Of a stretch of DNA of 64,000 nt, positions 1 through 64,000 are shown one piece after another (position 1 is the first letter of the stretch; each line of letters begins with the position of its first letter). Made by a program: the position numbers and the translations under genes. The stretch covers positions 3,695 to 67,694 of the forward strand of contig MHJJ01000014.1 of the NCBI GenBank assembly GCA_001817915.1, written 5' to 3'. The notes below the pieces were generated by a model. That model saw nothing but the letters and a program-made list of their open reading frames with translations. It made no database searches and was not told the origin of the DNA. This DNA comes from Candidatus Harrisonbacteria bacterium RIFCSPLOWO2_01_FULL_44_18. Its GTDB lineage: Bacteria; Patescibacteriota; Minisyncoccia; UBA6257; WO2-44-18.

Positions 1-136
1 TGGCGTAGAAGGCGCTAATGATGACGAAAGCCGCCAATGACGACTGAAGAATAATTTTGGATTTGCCTTTTGTTATTTTTAATAATATTCGCGGCGCGGG
101 ATTGTCGTCAGGGACTTCTTTTTTTTGTAACTTCAA
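1..136 (-). CDS. partial CDS (N-terminus only, runs off window start): hypothetical membrane protein
   Basis: Minus-strand frame is open from a possible TTG (134-136) preceded by AAGGAA. It translates to KLQKKEVPDDNPAPRILLKITKGKSKIILQSSLAAFVIISAFYA, which has a hydrophobic stretch. Too short to appear in the ORF track. Confidence 0.3.
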   Translation of the reverse strand, partial: MKLQKKEVPDDNPAPRILLKITKGKSKIILQSSLAAFVIISAFYA

Positions 137-185
137 AAAATTTCCTTTATTCGAAGGGGCTTTGATGTCAACTATGAGCGGCTCG

Positions 186-1337
186 TTATTTTTTGATAAT
201 TTCATTGAATAGTTTTAGAGTTTGGCGCGCCGTGTTCGGCCAATTAAATTTTTGAACATTCCGCAAGCCGGCTTCCTGAAGTCTTTTTTTGAGAGCGGGG
301 TTATCTAAAATTTTTTTAACGGCTTCCGTTAATTCTTCAACCCGCCAGGGGTCTATTAAAATAGCCGATTGACCCAAGATTTCCGGAAGGGAAGCGCGAT
401 CGGCCGCGATTACCGGACAGCCACAGGCCTGAGCTTCAAGCGGCGGGAAGCCGAATCCTTCAAAAAAAGAAGGATAGATAAACACCTCAGCTAAATTATA
501 TAGCAAAACTCGATCTTCGCCGGAAACCGGACCAAAAAGCGCGATATCTTTACCGTAAGACGATTTGCCGATTTCGTTGGCGATGTTTTGATAAAGCCAA
601 CCCGGCCGGCCGGCCAAAATAAGTTTTAAATCTTTGAAACGCGGATTGCTTTTTAGGGCGTTAAAAGCGCGAATGATAGCCGGGATATTTTTTCTCGGTT
701 CCAATGTGCCTAAATATAAAATAAAAGGCGAATCTAGCTTGTGTTTGCCGCGAAAATCTTTTAGGCGCCGATCATCAGCCGACATTTTTTTAAATTGATC
801 ATCAACGCCCGAATAGATGACCGAAATTTTTTCTTCGGGTACGGCCAGCAAGTTTACGAGGTCTGATTTTGTAAATTCGGAAACAGCGATTATTTTTGCC
901 GCTTCCTGGGCTTGCTTTTTGTAATTCTGGAGCCAATGCCAAAATTTTTGTTTTTGGGAAAAGAAATACGGATGGCGCAAAAAAGAAAGATCGTGGAAGG
1001 TAATGACGCGGGGCGTTTCCGTCTTGGCCAATATGTTAAAATGCGGGCTAAAAATTAAATCGGCCTCGATAAAACGATCAAGTTTAGGCCAGGAAAGAAA
1101 GCGGCTTGAAACTTCAAAAATTTTATTCGGAATTTTCCAATCGATAATTTTTAGAGATTGGTAATTGGTAATTGGTAATTGGTAATTTAACGGTTGCTTA
1201 CGTAGGCCGCTGTAAAACAAAAAATAGCGATTAGCCGAATCAACGGCCAAAAGCGTTTTTAATAAATTACGGGCGTATTCTTCAATCCCAGAAAGACCCC
1301 CGCGCGTTAATACCCGCGCGTCAAAGATTATTTTCAT
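186..1337 (-). CDS. glycosyltransferase, GT4 (GT-B fold) family
   Basis: 383 aa. C-terminal PSFFEGFGFPPLEAQACGCPVIA is typical of GT1/GT4 enzymes. Carries a heptamer-repeat insert (ITNYQLPITNYQ). Confidence 0.85.
   Translation of the reverse strand: MKIIFDARVLTRGGLSGIEEYARNLLKTLLAVDSANRYFLFYSGLRKQPLNYQLPITNYQSLKIIDWKIPNKIFEVSSRFLSWPKLDRFIEADLIFSPHFNILAKTETPRVITFHDLSFLRHPYFFSQKQKFWHWLQNYKKQAQEAAKIIAVSEFTKSDLVNLLAVPEEKISVIYSGVDDQFKKMSADDRRLKDFRGKHKLDSPFILYLGTLEPRKNIPAIIRAFNALKSNPRFKDLKLILAGRPGWLYQNIANEIGKSSYGKDIALFGPVSGEDRVLLYNLAEVFIYPSFFEGFGFPPLEAQACGCPVIAADRASLPEILGQSAILIDPWRVEELTEAVKKILDNPALKKRLQEAGLRNVQKFNWPNTARQTLKLFNEIIKK
1160..1187. repeat. heptanucleotide tandem repeat GGTAATT x4 (AATTACC on the coding strand) inside the glycosyltransferase CDS
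   Basis: Read directly: ggtaattggtaattggtaattggtaatt. The same AATTACY heptamer family occurs in leuS at 17049-17076. Confidence 0.9.
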
Positions 1338-1411
1338 ACAATCAATTTTTACTGTATGCTATATTTAGCGATTTGACAAAATAAGTCAGAGACTTTTCAA
1401 GGAGAAAAAAG

Positions 1412-2218
1412 ATGGTCGTTGACGGACGGGCGATAGCGCGAAAGATAATCAAAAGACTGCGCGCTCAAAAAACTCCGGCTAAAACTTTGGTGGCTTTGAT
1501 AGTTGACGGCGCCAGTTCGGCGGAGAAGTTTCTTGTTCAAAAGGAAAAAATCGCGAAAAAGCTCGGAGTGAATTTCAAAATCTGCCGATTTTCCGCTTTG
1601 ACGGCAACCACAGAATCAATTTTGAAATCACTGCGGGATTATTGCGGATCGGAAAATGTCGGCGGCGTGATCATCGAACGGCCATTGCCCGTTTTCATTG
1701 ACGTCAGAATGCTATTGAAAGAAATTACGCCCGCCAAAAATGTGGAAGCAGTTAATGAATTGGCGTTGCTCGTTGAGCCGGCGACCAAAACTTTTTTTAC
1801 CATTTTGAGCGAAATTAAACGCGATCTTGCCGGGCAAAATATCGCGGCGATTGGGAGAAGCGAAACCGTCGCCCTTCCCATCGGCAGATTTTTGAATAAA
1901 GAGAGAGAAAGATTGAAGTACCAATCCTTTACAATTATTCCGGCCAGGGAACTTTATAAACGCGCCTGGACAGAATGCTTGAAAAGCGCGGATATCGTTG
2001 TCGCGGCCGCCCGCATCCCCAATTTGATTACCGAAGAAAAAATAAAAGAAGGAGTGGTAGTCATCGACTTCGGTAAAAATGTTGATTTTGAAAACTGTAA
2101 AAATAGGGCATCTTTCATCACTCCGCCTCACGGAGGCGTTGGCCCGATTCTCGTAGCGCACGTATTTTCTAACTTCTACGCTCTGAATGGATCAACCCCT
2201 TTTTCTCTAATTTGTTAG
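1412..2218 (+). CDS. folD: bifunctional methylenetetrahydrofolate dehydrogenase/cyclohydrolase FolD-like
   Basis: 268 aa. Has an N-terminal DGRAIARKI start, GRSETVALPIG (the GRSxxVGxP-like NADP site) and C-terminal PPHGGVGPILVA, all typical of FolD. Confidence 0.8.
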   Translation: MVVDGRAIARKIIKRLRAQKTPAKTLVALIVDGASSAEKFLVQKEKIAKKLGVNFKICRFSALTATTESILKSLRDYCGSENVGGVIIERPLPVFIDVRMLLKEITPAKNVEAVNELALLVEPATKTFFTILSEIKRDLAGQNIAAIGRSETVALPIGRFLNKERERLKYQSFTIIPARELYKRAWTECLKSADIVVAAARIPNLITEEKIKEGVVVIDFGKNVDFENCKNRASFITPPHGGVGPILVAHVFSNFYALNGSTPFSLIC

Positions 2219-2246
2219 CGCCCCGATTAATCGCCGGGGCGTTTTA
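2219..2246 (+). terminator. intrinsic terminator after folD
   Basis: Stem cgccccg / cggggcg followed by tttt. Confidence 0.7.
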
Positions 2247-2291
2247 TAATTTCTGCCAGAATAACAGCCCATTAGTATTTTATTGATCCCG

Positions 2292-2323
2292 TACTTCTAT
2301 TTCACAATCGGAATATAGAAGTA
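2292..2323. repeat. hairpin repeat family tacttctatttcacaatcgNNNNatagaagta (copy 1)
   Basis: 9-bp arms tacttctat / atagaagta. A near-identical copy lies at 54723-54754. Confidence 0.8.
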
Positions 2324-2456
2324 TTAACTTGAACGGTTATACGCCCCCTTGTAGCCAGTTTATTTTTATAGTAGGATATATCTATTGTTATATTGTATGG
2401 TTTGACGCGGCTCACCATAAAATGGCACGAATGGTAATCATCATGCGAAAAATCTT

Positions 2457-2846
2457 ATGATTGATTCTGAAACTAACAAAAAAATAAAGCCGGGCGCCGT
2501 GGTGCGTGTTTGGGAGAAAATACTCGCCGAGGGCGGGTCTTCGCCCGACGCCTCGTCAAAGGCAAGCGCGTCTCGGGAGCGCGCTTCTAGTGGAAAAGAA
2601 AGCGATAAATTCCGCTTTAGCAAGTTTGAAGGCCTTGTTTTGGCAAGAAAGCACGGCAATGAGTCCGGAGCCAGTTTTATTGTTCGCGCCACCGTTGCCG
2701 GCGTGGGCGTTGAAAAAGTTTATCCTATTCATTCGCCAATGATTGAAAAAGCGGAAATTATCAGTTCGCCTAAAAAAGTGCGCCGCGCCAAACTTTATTA
2801 CGTTCGCGGACTTTCTAAAAAAGAAACACGCCAGAAATTGGGATAA
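2457..2846 (+). CDS. rplS: 50S ribosomal protein L19
   Basis: The C-terminal part FEGLVLARKHGNESGASFIVRATVAGVGVEKVYPIHSPMIEKAEII..VRRAKLYYVR matches the L19 signature. Carries a Ser/Ala-rich insert of about 22 aa after EG. Confidence 0.9.
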   Translation: MIDSETNKKIKPGAVVRVWEKILAEGGSSPDASSKASASRERASSGKESDKFRFSKFEGLVLARKHGNESGASFIVRATVAGVGVEKVYPIHSPMIEKAEIISSPKKVRRAKLYYVRGLSKKETRQKLG

Positions 2847-2876
2847 TGATTGAAAAACGGGATATTTTTAAATCCT

Positions 2877-2958
2877 GCCCAGGTGGAGGAATCGGCAGAC
2901 TCACTACTTTGAGGTGGTAGCGCCGTAAGGCATGCGGGTTCGAATCCCGCCCTGGGCA
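2877..2958 (+). tRNA. tRNA-Leu(GAG)
   Basis: Manual cloverleaf: acceptor GCCCAGG/CCTGGGC, anticodon stem CTACT/GGTAG, loop TTGAGGT, long variable arm, T-arm GGGTTCGAATCCC. No encoded CCA. Confidence 0.85.
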
Positions 2959-2959
2959 C

Positions 2960-2987
2960 TTGACAAATTCTGTGGATATGCTATAAC
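2960..2987 (+). promoter_or_regulatory. sigma70-like promoter TTGACA-16-TATAAC (TGC-extended -10)
   Basis: cTTGACAaattctgtggatatgcTATAAC begins 2 nt after tRNA-Leu. It has the same architecture as the promoters at 13983 and 22190. Confidence 0.6.
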
Positions 2988-3079
2988 AGGGTTATACTTG
3001 AGTTGGGCGAGCTTATCGTGAGCTCGCTTGATAGCTCAAGGAATCAGTTCTTTGGCAAGGTTTTTGAGTAGGAGGCGCT

Positions 3080-3427
3080 ATGAGTGCTCTCACGATCGTT
3101 CTGGCGGCCAGCATTGTCATCATGGTTTTCGCGGCGGCCCTGATCTACAAGAGCAGGAAGTCCGGGAATCGCAGCGGCCTCGCGTCGGCGGATCAGCCCG
3201 CGCGTCCTCGCCCGAAGGTTCGGTTCGGCCAGTTCGAGACCGACCAACGGGTGGCCGTGCGTGGCATCGATCTCTTCGGGCGAGTCGAAGATCGCATGAT
3301 CGGCATGGGCAGGATCGTCGGCTTTGCCAATGGTGGCCGGGCGGTTCTTCAGATGGACAACCATCGGCCCGGCGTGTTCGTACGGCGAGTCATGCGCCGC
3401 CTCCGTTCGCTTGAGGTGCCTCGCTAG
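3080..3427 (+). CDS. hypothetical single-pass membrane protein encoded in a GC-rich island
   Basis: 115 aa. AGGAGG lies 6 nt upstream. N-terminal TM segment LTIVLAASIVIMVFAAALIY. Third codon positions are about 80% G/C in this frame, which favours it over the antisense ORF in the same register. Confidence 0.65.
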   Translation: MSALTIVLAASIVIMVFAAALIYKSRKSGNRSGLASADQPARPRPKVRFGQFETDQRVAVRGIDLFGRVEDRMIGMGRIVGFANGGRAVLQMDNHRPGVFVRRVMRRLRSLEVPR

Positions 3428-3543
3428 TATCTCGGTTCGACGGTAGAAGATCGTGGTTTCCGCTACGGTCGCAGTAACTTCCGTAGCGGACTCCTCGGCC
3501 TTCTGAAAAGGCCGACCACCACTCTCTCGGTTCGTCAGCGGAC

Positions 3544-3583
3544 GGCCGCCCAAGGTAACCCCTTGAGGCGGCCATTTTTTTTT
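3544..3583 (+). terminator. intrinsic terminator closing the GC-rich island
   Basis: Stem ggccgcc / ggcggcc followed by a T9 run. Two more hairpins lie upstream (ccgctacgg/ccgtagcgg at 3461-3491; tcggcc/ggccga). Confidence 0.75.
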
Positions 3584-3603
3584 GATAAAATCATATTACC
3601 GAT

Positions 3604-4119
3604 ATGTATGAATGTTGCACTGAAGCGATAGTTTTAGATAAAGAAGATTTAGGCGAGGCGGACGCCCGAGTTTTTTTATTTACAAAATCGTTAGGTAAAG
3701 TTGTGGCGAAAGTTAAAAGCGCGAAAAAAATAACTTCAAAACTATCTTCGCATTTGGAACCGCTGAATTTAATAACCGTCCGGCTGGTGGAAAAGAACGG
3801 TTTTCAAGTGGTAGATGTTTTATCGAATCGGAAACTCCCGCAATCAGAGCTTCATATTTTAAATATGGTTAATCAGCTAAGCGCCGAGAATCAGCAAGAT
3901 CTTGAACTTTGGTCGGTTTTGACCGGCAGCATTGATTTAAGGCCGGTTGATTTTCAGAAACAAATTTTGAGCGCCTTGGGCTTTGATCCGAAATTCGCGA
4001 GTTGTCAAAATTGCGACAGACCCAGACCAGATTATTTTTCTTTGCTTGATACGAGTTACTTATGCCAAATTTGCGCGTTAAAATCAGGGGTTAGACAAAA
4101 TTGTTTTAAATTAAATTAG
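3604..4119 (+). CDS. recO: DNA repair protein RecO (short form)
   Basis: 171 aa. N-terminal OB-like EAIVLDKEDLGEADARVFLFTK and C-terminal Cys pairs CQNC..CQIC are typical of RecO. Confidence 0.7.
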   Translation: MYECCTEAIVLDKEDLGEADARVFLFTKSLGKVVAKVKSAKKITSKLSSHLEPLNLITVRLVEKNGFQVVDVLSNRKLPQSELHILNMVNQLSAENQQDLELWSVLTGSIDLRPVDFQKQILSALGFDPKFASCQNCDRPRPDYFSLLDTSYLCQICALKSGVRQNCFKLN

Positions 4120-4121
4120 TT

Positions 4122-5840
4122 ATGCTAACGAAACTTTATTGGATTTTAGCAATTGTTTTAATTTTGCTTATCGGTTTAGCCGGATTTTTTTGGTTTCAAT
4201 CCCGTTCAAATCAAGGCTTGGATTTGCAAATTAACGCTCCCGACGAAGTTTTAATTGGAGTGCCTTTTGATTTGGAAATCAACGTAACCAACGATTCCGG
4301 CGGCATTTTAAAAGACAGCAAACTTTCATTGGCCATTCCCGAAGATGTCGTGTTTGTGGGAAGCGCCGTCGGTAAAACCGTGGAATATAAAACATTGGGC
4401 AATTTGGGCGTCGGCAATTTGACCAAAGAAAGTTTTAAACTGATGGCGTTGGGCGAGGAGAATAGCTTGAGGCAAATCGAAGCCACCCTTAGTTATTTGC
4501 CGACTTCTTTGGGATCGCGATTTGAAATCGTAAAAAAAATTGATTTGGAAGCGGGCCAATTCGGCTTAGTTGTTGATTTAACGGCGCCGGAAAAAGTTTT
4601 CAGCGGCGAAGATTTTGAGATCGCCGCTTCTTATAAAAATGTTTCCGGCATTGATCTTTCGGGCCTTATCCTTAAAATGGAATATCCGCCGACGTTTAAT
4701 TTTATAGAATCTTCCTTGGAGCCGGACGCCGGGAACAATGTTTGGAATTTGGGAGATTTGCGGCGAGGTTCGGAAATGGAATTTAAAATAAAAGGAAACC
4801 TTATCGGCCCGGACGATTCATTTTTTGATTTAAGAGCCAGCCTAGAGGCCAATTTTTTGGGTAAAACCTATGTCATCAGCGGTAAATCGGCCAACGTCTC
4901 TATTTCGCCGTCGCCGCTCTCTTTGCGAATTTTCCTAAACGAGGATCCTGATTATGTTGCCGGGCCGGGCGATGTTTTAAATTATTCTCTGGCCTACGCC
5001 AACAACACCGACGTCGCGCTGCGGGACGTTGTTATTGAAGCGAAATTAATCGGTGAAATGTTTGACCTAAAAACTTTAAATACTAACGGAATTACCCGTT
5101 CCGGTGAAAACGCGCTGGTTTGGAACGCGTCAAATTTGCCCGAGCTGGCAGTTTTACCGGTCGGCGCTTCCGGGACAGTGAATTTTCAGACAAAAGTCGC
5201 GAACAGCTACCCCATAAAAAGATTGAGCGATAAAAATTTTGTTCTAAAAGCGGAAGCTCAAATTGAGTCGCCGACTGTGCCGTATTTTGTGGGAGCGCGG
5301 AAAACAGTCGGTCTGGCAAAGCTGGAAACTAAAGTTGCCGGGCAAATAAAAGTTGATACCAAAGTGTATTTTCGAGACGCGGCTTCAGGAATTTTGAATA
5401 AAGGGCCGATGCCTCTTAAAGCGGGGCAACCGACTCAATTTACCGCGCATTGGTTTATTACTAATTTTGGAACAGACGTCAGCGGCGTGGAAGTCAGAGC
5501 ATTTTTGGAAGGAAATGTTAGAATGATAGCAGATAAAACAAAGAGCAATAGCGGCGCTCTTCCGGTTTATAACGAAAGAACGCAGGAAGTGGTTTGGCTG
5601 ATAGATCGGATTCCGGCTACTAAAGGAGTAATCGGCGACCCCCTTGAGGCGATTTTTCAAATTGAGGCAATGCCTTCCGCTAATTTGGCCGGGACTTATA
5701 TGCCGCTTATAAAAAATAGCTCAATAACCGCCACGGACGATTTTACCGGATTAAAATTAAGCGGTTCGGATTTAGCCGCGACCACCGCGCTGCCGGACGA
5801 TCCGACAGTCGGTCCGCAAGGCGGCATCGTTAAGAATTAG
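4122..5840 (+). CDS. hypothetical membrane-anchored surface protein with repeated beta-rich segments
   Basis: 572 aa with an N-terminal TM segment (LYWILAIVLILLIGLAGFFWF). Long ORF, no domain I can name confidently. Confidence 0.6.
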   Translation: MLTKLYWILAIVLILLIGLAGFFWFQSRSNQGLDLQINAPDEVLIGVPFDLEINVTNDSGGILKDSKLSLAIPEDVVFVGSAVGKTVEYKTLGNLGVGNLTKESFKLMALGEENSLRQIEATLSYLPTSLGSRFEIVKKIDLEAGQFGLVVDLTAPEKVFSGEDFEIAASYKNVSGIDLSGLILKMEYPPTFNFIESSLEPDAGNNVWNLGDLRRGSEMEFKIKGNLIGPDDSFFDLRASLEANFLGKTYVISGKSANVSISPSPLSLRIFLNEDPDYVAGPGDVLNYSLAYANNTDVALRDVVIEAKLIGEMFDLKTLNTNGITRSGENALVWNASNLPELAVLPVGASGTVNFQTKVANSYPIKRLSDKNFVLKAEAQIESPTVPYFVGARKTVGLAKLETKVAGQIKVDTKVYFRDAASGILNKGPMPLKAGQPTQFTAHWFITNFGTDVSGVEVRAFLEGNVRMIADKTKSNSGALPVYNERTQEVVWLIDRIPATKGVIGDPLEAIFQIEAMPSANLAGTYMPLIKNSSITATDDFTGLKLSGSDLAATTALPDDPTVGPQGGIVKN

Positions 5841-5971
5841 GATTTTCCGTCAGAGGCGGATTCGCCTTCGGCGGAGGAATACAGAATTTAGGATTTAGGT
5901 ATAGGATTGGATAAATTCTACTTCCCTAAATTCTAAATTCTATATCCTATATTCTATTTTCAAAATCAACT

Positions 5972-7420
5972 ATGGATTTAATGGAAAAAATAGTTAATTT
6001 GTGCAAGCGTCGGGGTTTTATTTTTCCCGGCTCGGAAATTTACGGCGGTCTTGCCAACTCTTGGGATTACGGCCCACTTGGAGTTGAATTAAAAAATAAT
6101 ATCAAAAATGAATGGTGGAAAAGATTTGTGCGTCAGCGGACCGATATTGTCGGCATTGACGCCGCTTTAATGATGAATCCGAAAGTATGGGAAGCAAGCG
6201 GCCATCTCAAAGAATTTTCTGATCCGTTGGTGGAGTGCAAGAGTTGCCATAAGAGATTTAGGGTTGATGAATATGGAGACGAAGGAATGAAGGCGAAAAA
6301 AGAAAACCTTCCTGGTTTTTCTAACAAATCTCACCTTCTTAGTGTTAGAAGCAAAAATGATATTGCTTGTAAAAATTGTGGTTTAAAAGGAACACTTACT
6401 GATTTTCGTATGTTTAATTTAATGTTTAAAACTTTCCTCGGTCCTTCGGAAGACAGCGCCAGCGTCGTATATCTGCGTCCGGAAACGGCGCAGGCGATGT
6501 TTGTGGATTTTAAGCAGGTTTTGGAAACTGTCCGCAAGCGCGTGCCTTTCGGCATAGCTCAAGTCGGCAAAGCGTTTCGCAATGAGATAACGCCCGGCAA
6601 TTTTATTTTCCGTACGCGGGAATTTGAGCAAATGGAAATAGAATATTTTATCCGTCCGCCAGCCGGCGAAGAGTGGAAAAAGTATTTTGATATGTGGCTG
6701 GAAGAGATGAAAAATTGGTTAGTAAATTTAGGTGTTGATTTGAAGAAAATCCATTTTCGGGAAATCCCCGAGGAAGAACGAGCCCATTATTCAAAGCGCA
6801 CCGTGGACATTGACTATGAATTTCCGTTTGGCCAAAGCGAACTTTATGGTTTGGCGTATCGCGGCGATTTTGATTTGAAGAATCATATGGAAAAAAGCGG
6901 TCAGGATTTGCGATATACCGACCCGGATACCGGCGAAAAATTTGTGCCGCATGTTATTGAGCCGACTTGGGGAGTAGATAGATCAGTTTTAGTCGCGATG
7001 CTTGAGGCGTATCGCGAAGAGATAGTCGCGGACTCACGCGGACTGGACGCAGACTCGCGCGGAAAGAGAAGTAATGAGGAAGAAACGCGGGTAGTTATGA
7101 AGTTTCCGAAATGGCTCGCGCCGATAAAAGTCGCGATACTTCCGTTGTCCAAAAAGGAAGAGTTAATAAAAATCGCCAAGCCGCTATACGAACAGTTGGC
7201 TAAAAAATTCGTTTGCGAATATGACGAAACGCAGAGTATCGGCAGACGTTATCGCCGCCAAGACGAAATCGGCACGCCCTATTGCGTTACCGTTGATTTT
7301 GAAACAATAAATGATAAAGCGGTAACTATTCGCGATCGCGATACCATGAAACAGGAAAGAGTCGAGATTTCCGCTCTATCTAAAGTCTTAGAACAATCTA
7401 TTGGTTTCGGGAATCAATAG
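5972..7420 (+). CDS. glyQS: glycine--tRNA ligase (dimeric class II type)
   Basis: 482 aa. KRRGFIFPGSEIYGG..WDYGPLG and FRNEITPGNFIFRTREFEQMEIEYF are GlyRS signatures. Contains the insert ADSRGLDADSRGK. Confidence 0.92.
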   Translation: MDLMEKIVNLCKRRGFIFPGSEIYGGLANSWDYGPLGVELKNNIKNEWWKRFVRQRTDIVGIDAALMMNPKVWEASGHLKEFSDPLVECKSCHKRFRVDEYGDEGMKAKKENLPGFSNKSHLLSVRSKNDIACKNCGLKGTLTDFRMFNLMFKTFLGPSEDSASVVYLRPETAQAMFVDFKQVLETVRKRVPFGIAQVGKAFRNEITPGNFIFRTREFEQMEIEYFIRPPAGEEWKKYFDMWLEEMKNWLVNLGVDLKKIHFREIPEEERAHYSKRTVDIDYEFPFGQSELYGLAYRGDFDLKNHMEKSGQDLRYTDPDTGEKFVPHVIEPTWGVDRSVLVAMLEAYREEIVADSRGLDADSRGKRSNEEETRVVMKFPKWLAPIKVAILPLSKKEELIKIAKPLYEQLAKKFVCEYDETQSIGRRYRRQDEIGTPYCVTVDFETINDKAVTIRDRDTMKQERVEISALSKVLEQSIGFGNQ

Positions 7421-7433
7421 ATTAGAATCCAAA

Positions 7434-8717
7434 ATGGCAAATTTTAAAAAAACAATTCTCAAAAATGGGCTTAGGATAGTTTTGGCGCCCCAGGCCGACA
7501 GTTTAACGGTTACGGTTTTAGTTTTGGTTGCCACCGGTTCAAAGTATGAAACCAAAGAGATCAACGGCATTTCTCATTTTTTAGAGCACCTTTGTTTTAA
7601 GGGCACGAAAAAGCGGCCAACGGCATTGGCCATCACTTCCGAACTTGACGGCATTGGCTCCGAGTACAACGCTTTTACCGGCGAAGAATACACCGGTTAT
7701 CACGCCAAAGTTGAAGCTCGGCATACCGATAAAATTCTGGACATCATTTCGGATCTTTACGTGAATCCGATTTTTGATCCGGCGGAAATTGAAAAAGAAA
7801 AAGGCGTTATCATTGAAGAACTTAATATGTATGAAGACCTGCCGATGCGCAAAGTTCAGGAAGTTTTTACAGAATTGCTTTACGGCGATCAGCCAGCCGG
7901 CTGGCCAATCGGCGGCCGCAAAGAAATTATTCAAAAGATCGCCCACGACGACATTATCAAATATCGTTCTCGGCACTATGTCGCTAATTCGACAGCCGTG
8001 ATAGTCAGCGGCGGCTTTTCCGCCAAAGGCGGAGAAAAATTGCTGGTTTCAAAAATCGAAAAATCTTTTAAAAACGTACTTATAGGAAAAAAGGGAACTA
8101 AAATAAAAACTCAAATTAACCAAACTAGGCCGGCTGTTTCAATTCAGTATAAGGAATCGGATCAAGCTCATTTAGTTTTGGGTTGCCACGCGTATGATAT
8201 TTTTGATAGGCGCCGTCATGCCTTGATGCTTTTGGCGGATATTTTAGGCGGCGGGATGAGTTCTCGTTTGTTTCAAAGAGTCAGAGAACAAATGGGCGCG
8301 GCTTATTATGTAAAAGCCGATCCGGAATTGCATACCGATCACGGGTATTTCGCGGTTTCCGCCGGAGTGGATAATCAAAAATTATTGCCGGTTATTAAAG
8401 CAATTTTGGAGGAACTGGCAAAGATCGGCCAAGGTTTAATTTCTGATAAAGAATTAAAACGAGCCAAAGACCATTTAAGCGGGGGATTGATAATCGGTTT
8501 GGAGACATCGGACGCGCTGGCGATGTTTTATGGCGGTCAGGAGATTTTTAAACGTGAGTTGATGACTCCGCGGGAATTGTTGAAAAAGATTGATTCCGTC
8601 GCGAAAAAAGAAGTAGTGGCCGCAGCCAAAGACATTTTCCAAAACTCAAAATTGAATTTGGCGCTTATCGGCCCTCACAAGAATTCTAAAGACATTGAAA
8701 AAATTTTGAGATTTTAA
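7434..8717 (+). CDS. M16 family zinc peptidase (insulinase-like)
   Basis: Inverted zinc motif HFLEHLCFKG (HxxEH). Start moved to MANFKK, because the longer ORF overlaps the end of glyQS. Confidence 0.85.
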   Translation: MANFKKTILKNGLRIVLAPQADSLTVTVLVLVATGSKYETKEINGISHFLEHLCFKGTKKRPTALAITSELDGIGSEYNAFTGEEYTGYHAKVEARHTDKILDIISDLYVNPIFDPAEIEKEKGVIIEELNMYEDLPMRKVQEVFTELLYGDQPAGWPIGGRKEIIQKIAHDDIIKYRSRHYVANSTAVIVSGGFSAKGGEKLLVSKIEKSFKNVLIGKKGTKIKTQINQTRPAVSIQYKESDQAHLVLGCHAYDIFDRRRHALMLLADILGGGMSSRLFQRVREQMGAAYYVKADPELHTDHGYFAVSAGVDNQKLLPVIKAILEELAKIGQGLISDKELKRAKDHLSGGLIIGLETSDALAMFYGGQEIFKRELMTPRELLKKIDSVAKKEVVAAAKDIFQNSKLNLALIGPHKNSKDIEKILRF

Positions 8718-8822
8718 GCCGTGAAATTCAATTTGACTTATTTGTCGTGGTAAGCTATTCTTTATCGTAACAATTGTCGCCTTTTCGCGGTTCTCTTAAG
8801 TAGAGGACGGTATAAAATAAAA

Positions 8823-9848
8823 ATGGATTTTAAAAATTTCGACATTACTTGGGGAGGCCTTTGGCGGGTCTTTTTTATGGTTCTTTTGGTTTGGGCTTTG
8901 TTTATGGCTCGCGACGTTGTCATAGTTTTATTGCTGGCCATAGTTATTTCTTCCGCCCTTGATCCAATCGTGACATTTTTGCAAAAAAAGAAGATCCCGA
9001 GAATTTTGGGAGCGCTGGCGATTTTTATTTTAGTAATTTTCATTCTGGCGTTAATTTTCTACACCATCATTCCAATCGCCCTTTTTGAATTCAATAATTT
9101 ATTGGGCAGTCTTAGCCAAAGAACGGATTCGGTTTTTGAATTCGTTAAAGCCCCCGAGATTTTAGCTACTATCAATACCAGCCTGGAGAGATTGACCGAT
9201 ATCTTGCTAAGCGGCAGCGCTTCCGTCGTTGATATCGCCAGTAAATTTTTGGGAGGATTGGTTTTGCTGATTTCTGTTTTTGTTCTTTCTTTTTATCTTA
9301 CGGTTGACAAAGACGGCGTAGAAAGATTTCTCATCGCGGTTTTGCCAACGGCCTCCGAGTCCAAATTTTTGGATATTTACGCGCAAACTAAAAAGAAAAT
9401 CGGCGATTGGCTGAAGGGGCAAATATTTTTGAGTCTAACTATGGGCGTCGTGGTATTCGCGGGCTTGAAATTGCTGGGCGTAAAGTACAGTTTAGTTTTG
9501 GCTATCTTGGCCGGCGTTTTAGAACTTATTCCGTACGTCGGCCCTATTTTTAGCGGCACGGTCGCGGTTTTGATCGGTTTGACCGATTCATTTGCTTTAG
9601 GTCTTTATGTTCTTTTATTATTCATTGTTATTCAGCAACTTGAAGGCCATGTTTTAGTGCCGGCGGTTACCCGTTTCACCACCAACCTTAATCCCGTCGT
9701 GGTGTTGGTTAGTTTGATGATCGGCGCGAAAATTTTCGGTTTTGTCGGAGTTATTTTAGCCGTGCCATTGGCAGTAATGGCGCAGGAATTTATTGAGGAG
9801 TTGTCTCAGTCAAAGCAGCGCCGCCGAGACTCAAAACTCATTAGATGA
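8823..9848 (+). CDS. AI-2E family transporter (PerM/UPF0118-like permease)
   Basis: 341 aa polytopic membrane protein. ELIPYVGPI and QQLEGHVLVP are motifs typical of the family. Confidence 0.75.
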   Translation: MDFKNFDITWGGLWRVFFMVLLVWALFMARDVVIVLLLAIVISSALDPIVTFLQKKKIPRILGALAIFILVIFILALIFYTIIPIALFEFNNLLGSLSQRTDSVFEFVKAPEILATINTSLERLTDILLSGSASVVDIASKFLGGLVLLISVFVLSFYLTVDKDGVERFLIAVLPTASESKFLDIYAQTKKKIGDWLKGQIFLSLTMGVVVFAGLKLLGVKYSLVLAILAGVLELIPYVGPIFSGTVAVLIGLTDSFALGLYVLLLFIVIQQLEGHVLVPAVTRFTTNLNPVVVLVSLMIGAKIFGFVGVILAVPLAVMAQEFIEELSQSKQRRRDSKLIR

Positions 9849-11344
9849 AAAAGTTTTATATTACCACTTCCATTGTTTATGTAAACGCGCCTCCGCATGT
9901 CGGTTTCGCGTTAGAATCCATTCAGGCGGATGTGTTAGCTCGGTATCATCGCCAAAAAGGCGATGAGGTTTTTTTTCTGACCGGCGCGGACGAGCATGGC
10001 GCTAAAATTGCGAGAGCCGCCGAGGCAGTCGGTAAAGATTTTCAGTTATTTGTTGACGAAATTGCCGCGAAAGTTAAAAAACTTAAAGACGTCCTGAATT
10101 TATCCTGGGACGATTTTATAAGGACCACTGATAAAAAACGCCATTGGCCCGGCGCTCAAAAATTATGGCGCGACATGGCCGCGGCCGGAGATCTTTATCG
10201 TAGAAAATATCGCGGCCTATATTGCGTTGGACACGAGGCGTTTGTTACCGAAAAAGATTTAATTGACGGCAAATGCCGAGATCATCAGAAGGAGCCGGAA
10301 GTTATTGAAGAGGAAAACTGGTTTTTTCGGTTATCAAAATATCAAAAGAAAATAGAATCAAGCATCAAGAAAAATAAATTAAGAATAATTCCGGAAGGGC
10401 GAAGAACGGAGGTTTTGTCTTTCATTAAAGAAGGCTTGGAGGATGTCAGCTTTTCTCGGCCGCGAAAAGATTTGTCTTGGGGTATCTCCGTGCCGGATGA
10501 CGAAACTAGCACGATGTATGTTTGGTGCGACGCTTTGGCGAATTATATTTCCGCCATCGGCTATGGCCAACAAAAAAGTTCTCCGCCGAAGGCGGATCCG
10601 CCTCAGGCGGAAAAGTTCACGAAATGGTGGCCTGCCGACATTCATTTAATTGGAAAAGATATTTTAAGATTTCACGCTTTGCTTTGGCCGGCGATGCTTC
10701 TTTCGGCAAAATTGCCGCTTCCTAAAAATATCTTTGTTCATGGGCATTTAACCGTTGATGGGCAAAAAATGTCCAAGAGCGTCGGCAATGTAGTAGATCC
10801 ATTTGAATTAGTCGCGAAGTATGGCATTGATCCGGCGCGCTATTATCTTTTGCGTGAGATTCCCAGCGGAGAAGACGGCGATTTTAGCTATAAAAAGCTT
10901 AAAGAAAGATACAACGGCGATTTAGCTAATGGCCTTGGGAATTTTGCCGCGCGCGTTTTAACTTTGGCGGAGAAATTGGGGGAGATAAAAGTTGATTTAA
11001 AAAGCGATGTTGATAAAGCAGTGGCTAAAAAAATCAAGGCGGTTCAAAAGAAAGTTGATGAAAAAATCACCGAATTCAAACTGCACGAGGCTTTAGCGGA
11101 AATTTGGGATTTGATCGCTTTTGGGGATAAATATGTTAATGAGAAAAAACCGTGGAACGCGTCGCTTAGCGTGAATGAAAAAGCGCGAACCATTTTTAAT
11201 TTAATCGCGATCTTGGATAATGTGGCGGCAATGCTATCGCCGTTTTTGCCGGAAACTTCTAAAAAAATTACCGAGAGCATTCATTGGTTATCAAAAAATA
11301 CTTTGAAAATTAAAAAATCCGCGATGCTTTTTCCGCGGATTTAA
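9845..11344 (+). CDS. metG: methionine--tRNA ligase
   Basis: 499 aa. The YVNAPPHVGFA (HIGH-like) and KMSKSVGN motifs are present. ATGA overlap with the upstream gene. Contains the palindrome-encoded insert SPPKADPPQAEK. Confidence 0.92.
   Translation: MKKFYITTSIVYVNAPPHVGFALESIQADVLARYHRQKGDEVFFLTGADEHGAKIARAAEAVGKDFQLFVDEIAAKVKKLKDVLNLSWDDFIRTTDKKRHWPGAQKLWRDMAAAGDLYRRKYRGLYCVGHEAFVTEKDLIDGKCRDHQKEPEVIEEENWFFRLSKYQKKIESSIKKNKLRIIPEGRRTEVLSFIKEGLEDVSFSRPRKDLSWGISVPDDETSTMYVWCDALANYISAIGYGQQKSSPPKADPPQAEKFTKWWPADIHLIGKDILRFHALLWPAMLLSAKLPLPKNIFVHGHLTVDGQKMSKSVGNVVDPFELVAKYGIDPARYYLLREIPSGEDGDFSYKKLKERYNGDLANGLGNFAARVLTLAEKLGEIKVDLKSDVDKAVAKKIKAVQKKVDEKITEFKLHEALAEIWDLIAFGDKYVNEKKPWNASLSVNEKARTIFNLIAILDNVAAMLSPFLPETSKKITESIHWLSKNTLKIKKSAMLFPRI
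10581..10614. repeat. small GC-rich palindromic element (ccgccgaaggcggatccgcctcaggcgg) in frame in metG
   Basis: Related copies occur at 5851-5877 (intergenic) and 25713-25744 (downstream of tRNA-Ser). Confidence 0.75.
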
Positions 11345-11374
11345 TCTATTGCTTCCGGGAAGCAATAGATGGAA

Positions 11375-12031
11375 TCATTCTTCGCCGTTTTTAATAATTT
11401 CAATCAATTCCTCCAGCGAATCAATGATAAAGTCCGGATTGGCGGACATGATGTGCTGTTTTGAATTATATCCCCACGTGCAGCCGACGGTTACAATGCC
11501 TACTTTTTTAGCCGCCAGCATTCCATCAAAGGTGTCATCGGCATAAAAAGAATTTCCAGCCTCAACTTTGAAAAATTCCAATGTTTCTCTTAGGGCGTTT
11601 TCTTTCGGCCAGGCTCCGCCGCGCACGCGGTCAATCAAAGGCAGTAATTTTAATTCAGTTAATCTGCTATTAAGAATCGCGGGCACTTCAGCGCTTACTA
11701 TCGCGGTCAGTATTCGAAGATTTTTGCATTCTAATAACACTTTTTCCGCCGCATCATTTAGAACTGCCCCCTGCCAATGTTGCAGGAAAAATCGTTTTCT
11801 GATTTCATTTAACTTATCATGCGTGATTTCGGGCGGGATGCCGTATTTTCTGTAAAATTCAATGAAATTAGCGCTGATCTCGTCTCTGTAAGTTTCTTCC
11901 GGAGGCGGCGGTAAACTAAACCTTCTAAAAATTTCAACTGCCGAGTTGTAGCTTAGAGTAAAGCTATCAAACAGCGTCCCGTCCCAATCAAACATCGCCA
12001 ATCGCAAGTCAGTTAGTCGCGGATGAGTCAC
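11375..12031 (-). CDS. HAD superfamily hydrolase (phosphatase-like)
   Basis: 218 aa with the motif I sequence MFDWDGTLFDS (DxDGT) and a C-terminal ADDTFDG. Confidence 0.8.
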   Translation of the reverse strand: MTHPRLTDLRLAMFDWDGTLFDSFTLSYNSAVEIFRRFSLPPPPEETYRDEISANFIEFYRKYGIPPEITHDKLNEIRKRFFLQHWQGAVLNDAAEKVLLECKNLRILTAIVSAEVPAILNSRLTELKLLPLIDRVRGGAWPKENALRETLEFFKVEAGNSFYADDTFDGMLAAKKVGIVTVGCTWGYNSKQHIMSANPDFIIDSLEELIEIIKNGEE

Positions 12032-12129
12032 CGGTTTTTCTCCTCGCAGTTTTTGAGTTAGTTCTCAAAGAGCTTTAACACATTATCAGTTAATGACTTA
12101 AGCGTCAATTTGCTATATTCTAAAATCTT

Positions 12130-13155
12130 ATGATACTTATTGATTCTCATACCCATATCCAATTTCCGGTTTATGATAATGATCGGGAGGCGGTTATTGA
12201 ACGCGCGAGAAACGCGGGGGTTTACCCCCACACCAAACGAGCATTGGCGTTAGAAGAAAATGATGCTCGTTATGGTGTGGGGGTAAAAATGATTTGCGTC
12301 GGCACTCAAGCATCAACTTCTGAATCGGCAATTAAGCTCGCGGAAAAATATCCAGAGGATGTTTGGGCGACAATCGGCTACCATCCCAATCATGTTGTGC
12401 CAGCGCAACATGCGCAGACTTTGCGGACTGGACGCAGACTTGCGCAGACAAATTGGTATCATGATCAGAAGGAGCAGAAATCGGCAAATCCGCCGCGATT
12501 TAATATTGAAGAACTGCGCAGGCTTGCTCAGCATCCGAAAGTCGTGGCGATCGGGGAGTGCGGTTTGGATTACTACCGACTAGCCGCTAGCGATTTGCCA
12601 CTAGCCACTAGGGTTAAAGAAAAACAGAAAGAAATTTTTTTGCAGCAAGTCGAACTTGCGCAGGAATTAAATAAAGCATTGATGATCCATTGCCGGCCAT
12701 CCAAAGGCACCAACGACGCCTACGAAGATTTGCTGAAGATTTTACAGGAGATTAAATTTTCTCAGAATGTAATTATTCATTTTTATGTTGGTTCTGTTGA
12801 AATGGCACGAAAATTTTTAGATGCCGGATTTTACCCCCACACCAAACGAGCATTATCGGGGGGCGTCAATGGCGCGAATGCTCGTTATGGTGCGGGGGTT
12901 TATTTTACCTTCGGTGGCGTGATTACATTTTCACGCGACTATGACGAAATTATAAAATACATTCCTCTGGATCGAATTCTTCTGGAAACCGACGCGCCCT
13001 ATGTCGCGCCGGAACCGTATCGCGGCCGCCGCAACGAACCGGCATACATCGTGGAAACCGCTAAAAAACTAGCGGAAGTTAAAAATGTAAGCTTTGAAAA
13101 AGTGGCTGAAATAACTACCAAAACTGCTGGACAGATTTTTAAGTTGCCATTATAA
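12130..13155 (+). CDS. tatD: TatD family metal-dependent hydrolase/DNase with three repeat-derived inserts
   Basis: Begins LIDSHTHIQF and contains GECGLDY, ALMIHCR and ETDAPY motifs. At 341 aa it is larger than a typical TatD, owing to inserts at 12221-12287, 12411-12449 and 12830-12902. Confidence 0.88.
   Translation: MILIDSHTHIQFPVYDNDREAVIERARNAGVYPHTKRALALEENDARYGVGVKMICVGTQASTSESAIKLAEKYPEDVWATIGYHPNHVVPAQHAQTLRTGRRLAQTNWYHDQKEQKSANPPRFNIEELRRLAQHPKVVAIGECGLDYYRLAASDLPLATRVKEKQKEIFLQQVELAQELNKALMIHCRPSKGTNDAYEDLLKILQEIKFSQNVIIHFYVGSVEMARKFLDAGFYPHTKRALSGGVNGANARYGAGVYFTFGGVITFSRDYDEIIKYIPLDRILLETDAPYVAPEPYRGRRNEPAYIVETAKKLAEVKNVSFEKVAEITTKTAGQIFKLPL
12221..12287. repeat. palindromic element family A, copy 1 (in frame in tatD)
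   Basis: Arms tttacccccacaccaaacgagcat / atgctcgttatggtgtgggggtaaa. Encodes YPHTKRALALEENDARYGVGV. Confidence 0.9.
12830..12902. repeat. palindromic element family A, copy 2 (in frame in tatD)
   Basis: Arms tttacccccacaccaaacgagcat / atgctcgttatggtgcgggggttta. Encodes YPHTKRALSGGVNGANARYGAGV. Confidence 0.9.
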
Positions 13156-13182
13156 TCATAATTGGCTTTTTGAGAGGAGAAT

Positions 13183-13575
13183 ATGCGAAAGTACGCCGCA
13201 TTGTTGATGATGGTATCAGCGTTGGGGTTTGGTATTTTGGCATTGTTATCTTTGGCTGGCATCGCGTTATGCGTCACTAAAGGATTGCCAAGAGAGAGTT
13301 TATGGTTCGCGTTGGCTGCATATTTCCCGATATCCGTAGGCGGATTCTTTGTCGTTTTGTTTTTTATATTTATCCTGGCTATGGAAAGCAATGATAATGT
13401 TCTTTTCGGCGCGGCGATTTTTTTAGGCTCTGTTTTTAGCATGTGCGTGACAGTAATTGCTACTGTCTCTGGCGTCCCGATGTTATTATTACCTGCCGCT
13501 ATTGGATGGGGATACGCCGTTGTAACTGTAATAACAGTCATGATACGGCGAAAACATAAAACAAAAGGGAATTAA
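13183..13575 (+). CDS. hypothetical polytopic membrane protein
   Basis: 130 aa with about 4 hydrophobic segments. GAGGAG lies upstream of the ATG. Confidence 0.55.
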   Translation: MRKYAALLMMVSALGFGILALLSLAGIALCVTKGLPRESLWFALAAYFPISVGGFFVVLFFIFILAMESNDNVLFGAAIFLGSVFSMCVTVIATVSGVPMLLLPAAIGWGYAVVTVITVMIRRKHKTKGN

Positions 13576-13619
13576 GCGACGCGCTGCGCTTCATTAAAAG
13601 AGAATTAAAAGAAGCCAAG

Positions 13620-13646
13620 GGCCGATAAAAATCGGCCTTTTGTTTT
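13620..13646 (+). terminator. intrinsic terminator
   Basis: Stem ggccgat / atcggcc with an aaaa loop, then ttttgtttt. A second palindrome (tacctttcaataat/attattgaaaggta) follows. Confidence 0.7.
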
Positions 13647-13798
13647 ACCTTTCAATAATGTAAATTATTGAAAGGTAAAACATTTTTAAAAGATCGTTGA
13701 AAAAAAGCTTGAGATTAATTACTGCGCAACAAATAACACAACAAACAACATCCTTACAAACTTGAGAATGTAAGGATGTTGTGTGGTAAGTGCGGTAA

Positions 13799-13954
13799 GC
13801 TCTGAATTACGAAACTCAGTTTTCCGTCATTGCGAGGAGGCTTTGCGACGCGGCAATCATACGTTGCTATCTGTATAAATGAATAAATAATAAAGTAAGA
13901 TTGCTTCGCGAATCCTCGCAATGACGATAGTTTGATAGTTTCGTAATTCAGAGC
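13799..13954. repeat. compound nested palindrome N1
   Basis: Outer perfect 18-bp arms gctctgaattacgaaact / agtttcgtaattcagagc. Inner perfect 14-bp arms cgtcattgcgagga / tcctcgcaatgacg. Confidence 0.85.
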
Positions 13955-13982
13955 GGTAAGCGTGTTGTGCCAAAAAATTTGC

Positions 13983-14010
13983 TTGACAAATTTTATAGGT
14001 TTGCTATTAT
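13983..14010 (+). promoter_or_regulatory. sigma70-like promoter TTGACA-16-TATTAT
   Basis: cTTGACAaattttataggtttgcTATTAT shares the cTTGACAAATT...TGCTAT pattern with 2960 and 22190. Confidence 0.55.
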
Positions 14011-14061
14011 ATGGGAAGTTCGTTGATTGCTTTTCGAGGGCCATTTTCAGAAGGAGGAGCG

Positions 14062-14652
14062 ATGGAAGCGATGAGTAAGAACCATTGCTGTCTTTGTCAT
14101 AGTAATCCCGCCGAGGGTTTTTGCGTCTGTGATTGCAAGGAGCTGGCGAAGAACGCGCAGGCTGCGCCGGTTGCTTCGCCTGCGAATGCCGTTGCGGTTA
14201 TGCCCGATTTTCGGTTCAGCGTTCTTGAGCAAGCGCTTTTCCCGGTAATTGGTCTTTGGAATATTTTGGTGGGTTTAGTGAGAGGGATTTCCATAGCCTT
14301 GGGGTGTGCGGTAGTTTTGGGTTTGTGTACTTGGGTAATGCCAACTGCCGCGCGTAAGGGTTGTGTCGTTGACCACGCTAGTGCCAGCACGGACTGGAGT
14401 GCCATTTTTTTGGTTGGTTTATTGTTTTATCCGCTCTTTATTGTACTGGTTGTGTTCTTGGTTTTGTCTATTGGCGCGGCAATCGTGAGCGGTGATTGGG
14501 CTGGTTCAACGAAATGGGAGCAAAGCTACGACTATCTATTTAGCTACATTCAGCCCTTTTTAATTCCTCTTGCCGTTACCAACGCCTTGAGTCTCCTCTA
14601 CGAAATCGGCCGCACTAAGAGGAAGTTCGCTCAAGCGCCGATCAAGGTCTAA
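14062..14652 (+). CDS. hypothetical membrane protein with a Cys-rich N-terminus
   Basis: Start chosen at MEAMSKNH, behind AAGGAGGAG. Contains CCLCHSNPAEGFCVCDC followed by about 4 TM segments. Confidence 0.55.
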   Translation: MEAMSKNHCCLCHSNPAEGFCVCDCKELAKNAQAAPVASPANAVAVMPDFRFSVLEQALFPVIGLWNILVGLVRGISIALGCAVVLGLCTWVMPTAARKGCVVDHASASTDWSAIFLVGLLFYPLFIVLVVFLVLSIGAAIVSGDWAGSTKWEQSYDYLFSYIQPFLIPLAVTNALSLLYEIGRTKRKFAQAPIKV

Positions 14653-14670
14653 AGCGCCTAAAGCAAATAC

Positions 14671-14695
14671 ACCCCGATGAGATGTCGGGGTTTTT
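14671..14695 (+). terminator. intrinsic terminator
   Basis: Stem accccgat / gtcggggt followed by ttttt. Confidence 0.75.
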
Positions 14696-14703
14696 GATTT
14701 CTT

Positions 14704-14745
14704 GATTTCGGGAATCGATAGATACTTCTATCGATTCCCGAAATC
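14704..14745. repeat. palindrome of the gatttcgggaatc family
   Basis: Sequence gatttcgggaatcgatagatacttctatcgattcccgaaatc. More arms lie at 14773-14811 and 37541-37598. Confidence 0.85.
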
Positions 14746-14832
14746 GCCAAGTTAATTCAAATCCAAAAAGCCGATTCCCGAAATCACGCCGAACTATTGA
14801 TTTCGGGAATCATAAAAGCCTATAATTTCTAT

Positions 14833-17385
14833 ATGCTGAAGTATAATTTTCGTAAAATAGAAAAAAAGTGGCAAGCCGTCTGGAAGCGCAATAAGTATAA
14901 GGTCTGGCGCGCCGCGGATTTTTCTAAAAATCAAAACCCAAAAGCTAAAAGCTATGTATTGGATATGTTTCCCTATCCCTCCGGCGAAGGACTGCATGTC
15001 GGCCATGTTGAGGGTTATACCGCTTCGGATATCTACGCGCGTTTTTTAAGAATGAACGGCCGTAATGTTTTGCATCCGATGGGATGGGACGCCTTTGGTT
15101 TACCTGCGGAAAATTACGCGATTAAGACAAAAACTCATCCCAGCTTGGTGGTAAAAAAGAATGTAAGGCGATTTAAAGCCCAATTAGACAGCTTGGGATT
15201 CAGCTACGATTGGCAAAGAGAAATTAATACCACCGACCCCGGATATTATAAATGGACGCAGTGGATTTTTCTGCAGATGTTCAAAAACGGCCTTGCTTAT
15301 GAAGCAGAGATGCCGGTTAATTGGTGTCCCTCTTGTAAAACCGTATTAGCCAATGAAGAGGTGATTGACGGCCATTGCGAACGTTGTGACAGCCTCGCAG
15401 AAAGAAAAAGTTTGAAACAATGGATTTTAAAAATTACCGATTACGCCGAGCGTCTGCTGAAGGATCTAGACGGGTTGGATTGGCCGGAGCGAGTAAAAGA
15501 AATGCAAAGAAATTGGATTGGCCGGTCAGAGGGGGTGATCATTAAGTTTCAAGTTTCAAGTTTAAAGTTTCCAATCGAAGTTTTTACGACTCGGCCGGAT
15601 ACTTTGGCCGGCGCCACTTATCTGGTTTTAGCGCCGGAACATCCGCTTATCAAAGACTTACAGCGCAAAATTAGGAATCCTAACGAGGTGACGCGTTATG
15701 TTGAGCAGGCGAGCCATAAATCAGAGCGCGAGCGACTGGCGGAAGTAAAAGAGAAAACCGGAGTCGAGCTTAAGGGCATTAAAGCCGTTAATCCTTTGAC
15801 CAACGAACAAATTCCGATTTGGGTCGCTGATTATGTTTTGGTCCATTATGGCACGGGCGCGATTATGGCAGTGCCGGCCCATGATCAAAGAGACTTTGAA
15901 TTTGCTCAGAAATTTGAGTTGCCGATAAAGATTGTTATTTGCCCGAATTATCCGGAACCCGTTTGCCCGATTTTAGAAAAAGCTTATGAAGGCGATGGAT
16001 ATTTGGTTGGTTCGGGCGAATTTGACGGCCTGCCTAATAACGAAGCTAAAAAAACGATTCTTGAATCGTTGATAAAAAAAGACTTGGCGAAAAAGACTGT
16101 TAATTACAAATTGCGGGATTGGGTTTTTTCCCGTCAGCGTTATTGGGGCGAGCCGATACCTTTGGTTTTTTGTAAAAATTGTAAAAAACAAGTGGAGAAT
16201 TTTAAATCTCAAAACCAAAATTATTCTTTTGATAAATTTAGTTTGGGAGAATTGTTAAATCCCGGTTGGACGGTCATTCCTGATTCAGAATTACCGGTCA
16301 AGTTGCCCAATGTTAAAAATTATCAGCCAACCGGCAAGGCCGAGTCGCCTTTGGCTGGCATTGAAAAATGGACCAAGACGAGTTGTCCCAGATGCGGCGG
16401 GTTAGCTACGCGAGAAACTAATACTATGCCGCAATGGGCGGGGTCTAATTGGTATTATTTGCGATATTTAGATCCCAAGAATAAAGAAGAATTAGTTGAT
16501 CACGACAAAGAAAAATACTGGATGGGAGTGGACTTATACATCGGTGGCGTAGAGCACGCGGTGTTGCATTTGTTGTACGCCCGCTTTTGGCATAAGTTTT
16601 TGTATGATATCGGCATAGTTTCCACCAAAGAACCTTTTGGCAAATTAATTAATCAAGGTTTAATTTTGGGGCCGGATGGCCAGAAAATGTCAAAATCGCG
16701 CGGCAATGTGGCAAATCCCGACGAAATAGTTTCTAAATTTGGCGCGGATTCTTTGCGGCTTTATGAAATGTTTATGGGGCCGTTGGAGGAGGCAAAACCG
16801 TGGGATTCCCGCGGGATCGTGGGAATGCACCGTTTTTTACAAAGAACGTGGAAGTTATTCACGAAACCGGGAATTGAAAAAAATCCGCGTAAATCTGCTT
16901 CTACCGACGCAGAATCCGCGTCAATCCGCGTAGCGAAGCTGTTACACAAAACTATCAAGAAAGTTACCGAAGATGTCAAAAATTTCCGGTTTAATACCGC
17001 TATCAGCGCGCTGATGATTTTAGTTAACGAAATGGAAAAGAATCCTCAATTACTAATTACTAATTACCAATTACTAATAAAATTGTTGTTTCCTTTCGCG
17101 CCGCATTTAGCTCAAGAACTTTGGCAAAAACTAGGAAATAAGAGTTTATTGGATTACGAGCCTTGGCCGGTCTGGGATGAAAAATTAATCCAAGAAGAAG
17201 AGTTTGAGTTAATTATTCAAATCAACGGCAAAATGCGGGGTAAAATTATGACTCAAAAGGGAATTGTCGAAGAAGACGCGAAAAAACTTGCATTCAGCCA
17301 AAATGTTATTAAGAAATGGATCGGCGGCAAAAAAATCAAAAAAACTATTTTCGTGAAAGATAGGTTGATAAATTTTATTGTTTGA
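14833..17385 (+). CDS. leuS: leucine--tRNA ligase
   Basis: FPYPSGEGLHVGH and KMSKSRGN motifs plus a CP1 editing region. Start moved to MLKYNFRKIEKKW. Inserts at 16884-16933 and 17049-17076. Confidence 0.93.
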   Translation: MLKYNFRKIEKKWQAVWKRNKYKVWRAADFSKNQNPKAKSYVLDMFPYPSGEGLHVGHVEGYTASDIYARFLRMNGRNVLHPMGWDAFGLPAENYAIKTKTHPSLVVKKNVRRFKAQLDSLGFSYDWQREINTTDPGYYKWTQWIFLQMFKNGLAYEAEMPVNWCPSCKTVLANEEVIDGHCERCDSLAERKSLKQWILKITDYAERLLKDLDGLDWPERVKEMQRNWIGRSEGVIIKFQVSSLKFPIEVFTTRPDTLAGATYLVLAPEHPLIKDLQRKIRNPNEVTRYVEQASHKSERERLAEVKEKTGVELKGIKAVNPLTNEQIPIWVADYVLVHYGTGAIMAVPAHDQRDFEFAQKFELPIKIVICPNYPEPVCPILEKAYEGDGYLVGSGEFDGLPNNEAKKTILESLIKKDLAKKTVNYKLRDWVFSRQRYWGEPIPLVFCKNCKKQVENFKSQNQNYSFDKFSLGELLNPGWTVIPDSELPVKLPNVKNYQPTGKAESPLAGIEKWTKTSCPRCGGLATRETNTMPQWAGSNWYYLRYLDPKNKEELVDHDKEKYWMGVDLYIGGVEHAVLHLLYARFWHKFLYDIGIVSTKEPFGKLINQGLILGPDGQKMSKSRGNVANPDEIVSKFGADSLRLYEMFMGPLEEAKPWDSRGIVGMHRFLQRTWKLFTKPGIEKNPRKSASTDAESASIRVAKLLHKTIKKVTEDVKNFRFNTAISALMILVNEMEKNPQLLITNYQLLIKLLFPFAPHLAQELWQKLGNKSLLDYEPWPVWDEKLIQEEEFELIIQINGKMRGKIMTQKGIVEEDAKKLAFSQNVIKKWIGGKKIKKTIFVKDRLINFIV
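17049..17076. repeat. heptanucleotide tandem repeat AATTACY x4 inside leuS
   Basis: aattactaattactaattaccaattact encodes LLITNYQLLI. Confidence 0.85.
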
Positions 17386-17400
17386 AGATAAGATGAGAGC

Positions 17401-19206
17401 ATGTGCGGAATTGCCGGTTATATAGGCAAAAAAGAGGGGTTGCCGATTGTATTCGGGACTTTGCGGAAATTAGAGTACAGGGGCTACGACTCGGCAGGCG
17501 TAGCTTATTTTGTTAAAAGACGAAAGTCTGGGGTCAAGGGCGTGAAGGTTGTAAAGACTGTTGGGAAATTAGATAATTTAGAGCAAGCTATTTTTGATAA
17601 AAAGTCTTCATTGGCCGCGGCCGCTATCGGACATACGAGATGGGCTACCCATGGGCCTCCCAATGAAATTAACGCTCATCCCCACTGGGACTGCAAAAAA
17701 GAAATTTTTCTCGTTCATAACGGCATCATTGAAAATTATAAAGAATTAAAAGAAGAATTATTAAAAGCGGGGCATCATTTCCGTTCACAAACCGATACTG
17801 AAGTGGCAGTTCATTTGATTGAAGAATATGGTTTTGAGAAAGCTCTTAAGAAAATAGTTGGAGCTTATGCGTTTGCCATAATTTATAGAAAAGAACCAAA
17901 CAAGATTTATTTTGCTCGCCTGGGAAGTCCATTGGTAGTGGGAGTGGGACAGGAAGAGTATTATTTAGCTTCAGATCCAACGGCATTAGCTGGCTTAGTA
18001 AAGCGAGTTATCTATTTAAAGGATGGGCAAAGAGGGGTTTTGAGTCTCGGCGGATTTAAAATCGGTCCGACTAGACCAAAAGTCGAGCCGCTCGATATTG
18101 ATCCGGAACAGGCCAGAAAAGGCGACTTTCCGCATTTTATGCTCAAGGAAATTTTCGAGGGTCCGGAGGTGGTTAGATCGGCTTTGCGCGGCAGGCTTTT
18201 CCCCGAAAGGAATTTAGTGAAACTCGGCGGCCTAGAAAGCGCGGCGGATAAATTAAAAAAGATTAGACGGTTGGAAATTATTTCATGCGGCACCTCTTAT
18301 TATTCGGGCCTAGCCGGCGAACTGCTGTTTGAAGAGCTGTCTGAATTGCCGGCTGAAATACACCTTGCTTCCGAGTATCGATATCGGAAAGATCCAACCC
18401 AAAAGAGAGCCGCCTGTGTATTTATTTCGCAATCCGGCGAAACCGCCGACACTTTAGCGGCCCTAAAAAAAGCCGGCAGTCGCGGATATTTAACATTGGG
18501 GGTAGTAAATGCCGTCGGCTCAAGCATTGCTCGCGCTACCGAGGCCGGCGTGTACAATCATGCCGGACCGGAAATCGGGGTTGCTTCCACCAAAGCTTTT
18601 TTATCGCAACTCAGCGTTTTGGCGCTTATGTCTTTGTTTTTGTCAAAAAATAAGAAAAGCAAAACGGCTAAAGAAGTAATGAGAGAACTTTCCGCGATTC
18701 CCGGTAAAATTAAATTAATTTTGGCGCAAAGCGATAAAATAAAAGAGCTGGCTAAAAAATATTTAAAATATAAAAACTTTCTATACTTGGGAAGAGGATA
18801 TAATTACCCGACAGCGTTGGAAGGCGCGTTGAAAATAAAAGAAATCGCTTATGTTCATGCCGAAGGATACGCCGGCGGCGAAATGAAACACGGCCCCATC
18901 GCGCTGGTAGATAAAAATTTCCCAATCGTTGCCATCGTCACTCAAAATGGCGTTTATGAAAAAATGATTTCTAACCTGGAAGAAATCAAAGCTCGCGGCG
19001 GCCCCATTTTGGCGATCGCCACCGTCGGGGATAAAAACATCGGCAAGCTGGCTGACGATGTTTTTTATGTTCCAAAAACCGTTAGGCAACTTGAGCCGAT
19101 GTTGAATGTCGTGCCGCTGCAGCTTTTCGCTTATTACTTTGGCGCGCTGAAAGGTTATGATGTAGATAAGCCAAGAAATTTAGCAAAAAGTGTTACAGTA
19201 GAATAA
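17401..19206 (+). CDS. glmS: glutamine--fructose-6-phosphate aminotransferase
   Basis: 601 aa. Begins MCGIAGYIG (N-terminal Cys nucleophile), has two SIS domains, and ends KSVTVE. Confidence 0.93.
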   Translation: MCGIAGYIGKKEGLPIVFGTLRKLEYRGYDSAGVAYFVKRRKSGVKGVKVVKTVGKLDNLEQAIFDKKSSLAAAAIGHTRWATHGPPNEINAHPHWDCKKEIFLVHNGIIENYKELKEELLKAGHHFRSQTDTEVAVHLIEEYGFEKALKKIVGAYAFAIIYRKEPNKIYFARLGSPLVVGVGQEEYYLASDPTALAGLVKRVIYLKDGQRGVLSLGGFKIGPTRPKVEPLDIDPEQARKGDFPHFMLKEIFEGPEVVRSALRGRLFPERNLVKLGGLESAADKLKKIRRLEIISCGTSYYSGLAGELLFEELSELPAEIHLASEYRYRKDPTQKRAACVFISQSGETADTLAALKKAGSRGYLTLGVVNAVGSSIARATEAGVYNHAGPEIGVASTKAFLSQLSVLALMSLFLSKNKKSKTAKEVMRELSAIPGKIKLILAQSDKIKELAKKYLKYKNFLYLGRGYNYPTALEGALKIKEIAYVHAEGYAGGEMKHGPIALVDKNFPIVAIVTQNGVYEKMISNLEEIKARGGPILAIATVGDKNIGKLADDVFYVPKTVRQLEPMLNVVPLQLFAYYFGALKGYDVDKPRNLAKSVTVE

Positions 19207-19212
19207 AGGGCT

Positions 19213-19433
19213 TTGTCTGAAATTTCGAGCCGCAAGCGATGAAATTTCAGGAACAAAACCTTTACCCCCTCACTCATTCTAGTAAAGATATGGCAATAGC
19301 GCCCAATCAGAGACGTAAGTCGGCTTCGCCTCTACTGATTCTGAAATACCGCAATCGTTGCTGGAATGAGTGAGGGGGTGCTCGATTTTGTGGCTAAATT
19401 TTCATCGCCACAAACGGGCTCGAAAATTTAGAC
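19213..19433. repeat. compound nested palindrome N2
   Basis: Outer arms tgtctgaaatttcgagcc / ggctcgaaaatttagaca. Perfect 15-bp inner arms ccccctcactcattc / gaatgagtgaggggg. Confidence 0.85.
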
Positions 19434-19442
19434 AAAATCGGC

Positions 19443-20303
19443 ATGCATAAATTCATCGGTCTAATTTTATTAGTTGTCATAATTGGCTTTGTTTTTTTCG
19501 CGTACAATAAATTGCCGCAGTATTTTGGACGGGATTCTGATAAGAGCGATACGCAAAAGCCGCCGGCTTTTCAGTCAAAGATTAAGCCGGCGCCGGTAAT
19601 TGTCCGTCAGGAAAAAAGCGCCATCTCTGCCGTCGGAACCGTTGTTTCTAATTTAGAAAAAGTGAAAATTTCAGGAATCAGGCCGGCTAGCAGCGGGAGG
19701 AATTACAGCGAAATATCGCTTTCGGCTAATCTTCAAGAAGGAGAAAAAATTAATATTACCGGCTGGCAGATTAAAAGCAATAAAGCATATTTTTTTGTTC
19801 CCAGGGGAGCGGAAATTTATGAACCCGGCGGCTTGTCCGCCCCGAGTGATATTTATTTGCGCCGCGGCGATAAAGCGCGATTATATTCCAACACTAGCCG
19901 AGTGGGTCTCAATTTCAAGTTGAATAAGTGTATTGGTTATTTGGAAACCGCGGGATCGTTTACGCCGTCGCTTCCAAAAAATTGTCCGCGCGCCAATCGT
20001 TCAGAGATTGTCGGTTTTTCCGGCGCTTGCCAGGATTATAGTTTAAGTTTGCGGACTTGCGCGCCGGCTAACGATAATCCGCCGGTTCCTTATAACGATC
20101 AGCCGTGCAGAGATTTCTTAAAAACATTTACTTATCTGGGATGCTTTGAACGATATCAAGATGACGCGGATTTTCTTTCTCGGGAATGGTGGATTTGGCT
20201 GGGCGATTCTTTCGGCAATCAAGCGGATATTTTAGATCCTCGCCACGATCAAGTGCGGCTTTATGATGATAAAGGAAATTTGGTAGACGAGTATACTTAT
20301 TAA
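19443..20303 (+). CDS. hypothetical membrane-anchored protein (possible lamin-tail-like domain)
   Basis: 286 aa with an N-terminal TM segment. The segment EISLSANLQEGEKINITGWQIKS loosely resembles LTD domains; this domain call is weak. Confidence 0.55.
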   Translation: MHKFIGLILLVVIIGFVFFAYNKLPQYFGRDSDKSDTQKPPAFQSKIKPAPVIVRQEKSAISAVGTVVSNLEKVKISGIRPASSGRNYSEISLSANLQEGEKINITGWQIKSNKAYFFVPRGAEIYEPGGLSAPSDIYLRRGDKARLYSNTSRVGLNFKLNKCIGYLETAGSFTPSLPKNCPRANRSEIVGFSGACQDYSLSLRTCAPANDNPPVPYNDQPCRDFLKTFTYLGCFERYQDDADFLSREWWIWLGDSFGNQADILDPRHDQVRLYDDKGNLVDEYTY

Positions 20304-20339
20304 TTTAGTGACATGTTTCATGTGACATGTGCCAGGGTT

Positions 20340-21392
20340 CTATTTTCTCTCGCTTAATATCGCTTTCGCTTCGAATTCTTTGCCTTGTCTCAAGACTTTT
20401 AGTTTTAATACATCGCCGACTTCAAGATTTTCCAGGAAATCCTGAATCGTCTTTTGAGTAGAGATTTTTTCGCCGTTGCATTCCAGAACAATATCTTTTT
20501 CTTTTATGCCTGATTTATCCGCCGGACTATTGTGGATAATGGCGGATGAATGAGGGCCGTGGCTGATAACCAAAGCGCCATAGCCAACCGGCAGATTTAA
20601 TTTTTCCTTAAGATCTTCATCAATGGTAATATAGCGAAGACCAAGAAGCGGCCGGCGGATTCGCCCATGTTCCTTTAGGTCATGAAGGTCTCTTTTTACG
20701 GTATTGATCGGAATAGCAAAGCCGAGATTTTGAGCGCCGAAGACGATAGCCGCGTTGATGCCGATTGCTTCGCCGTCCAGATTAACTAACGGACCGCCGG
20801 AATTCCCCGGATTGATGGCCGCGTCGGTTTGGATCAAGCCGCGCAATTCCTGAAGCGGCTGTTTTGGGCCGATTGCCGCTTGGATTGATCGGGAGAGTCC
20901 GGAAATGATGCCGGCTGAAACTGTATTTTTAAAAAGACCAAGGGCGTTGCCGATAGCCAAAACGGTTTCGCCTAACTCCACCTTCGAAGAATCGCCTAAT
21001 TTAACTATTGGAAGTTTATTGGCCGGCGGATTGATTTTGATGATTGCTACGTCATCGATTGGGTCGCGCGCCAGAATTTGCGCCTTATATTTTTTGTCGT
21101 CATTGGTGATTACGGCATACTCCGCCTCGCCGTCCGAGATGACATGTTTGTTAGTAACAATAATTCCATTGGCATCAACAATAAATCCCGAGCCGCCGCC
21201 GATTTTGACCATCCCGCGCGCGTCAATCATTTCCTCGGGAATTTGAAGATGAGGATCGCCGGAAGGAAATAGCGGCAACAATTCCGGAGGTATTTCTTTT
21301 TCTATCGCCTCAAGACTTTTTGAAATTACAATCGAAACTACCGACGGCATCACTTTTTTAATTGTTTTAGTAAGAGGGGATTTTTCAGCCAT
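20340..21392 (-). CDS. htrA: HtrA/DegP-family serine protease with PDZ domain
   Basis: 350 aa. TNKHV (His), DDVAIIK (Asp) and GNSGGPLVN (Ser) form the catalytic triad. A C-terminal PDZ-like region is present. Confidence 0.88.
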   Translation of the reverse strand: MAEKSPLTKTIKKVMPSVVSIVISKSLEAIEKEIPPELLPLFPSGDPHLQIPEEMIDARGMVKIGGGSGFIVDANGIIVTNKHVISDGEAEYAVITNDDKKYKAQILARDPIDDVAIIKINPPANKLPIVKLGDSSKVELGETVLAIGNALGLFKNTVSAGIISGLSRSIQAAIGPKQPLQELRGLIQTDAAINPGNSGGPLVNLDGEAIGINAAIVFGAQNLGFAIPINTVKRDLHDLKEHGRIRRPLLGLRYITIDEDLKEKLNLPVGYGALVISHGPHSSAIIHNSPADKSGIKEKDIVLECNGEKISTQKTIQDFLENLEVGDVLKLKVLRQGKEFEAKAILSERK

Positions 21393-21424
21393 GTAATAAA
21401 TTATACCATTTCTATATAAAAATT

Positions 21425-21667
21425 TGGACCTAGCCAGAATCCCCTGCCTGCCGGCAGGCAGGGAACTGGCGTTTCCTCATTGTCCCGACAGCAAAGGTGG
21501 ACCCAAGGAGATTCGAACTCCTGACCTCCACATTGCAAATGTGGCGCTCTAGCCAACTGAGCTATGGGCCCACCTTTACTGTCGTGGATCCTCGACTTCA
21601 TTTTATTATATTTTTTAAAAAAGTGCGTCGGGACAAATGAGGTGTTCTGCCACTGAACTATAGGCCC
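21425..21667 (-). pseudogene. interrupted Ala-type tRNA gene (host of the nested tRNA-Ala; also has a T-loop palindrome)
   Basis: Minus strand reads GGGCCTA-TA-GTTC-AGTGGCA-GAAC-A-CCTCA-TTTG, then a 151-nt insert, then CAA-TGAGG-AAAC-GCCAG-TTC, then a 21-22-nt palindrome, then GATT-CTGGC-TAGGTCC-A. G3:U70 is present. Confidence 0.6.
21498..21571 (-). tRNA. tRNA-Ala(UGC)
   Basis: GGGCCCA-TA-GCTC-AGTTGGCTA-GAGC-G-CCACA-TTTGCAA-TGTGG-AGGTC-AGGAG-TTCGAAT-CTCCT-TGGGTCC-A, with G3:U70. Confidence 0.9.
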
Positions 21668-21735
21668 GCCCACTTGATTTATATTATTCGATTGTTTGGA
21701 TTTTCGCCAGACTTTGTTTGCCAATAAAATCTAAC

Positions 21736-21766
21736 GGTTCAACGCGTTGAACCATTAGAGTTTTTT
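21736..21766. terminator. palindromic hairpin ggttcaacgcgttgaacc with a T-run (possible bidirectional terminator)
   Basis: Perfect 18-bp palindrome, followed by tttttt on the plus strand. Confidence 0.4.
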
Positions 21767-21890
21767 GATTCCTCAACATAATATTTATATTTCTAAACTA
21801 GTTATGCGCGGCATAAAGGAACCGGCGTCAAATACTTCGGGCTTCGGCGAGGCGAAGCTTGCTTACGCTAAAGCTTTGACGAAGCGAATG

Positions 21891-21977
21891 CGGAGACGGG
21901 AGGATTCGAACCTCCGATGCCCTTTCGGGCATACCGCATTTCGAGTGCGGCCCATTCAACCACTCTGGCACGTCTCC
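21891..21977 (-). tRNA. tRNA-Ser(CGA)
   Basis: GGAGACG...CCGCA-CTCGAAA-TGCGG, long variable arm TATGCCCGAAAGGGCATC, GGAGG-TTCGAAT-CCTCC-CGTCTCC-G. Confidence 0.9.
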
Positions 21978-21979
21978 AA

Positions 21980-22159
21980 TGCCCTCGGGAAGAATCGAAC
22001 CTCCATCCGCGCGTTAGGAGTGCGCTGTTCCCCGCCTGCCATCGCTTGTGCCCCCAGAAAGAATCGAACTCTCATCTTTCCCTTAGGACGGGATTGCTCG
22101 GTCCATTGAGCTATGGGGGCTCAGGCCATGGCGGGCAGTATCCATTGAACTACGAGGGC
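21980..22159 (-). pseudogene. interrupted tRNA-Arg(CCU)-like gene (host of the nested tRNA-Arg)
   Basis: GCCCTCG-TA-GTTC-AATGGATA, then a 108-nt insert (22031-22138), then GAAC-A-GCGCA-CTCCTAA-CGCGC-GGAT-GGAGG-TTCGATT-CTTCC-CGAGGGC-A. Confidence 0.6.
22049..22120 (-). tRNA. tRNA-Arg(CCU)
   Basis: GCCCCCA-TA-GCTC-AATGGACC-GAGC-A-ATCCC-GTCCTAA-GGGAA-AGAT-GAGAG-TTCGATT-CTTTC-TGGGGGC-A. Confidence 0.85.
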
Positions 22160-22167
22160 ACGCAATT

Positions 22168-22196
22168 ATTATATTCGATCTTCGGCAACTTGACAA
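22168..22196 (-). promoter_or_regulatory. sigma70-like promoter TTGTCA-17-TATAAT driving the minus-strand tRNA cluster
   Basis: Minus strand reads TTGTCAagttgccgaagatcgaaTATAAT and ends 8 nt before the first tRNA nucleotide (22159). Its -35 overlaps the plus-strand -35. Confidence 0.6.
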
Positions 22197-22217
22197 ATTA
22201 TGTAGACCTGCTATAAT
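22190..22217 (+). promoter_or_regulatory. sigma70-like promoter TTGACA-16-TATAAT for the 3D-domain gene
   Basis: cTTGACAaattatgtagacctgcTATAAT. Confidence 0.65.
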
Positions 22218-22258
22218 TTGGTTAAAGTGCGATAGTTCCCCGAAGGGGGATTTTTTTT

Positions 22259-22720
22259 ATGAATAAGAACATAGGCATCATATTCATTTTCGCCTTGACT
22301 CTGCCGACAACTTTCGCGGGGCAGCTTTATATTGTCGCCCCAGTCTTTGGTGAAGAAACTAACATTTTGGACATTCTTAGCAATCAAATAGCCGTTAGTT
22401 CTCTTTCGGGCGACATGCCGTTTTTTAATAATTCGGCGAGGATGAACGTTGTTGTCACCGGTTATTCTTCCACTCATGATCAAACAGACAGCACCCCGTT
22501 TATTACTGCTTCAGGGAAGCGGGTGCGGGACGGAATTATCGCCGCTAATTTTTTGAAGTTTGGCGCTCGGATTCAGATTCCGGAAATCTTCGGCGACAAG
22601 ATTTTTGTTGTTGAAGATCGGATGGCTCGCCGGTTTTCTGATCGGGTTGATATTTGGTTTCCGGACAGGGCGACGGCTTTAAAATTCGGGAAAAAAGAAG
22701 TGGAGATTGTTATACTCTAA
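22259..22720 (+). CDS. 3D domain-containing protein (RlpA/MltA-like DPBB fold), secreted
   Basis: 153 aa with a signal-like N-terminus. VVVTGYSSTHDQTDSTPFITASGKRVRDGIIAAN and VEDRMARRFSDRVDIWF are typical of 3D domains. Confidence 0.75.
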   Translation: MNKNIGIIFIFALTLPTTFAGQLYIVAPVFGEETNILDILSNQIAVSSLSGDMPFFNNSARMNVVVTGYSSTHDQTDSTPFITASGKRVRDGIIAANFLKFGARIQIPEIFGDKIFVVEDRMARRFSDRVDIWFPDRATALKFGKKEVEIVIL

Positions 22721-22735
22721 ATCAGAACCCATTAA

Positions 22736-22759
22736 AAATTCCTCCTAGGGGAGGAATTT
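22736..22759. terminator. bidirectional hairpin between convergent genes
   Basis: aaattcctcc tagg ggaggaattt. Confidence 0.6.
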
Positions 22760-22772
22760 AGAAATGGAGGAA

Positions 22773-23402
22773 TTAGAAATGGAAGGCGGCACCGGTTAAC
22801 AAGAAGAATAAGCCATTTATGGCAAAAGAAATAATCGGACTTAAAAACGGCAAAAGGATTATGACAATCAGCAGGCCGAACATGCCAAGACGGTCAAAGT
22901 TTTGTTGCTGGTGAGGCGAAAGGTTTAAAATTGTCCCCAATAGCTTGGATCCGTCCAAAGGGGGAATGGGTATCAAATTAAACAGGCCGAGGATTAAATT
23001 AATAAAGACCATTAAAGCTAGCAGGGATGTTGCAAGTTCGCCGACGGAAAATAAGAGTAAAAGTCGTAAAATCAATCCGAAGACAATTGCCAAAAGGAAA
23101 TTAGTAGCCACTCCGGCAAATGATACCCAGAACATTCCTTTGCGATAACTGAAAAATCTGCTCGGGTCTATTGGCACCGGTTTTGCTCCGCCGAGAATAA
23201 AAGGCGAGCCCATCAGTATTAGCGCGGCAGGAAGCAAAAGCGACATTAAAGGGTCAATGTGAGGAATCGGATTAAGCGTAAGCCGCCCGGCCAACTTTGC
23301 GGTAGGATCGCCAAATTTCAGCGCCATCCAGCCGTGAGCTATTTCATGTAGAATTGCCGAAAATATGAGGATTGCCAAGACCGTAATCCACCAGACCAGC
23401 AT
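22773..23402 (-). CDS. site-2 protease family (M50) membrane metalloprotease
   Basis: HEIAHGWMA (HExxH) sits in the first TM region; the protein is polytopic. Start moved to MLVWWITV behind AGGAGG; the longer ORF runs into palindrome N3. Confidence 0.8.
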   Translation of the reverse strand: MLVWWITVLAILIFSAILHEIAHGWMALKFGDPTAKLAGRLTLNPIPHIDPLMSLLLPAALILMGSPFILGGAKPVPIDPSRFFSYRKGMFWVSFAGVATNFLLAIVFGLILRLLLLFSVGELATSLLALMVFINLILGLFNLIPIPPLDGSKLLGTILNLSPHQQQNFDRLGMFGLLIVIILLPFLSPIISFAINGLFFLLTGAAFHF

Positions 23403-23404
23403 GA

Positions 23405-23631
23405 GCCACCTCCTTTCATATAAATCTCTGTCTGACTTCCGATGTCCCCAATATTGATAATTTTCCGAAGGGCAATCGGCTGGAAGCCGATCGGACATCG
23501 GAAGTCTCAATATTAGGACATCCGATATCCGTCCCGATGTTCATCGGGATCGCCTGCGGCGAGAATATAATATTTGGGATATCGGATGTCTGCCAGCAGC
23601 GCGACCGAGAGCTTATATGAAAGGAGGTGGC
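23405..23631. repeat. compound nested palindrome N3
   Basis: Perfect 18-bp outer arms gccacctcctttcatata / tatatgaaaggaggtggc. Inner pairs are gacttccgatgtcc/ggacatcggaagtc, catccgatatcc/ggatatcggatg and cccgatg/catcggg. Confidence 0.9.
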
Positions 23632-23761
23632 CGCGCCTCCTCAATTTTCAATGAACCGCAATGTAAGTTAAATTATTGTATAGAATGGTTTCGATGTCAA
23701 AATCAGATAGGTTGTCGCGATTATTGCATATCAGACTTGGATTTATTAAATTATATATTAC

Positions 23762-23835
23762 GGGCCTATAGTGAAGCGGTATCACGGATCCATGGCATGG
23801 ATCAAGTCGGGGTTCGACTCCCCGTAGGTCCACCA
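23762..23835 (+). tRNA. tRNA-Ala(GGC), CCA encoded
   Basis: GGGCCTA-TA-GTGA-AGCGGTA-TCAC-G-GATCC-ATGGCAT-GGATC-AAGT-CGGGG-TTCGACT-CCCCG-TAGGTCC-ACCA, with G3:U70. Confidence 0.9.
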
Positions 23836-23981
23836 GACAGGAAATTGCAAGCGAGGCGACTGCCCCTGTTTTAGGCAGGCACATTTGGCGGGTTTTTATA
23901 TACTAGAGAAACGGGCGCGTTGACTACGCGTCACGGCTTCATATATTATATTTCTGTACGTTGAAAGGGGGTAAGCCGGCT

Positions 23982-24464
23982 ATGATCAAAGTCGCGCTTT
24001 TTAATGAAATTTCCCATGAATTAGGCAATACTCTTCTTGTGGATGTCACAAGCAGGATCGTTGAAAGGATTAATAATCTTTTGAGGCAGTTGTCAGTCAA
24101 CGCTCCATATTGGACTATCGGATGTTTCGCGGAGTTTTTGCGGCAGTCCAATAATCATTTAGTTGTTGCTATTGATGGCAAAATTATTGCTGGTATGGGA
24201 ACGGTTATTTTGAGCTATTCTTTAATGGGCCGTCACGCGAGGATCGAGGATGTGATTGTAGATAAACCATATCTCGGTAAGGGTTTGGGTCGAAAAATTG
24301 TCGAGGAATTAATCAGAATCGCCAACAAGGAAGGAGCAAGATGGATTGATTTAACCAGCAATTCTTCGCGAGTCGGGGCACTGAAGCTTTATAGAAGCTT
24401 GGGATTTAAGGATGTGGCGACAAATTGTTTGCGGCTGGCTTTGGGAGAGCAGGATTCGAGCTAG
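23982..24464 (+). CDS. GNAT family N-acetyltransferase
   Basis: The segment IEDVIVDKPYLGKGLGRKIVEELI is the acetyl-CoA binding motif (Q/RxxGxG/A). Start chosen at MIKVALF. The last codons lie in an arm of N4. Confidence 0.8.
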   Translation: MIKVALFNEISHELGNTLLVDVTSRIVERINNLLRQLSVNAPYWTIGCFAEFLRQSNNHLVVAIDGKIIAGMGTVILSYSLMGRHARIEDVIVDKPYLGKGLGRKIVEELIRIANKEGARWIDLTSNSSRVGALKLYRSLGFKDVATNCLRLALGEQDSS

Positions 24465-24713
24465 CATCAATTTAGTGAGCCAATTCCCGCCCATCTTCTT
24501 TGTTACTCGTCGCTTATGTGCCTATTGGCACACTACGCTCCTCGCGCCTTGAATCTGGACAGGAATTGGCTCACCCGAAGGGAAGAGAGAATTTGAGCCA
24601 AGTTCGAGGAACGACGAGGAGGTTGTGCTGGTAAGCACATCGACGAGGAGTGACAAAGAAATTGGCTCAAATTCTCTCTTCTAAATTTGACGCCAGTTCG
24701 AATCCTGCTCTCC
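24444..24713. repeat. compound nested palindrome N4
   Basis: Outer arms ggagagcaggattcgagctagcatcaatttag / ctaaatttgacgccagttcgaatcctgctctcc. Inner arms tgagccaattcc/ggaattggctca and aagagagaatttgagccaa/ttggctcaaattctctctt. Shares about 60 nt with 48682-48751. Confidence 0.9.
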
Positions 24714-24737
24714 TAGAGAAATAACCGCGGTTTCAAA

Positions 24738-24761
24738 AAATTCCCTCGAATGAGGGAATTT
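24738..24761. terminator. hairpin aaattccctc gaat gagggaattt
   Basis: Lies just 3' of the minus-strand ORF 24760-25464, overlapping its stop codon. Its sequence is similar to the hairpin at 22736. Confidence 0.5.
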
Positions 24762-25464
24762 AAATTGGATTTTGAATAATGTCGGGGATCATTGATGGAA
24801 CCAGTCCCAAGCGGTTACGCGCGGAACGGGGATCGCAAAACATGATCATAATCTTGTTTGTTCTGAAATGAACGTATGCTTGATATTGAGATAGATCGCC
24901 GTCGCCATTATCGGCGCACCAAATCGCCTGTTCATTAAAAATAAGTTTTTTTCTAAGCAAGCGGCGGATCAGCCAAGTGTAGACGTAGACTACGGCCCTT
25001 TCCCGAATTTGCGTTTCTCCAGTGAAGCGTTCTTCTTGATCGAAAAAACTTTTCCGCAAACTGCCGCTTAGAATCGCCTTTCTTAGCAAATACCACTTGA
25101 GTTCGCAGGTCTCGCGCTTCACGAAATCCATTTTTGTAATATCTGCCGCCTCTTCGCTTAAAATCGAGTTTTTCGCCTGGACAAATTTTACCCCCGGAAT
25201 TTTACCGCATAGAAATATAATCCTATTTATTGTGAGCGGGCGATTGGCGCCGTCTTGAGTTAGGCCCGGGAAGAGCACATAGTCGTCTTTACATTCTATG
25301 AGTTTAGCCGGAGAAAAGGGGATGACATCCAGACGCGTTTTTTCTGGAATAGATAATTTTGTTTTCCAAATCTCGCAGACTTCCATATAATCCATAAAAT
25401 TGTTTCCCATTATTTTTCGAGCGCCCCAGCGGGAGGTTCCATCATCTGTCATTTCGCGCCTCAT
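24760..25464 (-). CDS. hypothetical protein, no recognisable family
   Basis: 234-aa ORF. The start may instead be the second ATG (25452), which sits behind GAGG. No motif recognised. Confidence 0.5.
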   Translation of the reverse strand: MRREMTDDGTSRWGARKIMGNNFMDYMEVCEIWKTKLSIPEKTRLDVIPFSPAKLIECKDDYVLFPGLTQDGANRPLTINRIIFLCGKIPGVKFVQAKNSILSEEAADITKMDFVKRETCELKWYLLRKAILSGSLRKSFFDQEERFTGETQIRERAVVYVYTWLIRRLLRKKLIFNEQAIWCADNGDGDLSQYQAYVHFRTNKIMIMFCDPRSARNRLGLVPSMIPDIIQNPI

Positions 25465-25559
25465 TGAATTTTTTGATGAACTGCTTAAACTATAAAGATT
25501 AGTGAAAAATTAGTCAATTAGGGGTAAAATATTTTTAAATTGCCCTAAGAAATAAATTT

Positions 25560-25595
25560 GGAAGCGTTGCAGAGTGGACGAATGCACCATTTGGC
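25560..25595 (+). pseudogene. orphan 5' half of a Ser-type tRNA
   Basis: GGAAGCG-TT-GCAGAGTGGACGAATGC-A-CCATT... has the acceptor 5' strand and a D-arm very like that of the neighbouring tRNA-Ser. I found no matching 3' half. Confidence 0.5.
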
Positions 25596-25607
25596 TCTAT
25601 TCAAAGC

Positions 25608-25694
25608 GGAGGGTTGGCAGAGTGGTCTAACGCGCCGCACTTGAAATGCGGTTTCCCGGAAACGGGATCACAGGTTCGAATCCTGTACCCTCCG
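25608..25694 (+). tRNA. tRNA-Ser(UGA)
   Basis: GGAGGGT-TG-GCAGAGTGGTCTAACGC-G-CCGCA-CTTGAAA-TGCGG, variable arm TTTCCCGGAAACGGGATC, ACAGG-TTCGAAT-CCTGT-ACCCTCC-G. Confidence 0.9.
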
Positions 25695-25765
25695 CTTTGA
25701 ATAGAAACTTGTCCTCCGAAGGAGGATCCGCCTCCGGTGGAAAATGCGGTATCGCAACCAAAAAG

Positions 25766-25790
25766 AAAAACTCCGCGTTGCGGAGTTTTT
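25766..25790. terminator. bidirectional intrinsic terminator
   Basis: aaaaactccgc gtt gcggagttttt, between tRNA-Ser (+) and tdk (-). Confidence 0.8.
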
Positions 25791-26400
25791 ATAATGAGGG
25801 TTTTCCGGGCAATTCATGGCATTTGTAACAACGGACTTCGTAAGTTTCTTTGCCGCCGACCCGGATCAAAGGAGCATGGTAAGCCGCCGGTTTTCCTCTG
25901 ATTAGCCGTTGTGGTAATCTTGCCGGTTTTTTACAGCGGCCGCAGTGGGCGGCATCGCGCCTATCAATGCCGTCAGCCAAGGCCATCAAAAGAGGAGTTG
26001 AACCAAAGGGTTCGCCACGAAAATCCAGATCAAGGCCGGCCGCGATGACATCGTATCCCGCGGCGCAAATTTCACTTACCACCAGGTGTAAATTCGATGC
26101 CGCTGAAAAAAATTGAACTTCGTCCATGGCCGCCACATTAAAATGGCGCGTTCGTCCTAAAATTCGCAGCATTTTTTCCGGCTTATCAGTCTCAATTTCA
26201 TGAGCCGCCATTTTATTGCCATCGGCGCTTTCGATAAAACCTCGTTGACTGCGGGTGTCAATGCTGGGCTTAAACACAATCACTTTTCGCCCGCCATATT
26301 CCCTAAGCCGTTTAATTCGGCGAATAAGCTCATCGGTTTTTCCCGAAAACATTGTGCCGGTGATCACTGTCAACTTTCCTCTTGTGATTTTTTTGTTCAT
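25789..26400 (-). CDS. tdk: thymidine kinase
   Basis: P-loop GTMFSGKTDELIRR and C-terminal zinc ligands CGRC...CYKCH. Start moved to MNKKITRG behind GGGGAG; the 94-codon upstream extension lies in palindrome N5. Confidence 0.88.
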   Translation of the reverse strand: MNKKITRGKLTVITGTMFSGKTDELIRRIKRLREYGGRKVIVFKPSIDTRSQRGFIESADGNKMAAHEIETDKPEKMLRILGRTRHFNVAAMDEVQFFSAASNLHLVVSEICAAGYDVIAAGLDLDFRGEPFGSTPLLMALADGIDRRDAAHCGRCKKPARLPQRLIRGKPAAYHAPLIRVGGKETYEVRCYKCHELPGKPSL

Positions 26401-26440
26401 CGTCTCCCCTCGGAATTTTTCTATCAAGCAGCTGATGTCC

Positions 26441-26715
26441 AGAACCCATCTCAATAATAATCCCCAAACGCGTTCTTGGCTAGGGCCTGTCTGAGTGCGA
26501 GGCTTTCCGACGCAGGCGTACCTGAAAGGTACGTCGAGGAGGAATAACGAAGCAATCGGACAGGATAGCCAGAACCCGAAGGGATATGGCTCTTTTTGTC
26601 CATCGCGGCGTTGTCTCCTTTTCATCGTATTCTTTGAGTACGACTTCGTCGTCGCGCCTTGCGCTGAATGAAAAGAGTTCACATCGCGTTAGGAATTATT
26701 ATTGAGATGGGTTCT
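26441..26715. repeat. compound nested palindrome N5
   Basis: Perfect 21-bp outer arms agaacccatctcaataataat / attattattgagatgggttct, with several inner hairpins (cgtacctgaaaggtacg and others). Confidence 0.9.
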
Positions 26716-26754
26716 CGTATATAATAAAGGTAAAATAATACGCAATTTTAATAA

Positions 26755-29373
26755 ATGATTACCAAAGAAACTTTGCGAAAATCTTTTTGGGCTTTGCCGG
26801 TTCACGAGGCGCTTGACGCGCTTGAAACTACTGCCAGCGGGTTGATGCGGGATGAAGCAGAAGAGCGTCTTAGGGTTTTCGGGAAAAACGTTTTAGCCAA
26901 AAGGATAAGAATAACTAAATTAAAAATTCTTGTCAGGCAGTTCGGAAGCCCGCTGATTTTTCTTTTGTTAATTGCCGGCGGCGTTACTTTGTTTTTGAAG
27001 GATTTTAAGGATGCCGGATTTATTCTTGCCGCCGCTTTAATAAACGCGATTTTGGGATTTTATCAAGAAAGCAAAGCCGAGACGGCGTTGGCGCATTTAA
27101 GAACTTACATCAGAGAACGCAATCGCGTATTTAGAGATAATCACGAGATAGAAGTTGATTCCAGCGAATTAGCGCCGGGAGACGTCATCCATTTATCTCA
27201 AGGGGATCGGATACCCGCGGACTGCCGATTAATTTATGTCAACGATTTTGCCGTTGATCAAGCGATTTTAACCGGCGAATCCCTGCCGGTTTCTAAAGAT
27301 ATCAAGCCCGCCAGTTTTCAGGCAGTCCTCGCGGATCAGAATTCAATGGTCTTTAGCGGCACGGTGGCGGTACAGGGGTTTGCCAATGCCGTTGTTTCCG
27401 CTACCGGCAAATACACCGAATTGGGGAAAATCGCCGCTCTAGTCGCGAGGCCGGAAAAGGAACGCACTCCTCTTCGCGAGGCAATAAATAAATTCAGTAT
27501 TAAGGCCAGCATTATTTTGATCGGATTAACGGCCCTGATTTTTTCGCTCGGCGTTTTGACGGGAAGTTCATTGCTGGATATGTTTTTGATTTCGGTGGCG
27601 ATCGTAGTTTCGGCGATACCGGAAGGATTGCCAATCGCGATGACCGTCATTTTGGCGGTAGGCGTGCAAAGATTGGCGTGGAAAAAAGGAATTGTCCGCA
27701 AATTGCTCGCGGCGGAAACAATGGGCAGCACCTCGGTAATTTTGACTGATAAGACCGGCACCTTGACTGAAGCCAAGATGGAACTTTCGGAAATAAAAGT
27801 TTATAAGGAGGACCGCGCGGAAGAGCGGAAAGAAACGATATTAAAACTCGCCATCCTTAATAGCGACGTGGTGATAGAAAATCCCGGCGATTCGCCTTTT
27901 GACTGGGAAATTATTGGCCGGCCGCTGGAGGTGGCGATTGTCAGATCGGCGGCCAAATTTGATATTTTGGCGCCGGATGTTCGTAAGAAAATGAAAGCCG
28001 TCGATTATCTTCCATTTAGTTCCGTAAATAAATTTTCGGCAAACGTTATTCAGCAAGGTTCGAAATATTTACTTAGCGTGTTCGGCGCGCCGGAAATTTT
28101 ATTAAAATTTTCTAATTTGCCCGATAATTCGCGCCGCCAAATTCATAGAGATGTCGACAAGGTCGCCTATGGCGGCGCGAGAGTTTTAGCAGTCGCGACA
28201 AAAGAATTATCGGGCATTGAAGGAGTTTCGCTTCGCCAGAAAGAAATTTTTAAAGATTTGGATTTTTTGGGAACAATGTCTTTTAGGGACCCGATTCGCA
28301 AAGAAGTCAGAGACGCGGTTAATCGGGTCGCTCAAGCCGGTGTCCGCACTTTAATTGTCACGGGAGATCATCGCGGCACCGCGGAGTTTGTAGCTAAAGA
28401 AGTCGGCATTTCTATTGATGGCGATAGTGTCATTGACGGCGCTGAACTTGACGCGCTGAACGATGAAGATCTTAAAAATAGACTTCCGAATTTAAGGATT
28501 GTTTCGCGGGTAAGTCCGGAAGGAAAATTGAGGATAGTTAAAGCGCTTCAGGGGATAGGGGAGATTGTGGCAATGACCGGCGACGGCGTGAATGACGCCC
28601 CAAGTTTAAAGGAAGCTGATATCGGCGTTAGCATGGGTTCGGGCACCGATGTTGCTAAAGATGTATCGGATTTAGTTTTGCTTGACGATAATTTTGAAAC
28701 CATCGTGGAAGCCGTGGCTGAGGGCCGAAGGATTATACAAAATATCAGAAAAGTAATCGTTTATCTGCTTTCAAATGCTTTGGACGGATTGATTTTAATT
28801 GGCGGGTCCTTGCTTATCGGCTTGAGCTTGCCGTTGAACGCGCTGCAGATTCTTTGGGTTAATTTTTTTACCGATAGTTTTCCGGCAATCGCCTTGGCTT
28901 TTGAAAAAAAGATTGACCATTGGGTTGATCGTCCCGCGCCAATCCATAAAGGATTGCTTGACTCGGAAATGAGATTTTTGATTCAAGTGATCGGAGCGCT
29001 CACGAGTGTTTTGCTTTTGGTTTTATACGTTGGCTTGCTTTATTTGGGTATTGAAGAAAAATTGGTTCACACTTTTATCTTTGCCGCCTTTGGGACATAC
29101 AGTTTGTTTTTGGTTTTCGCGGTTCGAAGTTTGAGACGGAGTATTTTCACTTATAATCCTTTTTCAAACCCCGCGCTTTTGGGAAGCGTGATTTTAGGAT
29201 TGGGATTAATGGCGATCGCGATTTACGTTCCTTTTCTCCAAAAATTATTCGGCACCATGCCCTTGCCGTTAAACTGGCTCTGGGGCATCGTGGGTTTGGG
29301 AATTTTGAATGTCTTCGCGATTGAGTTTGGAAAGTGGGTTTTTAGAAAAAAACAACTAACAACTAACAACTAA
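26755..29373 (+). CDS. cation-transporting P-type ATPase (type II, Ca2+/Mg2+-like)
   Basis: 872 aa. The DKTGTLT phosphorylation site, TGES, TGDGVNDAPSLK and about 10 TM segments are present. Confidence 0.9.
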   Translation: MITKETLRKSFWALPVHEALDALETTASGLMRDEAEERLRVFGKNVLAKRIRITKLKILVRQFGSPLIFLLLIAGGVTLFLKDFKDAGFILAAALINAILGFYQESKAETALAHLRTYIRERNRVFRDNHEIEVDSSELAPGDVIHLSQGDRIPADCRLIYVNDFAVDQAILTGESLPVSKDIKPASFQAVLADQNSMVFSGTVAVQGFANAVVSATGKYTELGKIAALVARPEKERTPLREAINKFSIKASIILIGLTALIFSLGVLTGSSLLDMFLISVAIVVSAIPEGLPIAMTVILAVGVQRLAWKKGIVRKLLAAETMGSTSVILTDKTGTLTEAKMELSEIKVYKEDRAEERKETILKLAILNSDVVIENPGDSPFDWEIIGRPLEVAIVRSAAKFDILAPDVRKKMKAVDYLPFSSVNKFSANVIQQGSKYLLSVFGAPEILLKFSNLPDNSRRQIHRDVDKVAYGGARVLAVATKELSGIEGVSLRQKEIFKDLDFLGTMSFRDPIRKEVRDAVNRVAQAGVRTLIVTGDHRGTAEFVAKEVGISIDGDSVIDGAELDALNDEDLKNRLPNLRIVSRVSPEGKLRIVKALQGIGEIVAMTGDGVNDAPSLKEADIGVSMGSGTDVAKDVSDLVLLDDNFETIVEAVAEGRRIIQNIRKVIVYLLSNALDGLILIGGSLLIGLSLPLNALQILWVNFFTDSFPAIALAFEKKIDHWVDRPAPIHKGLLDSEMRFLIQVIGALTSVLLLVLYVGLLYLGIEEKLVHTFIFAAFGTYSLFLVFAVRSLRRSIFTYNPFSNPALLGSVILGLGLMAIAIYVPFLQKLFGTMPLPLNWLWGIVGLGILNVFAIEFGKWVFRKKQLTTNN

Positions 29374-29457
29374 CAACTAACAACTAACAACTAACAACTA
29401 ACAACTAACAACTAACAACTAACAACTAACAACTAACAACTAACAACTAACAACTAA
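29353..29457. repeat. heptanucleotide tandem repeat (CAACTAA)x15
   Basis: 105 bp of perfect repeat. It overlaps the last 21 nt of the ATPase CDS and abuts the stop codon of comF. Confidence 0.95.
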
Positions 29458-30167
29458 ACCTTGGCTATTACCAGTCCGATGACTCTTGCCGCGCCGGCTT
29501 TTCGTAAAATTTTTACTGCTTCGTTCATAGTACTGCCGGAAGTAAATACGTCATCGATCGGGATTATCTTTTTGCCCTTAATCAACTCCGGATTTTTTAC
29601 CGCGAAGCATCCGGCAATGTTCTCTTGCCTTTTTTCTAATCCTTTTATTTCCGGCTGGGGCTTAGTATTTTTTATTCTGATTAAATTGCCGGTCATCAAT
29701 TTCACGCCAAGGGTTTTGCTGATTTCTTCGGCAATGGCTTCAGATTGATTAAACCCGCGCCCCCTTTCTCGAGAAGGATGAAGCGGGATCGGGATAATCA
29801 AACTTGCGGGACTTATTGGCCTTATAGGCCCTATGTAGGCCAGCAGGATTTTCGCCAGCGGTTTGGCGGCGCATTTTTGTTTTTTGTACTTGAGCCGCCA
29901 AATCAGTTTTTTTACTTTTTCATCGTCATAGGACGTTGCCGCGCCCAATAAGTAGGAGTCTTTTTTGTGGCAGACTTTTTTATTGTCGGCTAATCTTGCC
30001 CGACAGATCGAGCAATACAACGCGGTATTTATAGGAATAGAATTAAAACAAGAAGCGCAGATATATTCTTCCTTTTCGGTTTTTTGAAGAGCTTTTTCGC
30101 AAATCAAACAAATCGGCGGGGAGAGAATATCCAAAACAGCGCCTTTTAATCTTATTAAGTAATTCAT
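29454..30167 (-). CDS. comF: ComF family protein (phosphoribosyltransferase domain, ComFC-like)
   Basis: 237 aa. N-terminal Cys pairs (CLIC..CASC, CSIC) and the PRTase motif IIPIDDVFTSGSTMNEA. Confidence 0.8.
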   Translation of the reverse strand: MNYLIRLKGAVLDILSPPICLICEKALQKTEKEEYICASCFNSIPINTALYCSICRARLADNKKVCHKKDSYLLGAATSYDDEKVKKLIWRLKYKKQKCAAKPLAKILLAYIGPIRPISPASLIIPIPLHPSRERGRGFNQSEAIAEEISKTLGVKLMTGNLIRIKNTKPQPEIKGLEKRQENIAGCFAVKNPELIKGKKIIPIDDVFTSGSTMNEAVKILRKAGAARVIGLVIAKV

Positions 30168-30169
30168 AA

Positions 30170-30329
30170 GACCTCTTGCTTAATAATTTTTCGTTACGAA
30201 ATGGATAAATTTGAGGCGAAACAAAGCGAAAATTTCGAGGCATATACAAGAGTATCTGTCGAGAAATTTTCGCAAAGTTGTAGCCCAAATTTATACATTG
30301 CAGTAGAAAAGGTTATTACGCAAGAGGTC
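30170..30329. repeat. compound nested palindrome N6
   Basis: Outer arms gacctcttgc / gcaagaggtc. Inner arms gcgaaaatttcgag / tcgagaaattttcgc. Confidence 0.75.
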
Positions 30330-30390
30330 TATATTCTGGTATACTAAAGCTAGATTGTCGTTAAGGCAAATTCACTGAACTAAGAACTAA

Positions 30391-31470
30391 ATGGCTTTCG
30401 ATTTTTTTAAATCTTTACTCGGCGCCCAAAATTATTTGGCGGTTGATATCGGCACTACTTCGATAAAGGTTTTAGAATTTTCAAAAAAATCCAACGGCCG
30501 GCCGGCTCTTCGCAATTACGGATTTTTGGAAACCTACGGCTATCTGGAAAGATTTAATGAAGCCCTTCAAACCAGTAGTTTGAAAATGCTTGATGTGGAG
30601 GCGGCGAAGTATTTAAAAATAGTTTTGGATCGCGCCGGAATCAAGTCGCGGTCGGCGGTCGCGTCCATACCCGCCTTTATGGCCTTTACCACTTTAATCG
30701 AACTGCCAATGATGAGCGAAGCTGAAACTTCGCAGACAATGGATTTTCAGGCAAAACAGTATATTCCCATCCCGGTAAAAGCGGCCGCGATTGATTGGAT
30801 AAAGATAGGCGAACGCGAGGACGAAGAGGGGCGAAAGAGACAGCAAGTTTTTTTGATTTCCGTTCCAAAGGAACAAATTGAAAAATATCAAAAGATTTTC
30901 CGGCTAGCCGGTTTGAAATTAGCCGCTTTGGAAATCGAGGGTTTGAGTCTTGCTCGAGCGCTTAGCCGAGGCATTAAAGAGCCGGTTTTGATTGTTGATA
31001 TCGGCGCTCGTTCAACCAGCCTGACCGTCGGAGTAGACGGGCTTTTGAGATTCGCCGGTCAAACCGATTTTGCCGGCGGCTCCTTGACTCAAGCAGTGGC
31101 TTCGGGTTTGGGCATCGCCGCCCGACGAGCTGAAGAATTGAAGTGGCGGAAGGGCTTAATCGCCACCGGCGGCGAGCAAGAGTTATCCACACTGATGCTA
31201 CCGTTTTTAGATGTTATAATTAATGAGGCGAAAAGAGTCAAGCAGAATTACGAAACCAGTTATCAGAATAAGATAGCCGCGGTTATTTTGGCGGGAGGCG
31301 GGGCAAATTTGTTGGGTATAGAGAAATATTTTGGTCAACAGATAGAACTGCCGGCATCTTTAGCCGCTCCCTTCAAAGAGATTGACTATCCGCCGGAGAT
31401 TGCCTCGTTAATCAAAGATTTGGGACCGGCATTTTCAGCCGCGATAGGACTAGGGATGAAAGGGCTATAA
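30391..31470 (+). CDS. pilM: type IV pilus assembly protein PilM (actin-like ATPase fold)
   Basis: 359 aa. Has the YLAVDIGTTSIKVLEF start, and sits first in a pilMNO-pilB-pilT-pilC context. Confidence 0.85.
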   Translation: MAFDFFKSLLGAQNYLAVDIGTTSIKVLEFSKKSNGRPALRNYGFLETYGYLERFNEALQTSSLKMLDVEAAKYLKIVLDRAGIKSRSAVASIPAFMAFTTLIELPMMSEAETSQTMDFQAKQYIPIPVKAAAIDWIKIGEREDEEGRKRQQVFLISVPKEQIEKYQKIFRLAGLKLAALEIEGLSLARALSRGIKEPVLIVDIGARSTSLTVGVDGLLRFAGQTDFAGGSLTQAVASGLGIAARRAEELKWRKGLIATGGEQELSTLMLPFLDVIINEAKRVKQNYETSYQNKIAAVILAGGGANLLGIEKYFGQQIELPASLAAPFKEIDYPPEIASLIKDLGPAFSAAIGLGMKGL

Positions 31471-31612
31471 CGAAGTAATCGCGAACAACGCGAATCTATG
31501 CAAAATAATGCTAATAATTTATTCGCGTTATTTCGAATCAGATTAGCATTATTCGCGATTACTCCGATTCGTGTTATTTTGAAACAAATTAGCATTATTC
31601 GCGATTACTCCG
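31471..31612. repeat. pilus-operon junction repeat, copy 1 (stop of pilM to start of pilN)
   Basis: Starts cgaagtaatcgcgaacaacgcgaa immediately after the TAA and ends attagcattattcgcgattactccg immediately before the ATG. Confidence 0.9.
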
Positions 31613-32146
31613 ATGAATCAAAATCTTGTTGATAAATTTGAAACGGAAAGATTGCCGACCGGGTGGCCATGGCGGTTATTTTTGTTCAGTTTTTTGCTTT
31701 TCGCGGCGACGGTCGTCAGTTATTTTGGTTTGTCATTGGGCTATAAGCCGTTTTTAAACAGGCAAATTGCCGGAAAGGAAGCGGAAGTTAATCAATTGGC
31801 GGCGGCCGTTCCCGAAGCCGAGCAGGAAAATTTTATTAGATTTTATTCTCAATTGGCGAATTTGGAGAAAGTCTTAAACAACCATGTTGTTTCTTCCGCC
31901 CTCTTTCCATTTTTAGAAAGAAATACCAACGTCCAGATATATTACAATATCTTGGATTTCAGCGCTTCGGAGAAGAGATTGACTTTGGATGGCGTTGCTC
32001 AAAACTACGATATTTTAGCGCAGCAGCTCGAGGCTTTCACTCAAGCTAAAGAGGTTGAGCGGTTTTTAATCAATGAATCGCAATTAAGCGAAGGAAAAAT
32101 AAGATTTCGGGTATCGCTATTTTTAGCGCCGCAAGTATTGAGATAA
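31613..32146 (+). CDS. pilN: PilN-like type IV pilus assembly protein
   Basis: 177 aa with a single N-terminal TM segment, located after pilM. Confidence 0.6.
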   Translation: MNQNLVDKFETERLPTGWPWRLFLFSFLLFAATVVSYFGLSLGYKPFLNRQIAGKEAEVNQLAAAVPEAEQENFIRFYSQLANLEKVLNNHVVSSALFPFLERNTNVQIYYNILDFSASEKRLTLDGVAQNYDILAQQLEAFTQAKEVERFLINESQLSEGKIRFRVSLFLAPQVLR

Positions 32147-32147
32147 A

Positions 32148-32717
32148 ATGAAGGCTTCAACTAAAAGAATTTTCAGTTTGTTGGGAATCGCCGCTTTGTT
32201 GGTGGCGACATTGGCGGTTTACGCGAGTTTAATCAGGCCTGAATATGAAATTGTGGCCCAGCTTCGCGGCGTTCTTTCGGCAAAGACCAAATTGCTTGAA
32301 GAACAGGGGCGGGTAATCGCTCAAGTTCAGGATTTGATCGCGCAGTATCAAGGCGCGGCTCAGCTTCAGGAAACTATTTCTCTGGCATTGCCAACGGATG
32401 AAGCAACGGCCTCTATTTTCCAGCAAGTTAACGCCATTGCCAGAGCGAACGGCCAGTCCACTCAGGCTTTTGGTTTAACGGCTTTGGCCATTAAGCCGGC
32501 GTCCAGCGACGCGCCCGGATCCAAAGGATTGGGGACGCTGCGGCTGAACTTCCGCCTTTTGGGTAATTACGGAGGATTTAAGGGATTCTTAAAAGCTCTT
32601 GAGACCAATGTCCGAGTTATGGATTTAGCCGGTTTGAAAATGGAACAGGCCGGTCGCCCCAATCAAGATTTATATTTTTATAATTTAGTGGTCGATACAT
32701 ACTATCAATCACATTAG
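32148..32717 (+). CDS. pilO: PilO-like type IV pilus assembly protein
   Basis: 189 aa with an N-terminal TM segment and a coiled-coil-like segment. The call rests on position. Confidence 0.6.
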   Translation: MKASTKRIFSLLGIAALLVATLAVYASLIRPEYEIVAQLRGVLSAKTKLLEEQGRVIAQVQDLIAQYQGAAQLQETISLALPTDEATASIFQQVNAIARANGQSTQAFGLTALAIKPASSDAPGSKGLGTLRLNFRLLGNYGGFKGFLKALETNVRVMDLAGLKMEQAGRPNQDLYFYNLVVDTYYQSH

Positions 32718-32832
32718 TCTGTTATCGCGAGGCATTTATGCCGAGCTAGTTACCAGTTACCAATTACTTCGTGGAATCGCCGTGTAATCAGTAACTTGCT
32801 CAACATAAAGGTTTCGCGACACAGTTCAAAGT

Positions 32833-33123
32833 ATGGCCATACTTGTCAGCGAGCAAAAAAAACCGATTAACTGGTTCGCCATAATTTTTGTGGTGATTTT
32901 AATCGCGCTAGTCGCGGGCGGCGCCTACTATTTGTTTTTTGCTCCGACGCCGGGTATTGAAATAATCGTGCCTCCATCGCTTCAATCCGTTACTAAAATT
33001 TCCCAGGTTGAATTCGACCCGGCCGCCGTAGTTAACAGCCGGGCATTCAAAGTTTTGCGTTCTTATACCGGCTTGCCAAGTGTCGGAACGTTGGGAAGAG
33101 GTAATCCGTTTATTGGTTTTTAA
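32833..33123 (+). CDS. hypothetical single-pass membrane protein in the pilus operon
   Basis: 96 aa with TM segment WFAIIFVVILIALVAGGAYYLFF. Confidence 0.5.
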   Translation: MAILVSEQKKPINWFAIIFVVILIALVAGGAYYLFFAPTPGIEIIVPPSLQSVTKISQVEFDPAAVVNSRAFKVLRSYTGLPSVGTLGRGNPFIGF

Positions 33124-33223
33124 TAATTGTATAGACCGATGCTAAAAATGCGAAATAAATGCGAATTATGCGAAGTATAAAGTTTTTTCGCAACATTCGC
33201 ATCATCAATTTCGCATCGGTAAC

Positions 33224-34957
33224 ATGAAAGATCAAGACCTCTTAAAATCTTTAATCGAAGCCGGTTTTTTAACTTCCGATCAGGAAGATAAGATTTCCAA
33301 AGAATCAGCCGTTCTTCATAAAAGCGCCGAAGATATTATTTACGGCCGGCATTTGGTTGATGAAGCCGAGGTGGCGAAAATAAAAAGCCGGCTGTTGGGC
33401 GTTCCTTATAAAAAAGTTGATGTTGATGAGCTAGGCGACGAGCTTTTGGGTTTAATCCCGGAAGAAACCGCCCGGACTTATAAAGTTTTTCCGATTTCTC
33501 GGACAAAAGATTTGCTGGTGGTAGGGATGCTTCATCCGGACGATCCGAAGGCCCAAGAAGCCCTTCGTTTTATCGCTAAACAATCGCGCGTCAGTCTCGG
33601 GATTTATTTGGTGACGCCCTCCGACGTGGAATTAGTTTCGCGAAAATACGCTCCTTATAAAAGCGAGGTTCAGGCCGCGCTGCAGTCTTTAAATATAAAA
33701 CCCGGCCAAGGCGTTTCTTCTTTTCAGAGAGTGATAAAACTGGAAGAAGCGGCCGCCGCCGCCGAAGAGGCGCCGGTTATTAGAATTGTAGCTTCGACTC
33801 TGCGCGAAGCGGTTAACGCCAACGCTTCCGACATTCACATTGAGCCGCAGCGCGCTCGGTTAAGAATCAGATTTCGGCTCGATGGCGATCTGCAGGAGGT
33901 TTCTTCTTTGCCCATAGAACTTCATCAGCCCATAATTTCCCGAATTAAAATTTTATCCAGTTTGAAAATTGATGAAACGCGCGTTCCTCAAGACGGGCGT
34001 TTTAGGACTGTTATTTATGACCGCGAGATAGATTTTCGCGTTTCCACTTTTCCGACGCCGGCCGGCGAAAAAGCGGCTCTGCGGGTTCTTGACCCGACTA
34101 TCGGTTTGCGAAGTCTTGATGATTTGGGTTTGATCGGAAGAAATTTAGACATCGCTAAGGAAGCAATTGAAAAACCTTACGGCATGGTCTTGATTACCGG
34201 TCCGACCGGATCCGGCAAAACAACAACGCTTTACGCTTTGATGCAGGTTCTTAATAAAGAAAGCGTCAATGTCGTGAGCCTTGAAGACCCGGTGGAATAT
34301 ACGATTGACGGCGTCAATCAATCGCAGGTTCGTCCGGAGATCGGCTATGATTTTGCCTCGGGCCTGCGCCAGATTTTGCGCCAAGATCCGGACATTATGA
34401 TGGTCGGCGAGATTCGCGACAGCGAAACCGCCGCTTTGGCGATTCACGCGGCTCTGACGGGGCACATCGTGCTTTCAACTTTGCATACCAATAATGCCGT
34501 CGCCGTTATTCCGCGCTTAACAGATATGAAAGTCGAGCCGTTTTTATTGCCGAGTTCTTTAAATTTAATGATATCTCAACGTTTGGTTTCTCGGCTTTGC
34601 CAGCGCTGTAAAAAAGCCGAGGATCCCTCGCCGAAAATTCTGGAAGAAATTAAAAAAGAAATTGAGAAACTTCCGGCCGTTGTCAGGGTCAAGTACCGGG
34701 AACCGTATAAAATTCATCATTCGCCGGGATGCAAGTTCTGCAATAACAAGGGGTTTGTCGGCCGAATAGCCCTGTTTGAAGTTCTTCAGATGACTCCGGA
34801 ATTGGCGGAGATAATAGCCGCCGGGATCAATGAGGCAAAAATTTTAGCCGAAGCCAAGCGGCAAGGGATGATTAGTTTGCGCCAGGACGGCGTGGTAAAA
34901 GCGCTAGACGGTTTGGTGAGCGTGGAAGAAGTATTAAGAGAAACAGAAGAACTGTGA
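33224..34957 (+). CDS. pilB: type IV pilus assembly ATPase PilB (GspE family)
   Basis: 577 aa. Walker A GPTGSGKTTT, the Asp box, a His box and a tetracysteine motif (CQRC..CKFC) are present. Confidence 0.92.
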   Translation: MKDQDLLKSLIEAGFLTSDQEDKISKESAVLHKSAEDIIYGRHLVDEAEVAKIKSRLLGVPYKKVDVDELGDELLGLIPEETARTYKVFPISRTKDLLVVGMLHPDDPKAQEALRFIAKQSRVSLGIYLVTPSDVELVSRKYAPYKSEVQAALQSLNIKPGQGVSSFQRVIKLEEAAAAAEEAPVIRIVASTLREAVNANASDIHIEPQRARLRIRFRLDGDLQEVSSLPIELHQPIISRIKILSSLKIDETRVPQDGRFRTVIYDREIDFRVSTFPTPAGEKAALRVLDPTIGLRSLDDLGLIGRNLDIAKEAIEKPYGMVLITGPTGSGKTTTLYALMQVLNKESVNVVSLEDPVEYTIDGVNQSQVRPEIGYDFASGLRQILRQDPDIMMVGEIRDSETAALAIHAALTGHIVLSTLHTNNAVAVIPRLTDMKVEPFLLPSSLNLMISQRLVSRLCQRCKKAEDPSPKILEEIKKEIEKLPAVVRVKYREPYKIHHSPGCKFCNNKGFVGRIALFEVLQMTPELAEIIAAGINEAKILAEAKRQGMISLRQDGVVKALDGLVSVEEVLRETEEL

Positions 34958-34966
34958 TATAATTAA

Positions 34967-35108
34967 CGAAGTAATCGCGAACAACGCGAACCTATGCAAA
35001 ATAATGCTAATAATTTATTCGCGTTATTTCGAATCAAATTAGCATTATTCACGATTACTCCGATTCGTGTTATTTTGAAACAAATTAGCATTATTCGCGA
35101 TTACTCCG
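34967..35108. repeat. pilus-operon junction repeat, copy 2 (pilB to pilT)
   Basis: More than 90% identical to copy 1 by eye and ends directly at the pilT ATG. Confidence 0.9.
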
Positions 35109-36182
35109 ATGGACGATTACAAACAAAAACTAGATGAATTACTGTTGACTACGGCGAAACAGAACGCTTCGGATCTTCATTTGGCCGTCGGTCGCCGTCC
35201 GACTTTAAGGATTGACGGCGCTTTAGTGCCTTTGCAAAAAGAGACGATATTAACTCCCGAGTCAGCCGAGGGTTTGATCAGCGCCTTTTTAACGCCGGAG
35301 CAAAAGGAAGAATTTCTAAAAAATAAGGAGCACGATCTTTCCTATTCTTTTGAAGACAAAGCCCGGTTTCGCGTCAATGTTTTTTATCAGCGGGGATTTA
35401 TGGCCGCCGCTTTGCGCTTGATACCGGCTCAAATAAGGACAGTCGAAGAACTTAATTTGCCGCCAGTCTTGCACGATTTTACCCGTCTTTCTCAAGGTTT
35501 TGTTTTACTTGTCGGTCCGGCCGGCCACGGCAAATCTACAACGATGGCCGCGCTGGCGGATGAAATCAATCATCAGCGCACCGCTCATATCATTAGCATT
35601 GAAGATCCCATTGAGTATTTATTTTCTCAAGATCGGAGCATTATTTCTCAAAGAGAGGTGAGAAATGATACGCCGGATTTTCACAAAGCGCTCCGTTCTG
35701 TTTTAAGACAAGACCCGGATGTGGTGATAATCGGCGAAATGCGCGACCCGGAGTCAATCTCAACGGCGCTGACGGCCGCCGAAACCGGCCACTTGGTTTT
35801 TTCAACGCTTCATACCAATTCCGCCTCCCAAACGATAGATAGAATTATTGATAGTTTTCCGCCCGCCCAACAGAGCCAGATTACATCTCAATTATCCGCC
35901 ACATTAGTCGGCATTGTTTCTCAACGTTTAATTCCGCGGGTTGACGGCGGCCGTATGCCGGCTTGCGAAGTAATGCTCGTTAATTCGGCGATCAGAAATT
36001 TGATCCGCGAGAGAAAGGCGTATCAAATTGATTTGGTGATTGAAACCAGCATGCAGGAAGGAATGTTAACTCTTAACCGTTCTTTAATCGGTTTGGTGAA
36101 AAAGAGGCAGATTTCAATTGAAAACGCGGAGCTTTATTCATTGAACCCGAGCGAGTTGAGGATATTATTGGAGAGAACATAA
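35109..36182 (+). CDS. pilT: twitching-motility / retraction ATPase PilT
   Basis: 357 aa. Walker A GPAGHGKST and ASDLHL motifs are present. PilT-size hexameric ATPase. Confidence 0.9.
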   Translation: MDDYKQKLDELLLTTAKQNASDLHLAVGRRPTLRIDGALVPLQKETILTPESAEGLISAFLTPEQKEEFLKNKEHDLSYSFEDKARFRVNVFYQRGFMAAALRLIPAQIRTVEELNLPPVLHDFTRLSQGFVLLVGPAGHGKSTTMAALADEINHQRTAHIISIEDPIEYLFSQDRSIISQREVRNDTPDFHKALRSVLRQDPDVVIIGEMRDPESISTALTAAETGHLVFSTLHTNSASQTIDRIIDSFPPAQQSQITSQLSATLVGIVSQRLIPRVDGGRMPACEVMLVNSAIRNLIRERKAYQIDLVIETSMQEGMLTLNRSLIGLVKKRQISIENAELYSLNPSELRILLERT

Positions 36183-36331
36183 CGAAGTAATCGCGAACAA
36201 CGCGAACCTATGCAAAATAATGCGAATACTGTTAACGGAGCAATCGCTAATAATGCGAATTTTGGCAAAATAATGCTAATAATTTATTCGCGTTATTTTG
36301 AATCAGATTAGCATTATTAGCGATTACTTCG
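36183..36331. repeat. pilus-operon junction repeat, copy 3 (pilT to pilC)
   Basis: Has the same termini as copies 1 and 2, with a different internal segment. Confidence 0.9.
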
Positions 36332-37540
36332 ATGAAATATAGATACAGCGCCAGAACTAAAGTTGGGGATTTGCAGGTGGGATTTGTCGAGGCCGTTAAT
36401 CGCGACGCCGCGGCCAATATTTTAATTAGCCACGATCTTTTTGTTTTGAGTTTGGAATCGGCGGAGGCGTCAAGGTGGTTTGGCTGGATTTTGGGTTTTT
36501 TCCGACGAGTAAAAAAGATTGACCTGATGATTTTTACCCGCCAATTCGCCACCATGCTTGAAGCAAAAATTCCCTTAGGCGATTCCCTGAAAAGTCTTTA
36601 CGCTCAAACTAAGAATGTCGCTTTGAAAGAAACAATTTTTGAAATTTCTTCGGATATTGACGCCGGCCTTTCGCTTTCTCAATCTTTAAGCCGCCACGCC
36701 AATATCTTTTCGGAATTTTACATTAATTTGGTGCAGGCTTCGGAAGTGACCGGCCGCATTGAAGAGGCGGTTGGTTTTTTGGCAGACTATCTAGACAAGG
36801 AAATCTCTTTATTGGGACGCGTCCGCAGCGCCCTTATCTATCCGGTTTTTGTTATCGGCTTATTCATAGTCGTGGTTGGCGTTATGGTCGGCACGGTCTT
36901 CCCTCAGCTTTTGCCGATTTTTGAGGAGTCGGCGGCGGAGCTGCCTTTAATCACCAGCCTGCTTTTAAATTCCGGAAATTTCATCGCTGATTGGTGGTTG
37001 GCGATTCTGGTTATTCTGGCAATTCTTATCACTGTTTTGGTTGATTATTTCCGCACCGAAGAGGGCAGAATTATTCAGGATCAGTTGCTTATTAACACAC
37101 CGGTTGTGGGAGGCTTATTTAGAAAAATGTATGTCGCGAGATTCGCGGAGGCGGTCAGCGTTTTAATAAAAGGAGGAATTCCGATTGCTCAAGCAATGGA
37201 AATAAGCAGTCATACTGTTGGAAGTTTTGTTTATCGCGAGGCATTGCATGAGGTGGCGGAAGCTATCCGCGGGGGCGAGTTGCTGTCGCAAGCCTTGTCG
37301 CGCGACACGAATTATTTTCCGCCGATCGTCAGCCAAATGGTGGCGGTAGGCGAACGCACCGGCAAGCTGGACGAGATGTTTGGACGCGTAGCCAAATTTT
37401 ATACGCGCGAGGTTGATGCCACAGTGGGTAATTTAGTAGAATTAGTTCAGCCGACTCTTATGGTGGTTATCGGCTTAGGAGTGGGATTGCTTTTTGCGGC
37501 TGTATTGTTACCGATTTACAATTTGGCAGCAACATTTTAG
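36332..37540 (+). CDS. pilC: type IV pilus platform protein PilC (GspF family)
   Basis: 402 aa with two GspF-type repeats and 3-4 TM segments. Confidence 0.9.
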   Translation: MKYRYSARTKVGDLQVGFVEAVNRDAAANILISHDLFVLSLESAEASRWFGWILGFFRRVKKIDLMIFTRQFATMLEAKIPLGDSLKSLYAQTKNVALKETIFEISSDIDAGLSLSQSLSRHANIFSEFYINLVQASEVTGRIEEAVGFLADYLDKEISLLGRVRSALIYPVFVIGLFIVVVGVMVGTVFPQLLPIFEESAAELPLITSLLLNSGNFIADWWLAILVILAILITVLVDYFRTEEGRIIQDQLLINTPVVGGLFRKMYVARFAEAVSVLIKGGIPIAQAMEISSHTVGSFVYREALHEVAEAIRGGELLSQALSRDTNYFPPIVSQMVAVGERTGKLDEMFGRVAKFYTREVDATVGNLVELVQPTLMVVIGLGVGLLFAAVLLPIYNLAATF

Positions 37541-37640
37541 GATTTCGATTCCCGAAACCGATAGTGGATTTCGGGAATCCAGCGGATTCCCGAAATCCCA
37601 AATTTAGGACTTATTATTGAAATATGCTATACTTAAATAT

Positions 37641-38111
37641 ATGAAAAAGGGTTTTACTTTAATTGAAGTTTTAATCGTTGTTTCCATCATTGGACTTTTG
37701 GCTTCGGTGATTTTGGTCGGCTTAGGCGGCTTTCGAGCGCGCGGCCGAGACGCTCGCCGAGTGGCGGATTTAAGACAAGCCCAGAATGGTTTGGAACTTT
37801 ATTACACTAAATTTGGCGTTTACCCTGATTCAACTACTTGGCAGACATTGGGCGGCGCCTTAATTAGCGCGGGAATCGGAGTTAATGCCGTTCCTAACGA
37901 TCCTACTGCCAACTGGAATTATGGGTATTGCCGCTTCAATACCGACAGTTATGTGGTGGCGGCTTATTCGGAAGACATCGGCAATCCAAATTTGAAGCAA
38001 TATCCGCAAGCCACGACTTTTCCTTGCGATCCCGTTCTTTCCGGAACTCCGGGAAATCCCAGCTGCAGCAAAGAAGGCACAGTCACCAATAAATTTTGCT
38101 TAATATTTTAA
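37641..38111 (+). CDS. type IV pilin (major pilin candidate)
   Basis: Prepilin signal MKKG/FTLIEVLIVVSIIGLLA with Glu5. Start moved to MKKGFTLIE. Confidence 0.85.
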   Translation: MKKGFTLIEVLIVVSIIGLLASVILVGLGGFRARGRDARRVADLRQAQNGLELYYTKFGVYPDSTTWQTLGGALISAGIGVNAVPNDPTANWNYGYCRFNTDSYVVAAYSEDIGNPNLKQYPQATTFPCDPVLSGTPGNPSCSKEGTVTNKFCLIF

Positions 38112-39010
38112 TAATTCAATCCGTTTTGCCATCTGTTTTTTTATTTGTTTTTGGCCTTGGCATCGGTAGTTTTTTGAATGTTGTGGTTTTGCGTTACCAA
38201 GTTAACCAGCGGCTTTTTGATTTTAAAATCATTGGCGGCCGCTCTTACTGCCCGTTTTGTCAAAAAAAATTATCTTGGTATGAGTTAATCCCGCTGGCGA
38301 GTTTTTTGATTCAAAAAGGCCGCTGCCGGAGTTGCGGTCAGAAGATCTCTTGGCAATATCCGCTGGTTGAATTAGCAACCGGTTTGGCTTTCGCGTTTAT
38401 TCCAAATTATCTATACAAATTCTACGGCGTAGCAACAACGCTTTTAGCCAATCAAACAATAGCTTGGTATTATCTCTTGTTGGTAATCTGGATTTTAGCG
38501 GCCTTGGCTTTAATTTTGCTTTCGGTAATTGATTTCCGGCTTTCGATAATTCCCGATCAGATAAATTTATTCTTGGGTCTTTTGGGAATCGCGTCCATTT
38601 TTATAAAAGATCTTTTTGATAAATTCGGCCTGTTGGAAGGGTCGTTTCTAAAAAATTACGCTTTATTTTTCGGATTACGGGATAATATCTGGCTCAATCA
38701 TTTGTTTGCCGCGTTTTTGGCGGCGGCGATTTTTGGCGCGATAATTTTTTTGAGCCGCGGACGAGGAATGGGGATGGGGGATTTAAAATTAGGAACGGCG
38801 CTTGGCTTGTTGTTGGGCTGGCCGGATATTTTATTGGCGTTGATTCTGGCGTTTGTTATCGGCGGAATTTTTGGCGCGGCTCTGATTTTGACTCGCAAAA
38901 AAACTATGAAAAGCAGTATTCCATTCGGCCCATTTATAGTTGCGGGCGTTTTTTTGGCAATCTTTTTCGGCCATCAAATTCTGGAATGGTACCTACATTT
39001 ATTGAATTGA
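38096..39010 (+). CDS. pilD: prepilin peptidase (A24 family) PilD
   Basis: 304 aa polytopic protein with Cys pairs CPFC..CRSC and a GMGMGDLKL aspartyl motif. Confidence 0.88.
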   Translation: MLNILIIQSVLPSVFLFVFGLGIGSFLNVVVLRYQVNQRLFDFKIIGGRSYCPFCQKKLSWYELIPLASFLIQKGRCRSCGQKISWQYPLVELATGLAFAFIPNYLYKFYGVATTLLANQTIAWYYLLLVIWILAALALILLSVIDFRLSIIPDQINLFLGLLGIASIFIKDLFDKFGLLEGSFLKNYALFFGLRDNIWLNHLFAAFLAAAIFGAIIFLSRGRGMGMGDLKLGTALGLLLGWPDILLALILAFVIGGIFGAALILTRKKTMKSSIPFGPFIVAGVFLAIFFGHQILEWYLHLLN

Positions 39011-39331
39011 TTTTGGGTTTGATTTTTGATGATTGAATGCGGGGTGTTTATTTCTGTTCACTACTATCTCATAAGATAGTGATAAGATAGCGATGCTTAG
39101 AGTATTTGTTTATGCTTACCACTATCTCGCGAGATAGTGGTGGGTGTGAAATACCATGATTTCACGTAATGGTCATATACGATTACCGCGAAAAATCCAC
39201 AGCCAACATTAGGTAAATTCGGTTTCGGCTATGACTGCGATGTCAAATCTTGTCGACAAAATCGCCAAGAGCAATATGGTTCCGAGCGACCCCGCGCAAT
39301 AATAGGCGGCGATGCGGAATCTAACGCCAAT

Positions 39332-39361
39332 CAAGCGCTTGTGGAAACACAAGCGCTTTTT
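39332..39361 (+). terminator. intrinsic terminator in the pilD to minor-pilin gap
   Basis: Stem aagcgcttgtg / cacaagcgctt followed by ttttt. Confidence 0.7.
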
Positions 39362-39399
39362 ATTTGTTTAGTCGCGTGAATTCAGTTAAAATTATAGTA

Positions 39400-39915
39400 A
39401 TGTCTCAAAAAACTTCCGCAGGCTTCACAATTCTTGAAATGCTGGTGATTGTCAGCGTGATGGCTTTGCTTTCGGCGATGCTTTTGGTTTATAACCGCTC
39501 CGGCGAAAAACAGATTTCTTTATTTAAAGAACAAGCCAAAGTGATAAGCGTGATTTTGCGAAGCAAAGCTCTTGCGATTCAGACATTTCAGCAAGCAACG
39601 CCGGGCTGCGGATACGGCGTTCATTTTGAAGCCGGAAAGTATTGGATTTTCCGCGATCTGCCCGATCCGACAACCGGATGCAGCGGCAGTGACAGAAAAT
39701 ATTCCGGTTCGGCCGAGAATTTTGAAGTATTTACGCTGGAGTCCGGACTTTATTTTTCCGAACTGACGCTTTCCGATATTCTTTTTGTGCCGCCAGACCC
39801 GCGAGTATTTTTAAATCCGGATCAAGCCGAAGCAACTATAACCCTTTCCACATCAGATAACGCTTCCCAAGTGAATATAAAAATCAATGACGCCGGACAA
39901 GTTACAACGCAATAA
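39400..39915 (+). CDS. minor pilin / pseudopilin
   Basis: MSQKTSAG/FTILEMLVIVSVMALL prepilin motif. Confidence 0.75.
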   Translation: MSQKTSAGFTILEMLVIVSVMALLSAMLLVYNRSGEKQISLFKEQAKVISVILRSKALAIQTFQQATPGCGYGVHFEAGKYWIFRDLPDPTTGCSGSDRKYSGSAENFEVFTLESGLYFSELTLSDILFVPPDPRVFLNPDQAEATITLSTSDNASQVNIKINDAGQVTTQ

Positions 39916-40387
39916 CGGCCAGGTGATGGTTGAGGCGATGTTGGCGATTACCATCGCGGTTATCGGGCTTTTGGGGATTTTTTCTTTGGTGTCCAGATCG
40001 TTGAGTCTCAACAGGGTAGTGTTAGACAGATACATCGGAACTTATTTGGCGGCGGAAGGAATTGAAATCGTGAAAAATATGATTGACGCCAATGTTATTC
40101 AGGCCAAGCCCTGGAATGTTGATCTCGCGTCCGGCAGTTACGAAGTTGATTATAATGATTCAACATTACAGCCGGGCAGCAATCGATTTATTTCGCACGA
40201 TTCGGCTAGCGGTTTTTATAGCTATGATTCCGGCGAGCCAACCCGCTTTAAGCGGTCTGTGACCATTGAATATCCGGGCGCGGGCGCGGGCGAGAAAATG
40301 AAAGTTAATTCAGTCGTCAAATGGACCACTCGCGGCGGCGGCAATTTCGAAGTTAATCTTGAAGATCATTTTTTTAACTGGCGATAG
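39887..40387 (+). CDS. minor pilin-like protein
   Basis: Leader ..QRNNG/QVMVEAMLAITIAVIG with Glu5. Overlaps the upstream gene by 29 nt. Confidence 0.6.
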   Translation: MTPDKLQRNNGQVMVEAMLAITIAVIGLLGIFSLVSRSLSLNRVVLDRYIGTYLAAEGIEIVKNMIDANVIQAKPWNVDLASGSYEVDYNDSTLQPGSNRFISHDSASGFYSYDSGEPTRFKRSVTIEYPGAGAGEKMKVNSVVKWTTRGGGNFEVNLEDHFFNWR

Positions 40388-40444
40388 TATAAGCAGAAAT
40401 ACGCGGATTTATGCAAAAATTAGAAGCGGATACACGCAGAAAAT

Positions 40445-40945
40445 ATGGCAACTAAAAGAAGCGGTTTTACGGTGGTTGAGCTACTCGTGGCAATGACGGT
40501 GTTTGCCGTTGTCATTACGATTGCCACCGGCAGTTTTATTCGGGCTTTAAGAACCCAGCAAGGAACGGCGGCTTTAATCGCGGTTAATGACAATGCCAAT
40601 TTGACTTTAGAACAAATGGCCCGAGAAATTAGAACCGGGCAGAATTTTACTTCGCCAAATCCGCAGCAGCTTGATTTTACCAGCGCCTTAGCGCATCAAA
40701 TTACCTACCGACTGGATTTGATCAATCAAGCGATTGAACGGACAGACAACGGCGTAGCGCGTCCGATTACCGCCAGCAATGTCAAAGTTAAAAAACTATC
40801 TTTTGTTTTGATCGGCGATCAACTTACCGATGGCCGGCCGCCGCGAGTGACGATTACGCTCACGGTCGGAACTGACGCGCGCAATCTTCAAGATGTTACT
40901 GCCACGCTTCAAACAACCGTTAGTTCCAGAATACTCGATGGATAA
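40445..40945 (+). CDS. minor pilin / pseudopilin
   Basis: MATKRSG/FTVVELLVAMTVFAVV prepilin motif. Confidence 0.75.
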   Translation: MATKRSGFTVVELLVAMTVFAVVITIATGSFIRALRTQQGTAALIAVNDNANLTLEQMAREIRTGQNFTSPNPQQLDFTSALAHQITYRLDLINQAIERTDNGVARPITASNVKVKKLSFVLIGDQLTDGRPPRVTITLTVGTDARNLQDVTATLQTTVSSRILDG

Positions 40946-40972
40946 ATCGAATGTGTTATAATAAAAATAACG

Positions 40973-43489
40973 ATGGATAAATGGCTTAAATTATTATCTA
41001 TAGTTTTAATTATTGCCGTTTCGGTTTATTTGATTTCGGCTAAAACCGCGCAAGCGGCTTCTTTCCTGCAAATCATTGCCGGAGTATTCGCGGTTGTTTT
41101 TTCCGTGGCTCTTATCGCGCTTACCGGCGGCCTTGGGGCCGCGGCGGTATGCACTGTTACTTGTGGCGTTGTCGGAGGTTTCGCGTCCGGCGCGGTAGGC
41201 ACCGGCATTGTTGGCGCGGTTAACGCCGGCGCTATCGCTTGCGCCACCGGTTTGATTTGTTCAAGCGGAACAGCCGGGCCGGTCGCGGTTTATGCGCCGC
41301 AAACCGACGAAACCTGCGCTTATCAAGTTAATGTTGCTTTTTATAATACCGATCCTAAACTGCCGGATGATGAATCAGCTCAAGTGGCCATTTACCGTAT
41401 AGATGGGATAAGCACGGAAACATATATTCATGAGTATCATAAAGTTGCTTGGTTGTTAGGCGCTCCGGAAAAAACAGGACCGGGTTTATACAGCTATAGA
41501 TGGGGTGATGGATATTATTCTTACGCCGAATCCGGCCAACTTGGGCTTAATGCCGTAAGCGATTTTTACGGATCTCTTGGCAAAGACTATTACGATCATC
41601 CATGGACTTATAGTCCTTCAGCCAGCCCTCTGGCTATAGTCCCTTATAATAATATCTGTGACGATCAAGGAATGTGCCGATTTATAGACGCCAATCCTCC
41701 GTCCAATCAGTACGTGATTTATATGGCGAAATTGATGAGGAATTATACTCAAGGTGTCGTTAAGGAGTCGGGCGGATTAAAATTTTATAATCCGGATTCG
41801 TCTCTTGCAGATGCAATCGCGGCTGTGCCCGCTAACGCTCAACATAAGACCGCCACCTCTGAAGTTTTTTCCAAGCCGAGCGGTGTTGGAGGAGGGCCTG
41901 GATTTGGAGGAGCAGGGCAGCAGCCGATGCTTCTTTATAAACTATCAGACCCAGCCGGCAAAATAACAAGTAAATTCTTATCGGCAAAACCCGGGGAGCA
42001 AGCGACATTAACAACCGTAACTTATGACAGCGACGATCGTCCGACAAATGTAAATCTCGGCTCGGCGCTTTACTTTTTCGCGATTAAGGGGACGCCTGAT
42101 CCGACATTGTGCGCCATTACGATTACGGGGACGCCGCCTACGACGCCAACCTCCGCGCCGTTTTCCGTTGATTGTTCGGTTTCGCCTTCCAGCGCGGTTG
42201 TTAATCAAAATGTAAATTGGTCAGCTTCGGCTTCCGGAGGAAGCGCTCCTTATGCTTATTCATGGTCAGGCACGGATGGACTTTCCAGTAATTATTCTTC
42301 ATTTAATGTTTCTTATGCCGGTGAAGGCAGTAAAACCGCTTCCGTTACTGCTAATTCGTCAGATGGACAAACGGCGACAGCGAATTGCGGCAGTGTGGCG
42401 ATAGTCCCGGCGCTTTCGGCGAGTTGTTCGGTTTCTCCGACAACGGCAGTGGTTAATCAGTCGGTAACTTGGGACGCGACCGCGTCCGGCGGCGCCGGGT
42501 CTTATGTTTATAGTTGGTCAGGCACCGACGGATTAACCGGCAATAATTCTTTGGTTACGACATCGTATTCAACCTCCGGATTAAAAACCGGAAGCGTGAC
42601 CGTGGGTTCTGGCGGGCAAACCGTAACTGTTAATTGCGCCGGCGGGCCGGGAGGCGGAGTACAGGTGTTTCCGGCGCAGTTGATTGTGGCGCCGCCATCG
42701 GCCACTGTGGATATCAATGAAACGTTACAATTTAACGCGATATACGAACTGGGATCATTTGATTCTCAAGTGGTGACTGCGTCGGCGAATTGGTCTTCAG
42801 ATAATTCGGGCATCGCGGCAGTCAATAATTCCGGTCAAAGGGGCTTAGCTACTGGCGTTTCCGGCGGTTCGGCAAACATCACCGCGAATTATACCGACGC
42901 TTTTGGCAATACTTTTTCAGCCGCTTCCAACATTACCGTGCCTCCCGCGCCTACGGTCAACGTAACTCCGGTGCCTACGGGAGGAGGCGGAGCCGGCGGG
43001 GGAGCAGGCGAATATTGCGGTTCGGTAACGCTTTCTATTGATGTTTCAAATGCGGCTACTTATGACATTCTCCGAAACGGCGTACAAATCGCGTCTGATC
43101 TTTCTCCGTCGCAAACATCTTATACTGATACCAATGTCGCGTTGCACTCCAGTTATCAATATCAAGTCATTGCCGAAAGACCGACAGTTTCCACCGTTTC
43201 CGCGCCGGTTAACGTGTATACCAATTGCCTTCCTCAATGTAGTTTCAGCGCCCAGCCGGCCAGTATTGTAAAATTTGACGATACGGATCTTATTTGGGAT
43301 TGTCAGTACGCGAGCGCTTGTTCGATTTCGCCGACAGTAGGGCCGGTTTCTCCGACCAGCGGCACCAGTAAAGTTTTTCCGGAGAGCGCGATAACTTATA
43401 CGCTGTCCTGCAGCAATGCTGACGGCGCGCGAAATTGGCCAGCCACGGTTAATGTCACCGAACCGGCGATTATTGAAGTAATCCCATAG
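40973..43489 (+). CDS. large secreted repeat protein in the pilus operon (putative pilus-associated adhesin)
   Basis: 838 aa. Signal-like N-terminus ending AQA, then a Gly/Ala/Cys-rich hydrophobic stretch. Two paralogous ~80-aa repeats (CSVSP..VVNQ.V.W.A.ASGG...Y.YSWSGTDGL) and a Big_2-like segment. The function is inferred from context only. Confidence 0.6.
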   Translation: MDKWLKLLSIVLIIAVSVYLISAKTAQAASFLQIIAGVFAVVFSVALIALTGGLGAAAVCTVTCGVVGGFASGAVGTGIVGAVNAGAIACATGLICSSGTAGPVAVYAPQTDETCAYQVNVAFYNTDPKLPDDESAQVAIYRIDGISTETYIHEYHKVAWLLGAPEKTGPGLYSYRWGDGYYSYAESGQLGLNAVSDFYGSLGKDYYDHPWTYSPSASPLAIVPYNNICDDQGMCRFIDANPPSNQYVIYMAKLMRNYTQGVVKESGGLKFYNPDSSLADAIAAVPANAQHKTATSEVFSKPSGVGGGPGFGGAGQQPMLLYKLSDPAGKITSKFLSAKPGEQATLTTVTYDSDDRPTNVNLGSALYFFAIKGTPDPTLCAITITGTPPTTPTSAPFSVDCSVSPSSAVVNQNVNWSASASGGSAPYAYSWSGTDGLSSNYSSFNVSYAGEGSKTASVTANSSDGQTATANCGSVAIVPALSASCSVSPTTAVVNQSVTWDATASGGAGSYVYSWSGTDGLTGNNSLVTTSYSTSGLKTGSVTVGSGGQTVTVNCAGGPGGGVQVFPAQLIVAPPSATVDINETLQFNAIYELGSFDSQVVTASANWSSDNSGIAAVNNSGQRGLATGVSGGSANITANYTDAFGNTFSAASNITVPPAPTVNVTPVPTGGGGAGGGAGEYCGSVTLSIDVSNAATYDILRNGVQIASDLSPSQTSYTDTNVALHSSYQYQVIAERPTVSTVSAPVNVYTNCLPQCSFSAQPASIVKFDDTDLIWDCQYASACSISPTVGPVSPTSGTSKVFPESAITYTLSCSNADGARNWPATVNVTEPAIIEVIP

Positions 43490-43543
43490 GCGGAAGCGCG
43501 CTATTCGGATGCATAAGGTCGAAAAAATGTTATAATTTTAATT

Positions 43544-43843
43544 ATGGAAGATAAATTTCAGCTTTATAGAAAATGGTTTTGGGTCGGGATTGCTGTCGGG
43601 GCCTTGAATATGCTGTTGGGGATAATATACGGGATAGCCGTTTGGACGGAGCCGCCCGGGCATCGCAAGGAAGGAGTAATAATTATTTTTTGGTCAGTTC
43701 TGGCGTTTCTATTCCTGTATTATGTTGTCGGTCCTTGGTTGGCTGAATTGGGAGTTTTGCCGAATTTAGTTCTTGTCCCGGAACAAGTCGGTCAGCAACC
43801 CGGAGTCGTGCCGACATTGCCTACTTTGCCAGCCGCGCAATAG
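43544..43843 (+). CDS. hypothetical membrane protein
   Basis: 99 aa with 2 TM segments. Confidence 0.5.
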   Translation: MEDKFQLYRKWFWVGIAVGALNMLLGIIYGIAVWTEPPGHRKEGVIIIFWSVLAFLFLYYVVGPWLAELGVLPNLVLVPEQVGQQPGVVPTLPTLPAAQ

Positions 43844-43847
43844 AGTT

Positions 43848-44225
43848 ATGAATAGGGGGCAAGTTATGTTAATGACGGTGCTGGTTTTGAGCGGCACTAT
43901 TTTAGTAGCCACCACAATCGCGGGGCTTCTAATGCTTTATCAAATCAGGCAATCGGTTAATGTCAGCCAATCGGCGCAGGCGATTTTTGCCGCCGATGCC
44001 GGTTTGGAATGGGAATTGTACCGACATTACAGGGATCCCGTCTATCAGAGGCCCAGCTTGACTAACGGAGCTGATTTTACAACGACTTTAATTCCTGACG
44101 GCATTCCTTCATTAGCCAATGTTTCGGTAAAATCTGTCGGAAAGGCGGGCGCGACTGGTCAAACAGCCAGAGCTTTTCAGCTTTTATTTTCGGCATTTCC
44201 GGCTACTACGCCGCCGACGCCTTAG
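43848..44225 (+). CDS. PilX-like minor pilin candidate
   Basis: MNRG/QVMLMTVLVLSGTILVATTIAG has a hydrophobic N-terminus but no Glu5. Start chosen inside the longer ORF. Confidence 0.5.
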   Translation: MNRGQVMLMTVLVLSGTILVATTIAGLLMLYQIRQSVNVSQSAQAIFAADAGLEWELYRHYRDPVYQRPSLTNGADFTTTLIPDGIPSLANVSVKSVGKAGATGQTARAFQLLFSAFPATTPPTP

Positions 44226-44263
44226 TCGCCGAGCTATCGCATTATCTAGATTCATAATTTTCC

Positions 44264-44433
44264 GTTCTCACCAGATATTTTTCTCTTGCCCTCGCGACCT
44301 GCTTCGCGCGTTTAACGCCGCTATTTCCGGCCCTCCCGACGCGTATCGGGAGAAGGACGTTTCGCTCCCGAAAATAGCGGCTACGCGCTCGCGGTATCCC
44401 GCTCGGGTCGCGTTCAGAAAATCTGGTGGGAAC
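44264..44433. repeat. compound nested palindrome N7
   Basis: Arms gttctcaccagat../..atctggtgggaac, gccgctattt/aaatagcggc and ctcccga/tcgggag. Confidence 0.75.
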
Positions 44434-44467
44434 TAACCACTCCACGTTTTATCCATAAACCTGCTAA

Positions 44468-46531
<2,064 letters not shown>

Positions 46532-46581
46532 TTACAACCGGGTATATTTATTTAGTTCATTGAAATCTTTTAGGAGCTACC

Positions 46582-46932
46582 GTGCGCATTGTAGGTCTAG
46601 GCAGACGGGCTTTGTTTCTTATCCCTTCAGTAAAAGTTTATAATCCGAAACATTCTAAGACTCGTCAAAGTATTGCCAAGACAATTCATAATTTCTTATT
46701 GGCGACATTCGGGGGTTATACTTGCGCCTCCGGAAATATTTACGGCTATTATAGTTCAGAGGCCGCGGAGTATGACGAATTGCGGGAGTTTCGAGTAGGA
46801 TTTAAAGAAGACGAAAAGAAAACAAAAGTTCCGCTTCTTCAAGAGTTTCTTGCAAAAATTTGTGAAGATATTGGCGAAGAGTGTATTTATTTGGAGTGCG
46901 GCGAAGACGCGATGTTGGTTTATCCGAGGTGA
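46582..46932 (+). CDS. hypothetical protein (first gene of an orphan pair)
   Basis: 116 aa with a GTG start behind AGGAG. No recognisable family. Confidence 0.45.
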   Translation: MRIVGLGRRALFLIPSVKVYNPKHSKTRQSIAKTIHNFLLATFGGYTCASGNIYGYYSSEAAEYDELREFRVGFKEDEKKTKVPLLQEFLAKICEDIGEECIYLECGEDAMLVYPR

Positions 46933-46934
46933 CT

Positions 46935-47378
46935 ATGGCTTTCTTGATTCAGTTTCAGCGTCGGGCGATTGAAAGCTTGAAATCGCATCTTTTTCGGCCG
47001 CGGCACGCGATTGAAGATATTCATCACTTGCGGTCAGTTATTTCGGGCAATTTCACCTGTGACGGAGTATCGCTTGACATACTGGGCGTGAGCAAGGGAG
47101 TCGGTACCTGCTCGGATATTCACGGAATGGATGTTTTGGTTTTGGGATGGAGTAAAAGTCATAGATGCCGCGCGGCCAACGAGATATCGCTTGAGAAGAT
47201 CAAGCGTTGCGCTTACGCGGTTCTATTGCGCCAAGCAACCGAAGAGGAAGCGAAAAGCCAGCATTTTGCTCCCGATGTCGCTGTTTTATGCGTTGAATTA
47301 TTGAGAATAACAGATATCGCGTCCGACTATACCAATTTTCAATCAACCGGCCTTTACGCTTGCTATGCCGCGATATAG
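46935..47378 (+). CDS. hypothetical protein (second gene of an orphan pair)
   Basis: 147 aa. The ATG lies 2 nt after the upstream stop and behind GAGGTG. No recognisable family. Confidence 0.45.
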   Translation: MAFLIQFQRRAIESLKSHLFRPRHAIEDIHHLRSVISGNFTCDGVSLDILGVSKGVGTCSDIHGMDVLVLGWSKSHRCRAANEISLEKIKRCAYAVLLRQATEEEAKSQHFAPDVAVLCVELLRITDIASDYTNFQSTGLYACYAAI

Positions 47379-47385
47379 TTTTTGC

Positions 47386-47447
47386 TAAACCCCCACACCA
47401 AATGAGTTTCAAGATTCTATAAAAACTCGTTATGGTGTGGGGGTAAA
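47386..47447. repeat. palindromic element family A, copy 3 (intergenic)
   Basis: taaacccccacaccaaatgagttt...aaactcgttatggtgtgggggtaaa has the same arms as the two tatD inserts. Confidence 0.9.
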
Positions 47448-47468
47448 CCCGCCTTCGAGCGGGTTTTA
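47446..47468 (+). terminator. intrinsic terminator
   Basis: Stem aacccgc / gcgggtt followed by tttt. Confidence 0.65.
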
Positions 47469-47509
47469 TTATTATTGACTAGTATCGCGGCTGGGAGTAT
47501 TTTTAAGAC

Positions 47510-48664
47510 ATGTTTATCACTTCGGAATCAGTTACCGAAGGCCATCCCGACAAGATGGCCGATCAGATTTCCGATGCCATTTTAGACGAAGTTTTAAGGC
47601 GCGACCCTTATGGCCGCGTGGCTGTTGAAACTCTTCTTACTAAAAATTTAGCGGTTATTGCCGGCGAGGTGACCACGCGCCATCGTTTTGACGCTGAAAA
47701 AATCGCGCGCAAAGTTATCAAAGAAATTGGCTATATCGATTCTGCCTATGGTTTTGATTCCAAGACTTCAAAAGTCCAAGTATTTTTAAATCAGCAATCG
47801 CCGGATATTGCTCAAGGAGTAAGTCAATATCGCGAGGAAAAACCGGAAAGCGTGGGCGCCGGCGATCAGGGCATTATGTATGGCTATGCCACGAATGAGA
47901 CGCCGGCTCTAATGCCGCTGCCGATTTTTTTAGCCCATAATTTAACTCGCCGTTTAGCCGAGGTTAGAAAAAAGGGAATTTTGAAATATTTAAGGCCAGA
48001 TGGTAAGGCGCAGGTAACAATTGAATATCAAAACGGCCGGCCCCGGCGAGCGCATACGATCTTGATCTCAACTCAGCACGCGCCGGAAGTGAAGCACGAG
48101 CAGATTAAAAAAGATGTTATCAATAAAGTAGTGGGCGCGGTTTTGTCAAAGAAATTAGTTGATAAAAATACGCGATTTTTGGTTAATCCGACCGGCCGTT
48201 TCGTAATCGGCGGGCCGGAAGGGGACACCGGTCTTACGGGGCGAAAAATAATCGTTGATACTTATGGTGGAGTTGCTTCTCATGGCGGCGGCGCTTTTTC
48301 CGGCAAGGATCCGACAAAAGTTGATCGCTCCGCCGCTTACGCCGCGCGATGGGTGGCTAAAAATATCATTGCCGCCGGTTTAGCCGATAAAGTCCAAACG
48401 CAAGTGGCTTATGCCATTGGCATTCCAGAGCCGTTGGCGGTGAATATTGATACTTTTGGCACGGGTAAAATACCAGACGAGAAATTGTCCGGAGTTGTCG
48501 CCGAAGTTTTTGATTTGCGCCCCGGAATGATTATTAAAAACCTGCGGCTCCGCCGGCCAATTTATCGCCAAGTGGCCGCTTATGGACATTTTGGAAGAAT
48601 TGATCTTGATTTACCCTGGGAAAAAACCGATAAAGTAGGGGAGCTGAAAAGACGGTTAAAGTAG
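47510..48664 (+). CDS. metK: S-adenosylmethionine synthetase
   Basis: 384 aa with the [30 protein letters not shown] and GGGAFSGKD motifs. Confidence 0.95.
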
Positions 48665-48681
48665 CGTCAATCCCGCGCCTA

Positions 48682-48751
48682 GGAGAGCAGGATTCGAACT
48701 AGCGTCAAATTTAGAAGAGAGAATTTGAGCCAAGTTCGAATCCTGCTCTCC
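48682..48751. repeat. 19-bp-stem hairpin related to N4 (probable metK terminator)
   Basis: Stem ggagagcaggattcgaact / agttcgaatcctgctctcc. The loop shares sequence with 24444-24713. Confidence 0.85.
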
Positions 48752-48810
48752 TATTATCCGCCTAAATGGCGGATTTTTGTTTTTGAATAAACAAGTTATA
48801 ATTAAACTTA

Positions 48811-49110
48811 ATGGCTGAAATTAACAAAAAATCCTTGGAGCATTTGGCCGATTTGGCGCGGTTGGAGCTTTCCGGAAAAGAAAGCGAGAGTTTTTTAGTT
48901 GATCTGCAAAAAATTCTTGATCATTTTAATGAATTGCAAGAACTAAACACCGAAGAGGTTCAGCCGATGACTGGAGGGACAATGTCTAAAAATGTTATGC
49001 GCGAAGACGAAATTTTTAAAGAAGACCATTACACTGATGCCGGAAAGTTGGCCGAGCAATTTCCTGAACGCCAAGACGGGTTTTTGAAAATACCCCCGGT
49101 GTTTGAATAA
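48811..49110 (+). CDS. gatC: Asp/Glu-tRNA(Asn/Gln) amidotransferase subunit C
   Basis: 99 aa. Contains LADLARLELSGKE...LQKILDHFNEL, typical of GatC, and sits upstream of gatA. Confidence 0.85.
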   Translation: MAEINKKSLEHLADLARLELSGKESESFLVDLQKILDHFNELQELNTEEVQPMTGGTMSKNVMREDEIFKEDHYTDAGKLAEQFPERQDGFLKIPPVFE

Positions 49111-49196
49111 ACTCCACCAATATGACTAATCAAGCACCAATATGCCAATATGCGAATTCGTATATTCGCGCTATATTCGTATATTAGTGAAGTTTT
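49111..49196. repeat. stop-to-start junction repeat (actccaccaatat family), copy 1
   Basis: Shares actccaccaatat..ctaatcaagcaccaatat...attcgtatattcgcgctatattcg with 63817-63893. Confidence 0.85.
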
Positions 49197-50672
49197 ATGC
49201 ACTTACACGATTTAACAATCAAAAAGTTCCACGAAGGTTTACTAAAAAAAGATTTTTCCGCGCTGGAAATAACGAAGGAATTTTTTGATTACATTGAAGT
49301 TAAGGATAAAGAAATTGGGGCTTATCTTTCCTTGGCCAAAGACGAAGCATTTTTGCGGGCCGAAAAAGCAGATTTAAAAATTGCCAAAGACGAACCGATG
49401 GACGCGCTGAGCGGGGTGCCGCTCGCGATCAAAGACAATATTTTGATTGATGGCCAGCCGGCTACTGCCGCATCTAAAATTTTGGAAAATTATAAGGCGG
49501 TTTATGACGCAACGGTAATTAAGAAATTAAAAGCCGTTGGAGCGGTTTTCCTTGGCAAAACTAATATGGACGAGTTTGCCATGGGTTCTTCGACAGAAAA
49601 TTCCGGATTTAAATTAACTAAGAATCCTTATGATTTGGAACGAGTTCCGGGAGGGTCTTCCGGCGGTTCGGCAGCCGCGGTTGCCGCCCATATGGCAGTG
49701 GCCGCCTTTGGTTCTGATACCGGCGGTTCAATTCGACAGCCAGCCAGTTTCTGCGGTGTTGTCGGATTAAAGCCGACTTATGGAGCGGTTTCTCGACATG
49801 GATTGATCGCGATGGCTTCAAGCTTGGATCAGATCGGCCCTTTTACGAAAACCGTTGAAGACGCGGCGATTTTATTTAAAACTATTGCCGGAAAAGATCA
49901 GTTTGATTCTACCAGCGTTGAAACAAATTATAATGATGAATTATTAAATCCAAAGCTTGAAGATGTTAAAAAACTGACCGTCGGTCTGCCGGAAGAATAT
50001 TTTATAAGCGGCGTTGAGCCAGGCGTCATTAAAGCAGTTGAATCGGCAATCAATCAATTCAAAAGTTTGGGGATTAATTTTAAAAAAATCAGTTTGCCGC
50101 ACACCAAATACGCCTTATCTTGCTACTATATCATTATGCCCGCGGAAGTTAGCGCCAATTTAGCTCGTTTTGATGGTATAAGATATTCCAAAATCCAAAA
50201 TCCAAAATCCAAAATCCAAAACTTGCTGGAATTGTATAAAAGACAGCGCAGCGAAGGATTCGGGCCGGAAGTGAAGCGAAGAATTATTCTGGGAACTTTT
50301 GTTTTATCATCCGGATATTACGATGCTTACTATGCCAAAGCGCAGAAGGCGCGCGCGCTGATCAAAAAAGATTTTGATGAAGCATTCAAAGAAGTAGATG
50401 TTATTCTTACTCCGGTCGCGCCAACGCCGGCATTCAAATTCGGAGAAAAAACCAGCGACCCATTGGCGATGTACCTTTCTGACATATTTACCATTCCAGT
50501 CAATCTTGCTGGCTTACCCGCTATTTCGATACCAGTGAAACAAGCGACAAGCGACATGTCGCGCGTCACAAGTCATAAGCCACTGCCTATCGGTTTTCAA
50601 TTGATTGGCAAACATTGGCGAGAGGCCGATATTTTGGGGATGGGGATGTTTTATGAAAGATTACAAATTTAA
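49197..50672 (+). CDS. gatA: Asp/Glu-tRNA(Asn/Gln) amidotransferase subunit A
   Basis: 491 aa with the amidase signature GGSSGGSAAAVAA..GSDTGGSIRQPA. Inserts at 50187-50221 and 50544-50570. Confidence 0.93.
   Translation: MHLHDLTIKKFHEGLLKKDFSALEITKEFFDYIEVKDKEIGAYLSLAKDEAFLRAEKADLKIAKDEPMDALSGVPLAIKDNILIDGQPATAASKILENYKAVYDATVIKKLKAVGAVFLGKTNMDEFAMGSSTENSGFKLTKNPYDLERVPGGSSGGSAAAVAAHMAVAAFGSDTGGSIRQPASFCGVVGLKPTYGAVSRHGLIAMASSLDQIGPFTKTVEDAAILFKTIAGKDQFDSTSVETNYNDELLNPKLEDVKKLTVGLPEEYFISGVEPGVIKAVESAINQFKSLGINFKKISLPHTKYALSCYYIIMPAEVSANLARFDGIRYSKIQNPKSKIQNLLELYKRQRSEGFGPEVKRRIILGTFVLSSGYYDAYYAKAQKARALIKKDFDEAFKEVDVILTPVAPTPAFKFGEKTSDPLAMYLSDIFTIPVNLAGLPAISIPVKQATSDMSRVTSHKPLPIGFQLIGKHWREADILGMGMFYERLQI
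50187..50221. repeat. heptanucleotide tandem repeat TCCAAAA x5 inside gatA
   Basis: Read directly; encodes SKIQNPKSKIQN. The same heptamer occurs x4 in pheT. Confidence 0.95.
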
Positions 50673-50688
50673 TTAAATTTGTAAAAAT

Positions 50689-51219
50689 ATGACAAACAAA
50701 GTTATTCAATTTTCAATTCAAGCCAGCGGGATTATTGGGAATTTTTTAGATGAAAATCTTCTCTGGCTGCGGATCGTTTCGTTTATTATTTCCGGCCTGC
50801 TTTTGTGGGGAATTATTTATTGTATTTTAGGCAGCAGTTATCTTAAAACTAAAACCGATCAGTGGATGGATTTTTTGGGAGTGGGAGACGTAGGCCGCCG
50901 CAGGCAGTTGCGCGGATGGAGACAAATTAAAAAGCGATTGAAAACCGACGAAATGACAAATTGGAAATTAGCGATAGCAGAAGCGGATAAAATTCTAGAC
51001 GAGATTTTTAAAATGAGCGGTCTGCGCGGGGAAACGACGGAAGATCGTTTTAAGCAAGTCGCGCCAACCCAACTTTCTAACATTGAAGAGATTATGCAAG
51101 CTCATAAATTGCGCGATCGGGTTATGCGCGAGCCGGATTTTGTTATTAGTCAGGAGGAAGCTGGAGCCGCCATTGCTATTTATCAAAAAGCTTTCAAGAA
51201 ACTTGGTTTGCTTGACTAA
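50689..51219 (+). CDS. hypothetical membrane protein
   Basis: 176 aa with one TM segment (WLRIVSFIISGLLLWGIIYCIL). Confidence 0.55.
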   Translation: MTNKVIQFSIQASGIIGNFLDENLLWLRIVSFIISGLLLWGIIYCILGSSYLKTKTDQWMDFLGVGDVGRRRQLRGWRQIKKRLKTDEMTNWKLAIAEADKILDEIFKMSGLRGETTEDRFKQVAPTQLSNIEEIMQAHKLRDRVMREPDFVISQEEAGAAIAIYQKAFKKLGLLD

Positions 51220-51296
51220 TATATAATAATTCCGCTAAAATTTCTAAAGTTCCTTAGTTCCTTGCGTCAAAGATTTATATAAAGGGAGGTGGCAGG

Positions 51297-51557
51297 ATGG
51301 CCGAGGACAGACCAGTGAATGTTGGTGTTACTATTATGGTTTTTTGTCAATTTAAGGGAAAACTTGCTCGCGCCTTTGTGTCCGAGGAAACGCATACGAG
51401 ATTAAGAAAGATAATTAATTATGGCCGGTTTGACGGCCGGAAAGAATGGAGTTTGGTAGGGATTTTGCGAAGGGCATTTACGTTATATGGCATTTCTGAA
51501 AACGCGATCAAAAAATATCTTGATGAGCTTGAAAGGAAGATAAGAGACGATAAATGA
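51297..51557 (+). CDS. hypothetical small protein
   Basis: 86 aa with a strong RBS, AAGGGAGGTGGCAGG-ATG. A terminator hairpin (cacccTAACgggtg + T-run) follows at about 51588-51610. Confidence 0.5.
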   Translation: MAEDRPVNVGVTIMVFCQFKGKLARAFVSEETHTRLRKIINYGRFDGRKEWSLVGILRRAFTLYGISENAIKKYLDELERKIRDDK

Positions 51558-51623
51558 GCGATGAACAGGGCCCAGCCGTAATTTCAAAACACCCTAACGG
51601 GTGCTTTTTGTTTCAGCAGTCTG

Positions 51624-51698
51624 CGCGGGCGGCCGGATTTGAACCGGTGACCTTCCGCGTGACAGGCGGACGCTCTAACCAGACTGAGCTACGCCCGC
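51624..51698 (-). tRNA. tRNA-Asp(GUC)
   Basis: GCGGGCG-TA-GCTC-AGTCTGGTTA-GAGC-G-TCCGC-CTGTCAC-GCGGA-AGGTC-ACCGG-TTCAAAT-CCGGC-CGCCCGC-G. Flanked by an 11-bp inverted repeat. Confidence 0.88.
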
Positions 51699-51728
51699 GC
51701 AGATTGCTGGAATACCTTTGTTAATATA

Positions 51729-53078
51729 CTATTTTTTAATTTGTTTTACAATTTTTTTGAATTTTCTTCCGCGATCTTTATAATCTTTGAACATGTCAAA
51801 ACTGGCGGCGCCGGGAGAAAAGACGATAGTAACTGGCAATCGGTAATCGGCAATTAGAGACTTCGCAGTTTTATATGCAATTTTAATAGCAGATTCTAAA
51901 TTGCCGCCTTTTCTAATTACTATTTTCTGGTTACTAATTACTGAGGCTATTTTATTTTTATTTTCGCCAAAAAGCATAACAGCTTTGACATTGCAGGCTT
52001 TTTTAATGGCATCGGCAAGAGGTTTATAATTGAGATTTTTATCTTTTCCGCCGGCAATCAAAATGGTTAATTGGTTTGTTGATTGGCTGGTTATTTGGTT
52101 ATTAGAAAAGGAAAGAACGGCGGCGGCGGAAGTTTGCGGATTGGTGCTCGCGGAATCATTGTAAAAATCTATTCTAGAATTCATTCCAACGTTCTTAAGA
52201 ACGTTGGAATGAATTTTTATACCGCGGACGAATTCCAGCCGATGCTCTATTCCTTTAAATTCCGCGATTGTTTTATCAATGATATGGTCGGGACAGTCCA
52301 GATTTTGGGCGATTGCTTTTGCCATCGCGGCGTTTTTTTGATTATGATCGCCCGGGATTTGCAGACCGGGTAGGCCAATGTTTTCCGGAGAAACGGGGAT
52401 TTTTCGAGCAGGCGATTGATCGGCAATCCATTTTGAAAACTTGTTATCAGAGGAATAAAATATCTTATCTTGTTTTGAATTCTGAAAACGGCCGATGTTA
52501 GCTTTGGCATTAATATATTCTTTGAAATTTTTGTGACTATCTAGGTGATCGGGGAAAATATCTAAAATCGCCGCCAATCGCGGAGATTTCGCGAGGTCTT
52601 GGAGTTGAAAACTAGAGAGTTCCAGAATAACCATTGTTCGAGAATCAATTTTTGGCAATATTTCCAGCGCCGACTTGCCGATATTTCCAGCCAAGGCCGC
52701 CTTAAATCCGGAGTTTTTGAGAATTTGATAAAGCAATGTGGCAGTTGTGCCCTTCCCCTTGGTGCCCGTTATTCCGATGACGATTTGTCCGTGATGTCCG
52801 TGTTCAGTCCGCGTGGTTCCGTGAAGTTGTTCAAAGAACAACTTAGTGGCGCTGGAGAAACGAATCCCTTTTTTGATGGCGCGCTGAATCTGCGGTAAAT
52901 TGTACGGCACTCCCGGCGAGCGAAAAACAACATCAAACTTGTCGAGATTTTTTAAATAATTTTTGTCCCGTTTTTGATCCAGAATTTCAATTTTTGCTCC
53001 GCCATAAATCGGCGAGCGTTTCAAGAATTTGAGCGTTGATTTTCCTTCTATTCCAAAGCCCAGAATCGCGATCTTCAT
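51729..53078 (-). CDS. murD: UDP-N-acetylmuramoylalanine--D-glutamate ligase
   Basis: 449 aa with the Mur ligase P-loop GITGTKGKGTTATLL. Contains a 36-bp perfect palindrome in frame. Confidence 0.88.
   Translation of the reverse strand: MKIAILGFGIEGKSTLKFLKRSPIYGGAKIEILDQKRDKNYLKNLDKFDVVFRSPGVPYNLPQIQRAIKKGIRFSSATKLFFEQLHGTTRTEHGHHGQIVIGITGTKGKGTTATLLYQILKNSGFKAALAGNIGKSALEILPKIDSRTMVILELSSFQLQDLAKSPRLAAILDIFPDHLDSHKNFKEYINAKANIGRFQNSKQDKIFYSSDNKFSKWIADQSPARKIPVSPENIGLPGLQIPGDHNQKNAAMAKAIAQNLDCPDHIIDKTIAEFKGIEHRLEFVRGIKIHSNVLKNVGMNSRIDFYNDSASTNPQTSAAAVLSFSNNQITSQSTNQLTILIAGGKDKNLNYKPLADAIKKACNVKAVMLFGENKNKIASVISNQKIVIRKGGNLESAIKIAYKTAKSLIADYRLPVTIVFSPGAASFDMFKDYKDRGRKFKKIVKQIKK
52179..52214. 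repeat. 36-bp perfect palindrome inside murD
   Basis: attcattccaacgttctt|aagaacgttggaatgaat is 12 codons and encodes IHSNVLKNVGMN. A diverged copy lies at about 54665-54700. Confidence 0.95.
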
Positions 53079-53131
53079 ATTTACACAATATACAAAAAAC
53101 TCGCCCGTGGCGAGTTAGAGATAGCTAGAAT

Positions 53132-53566
53132 CTAGATAATTCTTTTTACTAAAACCACCGGATGTTTTGTTCCGGGAACGGGTTTTATTTCTACGCCTCT
53201 TTTGCTTGAACAATGAGTCATGTGCCTGTTTCCGATATATATTGCCACGTGGCCAATCAGCAATTCCCGATTGTCTAGAATAACTGTCCGAGGTCTGTGT
53301 CCTTTGAAAAACAATAAATCGCCGATTTCCCAAAGTTCGGGATTGCCAACCGCGACTTCTTTTCCGCAAAGTGCCTGAAGATTGGAACTGCGCGCCAGAT
53401 TGATTCCGAATTTTCCAAATATATATTTTACGAACAAGGAGCAATCGAAATAATTTGGCGTATCCTCGTTTTTCGCGCCGTATTTATAAGGCCTACCTAA
53501 CAGCTTAACTGATTCCAGGATTATTTTTTTCTGGATATTTCGTTTCGGCTTTTCGCTGGGCGTCAC
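53132..53566 (-). CDS. NlpC/P60 (C40) family peptidoglycan peptidase
   Basis: 144 aa. The nucleophile context is YFDCSLFVKYIF, followed by IGHVAIYIG..H. Confidence 0.8.
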   Translation of the reverse strand: MTPSEKPKRNIQKKIILESVKLLGRPYKYGAKNEDTPNYFDCSLFVKYIFGKFGINLARSSNLQALCGKEVAVGNPELWEIGDLLFFKGHRPRTVILDNRELLIGHVAIYIGNRHMTHCSSKRGVEIKPVPGTKHPVVLVKRII

Positions 53567-53616
53567 CGGTGCCTCTTTAAAGGGCTAATTATCATTTTAT
53601 CGAGACCCCATAAGGC

Positions 53617-53646
53617 TTGTCAATCGCAAGGATAGTTTGATATAAT
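53617..53646 (+). promoter_or_regulatory. sigma70-like promoter TTGTCA-18-TATAAT for the tRNA-fMet/Met cluster
   Basis: TTGTCAatcgcaaggatagtttgaTATAAT ends 5 nt before the tRNA 5' end. Confidence 0.6.
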
Positions 53647-53651
53647 ATTCT

Positions 53652-53723
53652 CGCGGGGTAGAGAAGTAGTATCTCGCAAGGCCCATAACCTTGAGATCGT
53701 TGGTGCAATTCCAACCCCCGCAA
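53652..53723 (+). tRNA. initiator tRNA-fMet(CAU)
   Basis: CGCGGGG...CCCCGCA-A with the C1:A72 mismatch and loop CCCATAA. The D-loop (AGTAGTA) and T-loop (TGCAATT) are atypical. Confidence 0.8.
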
Positions 53724-53742
53724 CAAAATTTTTACTTTAATT

Positions 53743-53809
53743 GCCGGCGTAGCTCAGCGGCACCCCGCACTAAAACAAGTTTAGTACGGGGCAAGGAGCG
53801 AGCCAAGAT
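53743..53809 (+). pseudogene. orphan tRNA 5' half with a hairpin inserted in the D-loop
   Basis: GCCGGCG-TA-GCTC-AGCGGCA, then hairpin ccccgcactaaa/tttagtacgggg, then CAAG-GAGC-G-AGCCA... No 3' half was found downstream. Confidence 0.45.
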
Positions 53810-53884
53810 GGCTGGGTAGCTCAGTGGTAGAGCAGGCGTTTCATAAGCGCCAGGTCGCGAGTTCGATCCTCGCCCCAGCCACCA
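53810..53884 (+). tRNA. tRNA-Met(CAU) elongator type (or Ile2, if the anticodon is modified), CCA encoded
   Basis: GGCTGGG-TA-GCTC-AGTGGTA-GAGC-A-GGCGT-TTCATAA-GCGCC-AGGTC-GCGAG-TTCGATC-CTCGC-CCCAGCC-ACCA. Confidence 0.88.
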
Positions 53885-53966
53885 AAATTTGTGATGCCCC
53901 CTTGTTTTATTGCTGTCAGTCTACTAATCTAAGTCCGTACTTTGAAAAGTCATTTTTGGAGGGAAC

Positions 53967-54317
53967 GTGGCGGAGCAATTGGTGTGGGTAGGATTTACGG
54001 CCATCCTTTTTCTTGTCGGACTTTGTGTATTGGGCGCCATTTTGTCAATTGAGAAAAAGTCAAAGCGATACGCATCTTTGGCCGCCCTTTATTTTTTTGT
54101 TTGCGGTATGGTATGCGTTTTCGCGGGATTAGTAACTGCGATGCCCTGGTTTAAATTTTTTATGATGTTGGCGGCCGGGTGTAATCTTATTTGGGGGATA
54201 GAATATGTGCGGCAATATCATAAGGAAAGTAAAAAGGCTTCGCTACCATGTCCCGAGGAAAACCGCGAAAAGCAAAAGACGAATCAGGGCGCGGAGCATT
54301 TTGATAGATACGCGTAA
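53967..54317 (+). CDS. hypothetical membrane protein
   Basis: 116 aa with a GTG start behind GGAGGG and 3 TM segments. Confidence 0.5.
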   Translation: MAEQLVWVGFTAILFLVGLCVLGAILSIEKKSKRYASLAALYFFVCGMVCVFAGLVTAMPWFKFFMMLAAGCNLIWGIEYVRQYHKESKKASLPCPEENREKQKTNQGAEHFDRYA

Positions 54318-54356
54318 GCTTGGAAAGGAGGTGGGATCATAACAGCCACGACTGCT

Positions 54357-54542
54357 ATGGCCGTTTCAGTTGCAGTGATTCTCGTTATATCTATCGCGGC
54401 AACCTTACTTTTCAGACATAGTCGCAGATTACACCTTTTTTGCGGTGTTCGGGATTTGATGTTTGCCGGTTTGTCTTTTCTGTCATTCGCGATTCATAAT
54501 TTTCACTGGCTTTGGTCTTGGGTCCCTTTATATTTTTTTTGA
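54357..54542 (+). CDS. hypothetical small membrane protein
   Basis: 61 aa with 2 TM segments. AAAGGAGGTGGG lies upstream, with a spacing of about 20 nt. Confidence 0.4.
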   Translation: MAVSVAVILVISIAATLLFRHSRRLHLFCGVRDLMFAGLSFLSFAIHNFHWLWSWVPLYFF

Positions 54543-54625
54543 TATCAGGCTTACTGCAGTTGCGTAAAGGAATGGAATCTCCACCAGTATGCGCAGTATG
54601 CAAAGAGTGCACCGACGGTAAAATT

Positions 54626-54649
54626 AATCCCCCTAATTAGGGGGATTTT
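54626..54649 (+). terminator. intrinsic terminator
   Basis: Perfect palindrome aatccccctaattagggggatt followed by a T-run. Confidence 0.75.
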
Positions 54650-54831
54650 ATAATTTTGGAAAATGACTTCGGTGTTTATTCCAATGTTCTTAAGAACTTG
54701 AGAATAACCTTTAATTTCTATATACTTCTATTTCACAATCGAGACATAGAAGTACAGCTTATAATATAAAGAAAAATAATTTATCATCAGAAGAATTCGT
54801 ATTTTCCTCCAAAAATGTTAAAATAATAAGC

Positions 54832-55977
54832 ATGGATATTCAAGATTTACGACATTCTTTTCATCACGAGATCAAAGGCGTTAAAGACGCAAAAACCCTT
54901 GAGGGGTTTAGAATAAAGTATTTAGGGCGCAAAGACGGCGAGCTTACTAAAATTTTGCGTTCACTGAAAGATTTGCCGTTGGCAAAAAAGAGAAAAATTG
55001 GTCCTGCCGCCAATAATTTGCGAAAGGAAATCGAAGTCGCTTTAGAAGCAAAACTTAAGGAGCTACAAACTACAAACTACAAACTACAAACTAGAATTGA
55101 TGTTACTATGCCCGGCAAAAAGATTCCGGTCGGGCATCTTCACCCGCTGACTTTGATGGAAAATAGAATTCGGGAAATTTTCCGCGGTTTGAATTTTTCC
55201 GTTGTTGAAGGCCCGGAGATAGAAACCGAACATTATAATTTTGACGCTTTAAATATTCCGGCTAATCATCCAGCTAGGGATATGTGGGACACCTTTTGGT
55301 TAAAACTTTCTGCCAACGGCGGAAAGTTCGCCCAACCAGATTTGCGAAGCAAATCTGGTTTAGGGCTAAAAACGCAGACTAACGCAGAAAAAATTCCGCG
55401 TGAGTCCGCGTCAAGTCCGCGTGTGTCTGCGCTGTTAAGAACTCACACCAGTCCGATGCAGATTCGTTATATGGAAACGCATCGGCCGCCGTTTCAGATA
55501 ATTGTGCCCGGACGAGTATTTCGTTATGAGGCTACTGACGCTTCCCACGAAATCAATTTTCATCAAGTTGAGGGTTTGATGGTCGGAGAAAATATCAATC
55601 TGGCTAATTTTAAATATATTATTGAGGAATTTTTCCGCCAGCTTTTCGGCGCCGGCACGCATATCCGTTTTCGCCCAAGTTATTTTCCGTTTGTCGAACC
55701 CGGTTTGGAAATAGACATTCTCCTTGACAGGAGCGCAGAAGAACGCGGACTATACGCAGACCAACGTGGAAAAAGTCTGCGTGAATCCGCGTGGTTGGAG
55801 GTGATGGGCGCGGGAATGGTGCATCCCAATGTTTTTCGAGCCGTTGGTTATGATTCCAGAAAGGTCCAGGGTTTTGCTTTCGGTTTGGGCATAGAAAGGC
55901 TGGCGATGATTAAATATAAGATCCCCGATATACGATTGTTCTACTCGGGAGACCTGCGTTTCATTAACCAGTTTTGA
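54832..55977 (+). CDS. pheS: phenylalanine--tRNA ligase alpha subunit
   Basis: 381 aa. Class II motifs include HPARDMWDTF, LLRTHTSPMQIR and FPFVEPGLEID..GAGMVHPNV. Three repeat-derived inserts. Confidence 0.93.
   Translation: MDIQDLRHSFHHEIKGVKDAKTLEGFRIKYLGRKDGELTKILRSLKDLPLAKKRKIGPAANNLRKEIEVALEAKLKELQTTNYKLQTRIDVTMPGKKIPVGHLHPLTLMENRIREIFRGLNFSVVEGPEIETEHYNFDALNIPANHPARDMWDTFWLKLSANGGKFAQPDLRSKSGLGLKTQTNAEKIPRESASSPRVSALLRTHTSPMQIRYMETHRPPFQIIVPGRVFRYEATDASHEINFHQVEGLMVGENINLANFKYIIEEFFRQLFGAGTHIRFRPSYFPFVEPGLEIDILLDRSAEERGLYADQRGKSLRESAWLEVMGAGMVHPNVFRAVGYDSRKVQGFAFGLGIERLAMIKYKIPDIRLFYSGDLRFINQF
55063..55090. repeat. heptanucleotide tandem repeat CTACAAA x4 inside pheS
   Basis: ctacaaactacaaactacaaactacaaa encodes LQTTNYKLQT. 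Confidence 0.9.
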
Positions 55978-56084
55978 TGAATGCCACGATGAATTATGAG
56001 GCACGAATTATGAATTATGCAGCATGAATTTTAGCCGAAGGCCATCCTTGATTCATAATTCCTAATTCATAATTCAACAAAACA

Positions 56085-58055
56085 ATGAAATTTTCCTACA
56101 CATTATTAAAAAAACTGGCGCCCGTTATAAAAAGCTCCGAGCAACTGATGGAAGCCTTAGCTTTTCATGCTTTTGAAGTTGAAAAAGTTGATGGCGATGT
56201 TATAGACATCGTCATTCCTGCTAATCGTTATTCTGATGCCGCCTCGCATTATGGGATGGCCGTGGTAGTGTCGGCAATTTTAGGCAAAAAAACGCCAGAA
56301 TTAAAACTGCCGGCGCTAAAGTCTAAAGCGCAAAGTTTAAACTTCAAAGTTGGCATTGATTCCAAAAAGCTTTGTCCGCGTTACAGCGGACTTTATGCCG
56401 AGATTAACAAGATTGGTAAATCTCCCGAGTGGATGCAAAAAATTTTAATTTCCTGCGGTTTGCGTCCAATTAACAACATCGTTGACGTGATGAATTATGT
56501 GATGCTGGAAATAGGACAACCATTACACGCTTTCGATTTTGACGAAATAGAAAGCGTGAAATCCAAAATCCAAAATCCAAAATCCAAAAATATTGTCGTT
56601 AGATTAGCAAAAGAAGGCGAAAAAATTGAAACAATTGATGGTGGCAAATATGACCTCGATGTAAATGATTTAGTAATAGCGGATGAAAAAGGGGCATTAG
56701 CGATTGCCGGGGTAAAAGGCGGAAAGCGCGCCGAGGTTTCTTTAAAAACTAAACGTATTATTGTTGAGGCGGCGAATTTCGATTCGGTTAGCGTTTACAA
56801 AACTTCTCGGCGGCTCAATTTATTCACTGATGCTTCGGCGCGCTTTTCTCATGGACTAGCACCCGTGTTAGTTGAAAAGGGGATTAAGAGAGCGGCTCAG
56901 CTTTTGAAAGAAGTTTGCGGCGCCAGATTGGGCGATTGGCTCGATGTGAACTATGTGAAGCCGAGTAAAACGATTATCAAGTTTGACGTGGAAAGATTTA
57001 ATAAGTTGACCGGACTTAGTTTAAGCGAAAAAGCGTGTTTGGAATATCTTAAAAAATTAGGATTTCAAGCAAGGGGCAAATTTATTGAGCCGCCGGCTGA
57101 ACGGACCGACATTTTGATTTTCGAGGATTTAGCCGAGGAAATTGTTAATCTTTATGGGTATGACCGGTTGCTTTCGGTTGTCCCGCGCGCGCTCTTGAGC
57201 CCTTCTGGAGCGGAAGATCAAATAGTTCTTAAAGATAAAATCAGAAGCATTCTAACCGGCTTTGGCTTGAGTGAAGTTTATAATTATTCTTTCATCGGAG
57301 AGCCTGATCCGAATCTACAAAATAAATTTTCATTGGTGGAGCTGGTAAATCCAATTGCCGATGATAAGAAATACCTGCGGCCCAGTTTATTTCCTCACTT
57401 GACTAGAAATATCGAAGAGAATTTTCGGTTTTACGATGAAGTAAGGATTTTTGAAATCGGTCGCGTTTTTGCGAAGGCAAGCGGCAAGAACGGTATAGCA
57501 AGCGGCATTAATGAGCAATTGAGTTTGGGGATCGCATTGGGGCTTAAAAAAGGCGCGCCATTTTTGGAGTTGAAAGGAATTGTTGAACAAATGCTCGGAC
57601 AAGCGGGCTTAGTTGATTATTTTACAAAAGAAGACGGCGAAGGTCGTTTACGGCTTGAATCCGATCATCGCACGCTCGGGTATTTAATTGCCAAAGACAA
57701 TAAAGCCCTTGCGGAAATTAATCTTGATGAATTGCTTCAATTGGTGGTCGGCGAAAAAGAATATAGGCCATTGCCGAAATATCCATCGGCGACGCGCGAT
57801 CTTTCATTTATGGTTGACGCTGAAGCGAGAGTAGCCGCGATTCAAAATATTATTGAAAATACCAGCCATTTACTCGATGACGCCGACTTATTGGATTGGT
57901 ACGAAGACCCGAAACTTGGCCCGAATAGAAAAAGTCTTACTTTTCGATTAGTTTTCCAAGCCGAAGATCGAACTTTAACCGATGAGGAAGTCGATCAAGA
58001 GTTAGGCAAAATTGTAGCCAGTTTGAAGGAGAAGTTTGATGTAGAATTAAGATAA
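56085..58055 (+). CDS. pheT: phenylalanine--tRNA ligase beta subunit (short form)
   Basis: 656 aa with B3/4, B5, core and C-terminal FDX-ACB-like regions. Directly follows pheS. Confidence 0.9.
   Translation: MKFSYTLLKKLAPVIKSSEQLMEALAFHAFEVEKVDGDVIDIVIPANRYSDAASHYGMAVVVSAILGKKTPELKLPALKSKAQSLNFKVGIDSKKLCPRYSGLYAEINKIGKSPEWMQKILISCGLRPINNIVDVMNYVMLEIGQPLHAFDFDEIESVKSKIQNPKSKNIVVRLAKEGEKIETIDGGKYDLDVNDLVIADEKGALAIAGVKGGKRAEVSLKTKRIIVEAANFDSVSVYKTSRRLNLFTDASARFSHGLAPVLVEKGIKRAAQLLKEVCGARLGDWLDVNYVKPSKTIIKFDVERFNKLTGLSLSEKACLEYLKKLGFQARGKFIEPPAERTDILIFEDLAEEIVNLYGYDRLLSVVPRALLSPSGAEDQIVLKDKIRSILTGFGLSEVYNYSFIGEPDPNLQNKFSLVELVNPIADDKKYLRPSLFPHLTRNIEENFRFYDEVRIFEIGRVFAKASGKNGIASGINEQLSLGIALGLKKGAPFLELKGIVEQMLGQAGLVDYFTKEDGEGRLRLESDHRTLGYLIAKDNKALAEINLDELLQLVVGEKEYRPLPKYPSATRDLSFMVDAEARVAAIQNIIENTSHLLDDADLLDWYEDPKLGPNRKSLTFRLVFQAEDRTLTDEEVDQELGKIVASLKEKFDVELR
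56562..56589. repeat. heptanucleotide tandem repeat TCCAAAA x4 inside pheT
   Basis: tccaaaatccaaaatccaaaatccaaaa encodes SKIQNPKSK. Confidence 0.95.
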
Positions 58056-59104
58056 TGAAAACATTACGACTAGTTTTACTTCTGGTGTCAGTTGGCATAC
58101 TGGCTTTGGCTGGGGGAGTGTTCGCGCGGTATGGCTATGAAAAGGTTTCGGTGGCGCGCGCGCAAAAGATAGTTCAAAAATCAACCGAGCGTTTGTCGGA
58201 AATTAAGTCTTTTGAATACTCGGCTAAAGCAAAAATTGAGCAAGCTGGGCCCCCGCTTCCTGGGACTTCGGCAGTAATCGCGATAGACGGCGTTTCGGAT
58301 TTTAGTAGCGCGCAGAATCCAAAAAGCCGTTCTCTCTTGACTGTAATGCCCGAAAGTTTTCAGACGACCCTTTTGCCAAAAGACGCAGTTATAAGTTTAG
58401 AAACTAGACATTTGGGGAAAATTTATTATTTGAGACTAGCAATATCACCAGAGCTACTTCCCTTCTTACCACTCCAACTTCCCAAAGATTGGATTAAAAT
58501 TGATTTCGAAGAAGCGCGAAAATCACTTTTACCAAGTTTACCGGGCGTCCCGAAGGGCGCGGAGCAGGTGCGATTGTCCGAAGAGCAAAAAGCTAAACTT
58601 AAAGAGATTATTATCAAAGCCAAGCTTTTAAAGATAACGGCGGTTTTGCCCGGCGAAAAATTGGACGACATAGACACCTACCGCTATGGATTTGTAATAG
58701 ACAAAAACGCCCTTATAGATTTTGCCTGGCAGTTAATAGCATTACAGTTAGAGCTTATGCAGCAAATACAACCAGATCAGCCGGTTGATAAAGAAGCCCT
58801 GGGAAAAGCCAATGCCGATTTTAGAAAAAAGCTGGAAGAGCAGTTAGCGCTAATTGTAATGCCTAAAGGTGAAATATGGATAAGCAAAGCTGATCTTTTG
58901 CCCCGCAAAATATCTTTAGTTTGGGAGCCGACATTTCTTGGACAGACTACACCGACCGGTAAACTGGGCATAGAATTTATCTTTAAAAGTTTTAACCAAC
59001 CCGTAGAAGTACAAATTCCTTTTCCGACGAAATCACTTGAAGAAGTTATGGGGGCGCTTTTTGGCGATTTCTTTGGAGGTATTCCAGCCCCATTAGTAAA
59101 ATAG
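58055..59104 (+). CDS. hypothetical membrane-anchored protein
   Basis: 349 aa with an N-terminal TM segment. ATGA overlap with the pheT stop. Confidence 0.6.
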   Translation: MKTLRLVLLLVSVGILALAGGVFARYGYEKVSVARAQKIVQKSTERLSEIKSFEYSAKAKIEQAGPPLPGTSAVIAIDGVSDFSSAQNPKSRSLLTVMPESFQTTLLPKDAVISLETRHLGKIYYLRLAISPELLPFLPLQLPKDWIKIDFEEARKSLLPSLPGVPKGAEQVRLSEEQKAKLKEIIIKAKLLKITAVLPGEKLDDIDTYRYGFVIDKNALIDFAWQLIALQLELMQQIQPDQPVDKEALGKANADFRKKLEEQLALIVMPKGEIWISKADLLPRKISLVWEPTFLGQTTPTGKLGIEFIFKSFNQPVEVQIPFPTKSLEEVMGALFGDFFGGIPAPLVK

Positions 59105-59157
59105 TCCATAGTTTGTAAACTAATTTTGACATAGAATTGCGACAGAGAGTTGTCGTT

Positions 59158-59216
59158 TCCCAATATCCTTGAGTTGTCATCGAGTTGCCATCTCCCAATA
59201 TCCTTGAGTTGTCATC
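59158..59216. repeat. 24-bp direct repeat x2 (tcccaatatccttgagttgtcatc), 11-bp spacer
   Basis: Copies at 59158-59181 and 59193-59216. The spacer gagttgccatc resembles the end of the repeat. Confidence 0.9.
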
Positions 59217-59251
59217 TCCCGTTATGCGCGCTATAGCGCGCATAACGGGAG
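59214..59251 (+). terminator. 38-bp perfect palindrome plus T-run (terminator-like)
   Basis: tctcccgttatgcgcgcta|tagcgcgcataacgggaga followed by tttt. A second hairpin (gccgcca/tggcggc + tttt) lies at about 59271-59294. Confidence 0.65.
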
Positions 59252-59303
59252 ATTTTAAGTAAATTAATTTAGCCGCCAATTCTGGCGGCTTTTGCGTTAA
59301 TCA

Positions 59304-59549
59304 TCATTCGCGTTCATCATCGGATTTTTCTTGTTCTTCGGGATCAATTCCAATTAGTTCAAACTTCCTTTTTTCAAGCTTTTCCAGCGCCTCAATCAAC
59401 GGCATATCCATTTGTAAAAATCCTTTTTCAATGTGCCCTGCGCAGATTTTAAGAAATCTATCAATCCATAAGGCTTCATGGAGGGCGTCTACCGCTTTTT
59501 CTTCTTCTTGCTTAAAAAATTCATCCGCTTCGCGATCTATGTTGCCCAT
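59304..59549 (-). CDS. hypothetical acidic small protein
   Basis: 81 aa. RBS GGAGGTGGCAG sits before the ATG. Confidence 0.5.
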   Translation of the reverse strand: MGNIDREADEFFKQEEEKAVDALHEALWIDRFLKICAGHIEKGFLQMDMPLIEALEKLEKRKFELIGIDPEEQEKSDDERE

Positions 59550-59688
59550 CTGCCACCTCCTTTCTATACCTATAGTCTAGTTTAATCCATTATAACTCAT
59601 AAAATCAAACGGAATTAAAATCTTGCATTATTGCGTTAATTATGTAAAATTATCACAGTTCTTTACAACCACAATTTAGAGGTCAACG

Positions 59689-59949
59689 ATGCATTTCAAA
59701 ACCGCGTGTCTGCTGGCAGTCGGCCTTATGGACGTTGTTACTTTTAGCTGGGCGATACATATTCATAGAACCGAACTCCATTCTTTCAAAGAAGATTTGT
59801 TATTCGGCGCCGCCGCGTTTTTTGCCCTGTTATTTTTCGCGATTATGTCCAGCCATAGATGTTGTAGGTCAAGGTGGAGGTCAAGCAAGAATACAGAGAA
59901 TACAATCGGCCGCGACGAGTTTTGCCGCGTGGAGAGTAAATATGGCTAA
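59689..59949 (+). CDS. hypothetical small membrane protein
   Basis: 86 aa with 2 TM segments. Confidence 0.4.
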   Translation: MHFKTACLLAVGLMDVVTFSWAIHIHRTELHSFKEDLLFGAAAFFALLFFAIMSSHRCCRSRWRSSKNTENTIGRDEFCRVESKYG

Positions 59950-60232
59950 GAGATCAGGTGGTCAAAGGCTTTGTTTGCGTTGCGGCAAAGCAAAAGTCGC
60001 TTCTTGCAGAATTACTCGTGACCTCTGTTTGGAAATTGAATTGATTTTAAGGCGAGATCCTCAGTTGCCGCAGAGAGTCAAGAGATCATTGAACGAGATA
60101 GATAAAAGATTTTATTGGACTCTTAAAAATGGTGTTTTATACCCCTCCGAGAAGCTGGCAAAAAGAGGCGAAAAACCTCACAAATTGCTTAGCGGCGGCC
60201 GCGCTTCCAAGAAAAGATCGCCAAAACACTAG
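59942..60232 (+). CDS. hypothetical basic protein with a CxxC pair
   Basis: 96 aa beginning MAKRSGGQRLCLRCGKAKVASC. Start chosen inside the longer ORF 59735-60232. Confidence 0.4.
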   Translation: MAKRSGGQRLCLRCGKAKVASCRITRDLCLEIELILRRDPQLPQRVKRSLNEIDKRFYWTLKNGVLYPSEKLAKRGEKPHKLLSGGRASKKRSPKH

Positions 60233-60319
60233 CCAGCCAAATCAGGTTGGTTTTTTATTTGTTTTTGACGATGAAATTTGCTATAATTAAATAGTCTTAA
60301 AAGAGGTCTATTTATTAAA

Positions 60320-63300
60320 ATGGCTAAAACAAAAGCAAAAAAAGCGAGTAAAAATGAGGAGAAACAGCCTTCTTATACTGCCAAAGACATTTATGTTTTG
60401 GAAGGATTGGAGCCGGTTCGAAAGCGGCCGGGGATGTATATTGGCACAACTGATGTTGCTGGCCTACACCACCTAATTTATGAAGTCGTTGATAATTCAA
60501 TTGACGAGGCGATGGCCGGATACGCGAAAAATATTCAAGTTGAGTTTTTGCCGGGCAATCGGATAGCGGTAACCGATGATGGCCGCGGCATTCCGGTAGA
60601 GATTCATAAACAAACCAAAAAATCCGCGCTTGAAACCGTGATGACAACTTTGCATGCCGGAGGGAAATTTGGCGGCGAATCTTATAAAGTCTCCGGCGGC
60701 TTGCATGGCGTCGGCGTTTCGGTAGTTTGCGCCCTCTCAAAGTGGATGAAAGCGGAGGTTTGCCGCGATAAAGGACTTTATGTTCAAGAATATGAGCGCG
60801 GTAAACCGCAATATAAAGTTAAAAAAATAGCAAAGTGCGATAGTACCGGCACTAAAGTAACTTTTGAGCCGGATCCGGAAATTTTTAAAACGATTGAATT
60901 CGACCGCAAGCGCGTCTTGGATCATTTGCGCCAGCAAGCTTTTCTTACTAAAGGCGCAAGAATCGAAGTCATCGATATTCGCGAAAAAACGCCTTTTTAC
61001 CACGCCTTCTATTTTGACGGCGGACTTTTATCATTTATCAAATTTCTTAACCGCAGCGAAAAACCGCTGCAAGAGACGCCTTTTTACATTAATAAAACCT
61101 CGGAGGGCGTGGAGGTTGAGGCGGTTTTTACTTATAATAACGAATTGGAAATTCAGGAATTGAGCTTTGCCAATAATATTTATACTCCTGATGGCGGGAT
61201 GCATTTGACCGGTTTTCGTTCGGCCTTAACCCGCACTTTAAATGATTATGCTCGCGGCAACGATTATGTTAAAAAAGATGAAGATAATTTGACTGGTGAT
61301 GATGTGAGGGAGGGTCTTGTTGCCATTGTTTCGGTGAAAATTCGCGAGCCGCAATTTGAAGGCCAGACTAAGGCAAGGTTAGGAAATTCTGAAGCCAGGA
61401 CGGCGGTTGAGGGCGTTATCGGTGAAGCGCTTAAGGAATTTTTGGAAAGAAATTCTGTCGATGCCAGGCGTATCATGGAAAAATGCCTGTTGGCCGCTAA
61501 GGCCAGGAAAGCGGCTAAAGCGGCGAAAGAAACCGTGCTACGCAAGGGGATTTTAGAAGGATTAACTCTGCCCGGAAAATTAGCCGATTGTAGTTCAAGA
61601 AACCCCGAAGAATCGGAGTTGTTTATCGTGGAAGGAGATAGCGCCGGTGGGTGTTTTTTCGGTGAAACAAAAGTAGCTTTATTAGATGGAAGGAATATCT
61701 CGTTTAAAGATTTAGTTGAGGAAGAAAAAAAAGGAAAGAAAAATTTTTGTTATACCATAAAAAAAGATGGCCATATTGGCGTTGCTCCTATTTTAAATCC
61801 AAGAATAACCAGGCAGAATGCTAAAGTGGCTAAGGTTATTTTGGATAATGGTCAAGAAATTATATGTACGCCAGGTCATAAGTTTATGCTTAGAGATGGC
61901 ACTTTTAGAGAGGCCAAAGATTTAAATTGCAGAGATTCTTTAATGCCTTTATATCGAAAAAAATCGGAGATTGGAGGGCGAATAACAATTGATGGGTATG
62001 AAATGGTCTACAATCCTAAAGAAAATTTTTGGAGGTTTACTCATGTTTTATCAGATGGGCTTAATTTAGAAAATAAAACGTATTTTGAAACTAATGGACC
62101 ACAAAGGCACCATAAAGATTTTAATAAATTAAATAATAATCCGAATAATATTACCCGACTATCCAAAGAAGATCATTTTAGAATCCATCAAGAAATTGCC
62201 CTGACCGTATTGAGAAGCCCAGAGGTTTTAGAAAAATTAAGGAAAATAAGGCAATCCCCCGAATATAGAAATAGGATAAGCAAAAAAATGCGCGAGCCCA
62301 GAATGAGAGCCATACTTAGCGAAAGAGCCAAAAAACAATGGGAAAACGAGAATTATAAAAAATTTATGGCTCAGAAGTTTTTAGGATTTTATAAAAATAA
62401 TGAGGAATACAGAAATAAAAATAAAAAATTACTGTACAAAAGCCAGATGGAGTATTGGAACAACGAAGACAACAGAAAGAAACAAGCCGAAAGGGTTAGA
62501 AATTATTTCCATAAAAATTTAGTCATAAGGTCTTGGCTTTCTCAAATCGCGAAACAGCAGTGGGATGATTCAGCTCTAATAAAATGGAGGGCGAACAAAA
62601 CCAAAGAACAATGGACTCAAGCATTTAGAATTAAAAGGAGCATGGCTTATAGCAAGACATATAAAGAGAAGGCCCTGAAATTGCTAAAAGAACTTTTTGA
62701 TGGAAATGGGAAAATTGAAAAAGGAGAATATACACGGGAAAGACTTATTAGAAAAGACAAATCTATCCTTAGATATGAAACCATTTGTGAAAGATTTTTT
62801 GATAGTGATGAAAATAAATTGAAAGAAGCCGTAATAAATTACAATCATAAAATTAAAGCAGTGATTCCATTAGAAGAAAAGATGGACGTATACGATATAG
62901 AGGTTCCCAATACTCACAATTTTGCTCTTGCTTCTGGAGTTTTTGTTCATAATAGTAGTAAGCAAGGACGTGACCGGCGAACTCAAGCAATTCTTCCGCT
63001 TAAGGGCAAGATTTTGAATGTGGAAAAATCAAGGATTGATAAAATGCTTTTGAACAAAGAGATTAAAGCGTTAGTGGTTGCCATAGGAACGGCGATAGCC
63101 GAGTCGTTCGATATCAATAAATTGCGCTACCATAAAGTGATTTTAATGACTGACGCCGATGTTGACGGATCGCATATCCGGACTTTGCTTTTGACTCTTT
63201 TTTATCGCTACTTTCCCCAAATTATTGACGAAGGCCATCTTTACATCGCCCAACCCCCGCTTTATCGCGTTCAAAAAGGCAAAGAAATAAGCTATATTTA

Positions 63301-63553
63301 CAGAGAAGAAGAAAGAGAAAAATTACCGAAAGAGGGGATTAATTTACAGCGCTATAAAGGTCTTGGCGAAATGAATCCGGAACAGCTTTGGGAAACGACC
63401 ATGGATCCGGCCAAAAGAGCATTGAGGATAGTGAAGGTGGATGATGTCGAAGAGGCTGATAGAATGTTTGATGTTTTGATGGGTGAAGACGTTGAGCCGA
63501 GGAAAAATTTTATACAAGCCCACGCTCTTTCAGTTAAAAACTTCGATATATAA
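60320..63553 (+). CDS. gyrB: DNA gyrase subunit B, interrupted by an intein
   Basis: 1077 aa. The exteins total 643 aa and carry the GLHHLIYEVVDNSIDEA, EGDSAGG / S-KQGRDR, PLKGKILNVEK and LMTDADVDGSHI motifs. Confidence 0.95.
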   Translation: MAKTKAKKASKNEEKQPSYTAKDIYVLEGLEPVRKRPGMYIGTTDVAGLHHLIYEVVDNSIDEAMAGYAKNIQVEFLPGNRIAVTDDGRGIPVEIHKQTKKSALETVMTTLHAGGKFGGESYKVSGGLHGVGVSVVCALSKWMKAEVCRDKGLYVQEYERGKPQYKVKKIAKCDSTGTKVTFEPDPEIFKTIEFDRKRVLDHLRQQAFLTKGARIEVIDIREKTPFYHAFYFDGGLLSFIKFLNRSEKPLQETPFYINKTSEGVEVEAVFTYNNELEIQELSFANNIYTPDGGMHLTGFRSALTRTLNDYARGNDYVKKDEDNLTGDDVREGLVAIVSVKIREPQFEGQTKARLGNSEARTAVEGVIGEALKEFLERNSVDARRIMEKCLLAAKARKAAKAAKETVLRKGILEGLTLPGKLADCSSRNPEESELFIVEGDSAGGCFFGETKVALLDGRNISFKDLVEEEKKGKKNFCYTIKKDGHIGVAPILNPRITRQNAKVAKVILDNGQEIICTPGHKFMLRDGTFREAKDLNCRDSLMPLYRKKSEIGGRITIDGYEMVYNPKENFWRFTHVLSDGLNLENKTYFETNGPQRHHKDFNKLNNNPNNITRLSKEDHFRIHQEIALTVLRSPEVLEKLRKIRQSPEYRNRISKKMREPRMRAILSERAKKQWENENYKKFMAQKFLGFYKNNEEYRNKNKKLLYKSQMEYWNNEDNRKKQAERVRNYFHKNLVIRSWLSQIAKQQWDDSALIKWRANKTKEQWTQAFRIKRSMAYSKTYKEKALKLLKELFDGNGKIEKGEYTRERLIRKDKSILRYETICERFFDSDENKLKEAVINYNHKIKAVIPLEEKMDVYDIEVPNTHNFALASGVFVHNSSKQGRDRRTQAILPLKGKILNVEKSRIDKMLLNKEIKALVVAIGTAIAESFDINKLRYHKVILMTDADVDGSHIRTLLLTLFYRYFPQIIDEGHLYIAQPPLYRVQKGKEISYIYREEEREKLPKEGINLQRYKGLGEMNPEQLWETTMDPAKRALRIVKVDDVEEADRMFDVLMGEDVEPRKNFIQAHALSVKNFDI
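61652..62953 (+). mobile_element. GyrB intein (434 aa) with an HNH-type endonuclease motif
   Basis: Starts at Cys (CFFGETKVALLDG), has block B TPGHKF, and ends VFVHN followed by Ser. Inserted within EGDSAGG|SxKQGRDR. The internal segment HHKDFNKLNNNPNNITRLSKEDHFRIH looks HNH-like. Confidence 0.88.
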
Positions 63554-63630
63554 GAACGGAGAGGTTAGATGCGACAGATGGGGGTTGGGGGTTGACAATT
63601 CATCAAAAATTTACTAAAATATAAAATAAT

Positions 63631-63816
63631 ATGTTAGCTAAATTTCAGGCGTTCCTACAAGAATCGAAACAAGAATTTAAGAGAATCAACTGGCCGGATT
63701 TTCAGGAAACCAGGCGTTTAACTTTAATCGTTATAGGGTTGTCGCTCGGGGTAGCAATTTTTCTGGGCTTGCTGGATTTTATATTCAGCAGTTTATTGCA
63801 GAAATTGATTTTATAA
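63631..63816 (+). CDS. secE: preprotein translocase subunit SecE
   Basis: 61 aa. Contains EFKRINWPDFQETRRLTLIVIGLSLGVAIFLGLLD, a single TM segment, and sits upstream of nusG. Confidence 0.85.
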   Translation: MLAKFQAFLQESKQEFKRINWPDFQETRRLTLIVIGLSLGVAIFLGLLDFIFSSLLQKLIL

Positions 63817-63893
63817 CTCCACCAATATACTAATCAAGCACCAATATACAAATTCGTATATTCGCGCTATATTCGCCATATTGGCGAAGTAAC
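63817..63893. repeat. stop-to-start junction repeat (actccaccaatat family), copy 2
   Basis: Begins right after the secE TAA and ends right before the nusG ATG. Shares long blocks with 49111-49196. Confidence 0.85.
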
Positions 63894-64000
63894 ATGAAGA
63901 CTGAAGAAAAAAAATTAACTAGACATTGGTATGCCATTCATACTTATTCCGGATATGAAGACGCAGTGTCTCGTTATTTAAAACAAAGGGTTGAGTCGTT
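63894..64000 (+). CDS. nusG: transcription antitermination factor NusG (5' partial, runs off window end)
   Basis: MKTEEKKLTRHWYAIHTYSGYEDAVSRYLKQRVE is a typical NusG NGN start. Conserved secE-nusG synteny. Confidence 0.85.
   Translation, partial: MKTEEKKLTRHWYAIHTYSGYEDAVSRYLKQRVES

Follow-up and report, generated by a model that had tools for sequence, protein, structure and literature searches.

The locus described here lies within a 64-kb stretch of DNA from Candidatus Harrisonbacteria, which is referred to as the window throughout this article. Its surrounding genes are GT4, folD, rplS, recO, a gene for a 572-aa protein of unknown function, glyS, an M16 peptidase gene, and an AI-2E transporter gene, and the local gene order is rplS – tRNA-Leu – ORF115. 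The tRNA-Leu(GAG) gene occupies positions 2877..2959 of the plus strand (ARAGORN; Rfam tRNA score 49.2 bits), and its 3′ end directly abuts the −35 box of a sigma-70-type promoter. This promoter, read from the sequence, spans 2960..2987 (plus strand) and consists of a −35 box TTGACA (2960-2965), a 16-nt spacer, and a TG-extended −10 region TGCTATAAC (2979-2987). An exact copy of the motif TTGACAAAT-N10-TGCTATA is present at position 22190 of the window, and a copy with one mismatch at 13983; with up to three mismatches allowed, five matches occur within the window compared with 0.74 expected. Exactly the same motif is found upstream of the homologues in L024-L028. Judged by its sequence, the promoter of the island is a host-type, TG-extended sigma-70 promoter, the motif of which is also found at two other genes of the window.

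The 5′ UTR contains a stem-loop of 19 bp with a 3-nt bulge, as predicted by folding (2997..3040, plus strand), which corresponds to the imperfect palindrome of the original prediction. A Shine-Dalgarno sequence AGGAGG (3070..3075, plus strand) is located 4 nt ahead of the ATG at 3080; a weak predicted hairpin at 3050-3084 (z only −2.1) could mask both the Shine-Dalgarno sequence and the AUG. The coding sequence in the ORF list, ORF115 (3080..3427, plus strand), comprises 115 codons, and its product is deposited as GenBank OGY63070.1, annotated as a hypothetical protein of Candidatus Harrisonbacteria. It is followed by a structured 3′-UTR element (3432..3542, plus strand), in which a predicted closing stem surrounds two hairpins at 3459-3490 and 3495-3515, the first of them with a perfect 9-bp stem (3460-3468/3481-3489). 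The 10-nt direct repeats TCTCGGTTCG at 3430-3439 and 3525-3534 bracket both hairpins; their length is about that expected by chance in 850 nt, and they were hence rejected as a meaningful element.

The unit is closed by an intrinsic terminator (3544..3583, plus strand) with a predicted 12-bp GC-rich stem (3544-3573) followed by nine T residues (3575-3583). In an Rfam search at E<10, the only resemblance of the terminator stem is a weak one, to ctRNA terminator hairpins. The promoter scan places a candidate recO promoter at 3563-3591, overlapping the island terminator, and recO itself spans 3604..4119 (plus strand; Pfam RecO_N, 8.7e-13). The island would thus be a monocistronic unit with a predicted transcript of ~590 nt that ends just before recO. 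All motifs listed in the original prediction (promoter, palindrome, Shine-Dalgarno sequence, ORF, hairpins, and terminator) were found again, and its description of a self-contained promoter–Shine-Dalgarno–ORF–terminator unit agrees with these motifs and folds. On the minus strand, a 169-aa "shadow" ORF (3044..3553) runs in the codon-aligned antisense frame. It is open because the third positions of the sense strand are A-poor; in L033 and L035, the corresponding frame contains interruptions, no Pfam match was obtained, and it was rejected as a gene.

The segment 3000-3590 is the strongest GC peak of the whole window (0.62-0.65 compared with 0.44), which confirms the predicted GC-rich island 3′ of tRNA-Leu(GAG). 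In 300-nt windows, the GC content reaches 0.62-0.65 at 3051-3550, with a window mean of 0.440 and an sd of 0.048; a 200-nt profile was run in addition. The excess resides in the coding sequence (0.64) and in the 3′ UTR (0.55). The promoter and 5′ UTR (2960-3079) have a host-like GC content of 0.44; hence, the switch in composition does not occur 1-2 nt past the tRNA, where it had been placed originally. The three codon positions of ORF115 have GC contents of 0.67/0.47/0.77. Among the 60 long ORFs of the window, mean GC3 is 0.453 with an sd of 0.05, and ORF115 is therefore an outlier by more than 6 sd.

The AF2 model of the protein, built on an alignment of three sequences only (pLDDT 68.6, pTM 0.44), contains a helix at residues 3-28 and a barrel at residues 57-110, with residues 29-48 disordered. 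The helix is the putative N-terminal membrane helix (codons 3-28, 3086..3163, plus strand), and the barrel is modeled as a strongly basic, five-stranded small β-barrel of the SH3/Tudor/KOW type (codons 57-110, 3248..3409, plus strand). Because the K/R-rich stretch KSRKSGNR directly follows the membrane helix, the positive-inside rule places the C terminus in the cytoplasm. The calculated pI is 11.9. From the model, we infer that the protein crosses the membrane once, with a short N terminus on the outside and, in the cytoplasm, a very basic SH3/Tudor/KOW-like barrel attached by a disordered, basic linker. Codon periodicity, protein homologues, and the AF2 helix identify the ORF as a real gene whose product carries an N-terminal membrane helix, as originally proposed.

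Searches of 1.8-5.8 billion proteins yielded two homologues, P0004 and P0006, with the same architecture as ORF115; P0004 is 39-43% identical over the full length. Three more distant positional orthologues of 118, 124, and 131 aa were brought in by synteny. The slot common to the positional orthologues is M48/NlpC – gene – tRNA-His – M28 – groES/EL, and the homologues lie herein 105-910 nt upstream of tRNA-His. Both subgroups are joined by hhalign with modest scores (79.8%, E 1.5e-5), and synteny was needed in addition. They have the motif AFFFGTKKK in common, a six-way alignment was obtained, and the identities of the small proteins follow those of the M28 proteins. As aligned, ORF115 is a member of a very small undescribed family, of which six members were found, with identities of 24-46%, lengths of 101-131 aa, a conserved soluble domain, and a pI of 9.8-11.9. 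Each of the six has its own TTGACA/TGCTATA promoter and its own terminator and adjoins a tRNA gene. Left out of the family were several remoter loci with M28 genes: L036 and L037, which lack the synteny; L030, whose M28 is 55% identical and which has no tRNA-His upstream; and L034, which is cut short.

No member of the family is contained in Pfam or NCBIfam, and no match of significance came from searches against Pfam, NCBIfam, PHROGs, and PADLOC. Scans with protein profiles turned up no relative among viral contigs, and in the JGI metagenomes they recovered only the sequence of the window itself. A survey of the literature on CPR, small membrane proteins, and GC3 brought nothing relevant. The neighbor genes on the homologue contigs have no counterpart in the window. 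The sole named relative of the homologues' M28 gene is from a "Parcubacteria group bacterium" (41% identity), and the homologue contigs, with 47-53% GC, are probably of Parcubacteria. An IS3-type transposase gene is located immediately upstream of one homologue.

The unusual composition is common to the family. GC3 is 0.75-0.87 in all six genes, compared with 0.37-0.72 in the neighboring genes, in genomes of 44-53% GC. Third positions are the most divergent between homologues (0.50-0.67 vs 0.35-0.51 at positions 1 and 2), and about half of the residues identical between homologues are encoded by different codons. Five of the six members are syntenic orthologues with saturated synonymous sites. 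Because these retain the GC excess, it is maintained rather than the fading signature of a transfer, and the composition is uninformative on donor or timing. To judge from these six genes, the high GC3 is a lasting, maintained family trait, and we infer that either selection acting at synonymous sites or a bias specific to the gene holds it in place. Two candidate causes were rejected. For mRNA structure, the z-scores against synonymous shuffles are inconsistent: the window copy scores +0.18, and the remaining members range from −0.45 to −3.5. Expression-linked codon bias was dismissed because rplS, groES, and groEL have ordinary GC3.

Atypical composition beside a tRNA gene is routinely taken as horizontal transfer. 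The original prediction followed this reasoning and deduced a foreign origin from "codon usage typical of a high-GC organism"; this does not hold, as the relatives are GC3 outliers too. Of the proposed horizontal acquisition, one part stands: a lateral move or relocation among Parcubacteria is plausible because of the location of the gene, not its composition. A high-GC donor is unsupported. In the relatives L007, L009, and L015, tRNA-Leu(GAG) is followed by other genes, and ORF115 is absent there; these "empty site" relatives are distant (L19 identity 60-74%), and the small membrane proteins in the slot of L007 and L015 show no similarity to ORF115. The tRNA next to the Harrisonbacteria copy is not the one found beside the other members, and related genomes lack the gene; a relocation, or a lateral acquisition from another Parcubacteria-like lineage, is the probable origin of this copy.

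A recent import from a high-GC donor (a bacterium, a host organism, or a phage) at the 3′ end of tRNA-Leu, with the composition still that of the donor, would account for the GC3 outlier directly 3′ of a tRNA and for the unrelated genes that related genomes have at this site, and the IS3-type transposase gene next to one homologue could be counted in its favor. We consider such an import quite improbable nonetheless. The suggested protein searches against high-GC taxa gave no high-GC homologue among the 1.8-5.8 billion proteins, blastn of the island DNA against phage and plasmid collections gave no match, and no homologue came from any high-GC genome, phage, or plasmid searched. The original prediction had already noted that no integrase and no repeat of the tRNA 3′ end were visible, and blastn-short, a repeat search, and annotation of the flanking genes agree; no att, terminal, or flanking repeats were found at the island borders. 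In addition, the promoter is of the host type with host-like GC content, and syntenic orthologues with saturated synonymous sites share the GC3 excess.

An island that is mainly a structured ncRNA or a dual-function RNA, with 3432-3583 acting as an sRNA or mRNA stabilizer, has only a small probability. RNA genes are conspicuous by their high GC content in AT-rich genomes, the GC enrichment of the coding sequence is otherwise unexplained, and the coding sequences of four of the six family members fold better than their own synonymous shuffles. The whole transcript also folds better than shuffles (z = −3.6), and the 3′ UTR is far more stable than its shuffles (z = −5.57; none of 200 shuffles as stable). 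The window copy of the coding sequence, however, shows no excess folding (z = +0.18), and the UTR structures are not common to the family: the 3′-UTR element is specific to the Harrisonbacteria copy, and the alignment of the 5′ regions shows the 5′-UTR stem-loop to be missing from the shorter 5′ UTRs of the homologues. At the gathering score, Rfam detects only tRNA in the whole window, and at E<10, nothing credible beyond the tRNA in 2800-3750. Hence, a structured RNA in place of a coding cassette, which the original prediction had named as one of two outcomes that would overturn it, is contradicted by the lack of an Rfam family, by the clear 3-nt periodicity, and by conservation at the protein level.

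A membrane-active toxin or a moron-like accessory gene, in which a strong promoter and a stabilized mRNA would serve the expression of a small hydrophobic protein, is very improbable. It would fit the promoter–gene–terminator anatomy, the atypical composition, the N-terminal hydrophobic helix, and the structured UTRs, and one homologue has a very weak PHROG match to a MokW-like family (E 0.089). Type I toxins are hydrophobic peptides, mostly shorter than 60 aa, whose genes overlap with an antisense RNA. By the criterion of size alone, the family members lie far above these, with 101-131 aa and a conserved soluble domain. Moreover, with the neighbors rplS, recO, glyS, and folD, there is no prophage context, no PHROG or PADLOC match is significant, and the synteny beside housekeeping genes is stable in five genomes. 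Last, an assembly chimera, in which a foreign 0.6-kb piece was misjoined into the contig, was suggested by the sharp change in composition and by the source being a metagenome-assembled genome, but its probability is negligible, as six independent assemblies (JGI, ENA/MEGAHIT, Logan) span 2295-3645 and beyond with 99.8-100% identity, and all six cross both borders of the segment, which is internal with native sequence on either side. These assemblies stem from different pipelines and samples, and one of them represents a variant strain that differs by 8 SNPs in the flanks; where their contigs break off, the sites vary between strains (317-346 and 3718-3747) and do not coincide with the island borders.

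Overall, we consider it likely that ORF115 is a genuine monocistronic chromosomal gene of a tiny family, encoding a membrane-anchored basic barrel, with a maintained GC3, in a copy that was probably relocated or acquired. The host-type promoter abutting tRNA-Leu(GAG) would give rise to an mRNA with a 5′ stem-loop, a strong Shine-Dalgarno sequence, the 115-codon ORF, a structured 3′ UTR, and the terminator. The helix would anchor the protein in the membrane, and the linker would hold the basic barrel on the cytoplasmic side. There, at the membrane, the ligand of the barrel might be RNA, tRNA, or the ribosome; this last step, drawn by analogy with a cyanobacterial Tudor protein discussed below, is the weakest one, and we put it forward tentatively, as a doubtful proposal. 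[quoted passage not shown]

The anomaly persists in saturated syntenic orthologues, and therefore a GC3 outlier can be a stable property of a gene family. If GC3 is indeed actively held, the locus would present a heritable anomaly of composition that mimics horizontal transfer. Should mRNA selection or biased conversion be the cause, the small family would offer a compact test case in unculturable genomes. ORF115 is furthermore a candidate membrane-tethered relative of PSHCP, which, to our knowledge, is known only from picocyanobacteria; if this is true, a translation-linked Tudor protein extends to the Candidate Phyla Radiation. Failing this, ORF115 would be one more uncharacterized small protein.

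Among known systems, GC-rich structural RNA genes resemble the island in the local GC peak, the stable predicted hairpins, and the adjacent tRNA gene, and they differ from it by its codon periodicity, its protein homologues, and its lack of an Rfam match. With tRNA-linked islands it has in common the position directly 3′ of a tRNA, the atypical composition, and the location at a synteny break with distant relatives. However, an integrase is lacking, the 3′ end of the tRNA is not duplicated, repeats do not flank the island, and it measures only 0.6 kb; the other family members, moreover, are located on the 5′ side of tRNA-His, a position that is not of the integration type. The morons of lambdoid phages are single-gene promoter–ORF–terminator insertions with atypical composition. 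The island likewise has, as read from its sequence, its own sigma-70 promoter, one ORF, and an intrinsic terminator, together with a deviant composition; in contrast to morons, it is placed among housekeeping genes instead of a prophage, has no phage homologues, and has stably syntenic orthologues.

The closest comparison is that with PSHCP, a hyper-conserved Tudor protein of Prochlorococcus and Synechococcus that binds tRNA and is encoded in the order rpl19 – tRNA-Trp – PSHCP (10.1101/542068; PMC4215834). PSHCP (PDB 6NNB) is the top PDB sequence match of ORF115, at an E of 0.081 that is below significance. The hhalign value is 89.8% with the six-member profile and 16% with the three close homologues, and the RNA-contact residue R23 of PSHCP aligns with a nonbasic residue in the ORF115 family. 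PSHCP lacks the N-terminal membrane anchor and the linker of ORF115, and both systems occur in different phyla. PSHCP is hyper-conserved, and its composition follows the host genome (PMC4215834), whereas the ORF115 family is fast-evolving (24-46% identity) with an aberrant GC3. Common to both is the arrangement of their genes, as rpl19 – tRNA-Trp – PSHCP is paralleled by rplS – tRNA-Leu – ORF115, and the strongly basic character of the ORF115 family adds to this likeness.

The 115-codon open reading frame ORF115 (3080-3427, + strand; GenBank OGY63070.1, annotated there as a hypothetical protein) comes from a Candidatus Harrisonbacteria genome reconstructed from metagenomes of groundwater and adds a new member to a family of small proteins not described before. 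It lies in a GC-rich island directly 3′ of tRNA-Leu(GAG) (2877-2959). The unit starts with the -35 element TTGACA (2960-2965), a 16-nt spacer and a TG-extended -10 element TGCTATAAC (2979-2987), followed by a 19-bp stem-loop in the 5′ UTR (2997-3040) and the Shine-Dalgarno sequence AGGAGG (3070-3075). A possible weak hairpin over the latter and the AUG is predicted and could mask both. Downstream, two hairpins (3459-3490 and 3495-3515) are enclosed by a closing stem, giving a Y-shaped 3′ UTR (fold z = -5.6), and the unit ends with a terminator stem (3544-3573) and T9; the 3′ side of this intrinsic terminator overlaps a candidate recO promoter found by promoter scan. Sequence, ORF list and folds place every element where the original prediction had it, and the GC peak downstream of the tRNA is the strongest in 64 kb (0.62-0.65 versus a mean of 0.440, sd 0.048, in 300-nt windows), so that both the anatomy and the reality of the finding are borne out. 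The GC switch 1-2 nt after the tRNA is not: promoter and 5′ UTR (2960-3079) are host-like with a GC of 0.44, and it is the coding sequence (0.64) and 3′ UTR (0.55) that carry the excess.

An assembly chimera, the alternative first considered, is ruled out because the internal 0.6-kb segment is reproduced by different assemblers: the gene occurs on nine contigs (exact-protein look-up), and the six examined, which come from assemblies of JGI, ENA/MEGAHIT and Logan, all span both island borders with 99.8-100% identity. A strain-variant contig carries eight SNPs in two clusters of four (317-346 and 3718-3747), representing a co-occurring strain; several short metagenome contigs end at these clusters, and the island borders are no break points.

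The island is read as coding and not as a structured RNA. Rfam matches nothing except the tRNA, even at E<10. ORF115 exhibits GC fractions of 0.67/0.47/0.77 at its three codon positions (+ frame), which is a classical coding pattern and highly non-random by chi-square on the counts (p about 1e-5). Third positions are the most divergent between homologues, and where a residue is identical, the codon differs in about half of the cases, a mark of purifying selection on the protein.

A HMMER scan, run in full over 1.84 billion representative proteins, yields two full-length homologues of common architecture, P0004 (101 aa, identity 39-43%) and P0006 (108 aa), with no further member from a profile-based search across 5.8 billion proteins. 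Their contigs have a GC of 51-53%, and each locus has TTGACAAAT-N10-TGCTATA as an exact match to the promoter motif, together with a Shine-Dalgarno sequence and a terminator, with tRNA-His(GTG) about 105 nt downstream, then an M28 peptidase, groES and groEL. Upstream of the P0004 gene, at a distance of about 180 nt and on the other strand, is a gene for an IS3-family (rve) transposase (contigs L025 11-859; L027 90-938). By following the M28 gene into related contigs, more distant orthologues were traced in L031/L032, L033 and L035, where a gene of 118-131 aa occupies the equivalent slot, with M48/NlpC on one side and tRNA-His-M28 on the other. Their products align with the other three proteins across the whole length (six-way alignment); the subgroups are linked by hhalign (79.8%, E 1.5e-5), and the N-terminal match to P0006 comprises 12 of 24 identical residues, including the motif AFFFGTKKK. 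Small-protein identities (42% and 37-46% inside the two subgroups, 24-35% between them) parallel those of the matching M28 peptidases (58% and 55-60% inside, 50-57% between), which indicates vertical descent at the M28/tRNA-His locus. Parcubacteria are the probable hosts of the homologues; a single M28 relative has a name, and it stems from a "Parcubacteria group bacterium" (41% identity). All six family genes have a tRNA gene 1-910 nt away.

The loci differ in detail. The 5′ and 3′ UTR structures of the window gene are copy-specific; an exact 10-nt direct repeat TCTCGGTTCG (3430-3439 and 3525-3534) flanks its two extra 3′-UTR hairpins, which the homologues lack, and could be the trace of a small insertion, although repeats this long are roughly to be expected by chance. 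In L033 (2141-2180) and L035 (2257-2295), the hairpin that terminates the upstream gene (GACCCCTTGACAGGGGTC, then a T run) carries the -35 TTGACA of the family gene in its loop, an extremely compact overlap of terminator and promoter. L031 contains a 29-aa hydrophobic mini-ORF (5540-5629; GC3 0.83) with its own Shine-Dalgarno sequence and terminator between family gene and tRNA-His.

The most unusual aspect is a GC3 anomaly maintained across diverged, syntenic orthologues. GC3 amounts to 0.77 in ORF115 (neighbouring genes 0.37-0.49; mean of the window's 60 long ORFs 0.453, sd 0.05), 0.75 in P0004 (0.55-0.62), 0.82 in P0006 (0.61-0.62), 0.84 in L031 (118 aa; 0.47-0.72), 0.87 in L033 (124 aa; 0.55-0.64) and 0.84 in L035 (131 aa; 0.38-0.55). 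Since synonymous sites are saturated between syntenic copies, the excess appears to be an equilibrium held in each lineage and not the decaying signature of one transfer. A codon-aligned antisense frame opens automatically where sense codons avoid third-position A, and only 5 of the 115 codons of ORF115 end in A; the 169-aa antisense ORF is rejected as a gene, being such a shadow frame, and an overlapping antisense gene is excluded as the cause of the excess by interruption of the equivalent frame in two homologues. Codon bias linked to expression is an unlikely cause, as rplS and groES/EL have ordinary GC3. The AT-rich 5′ UTRs and the limitation of the excess to coding sequence, apart from the window copy's 3′ UTR, would speak against a mutational bias that is purely regional. 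Folding of the mRNA beyond composition is seen in four of the six genes (z = -2.2 to -3.5), the window copy having z = +0.18.

The proposal of a foreign high-GC cassette stands only in part. The high-GC genomes, phages and plasmids sampled contain no homologue, and the island promoter is of the host's own type, which recurs at two other window genes (13983 and 22190). Given these two points and the maintained GC3, a high-GC donor can no longer be argued from composition. Lateral movement or relocation is nonetheless what the position of the Harrisonbacteria copy points to, as it lies 3′ of tRNA-Leu and not 5′ of tRNA-His, and as related genomes have other genes at its site. Neither an integrase nor att or terminal repeats were found with the island (flanking genes and repeat searches). 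After the conserved rplS-tRNA-Leu(GAG) pair, the related genome L009 continues directly with HtrA; L007 (4547-4870) and L015 (531-842) carry a promoter and a 103-107-aa protein with an N-terminal membrane helix, of ordinary GC and of a family unrelated to ORF115, then an HtrA-like protease. Directly 3′ of tRNA-His, L031 holds an insert of some 150 nt that is rich in GC (5785-5960) and at whose end the 3′ end of the tRNA is directly repeated (5766-5786 and 5936-5956). The 53-nt core of the insert matches L009 4531-4583, 3′ of tRNA-Leu(GAG) in that Harrisonbacteria-like genome, at 98% identity; the insert has no Rfam match, is absent from the window and could represent a mini mobile element or an RNA targeting tRNA 3′ ends in CPR genomes. 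Within the window, the second exact TTGACAAAT-N10-TGCTATA (22190-22260) precedes a short GC hairpin with a T8 run, which directly adjoin the ATG start of a secreted or membrane protein of 153 aa and may form a leader or attenuator. A third copy with one mismatch (13983-14652, a minor local GC peak of 0.54) precedes a Cys-rich multi-pass membrane protein without Pfam match.

An AlphaFold2 model from a three-sequence alignment (mean pLDDT 68.6) predicts for ORF115 a helix (residues 3-28), a disordered segment (29-48) and a five-strand barrel (57-110, pLDDT 70-80). The helix has no charge ahead of it and KSRKSGNR behind it, so that the positive-inside rule would place the barrel on the cytoplasmic side. 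Residues 53-115, the barrel segment, are strongly basic (pI 11.8; K+R = 13/63). At the sequence level, the unit consists of a strong host-type promoter, 5′ stem-loop, canonical Shine-Dalgarno sequence and ATG, ORF, structured 3′ UTR and intrinsic terminator; its monocistronic mRNA would be stabilised by the terminal structures, and the product may be a membrane-anchored cytoplasmic barrel binding RNA, tRNA or ribosomes.

Against all PDB sequences, the six-sequence profile gives one top match spanning the whole barrel, the picocyanobacterial PSHCP (6NNB), at a sub-threshold E of 0.081; hhalign reaches 89.8% with six sequences and only 16% with three. PSHCP, a basic Tudor protein of 62 aa, binds tRNA as well as other RNAs with low-micromolar affinity (10.1101/542068). 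Its gene order is rpl19 - tRNA-Trp - PSHCP - tRNA-Asp - gltX, and its strong predicted promoter sits inside the tRNA gene (PMC4215834). The window order rplS - tRNA-Leu - promoter - ORF115 resembles rpl19 - tRNA-Trp - PSHCP. However, PSHCP has no membrane anchor, whereas ORF115 is predicted to carry one, PSHCP R23 is not conserved in the alignment, and the composition of PSHCP tracks its host genome. Because of these differences and the sub-threshold score, the relation to PSHCP is best regarded as a lead and not as membership.

Follow-up and report, generated by a model that had tools for sequence, protein, structure and literature searches.

Ever since palindromic elements of the kind known from Rickettsia (Rickettsia palindromic elements, RPEs) were discovered, the mode of their in-frame insertion into genes and the machinery behind their movement have been open questions. 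The 64-kb stretch of DNA analyzed here (hereafter the window), which stems from an ultra-small groundwater bacterium, raises this question again: a preliminary description, made from the sequence alone, reported a palindrome that occurs twice within a single protein-coding gene and a third time between genes. RPEs themselves are palindromic repeats often found in frame in unrelated housekeeping genes, where they contribute a peptide characteristic of their family at sites that the protein fold can accommodate (PMC10969869). In the family described below the question becomes testable, because the flanks carry a distinct signature, naturally occurring sequences are available in very large number, and there is just one candidate enzyme, a tiny one.

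Three copies of one hairpin in the window

Analysis of the window bears out the three copies and their coordinates: a single hairpin core of 54–65 nt (CCCCCACACCAAAYGAG ... CTCGTTATGGTGYGGGGG) is present three times, always on the + strand, two copies being in frame in a gene of the TatD family and one being intergenic. Copy 1 (12221–12287) is composed of TTTA (12221–12224), a core of 59 nt (12225–12283) and TAAA (12284–12287), with arms at 12221–12244 and 12263–12287 around a loop at 12245–12262. Copy 2 (12830–12902) is composed of TTTA (12830–12833), a core of 65 nt (12834–12898) and TTTA (12899–12902), with arms at 12830–12853 and 12878–12902, and copy 3 (47386–47447) of TAAA (47386–47389), a core of 54 nt (47390–47443) and TAAA (47444–47447). 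The direct 4-nt flanks are identical for copy 2 (TTTA/TTTA) and copy 3 (TAAA/TAAA) and not identical for copy 1. The arms of 24 nt originally described have to be shortened, the outermost 4 nt being the flanking 4-mers and the part conserved family-wide amounting to 17–18 nt.

The 17-mer CCCCCACACCAAAYGAG occurs three times in the window vs. 0.10 expected, a number reached in none of 100 shuffles, and a search permitting two mismatches found no further paired copies in the 64 kb. Each copy folds into one long hairpin (−42.1, −38.4, and −32.6 kcal/mol for copies 1, 2, and 3) with z-scores of −9.4, −5.3, and −8.1, respectively, against shuffled sequences. One unpaired extra base is always located in the right arm (CGTT-A-TGG), and the right arm of copy 2 contains a single T>C change. 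Rfam, applied to the whole window at gathering thresholds, returned tRNAs only and no family for the hairpins.

The 58 nt added by copy 3 are not divisible by three, and the copy occupies a 3′ untranslated position between the stop codon of the ORF 46881–47378 and a terminator-like hairpin with a T-run (47445–47466, + strand), which directly follows the copy and is context outside the element. The ORF further downstream, at 47510, is taken here to be metK, as in the preliminary description.

Insertions into the tatD gene

Copies 1 and 2 are carried by an ORF encoding 341 aa on the + strand (12130–13155), a TatD-family hydrolase gene (PF01026) whose product is 100% identical to P0001, a carrier of this domain. 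The two copies are in the same frame because their starts are 609 nt apart, and since core plus one 4-mer amount to 63 nt in copy 1 (residues 32–52) and 69 nt in copy 2 (residues 235–257), the reading frame of tatD continues through both, adding the peptides YPHTKRALALEENDARYGVGV (21 aa) and YPHTKRALSGGVNGANARYGAGV (23 aa), as had been proposed. Both inserts are absent from 50 TatD orthologues (set A2; 56–69% identity over aligned columns, 48–58% by BLASTP), with gapless flanks at ..AGV|KMI.. and ..AGF|YFTFGG.., an alignment that identifies the two segments as insertions and not as ancestral loops. Deletion in silico of the core of copy 2 together with one TTTA yields GGA TTT TAT TTT ACC, whose translation, G F Y F T, is the one found in the orthologues. 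The window TatD is carried by two Harrisonbacteria MAGs (OGY63078.1 and OGY65155.1). An empty-site variant of it was not found, the cluster at 90% identity holding only the 341-aa form and a fragment. The preliminary description had pointed out that the same peptides in orthologues of unrelated lineages would indicate an ancestral feature. A similar peptide is present in one orthologue, P0057, at site 1, where the corresponding DNA has the opposite orientation and an unrelated loop; this is a separate insertion at the same site and therefore indicates a hot spot, not ancestry.

The conserved metal-binding residues H7, H9, E143, H187, H217, and D288 are all present. The AF2 model of the 341-aa protein has a pLDDT of 86.9, and its best matches in the PDB are TatD/YcfH structures of 253–265 aa (TM 0.82–0.88) with the TIM-barrel fold. 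Model confidence falls below a pLDDT of 50 at residues 32–39 and 41–44 of the first insert, which is preceded by a helix (19–27) and followed by a strand (52–57), and at residues 235–252 of the second one, located between a helix (223–232) and a strand (257–261). The position of both low-pLDDT inserts between a helix and the following strand supports, at the level of a predicted structure, the earlier suggestion that the element is tolerated in loops of TatD. Most likely both inserts are translated, forming disordered loops 21 and 23 aa in length, and the enzyme presumably retains its activity despite them.

Distribution of the family and its insertion sites

The element is not private to this genome, the family being widespread in Patescibacteria (CPR). 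In a scan of sampled public MAGs with one genome per species, all full inverted-repeat copies with a named taxon belong to Patescibacteria, and both arms were found in Saccharibacteria, Nealson-, Lipton-, Harrison-, Doudna-, Wildermuth-, and Staskawiczbacteria and Parcubacteria; in matches from named non-CPR taxa the second arm is missing, as for chance matches. Carriage by phages was considered and dropped, all seven IMG/VR matches to the 17-mer being devoid of a second arm and embedded in unrelated sequence. The cores measure 54–77 nt over the family, and the arms are extremely conserved between very distant CPR lineages. Base pairing extends further than this conservation: of 74 distinct copies, 55 show complete complementarity over the next 3 nt inward of the conserved arms, vs. 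7.0 expected (maximum 16), with at least 12 different triplets in use, which corresponds to compensatory changes beyond the arms themselves.

Identical 4-nt flanks of the form T-N-N-A, the pattern expected from a target-site duplication, surround 78 of 182 unique copies. Compared with shuffled controls, 43 of 94 copies have such flanks vs. 9.4 expected, the maximum in 1000 shuffles being 17, and the identity stops before the fifth base. These figures support the mobility of the element, which the preliminary description had supposed to be active or recently so. On the other hand, identical flanks are missing in more than half of the family copies, and where the empty site is known, the left 4-mer proved in three cases to be new sequence and no copy of the target; a simple model of staggered cuts therefore does not cover everything. 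Empty orthologous sites are available for tatD sites 1 and 2 and for L034 vs. L077, the latter being the sole real case among the fetched loci, where the other candidates turned out to be self or tandem artefacts. Two further patterns were discarded: the apparent regeneration of a tRNA 5′ end by insertion (L175 group) involves only a tRNA-like fragment, ARAGORN placing the real tRNA 50 nt further, and a second-order duplication outside TTYA..TRAA flanks was inconsistent by eye.

Across related genomes, long ORFs harbour 24 of 111 copies, and in 23 of these 24 the added sequence has a length divisible by 3 and contains no stop codon, in accordance with the RPE-like behaviour originally put forward. 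The peptide frame PHTKR..GVGV recurs across 16 different host genes.

A GIY-YIG nuclease gene between the same arms

The same arms, spaced by about 303 nt, also enclose a single gene encoding an 85-aa GIY-YIG nuclease, and this arm-gene-arm element is the sole protein-coding form of the hairpin family. The protein consists of a single domain (PF01541, E 4.5e-15, residues 1–71), among solved structures the UPF0213 proteins 1ZG2 and 1YWL come closest to it, and an NCBIfam search assigned it to no specific family. Residues Y5, Y16, R26, H30, E62, and N64, presumably the GIY-YIG catalytic positions, are invariant in seven copies of the protein. Among 80 metagenomic homologues, picked by protein similarity alone, 71 have both arms, within 70–80 nt, and 8 have one arm, with a modal element length of 303 nt; over 7000 clusters of the nuclease exist. 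Identical 4-nt flanks accompany 32 of 71 full-length copies. One such copy (L008) is located between rplN and rplX, where flanks reading TGAA are consistent with an ATGA overlap of stop and start codons in the ancestor. At several loci (L022, L035, and L092) the nuclease ORF has been truncated or lost.

Adjacent arm pairs in 1.25 Mb (n = 141) fall into two dominant classes, of at most 140 nt (78 pairs) and of 271–335 nt (54 pairs); with the exception of one pair 1219 nt apart, none exceeds 335 nt, and no larger element or insertion sequence with the same arms was found among them. Short and long forms have in common an asymmetry of the arms, the extra base being located in the arm corresponding to the one 5′ of the gene. 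The window contains no GIY-YIG gene of this clade, and the interiors of short copies have no significant similarity to that of the GIY-YIG element. We also considered short copies as derivatives by internal deletion; the results of global alignment (controlled with shuffled loops), of blastn-short and of end-anchored identity tests did not rise above noise, the one exception being the 18 nt that adjoin the left arm of copy 3 on its inner side, which match the 3′ end region of a GIY-YIG element at 14 of 18 positions.

Comparison with known systems

The likeness to RPEs concerns behaviour, namely in-frame palindromes at fold-compatible sites, and membership is not claimed. RPEs reside in Rickettsia and measure about 100–150 bp, whereas the present cores of 54–77 nt reside in Patescibacteria, and the CPR family shows a distinct duplication of 4 nt at its flanks and has a coding partner that shares its ends. 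For RPEs we are aware of no established partner of this sort.

The closest characterised system is Ssn, a single-domain GIY-YIG protein of less than 100 aa whose gene is bracketed by hairpin repeats (NTS) that are also scattered genome-wide, an NTS-ssnA-NTS architecture described as IS-like by the authors themselves (Chenal et al. 2025, PMC11893778). The CPR nuclease of 85 aa is likewise a single GIY-YIG domain; its gene, however, lies inside one inverted repeat with one arm on each side, instead of having a separate hairpin on either side. Of the NTS copies only 2% lie in genes (PMC11893778), whereas CPR copies are frequent in genes and have direct 4-nt flanks. CPR hosts are absent from the main text of that paper (PMC11893778). 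The SRM motif HGTCWY..RNCYNB, whose search included the NTS consensus as a matching positive control, has no match in the window and five in 1.18 Mb of loci, none of the five being within 60 nt of an arm.

REP/RAYT systems and the IS200/IS605 family are characterized by imperfect hairpins, an extrahelical base, a conserved flanking tetranucleotide and an enzyme gene bracketed by its own repeats, all of which the CPR element shares. Their enzyme is nevertheless a Y1 HUH transposase, without target duplication, instead of a GIY-YIG nuclease; no Y1 HUH transposase was found between the arms, where the sole ORF is the GIY-YIG gene. Bacterial MITEs (Correia, Nezha, ERIC, and others) are short, encode no protein, end in terminal inverted repeats, are bordered by target-site duplications, occur many times per genome and occasionally form in-frame fusions (PMC10969869). 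The present element resembles them in being short (cores of 54–65 nt in the window) and non-coding, with inverted ends and a target-site duplication, and differs in a stem that runs about 3 nt past the conserved arms with compensatory changes. Classical MITEs, moreover, have their ends in common with an insertion sequence encoding a recognised transposase, whereas the sole coding relative here measures 0.3 kb and encodes a nuclease. Homing endonucleases of the I-TevI type also place a GIY-YIG catalytic domain in a selfish element; they are multi-domain proteins of about 250 aa with one cognate site, in contrast to a single domain of 85 aa at many unrelated sites.

A full-text literature search retrieved no published description of the hairpin family, the nearest papers being PMC11893778 and PMC10969869, and GIY-YIG genes in Patescibacteria receive a passing mention in PMC12455944. 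The family is thus apparently undescribed so far.

Possible mechanism of mobility

Considering these results together, we think it probable that a mobile, MITE-like hairpin family with RPE-like behaviour exists in CPR bacteria and is paired with an Ssn-like GIY-YIG nuclease. A copy is made of two terminal inverted repeats of 17–18 nt, a short variable complementary stem and a free loop, with a single base left unpaired in one of the arms, and is often placed between two copies of a 4-nt T-N-N-A target. In the window, two copies landed in tatD at points encoding helix-to-strand loops of the TIM barrel; the third one came to lie between a stop codon and the terminator-like hairpin, a place where length is of no consequence. 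By analogy, the nuclease may recognise the arms folded into a hairpin or cruciform and cut at the foot of this structure, adjoining the 4-mers, in dependence on the extra base; this proposed cleavage geometry is modelled on the Ssn nucleases, which cleave single-stranded DNA beside a hairpin (PMC11893778). In this way the nuclease would move not only its own gene but also, acting in trans, the short copies, with host enzymes completing joining and gap filling. That the 85-aa protein itself is the mobilising enzyme we put forward tentatively, with somewhat more doubt than confidence.

Alternatively, the hairpins could be moved by a conventional transposase, e.g. of the DDE type, encoded elsewhere, the GIY-YIG gene being a passenger or a homing-type parasite of the loop. 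Terminal inverted repeats with a short target duplication are indeed the classical mark of DDE transposases, GIY-YIG enzymes are hydrolytic nucleases for which we know of no strand transfer activity, and capture of the gene between pre-existing arms would leave the short copies with unrelated interiors, as observed. We nevertheless judge this explanation unlikely, since the arm pairs, save the single one mentioned, include no unit long enough to exceed 335 nt, since at least one arm is found at 79 of 80 genes of the nuclease clade, at many loci and with their own direct 4-nt flanks, and since homing alone would yield no flank duplications at new loci.

A domesticated pair of repeat and nuclease, similar to Ssn/NTS in Neisseria, appears still less probable. 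The repeats would then be sites maintained by the host, e.g. for the control of incoming or single-stranded DNA, as in the closest characterised system (PMC11893778), they would no longer transpose, and the tatD copies would be old relics; the extreme conservation of the arms over very distant CPR lineages could reflect such a function. Against this stand the lineage-specific inserts in tatD and the independent insertion at the same tatD site in another genome, as well as copies with flank duplications at unrelated loci, copies inside many different genes, and the truncation or loss of several nuclease ORFs, as in decaying selfish elements. Finally, removal of the inserts before or after translation in the manner of introns or inteins, or a role as regulatory RNA structures instead of peptide loops, would agree with the very stable hairpins that the RNA would form and with the very low model confidence of the inserted segments, but is highly improbable, as length would not matter for a removed segment whereas nearly all genic copies preserve the frame without stop codons, 21–23 aa are far too short for an intein, no Rfam family matches, and the same peptide frame is repeated in unrelated host genes.

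Implications

If the nuclease does mobilise the hairpins, this would represent a new transposition chemistry with hairpins or cruciforms as its DNA substrate. The unit of about 303 bp would then be, to our knowledge, smaller than any autonomous transposable element described so far, and no earlier one would be known to encode a GIY-YIG nuclease as its sole protein. For the Ssn nucleases, described only recently, a selfish role would be added to the host function, the non-coding derivatives would constitute a general source of lineage-specific peptide insertions in proteins of Patescibacteria, and the same logic might account for the spread of RPEs. Whatever the mechanism, the frame-preserving insertion into CPR genes will have consequences for gene calling, protein alignments and structure prediction in the CPR, which make up a large part of bacterial diversity.

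Hairpin copies in the window and the tatD inserts

The three hairpin copies lie on the + strand at the positions recorded in the preliminary description and each consists of a core between two 4-mers: TTTA, a 59-nt core (12225–12283) and TAAA in copy 1 (12221–12287); TTTA, a 65-nt core (12834–12898) and TTTA in copy 2 (12830–12902); TAAA, a 54-nt core (47390–47443) and TAAA in copy 3 (47386–47447). The conserved inverted arms are CCCCCACACCAAAYGAG (left) and CTCGTTATGGTGYGGGGG (right); an additional unpaired base is always present in the right arm. In the window the 17-mer is found three times against 0.10 expected (0 of 100 shuffles got to 3), and a search allowing up to two mismatches yielded no further paired copies there. 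Folding gives one long hairpin per copy (−42.1, −38.4 and −32.6 kcal/mol, z-scores −9.4, −5.3 and −8.1 for copies 1, 2 and 3); no Rfam family matches at these copies. Copy 3 is placed after the stop codon at 47378 and before a terminator-like hairpin (47445–47466), downstream of which the ORF at 47510 is read, from its N-terminal sequence, as a putative metK.

Copies 1 and 2 fall inside ORF 12130–13155 and, as had been proposed, are read in a common frame, adding peptides of 21 and 23 residues that start with YPHTKRA and end with RYG(V/A)GV. Candidatus Harrisonbacteria MAGs from the Rifle aquifer contain a TatD-family protein (PF01026) to which the ORF is identical; its 341 residues compare with 274–300 in the nearest relatives. 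Both inserts are absent from all orthologues in alignments of 33 and of 50 sequences, whose conserved blocks run without gaps across the insert sites (..RA.(A/N)GV|KMI(A/C)VG.. at site 1, ..(A/T)GF|YFTFGG.. at site 2). Removal of the core and one TTTA from site 2 leaves GGA TTT TAT TTT ACC, that is G-F-Y-F-T, the exact orthologue sequence.

The AlphaFold model of this TatD is confident overall (pLDDT 86.9, pTM 0.87), its best PDB matches being TatD/YcfH structures of 253–265 residues; the low-confidence parts are residues 32–44 and 235–252, which are the two inserts, plus 91–110. Insert 1 follows helix 19–27 and precedes strand 52–57, insert 2 follows helix 223–232 and precedes strand 257–261. 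In TIM barrels the catalytic site is on one face and the loops leading from helix to strand are on the other. The suggestion that the element is tolerated in loops is supported by the model, in which both inserts are helix-to-strand connections of low pLDDT. Given this placement and the conserved residues H7, H9, E143, H187, H217 and D288, all of which are kept, the gene looks functional.

Exactly at site 1, HPHTTTQGGENSSDPAFGVGV is present in one TatD orthologue, P0057, for which the search output gives 50% identity. Its DNA (locus L121, 3097–3159) is an insertion of the same element family, likewise adding 63 nt, in the opposite orientation and with the extra base in the left arm; the window copy has a different, unrelated inner stem and loop. 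Closer orthologues have no insert, and the arms of both copies are almost intact, which makes two separate insertion events much more probable than a single inherited one, and the similar peptide in an orthologue leaves the reading as insertion, not ancestry, in place. The sequence native to this site, GGnGTAAAA, is similar to the right end of the element itself, GGGGGTAAA, which indicates an insertion hot spot.

Distribution of the family and behaviour inside genes

Conserved inverted ends with maintained pairing, direct 4-nt flanks and many unrelated sites characterize the family. An exact 17-mer seed was used to scan one genome per species (596 Gb, with about 140 chance matches estimated), and at least 120 stretches were listed. 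Among these, all named matches from outside the CPR lack a second arm, two-armed matches come only from Saccharibacteria, Parcubacteria-type lineages or unnamed MAGs, and several MAGs hold copies on at least four contigs. Core lengths cluster at 59, 62, 65, 68, 71 and 74 nt. The three bases just inside the conserved arms differ among copies (GAC, CAC, GAT, CAT, AAT and others), yet 55 of 74 copies retain full complementarity there, where 7.0 would be expected; this variation with complementarity indicates that pairing itself is maintained, beyond the mere sequence of the ends.

The insertion sites include lineage-specific ones in tatD, and copies inside genes follow a multiple-of-three rule. 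Among 111 copies at the fetched loci, 24 are genic, defined as lying in a stop-free frame of at least 50 codons on each side, and in 23 of these 24 the core with 4 nt added has a length divisible by three, as against a 37:19:15 split modulo 3 for the remaining copies. Sixteen genic copies read as xPHTKR...GVG(V/A), and by our own classification 19 of the 23 that could be classified are read in antisense relative to the nuclease gene described below. The multiple-of-three rule argues for translation of the inserts over excision, under which length would be irrelevant. The likeness to the in-frame insertion of Rickettsia palindromic elements, drawn in the preliminary description, is supported.

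A GIY-YIG nuclease gene between the same arms

The same ends are near-obligately associated with one small nuclease gene. At 10 genome loci the arms lie 299–307 nt apart around a small ORF, intact (85 aa) in seven and truncated in some copies; at locus L092 an arm pair 297 nt apart contains no such ORF. For the 85-aa product the sole domain match is to the GIY-YIG catalytic domain (PF01541, E = 4.5e-15), with the UPF0213 proteins 1ZG2 and 1YWL as nearest solved structures, and the residues that we take to be its catalytic positions are invariant in the seven copies. The arm with the extra base is always 5′ of the gene, so the window copies are antisense to the gene's direction; the 64-kb window holds no nuclease gene of this family.

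A metagenome search by protein similarity alone recovered 80 homologues (57–83% identity), of which 71 have both arms within 70–80 nt, eight have one arm and one has arms that are variant but recognizable; 303 nt is the commonest element length. Inner arm parts covary in these elements (ATAACGAG/CTCGTTT, TAATCAG/CTGATTA, AATTGAG/CTCAATT), and identical 4-nt flanks, of many different sequences, occur in 32 of the 71 two-armed ones. Two size classes, up to 140 nt (78 pairs) and 271–335 nt (54 pairs), dominate the 141 pairs of neighbouring arms in 1.25 Mb, among which there is no larger element with the same arms. The protein family comprises more than 7000 clusters; the best 120 of these are almost all of 85 aa, with organism names from Patescibacteria or else simply "bacterium".

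A full-length element at locus L008 (3374–3684) lies between rplN and rplX (confirmed by Pfam) and is flanked on each side by TGAA. The left TGAA contains the rplN stop, and the new L24 start is GTG, formed by the element's last G and the right TGAA; the flanks fit an ancestral ATGA stop/start overlap. At locus L175 (2440–2910; the same locus as L176, L179 and L184) an element with CACA on both sides adjoins a tRNA-like 5′ fragment, GGGCACATAGCTCAATGGTAGAGC, beyond which an intact tRNA-Ile begins after 50 nt.

Flanks and target sites

The 4-nt flanks are identical in 43 of 94 copies, against 9.4 expected by re-pairing and a maximum of 17 in 1000 shuffles, and identity stops at 4 nt, with no fifth base. 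Some metagenomic loci are repeat samplings of a single locus, and after flank-based deduplication 78 of 182 unique copies in the larger set have identical flanks (consensus T-N-N-A). Identical 4-nt flanks are what a 4-bp target-site duplication would give. Two flank configurations are seen across the fetched loci, identical 4-mers or TTYA left and TRAA right, the latter being typical of the roughly half of copies whose flanks are non-identical. For three of these copies the empty site is known, and there the 4-mer on the right belongs to the native sequence, the one on the left being new. A further empty site is provided by a gene that holds a copy in L034 and has a collinear, copy-free orthologue in L077. 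G-runs are enriched directly upstream of insertions at the fetched loci, and head-to-tail neighbours (9+9 copies) have one 4-mer in common, which together suggests a likeness between target sites and the end of the element itself.

Other repeats and insertions

A second palindromic repeat, CCGCCGAAGGCGGATCCGCCTCAGGCGGA, occurs at 5839–5878, 25705–25744 and 10575–10614, the last in frame in the 499-aa ORF 9845–11344 (taken to be a putative methionyl-tRNA synthetase), where it encodes SSPPKADPPQAEKF. The TatD of another organism (P0069) has an inserted peptide, SPPKADSPLAEKF, nearly the same as SSPPKADPPQAEKF; this looks like another family inserting in frame. A third family, GCGGACTGGACGCAGACTYGCGCRGA, has five copies, all inside long ORFs (7027–7064, 12410–12450, 52796–52824, 55394–55431, 55745–55770). 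The copy at 12410–12450 is in tatD and encodes AQTLRTGRRLAQT, a stretch variable among orthologues with pLDDT 51–59, so that with the two hairpin inserts this tatD has three repeat-derived segments. The peptides SYAKATEGEPAFAQATAGKQIS and PARIAEQKRGGADRG are inserted at additional loop positions in a further TatD (P0112, another organism), and TatD of these lineages appears to have been repeatedly colonized by insertions.

A small hairpin, ATCTATTG(G/C)TTYCGGGAAKCAATAGAT, is found at 7396–7424, 11342–11370, 14697–14723, 14792–14818 and 37534–37564; one copy is directly 3′ of the stop of ORF 9845–11344, and it may be a shared terminator-like element. A promoter-like conserved repeat, ACTTGACAAATT..N..GCTATAA, with TTGACA/TATAAT-like spacing, occurs at 2958–2994, 13981–14017 and 22188–22224. 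Tandem arrays of 7-nt units (AACAACT, AAAATCC, ATTGGTA and complement) lie at 1148–1187, 17047–17080, 29337–29471, 50177–50221 and 56545–56589. Inverted pairs of tRNA-3′-half-like fragments (GGAGAGCAGGATTCGAAC...), up to 97% complementary between sites, lie at 24439–24718 and 48679–48753 and are not called as tRNAs by ARAGORN. A 148-nt direct repeat is present three times (31468–31615, 34964–35111, 36233–36380), the later copies being 98% and 72% identical to the first; a 50-nt sub-repeat of it is found a fourth time at 36179.

Mechanism and relation to known systems

In behaviour the family matches Rickettsia palindromic elements, in anatomy it fits a MITE, and in its protein partner it resembles the Ssn/NTS system. 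The single-domain GIY-YIG nuclease Ssn binds to hairpin repeats of single-stranded DNA, which it cleaves next to the hairpin (PMC11893778). By analogy, the nuclease would recognize the hairpin or cruciform made by the arms and cut at its foot, and might thereby mobilize both the gene that encodes it and, in trans, the short copies, joining being completed by host functions. This simple picture fits poorly with the non-identical flanks, the new left 4-mer, and the G-runs and head-to-tail copies; in addition, GIY-YIG enzymes are, to our knowledge, not known to join DNA. Sequence comparison did not show that the short copies arose from the long form by deletion; the nuclease gene may instead have been captured between pre-existing arms. 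By the published motif the hairpins are not SRM, since it has no match at the elements, whereas NTS, used as a positive control, was matched; the geometry also differs, the gene here lying inside one inverted repeat. An I-TevI-type homing endonuclease was rejected because the protein is single-domain and the element occupies many sites; REP/RAYT and IS200/IS605 elements, whose enzyme is a Y1 transposase, were rejected on account of the different enzyme here.

The full-text literature, of which coverage is incomplete so that an earlier account is possible, yielded no published description of the family. The initial interpretation as in-frame palindromic insertions of the Rickettsia type holds, and the copies in the window are best regarded as members of a hairpin element family that extends across the CPR and has a 0.3-kb form encoding a GIY-YIG protein; there is a considerable chance, somewhat below even, that the family is a new class of transposon.

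Follow-up and report, generated by a model that had tools for sequence, protein, structure and literature searches.

The 64-kb window analysed here, that is, the whole stretch under study of DNA from the tiny groundwater bacterium Candidatus Harrisonbacteria, carries long intergenic palindromes that are real, non-random and lineage-specific. With a probability of roughly 0.6, we read them as several unrelated families of non-coding, selfish insertions of the MITE or foldback type, which would have colonised the Harrisonbacteria lineage after its split from the nearest sampled relatives. A preliminary description of this DNA had left their function open between terminators, recombination or replication signals, mobile DNA and RNA genes. 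Mobile DNA is now favoured by the direct repeat and the homologues of the element at 13800-13953, by empty sites, by nested copies and by a short mobile family, whereas the evidence speaks against terminators and RNA genes.

Large palindromes and their presence in independent assemblies

An inverted-repeat scan, already suggested in the preliminary description and run here across the whole window as a self-reverse-complement BLAST, counted palindromes of at least 120 nt. It yielded six in the 64-kb window, compared with none in each of 20 dinucleotide shuffles; applied to 1.35 Mb of control loci taken from 80 genomes, mostly CPR, the same scan found 11 large palindromes, and most of these loci had none. 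The scan missed the weaker palindrome at 44264-44433 and added 23405-23631 and 24444-24713 to the five gaps that had been listed before. Seven large palindromes are hence present in all, the five listed gaps together with 23405-23631 and 24439-24718 (Table 1). Each forms a single long imperfect hairpin, with z of about -6 to -10, and the common architecture noted in the preliminary description was found throughout. The focal stretch between glmS and an LTD-domain gene folded with -98.7 kcal/mol (19207-19442; z -8.4, and z -9.5 on the minus strand). For the other listed gaps, z was -10.1 (13790-13965), -8.7 (26435-26720), -10.8 (30165-30335) and -6.4 (44255-44440), and in all five cases 0 of 200 dinucleotide shuffles folded as well. 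The five listed gaps are real palindromes, present as described and each folding as one long stem-loop. Their perfect arms were also recovered, with 17 and 14 nt in 13799-13954, 16 nt in the focal element and 21 nt in 26441-26715.

Perfect termini measured 17 nt at 13799, 19 nt at 23405 (GCCACCTCCTTTCATATAA, outer arms), 16 nt at 24444, 21 nt at 26441 (AGAACCCATCTCAATAATAAT) and 11 nt at 30169, and the termini at 44264 comprised 12 nt with one mismatch. The outer arms have perfect ends of 17-21 nt, yet their overall identity is only 61-76% over all aligned columns with gaps counted; the termini are the best conserved part of the large palindromes. The elements are 154-280 nt long. Their reading frames, all six considered, are either broken or spurious ORFs without homologues, in agreement with the lack of coding potential stated earlier. 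Spurious ORFs had likewise been pointed out correctly, with tdk as an example: the ORF of 297 aa is falsely lengthened by 94 codons, as its TK domain starts from residue 102 and independent calls give 203 aa. Large palindromes account for 1.5 kb and all palindromic elements together for ~2.7 kb of a total of ~8.5 kb of intergenic DNA, which bears out the large non-coding investment that had been proposed.

Table 1. Palindromic features of the window, with positions counted from its first letter
Feature	Position	Strand	Context
GIY-type short palindrome	12221-12287 (core 12225-12283)	+	in frame in TatD, +21 aa
Second GIY-type short palindrome	12830-12902 (core 12834-12898)	+	in frame in TatD, +23 aa; TTTA/TTTA flanks
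MITE of the 'TGAATTACGAAA' family	13793-13960 including repeats; element 13800-13953 (154 nt)	.	
Focal outer palindrome, left arm	19209-19260	.	from arm alignment and fold
Focal inner palindrome	19261-19382	.	core 19265-19378 (114 nt)
Focal outer palindrome, right arm	19383-19439	.	ends 3 nt before ATG of 286-aa LTD-domain gene
227-nt palindrome	23405-23631	.	divergent gap, M50 peptidase gene (minus) / tRNA-Ala
280-nt compound palindrome	24439-24718	.	convergent gap; two copies of 74-nt element (48680-48753)
275-nt palindrome	26441-26715	.	divergent gap, tdk (minus) / P-type ATPase gene
162-nt palindrome	30169-30330	.	directly after comF start codon, divergent comF/pilM gap
142-nt palindromic element, copy 1	31471-31612	.	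fills pilM TAA to next ATG exactly
106-nt hairpin	32719-32824	.	fills gap between pilO and next gene
86-nt hairpin	33135-33220	.	gap before pilB
142-nt element, copy 2	34967-35108	.	pilB/pilT gap; 98% identical to copy 1
142-nt element, one and a half further copies	36183-36331	.	pilT/pilC gap
170-nt palindrome	44264-44433	.	upstream of ligA; weakest of the set (z -6.4)
Third GIY-type short palindrome	47386-47447 (core 47390-47443)	.	intergenic; TAAA/TAAA flanks
74-nt palindromic element	48680-48753	.	simple form of the unit in 24439-24718

Within the window, no sequence relation was found among the large elements. The preliminary description of mostly unrelated sequences therefore stands for the window itself but not for 13799, whose family recurs in other CPR genomes. 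For the remaining six (focal element, 23405, 24439, 26441, 44264 and 30169), we found no second copy in 78 kb of the source genome (the window plus 14 kb of extra flanks, less than 10% of the genome). In ~2.2 Mb of other genomes, mostly CPR, BLAST and a mismatch-tolerant pattern search returned no copy either. A six-frame chimera of six elements gave no match in a 5.8-billion-protein database at E up to 0.1, and an IMG/VR search with two patterns, the 26441 terminus and the arm of a short family, revealed no second copy of 26441. In other sampled genomes, mostly CPR, large palindromes usually belong to multicopy families, with three copies in genome L062 and two each in L022 and L023; singletons occurred in L045, L067 and L075. 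The three closest relatives (L011-L013; glmS 75-77% identical) contained no large palindromes in ~51 kb, and the protein database held no glmS entry at an identity between 77% and 100%.

In other assemblies, several contigs terminate within a palindrome, at 19217, 19282, 23515, 23545 and 44342; contigs of three assemblies do so within 23405-23631, and two JGI contigs start at or inside 44264-44433. Such breaks are what would be expected if read mis-joins had produced the palindromes as assembly artefacts or chimeras. However, every listed element is spanned base-identically by contigs from different samples and assemblers (ENA ANAN16 scaffolds, JGI, MEGAHIT k141), and we give an artefact practically no credence. 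An independent ENA assembly matches the window from 7401 to 29206 with 100% identity, eight contigs from different samples and assemblers contain the focal gap, and 30169 and 44264 occur in further JGI/ENA contigs. Absence from independent assemblies or long reads had been named beforehand as the observation that would speak against the elements; in eight or more independent assemblies, they are present and identical. The population is almost clonal, with assemblies at least 99.9% identical. The only variants among them were length changes in a heptamer array and a 19-nt deletion at 24521-24539 (L221 assembly), which is an instability of 24439-24718 within the population. Given this near-clonality, we saw no large palindrome that was present in some assemblies and absent as a whole from others.

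Insertions between and within genes

The comF-pilMNO-pilB-pilT-pilC cluster allowed a direct comparison of orthologous gaps. In L217/L218 these measure 25, 11, 1, -1, 12 and 40 nt, and in the window 223, 142, 115, 100, 151 and 149 nt, where all six are filled with hairpins. The comF/pilM gap of 25 nt lacks the palindrome 30169-30330, which in the window is flanked by ATA/ATA, a possible 3-bp duplication; the stretch ATATT.TG.TATACT, conserved in this comparison, lies immediately to its right. The 142-nt element is represented by 3.5 copies in the window. At its three sites the gaps of L217 are 11 nt (31471-31612), 12 nt (34967-35108) and 40 nt (36183-36331), and related sequences exist in L103, L120 and L130. 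At the site of the 106-nt hairpin, 1 nt separates the genes in both L217 and L219, and at that of the 86-nt hairpin the genes abut or overlap in both. L219 carries different, unrelated palindromes in three of the pilus-cluster gaps. The comparison of syntenic gaps, a check put forward in the preliminary description, hence found the pilus-cluster palindromes absent from L217/L218, where gaps range from -1 to 40 nt, and 30169-30330 as well as the pilus-operon hairpins are insertions. For the tdk/ATPase gap and the gap upstream of ligA, no syntenic partners were present among ~200 loci.

The element at 13800-13953 is an insertion as well. It has perfect arms of 17 nt (GCTCTGAATTACGAAAC) and 14 nt (CGTCATTGCGAGGA), lies between two perfect 7-bp copies of CGGTAAG in direct orientation (13793-13799 and 13954-13960), and sits between terminators (13617-13682) and a promoter-like site (13983-14010). 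Two homologues were found in L023, one at ~914-1053 with the 7-bp flanks TTAATAA/TTAATAA and one at ~3781-3928 with the 6-bp flanks AAAGTT/AAAGTT. The termini of a palindrome at L067:17871-18032 are also related to those of 13800-13953.

A repeated 74-nt unit, represented in the window by three copies or part-copies, supplies the building blocks of the palindrome 24439-24718. Positions 3-35 and 35-60 of this unit are found in forward orientation at 24444-24475 and 24582-24607, with a 100-nt hairpin between them, and positions 1-59 in reverse orientation at 24658-24716 (96.6%). At 48680-48753 the simple unit is followed by a separate hairpin resembling an intrinsic terminator. A tRNA origin of the unit, considered for its GGATTCGAAC-like motif, was rejected: by eye its arms misfit the T-arm/acceptor layout, and ARAGORN called no tRNA.

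Furthermore, the two short palindromes in TatD are insertions, of 63 and 69 nt including their flanks, and both are missing from the three orthologues in L011-L013. The short 'CCCCCACACC' family had 113 distinct metagenomic matches, and 45 of 81 short copies showed identical 4-nt flanks (8.9 expected). Just inside the conserved arms, three pairs are palindromic with a sequence that differs between copies. In other genomes, the same inverted termini enclose, in ~303-nt versions, a GIY-YIG ORF (Pfam PF01541, E 1.9e-16). This ~303-bp unit consists of an 85-aa GIY-YIG nuclease gene only, with 19-bp inverted termini (ACCCCCACACCATAACGAG / CTCGTTTGGTGTGGGGGT), and represents a candidate autonomous partner for the short family, present in other genomes; the window itself contains no GIY-YIG gene.

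The focal element begins 2 nt past the glmS stop codon. Its outer layer has ~80% arm identity, and the left arm contains a 10-bp sub-hairpin of its own (CTGAAATTTC..GAAATTTCAG). The inner core, with 16-nt perfect arms (ACCCCCTCACTCATTC), is located at the apex of the outer hairpin. The inner termini, tttaCCCCC-N-CAC...GTG-N-GGGGG, are similar to the ends of the short palindromes associated with GIY-YIG; the pattern CCCCC-N-CAC has only four matches in 64 kb, namely the focal inner layer and the three GIY-type elements. The 4-nt flanks of the inner palindrome are not duplicated (TTTA/TGCT). In the relatives, glmS is followed by 10-26 nt and then by a different gene, which encodes a small TM protein. 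Since BLASTP showed no similarity between this gene and the LTD-domain gene, there is no strict empty site for the focal gap. Target-site duplications are absent at the focal element, 23405, 24439, 26441 and 44264. By analogy with the insertions described above, we infer a mobile-DNA origin for the focal element, 26441, 44264 and 23405; the focal element, 26441 and 44264 are placed by analogy only, being single-copy and without duplication.

We may speculate that CPR harbour a so far undescribed class of minimal mobile element, a possibility that we put forward tentatively and with more doubt than belief. It would comprise the ~303-bp GIY-YIG unit, 4-bp duplications and abundant ORF-less hairpin derivatives of 60-145 nt in spacers and in frame in housekeeping genes. 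Its nuclease would recognise the extruded hairpin or cruciform more than the sequence, so that any long palindrome might be a substrate; GIY-YIG enzymes such as Slx1 are structure-specific, and covariation is seen in the stem next to the termini. Recognition of structure would account for many palindromes of one architecture and unrelated sequences, including the focal element with its CCCCC-N-CAC inner termini.

Relation to known repeat elements

We compared the palindromes with prokaryotic MITEs using features listed in a review (PMC10969869). Correia/NEMIS elements of Neisseria, ERIC of enterobacteria and QMITEs of Coxiella are, like the elements described here, intergenic, non-coding, 70-280 nt long and bounded by inverted termini. 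They share predicted long, stable stem-loop transcripts and, at 'young' copies, direct repeats like those around 13800-13953; these repeats fade in older copies (PMC10969869). Like the elements in the window, they may be present or absent between related genomes and can provide, or take the place of, promoters or ribosome-binding sites of the genes next to them. In contrast, MITE families are known by tens to hundreds of copies, and most large elements here are single-copy in the available sequence. Moreover, the window points to many unrelated families in one very small genome, with several elements nested and with pairing over nearly the whole element instead of the termini only.

Rickettsia palindromic elements (RPEs) also occur as several families together in a host-dependent bacterium with a small, reduced genome, and insert between genes as well as in frame in housekeeping genes, as seen here for TatD. 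This is a likeness in behaviour, with no sequence relation expected; RPEs are ~100-150 nt long, compared with 59-65 nt for the in-frame elements of the window. Unlike RPEs, the latter feature 4-bp flanking duplications and a candidate autonomous GIY-YIG form. RPEs are not known to have an autonomous partner. RPEs enter genes, whereas the large palindromes were not seen inside genes. Foldback (FB-type) elements likewise consist almost entirely of two long, internally complex inverted arms, and their families differ in sequence. They are, however, eukaryotic, much larger, and have arms of tandem subrepeats, so the resemblance is one of form only. Finally, REP/BIME sequences and Rho-independent terminators are also intergenic hairpins at gene ends, but the large palindromes are 5-10 times longer, have neither a T-run nor a shared consensus, and occur in divergent gaps too.

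CPR/Patescibacteria are generally described as having highly streamlined genomes with little mobile DNA. In the window, about a third of the intergenic DNA would consist of palindromic insertions of several families, and the genes of a syntenic relative abut at the same junctions. In annotation, palindromes give rise to spurious ORFs and wrongly extended N-termini, as the 94 codons of tdk illustrate, and they break short-read contigs. For comparative genomics of CPR, this means that gap length and operon structure change fast. Expression may be affected as well: among pilus and housekeeping genes, hairpins now stand between a stop codon and the next start codon, and comF and the M50 peptidase gene have their ribosome-binding sites within palindromes. 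If confirmed, a ~300-bp GIY-YIG-only unit with target duplications and MITE-like derivatives would add an enzyme class to prokaryotic transposable elements.

Mobile insertion, local formation or RNA function

Inverted termini bound each element, and most of its length can self-pair. If the palindromes are mobile insertions, short gene spacers, terminator-to-promoter space and the apical loops of existing palindromes would serve as landing sites, these being among the few positions open to insertion in a streamlined genome. Insertion into an existing palindrome would then give rise to the multi-layer compound architecture, presumably by nesting. In the transcript, the palindrome would fold back and keep the upstream stop and the downstream start adjacent at the stem base. 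Such adjacency, which presupposes RNA folding, would explain why the elements are tolerated inside operons. Enzymes that mobilise the large elements are a presumed step of this scheme: for none of the large palindromes was an autonomous partner found, and no insertion sequence with a DDE transposase and matching termini was seen.

Alternatively, template switching or hairpin-primed repair could have copied gap DNA in inverted form, once or more, leaving non-mobile, single-copy palindromes that decay. Five of the seven large palindromes without target duplication and six without a second copy in the sequence searched are in agreement with this, as are the adjacent, oppositely oriented copies of the 74-nt unit in 24439-24718. 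The M50 gene has its Shine-Dalgarno sequence in the left arm of 23405-23631, and comF its AAGAGG Shine-Dalgarno sequence in that of 30169-30330. This overlap of left arms with ribosome-binding sites of the neighbours would be just as compatible with the copying of an arm from local sequence, and the sequence-varying palindromic pairs inside the GIY-type arms are what de novo fold-back synthesis would give. The 7-bp direct repeat of 13800-13953 and its homologues in other genomes, on the other hand, do not fit local formation, and perfect termini with diverged interiors are not expected of an evenly decaying duplication. Dispersed multicopy families account for the large palindromes in all other sampled genomes with more than one of them (L062, L022, L023). 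Local formation would also leave unexplained why there are many palindromes in one lineage and none in close relatives, unless a repair defect is assumed in addition. We therefore regard it as unlikely.

Hairpins selected for an RNA function, as mRNA stabilisers, RNase III sites, attenuators, unusual terminators or small-RNA genes, appear more improbable still. Their very stable folds would suit such roles, and in co-directional gaps (glmS/LTD, pilM/pilN, pilB/pilT, pilT/pilC) many of them span the distance from stop to start codon nearly exactly, which implies that they are transcribed if the flanking genes are co-transcribed. Secondary roles of the mRNA-hairpin kind are established for the intergenic repeats REP and ERIC (PMC10969869). 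However, the palindromes are missing in the closest relatives and in the syntenic operon with abutting genes, and they are present in divergent gaps and in terminator-to-promoter space that looks untranscribed. Folding energies and G-U counts on both strands showed no consistent bias toward the sense strand, and for several elements of co-directional gaps the antisense strand gave the slightly better fold. At gathering score, Rfam 15 detected only nine tRNAs in the whole window. For the focal region at E up to 1, it gave one chance-level match, to a Plasmodium RNA (E 0.81; 17 bits compared with a gathering score of 70). A role as Rho-independent terminators was rejected, as no T-run or U-tract follows any large palindrome and three of the seven lie in divergent gaps. 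A terminator/promoter consensus scan of 13000-31000 made no terminator call at any large palindrome end and called true terminators nearby. TIGR-Tas arrays were discarded too, as each palindrome is a hairpin on its own, dispersed rather than arranged in tandem. Ordinary hairpins also occur in the window, at 13617-13640, 13641-13682 and 48757-48775, together with 27-nt palindromes at 7396, 11344, 14697 and 14792.

Palindromes across the window

The window is gene-dense CPR DNA with a G+C content of 36-51% (about 44% overall), and Rifle aquifer metagenome assemblies contain the same DNA. The PilM encoded here is identical to an NCBI protein assigned to Candidatus Harrisonbacteria bacterium RIFCSPHIGHO2_01_FULL. 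In the gap behind glmS, 19209-19439 forms one long imperfect hairpin of -98.7 kcal/mol (mean of 200 dinucleotide shuffles -58.4, z -8.4), and its minus strand folds as well as the plus strand (z -9.5). Within it, 19209-19260 pairs with 19383-19439 as an outer palindrome with arms about 80% identical. An inner palindrome of 114 nt (19265-19378), which has 16-nt perfect arms, starts with tttaCCCCCTCAC and ends with GTGAGGGGG, sits at the apex of the outer hairpin.

Four other stretches listed in the preliminary description fold like the focal element (see table), and the perfect arms quoted there were found in the sequence. Its statement that 26441-26715 falsely lengthens the tdk reading frame by 94 codons also holds: the ORF has 297 aa, its TK domain begins at residue 102, and gene calls made independently put the protein at 203 aa. 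Alignment of the window against its own reverse complement returned six palindromes of at least 120 nt. The same scan found none in 20 dinucleotide shuffles of the window and 11 in 80 glmS loci of other genomes (1.35 Mb, mostly CPR), most of these loci having none. When every gap was folded, many shorter gaps also proved to be single hairpins. Of roughly 8.5 kb of intergenic DNA, large palindromes account for 1.5 kb and the full set of palindromic elements for about 2.7 kb. The abundance of palindromes observed earlier is right and statistically solid.

Palindromic elements and repeats (window positions unless a locus is named)
Feature	Position	Fold z	Remark
Focal gap	glmS stop codon 19206 to ATG 19443 of 286-aa gene		weak lamin-tail-domain (LTD) match in 286-aa gene
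Large palindrome	13799-13954	-10.1	reverse-complement scan
Large palindrome (focal)	19212-19436		reverse-complement scan
Large palindrome	23405-23631		reverse-complement scan; divergent gap
Large palindrome	24444-24713		reverse-complement scan; start 24439, convergent gap
Large palindrome	26441-26715	-8.7	reverse-complement scan; divergent gap
Large palindrome	30169-30330	-10.8	reverse-complement scan; divergent gap
Large palindrome	44264-44433	-6.4	weaker, under the scan cut-off
Gap hairpins	31471-31612, 34967-35108, 36183-36331		fold of gaps
Gap hairpins	32719-32824, 33135-33220		fold of gaps
Gap hairpins	47383-47499, 48680-48753, 55990-56076		fold of gaps
Gap hairpins	5841-5967, 14654-14789		fold of gaps
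GIY-type copies	12221-12287, 12830-12902		in frame in TatD; flanks included
GIY-type copy	47386-47447 (core 47390-47443)		intergenic; flanks included
GIY-type family, other loci	L118:5142-5444		minus; also L119, L154, L189, L094 and about 100 more loci, L091-L208
26-nt repeat	7038-7063, 55745-55770		prolyl-tRNA synthetase-like gene, pheS
27-nt palindrome	7396-7422, 11344-11370, 14697-14723, 14792-14818		gene ends/junctions
Promoter-like motif	2958-2994, 13981-14017, 22188-22224
AACAACT array	29337-29471		convergent ATPase/comF gap
Other heptamer repeats	50177-50221, 56545-56589, 55061-55091, 46277-46307		inside gatA, pheT, pheS, ligA

Absence from independent assemblies, which the preliminary description had named as the observation that would count against the elements, was not what we found. 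An ENA scaffold matches 7401-29206 at 100% identity, the focal gap is spanned by eight contigs from different samples and assemblers, and the palindromes at 30169 and 44264 are spanned by further contigs; that the elements are an artefact is extremely improbable. Short-read contigs (Logan, MEGAHIT, JGI) stop inside palindromes at 19217, 19282, 23515, 23545 and 44342, and we suspect that inverted or repeated sequence breaks them there. Assemblies of the same population are nearly clonal, and only two differences touch elements, namely a 19-nt deletion and the length of the AACAACT array. The deleted segment (CCTATTGGCACACTACGCT, 24521-24539) is missing from one scaffold (L221) within 24439-24718; the scaffold also differs by an SNP at 24484, and both point to an unstable or unconstrained interior of this palindrome. 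The AACAACT array is shorter by 14 nt in L225 and longer by about 58 nt in L221, and L223 has hardly any of it; either the repeat truly varies in length or the assemblies have collapsed it. One assembly (L209:13869-13967) has a 99-nt insertion beside a tRNA gene, about 2.6 kb upstream of window position 1 and beyond a glycosyltransferase gene, that three others (L210, L211 and L212) lack. Here, the 5' part of the tRNA is repeated, broken by a 34-nt hairpin-rich insert, with a 14-nt duplication GAGCTAATCGCGCA at the end.

Terminators and RNA structures

Across the whole window, the Rfam gathering score was reached by nine tRNAs only, and a permissive search of the focal region gave a single chance-level match. 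A terminator scan and T-run check found none at any large palindrome, with ordinary terminators called a few dozen bases off (13617-13640, 13641-13682, 14671-14691); the palindrome 13799-13954 has two terminators on one side and an 11-of-12 promoter match on the other. A tie to gene ends, for which the preliminary description had proposed comparing gap orientations, did not emerge: three large palindromes lie in divergent, one in convergent and three in co-directional gaps. Folding energies and G-U counts of both strands gave no sense-strand preference, and for several elements in co-directional gaps the antisense strand folds slightly better. These analyses speak against known RNAs, terminators, gene-end elements and sense-strand RNA structures. 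From the earlier list of functions, mobile DNA is supported, and terminators and RNA genes are disfavoured for want of T-runs, Rfam matches and strand bias.

Distinct from the large palindromes, a 27-nt palindrome (ATCTATTGnTTyCGGGAAnCAATAGAT) with four copies is a short REP-like or terminator-like repeat. A conserved, extended promoter-like motif ACTTGACAAATTnTnT..TGCTATAAT has three copies; two of them agree with 11-12 of the 12 sigma-70 consensus positions and carry a TG extension. The segment 3044-3553, adjoining tRNA-Leu, is among the window's most stable folds, at -93 kcal/mol for each 200 nt. It has no Rfam match at E up to 1 and overlaps a minus-strand ORF of 169 aa for which the contig annotation lists no Pfam match; an RNA gene that escaped detection is conceivable, and so is plain G+C-rich coding DNA.

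GIY-type short palindromes

TatD (12130-13155) contains three in-frame insertions that the orthologues of the nearest relatives (L011-L013) do not have. The short palindrome CCCCCACACCAAACGAG...CTCGTTATGGTGYGGGGG accounts for two of these insertions (21 and 23 aa), and its third copy in the window lies between genes. A metagenome scan with the right arm as query pattern returned at least 118 loci, spread over many metagenomes from groundwater and sediment. The 113 distinct matches listed comprise 81 short palindromes of about 68-74 nt or about 120-147 nt, 20 longer ones (303 nt in most cases) and 12 that lack a left arm within 450 nt. Identical 4-nt flanks (TTGA, TTTA, TAAA, TTCA, TGAA, TCAA) border 45 of the 81 short copies listed, against 8.9 expected with shuffled partners and a maximum of 20 in 2000 shuffles; the family CCCCCACACCAAACGAG..CTCGTTATGGTGTGGGGG is widespread, has 4-bp flanking duplications and is related to the large palindromes but, unlike most of them, demonstrably mobile. 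In an alignment of 50 short copies, the three base pairs just inside the conserved arms underwent double changes that kept pairing (in 25, 5 and 22 sequences), right-arm conservation being uninformative there as the search pattern fixes that arm.

The 303-nt forms hold a single 85-aa ORF between the same inverted termini, with a Pfam GIY-YIG catalytic domain (E 1.9e-16). This unit and the short copies together have the appearance of a minimal autonomous element and its MITE-like derivatives; the literature searched held no description of it, which is not proof of novelty. The window contains no GIY-YIG gene. Tentatively, a minimal GIY-YIG-encoding unit, possibly structure-specific, may stand behind the palindromes.

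The motif CCCC-N(1-2)-CAC ... GTG-N(1-2)-GGGG has only four matches in 64 kb, the three GIY-type copies and the focal inner palindrome. Because 2.26 Mb of other loci hold no second CCCCCTCAC copy and the 4-nt flanks are not duplicated, the focal inner palindrome may at best be a divergent relative of this family. By analogy and this terminal-motif link, we assign the focal element, as a putative member, to the MITE/foldback kind. The third TatD insertion (12397-12445, 16 aa) contains a 26-nt repeat, GCGGACTGGACGCAGACTTGCGCAGA, that also lies inside two other genes and may be another small element entering coding DNA.

Insertion, layering and rival origins

A direct sign of transposition is a perfect direct repeat, CGGTAAG, at both ends of 13800-13953. 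Its homologues in a distant Parcubacteria genome (L023, glmS 60% identical) share common termini, (C)TnTGAATTACGAAAC, and similar interiors, and are flanked by TTAATAA/TTAATAA and AAAGTT/AAAGTT, respectively; a palindrome in L067 has related termini and a different interior. A 142-nt element is present in 3.5 copies in the window, and groundwater contigs from Hainich contain related sequences. Most large palindromes pair perfectly over their outer 11-21 nt, while whole arms are only 61-76% identical (all aligned columns including gaps). Perfect termini with diverged arms are what enzyme-recognised termini would be expected to leave, unlike an evenly decaying duplication. In other sampled genomes with more than one large palindrome, these belong to multicopy families whose members are 81-89% identical (L062 with three copies, L022 and L023 with two each); L045, L067 and L075 have one each.

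The layers may arise when a palindromic element lands in another's loop or when copies end up head to head. In 24439-24718, the pieces 24444-24475 and 24582-24607 are forward copies of two parts of the 74-nt element 48680-48753 (its positions 3-35 and 35-60), separated at the element's loop by a 100-nt hairpin, and 24658-24716 is the same element reversed (96.6% identity). Such layering is shown for this palindrome only, and we infer it for the others.

The protein database contains no glmS between 77% and 100% identical to that of the window, so no near sister of the lineage has been sampled. The three nearest relatives (L011-L013, glmS 75-77%) keep the order TatD-x-leuS-glmS-htrA with zero large palindromes, and the gene after glmS starts 10-26 nt on. 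It encodes a 45-50-aa membrane protein without detectable similarity to the 286-aa protein; as the downstream gene differs, the short gap is supportive of insertion but not a strict empty site.

The comparison of syntenic gaps proposed in the preliminary description is more telling in the type IV pilus cluster. L217 and L218 (PilM 65% identical) have the gene order of the window, comF(-), pilM, pilN, pilO, orf, pilB, pilT, pilC, and their gaps are short: 25 nt against 223 nt in the window for comF/pilM, 11 against 142 for pilM/pilN, 1 against 115 for pilO/orf, -1 against 100 for orf/pilB, 12 against 151 for pilB/pilT and 40 against 149 for pilT/pilC. All six expanded gaps contain a hairpin. 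The comF/pilM spacer of L217, ATATTTGTTATACTAG.., is recognisable in the window as ATATTCTGGTATACTAAAG.. directly right of a 162-nt palindrome, which places the insertion of this palindrome immediately behind the comF start codon; ATA lies on either side. In a third genome, L219, three of these junctions contain palindromes unrelated in sequence to those of the window, and a unit of about 56 nt (CTTCTTTGACGCGTCAAAGAA..TTCTTTGACGTGTCAAAGAAG) occupies two adjacent gaps in opposite orientations (9885-9945, 11139-11196), which shows that the same junctions were colonised independently. Because the gaps are short in L217/L218 and hold unrelated palindromes in L219, they are permissive landing sites filled independently by different lineages, not conserved structures.

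We consider that mobile elements of several families, palindromic and non-autonomous, entered this lineage (probability about 0.6). What limits confidence is that target duplications are lacking at five of the seven large palindromes and that six have no second copy in the less than 10% of the source genome, the other genomes' loci and the protein database searched. Local fold-back duplication without mobility would fit such single-copy elements, and also arms that coincide with ribosome-binding sites; it appears unlikely, however, as it fits neither 13800-13953 nor the perfect termini nor the multicopy families of other genomes. Still less probable are hairpins selected as RNA, given no conservation, no T-runs and no strand bias, although a secondary use of inserted hairpins is possible. 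The elements are best classed with the MITE/foldback kind, here in a CPR genome.

Mobile palindromes would survive where insertion is harmless, and one at a stop-start junction could fold out of the way in the mRNA. The glmS/LTD, pilM/pilN, pilB/pilT and pilT/pilC hairpins start 0-2 nt past the stop codon and finish 0-3 nt before the ATG, so both codons are still juxtaposed at the stem base, an effect through which the insertions may be tolerated. Two minus-strand genes now draw their Shine-Dalgarno sequence from the element next to them (an M50 peptidase gene with GGAGGTG, comF with AAGAGG).

Repeats also occur within genes. Heptamer runs (AAATCCA, CAAACTA, AGCGACA) lie inside four genes and stay in frame because three units make 21 nt, and gyrB (60320-63553, 1077 aa) contains an intein (Pfam Intein_splicing match, precomputed annotation).
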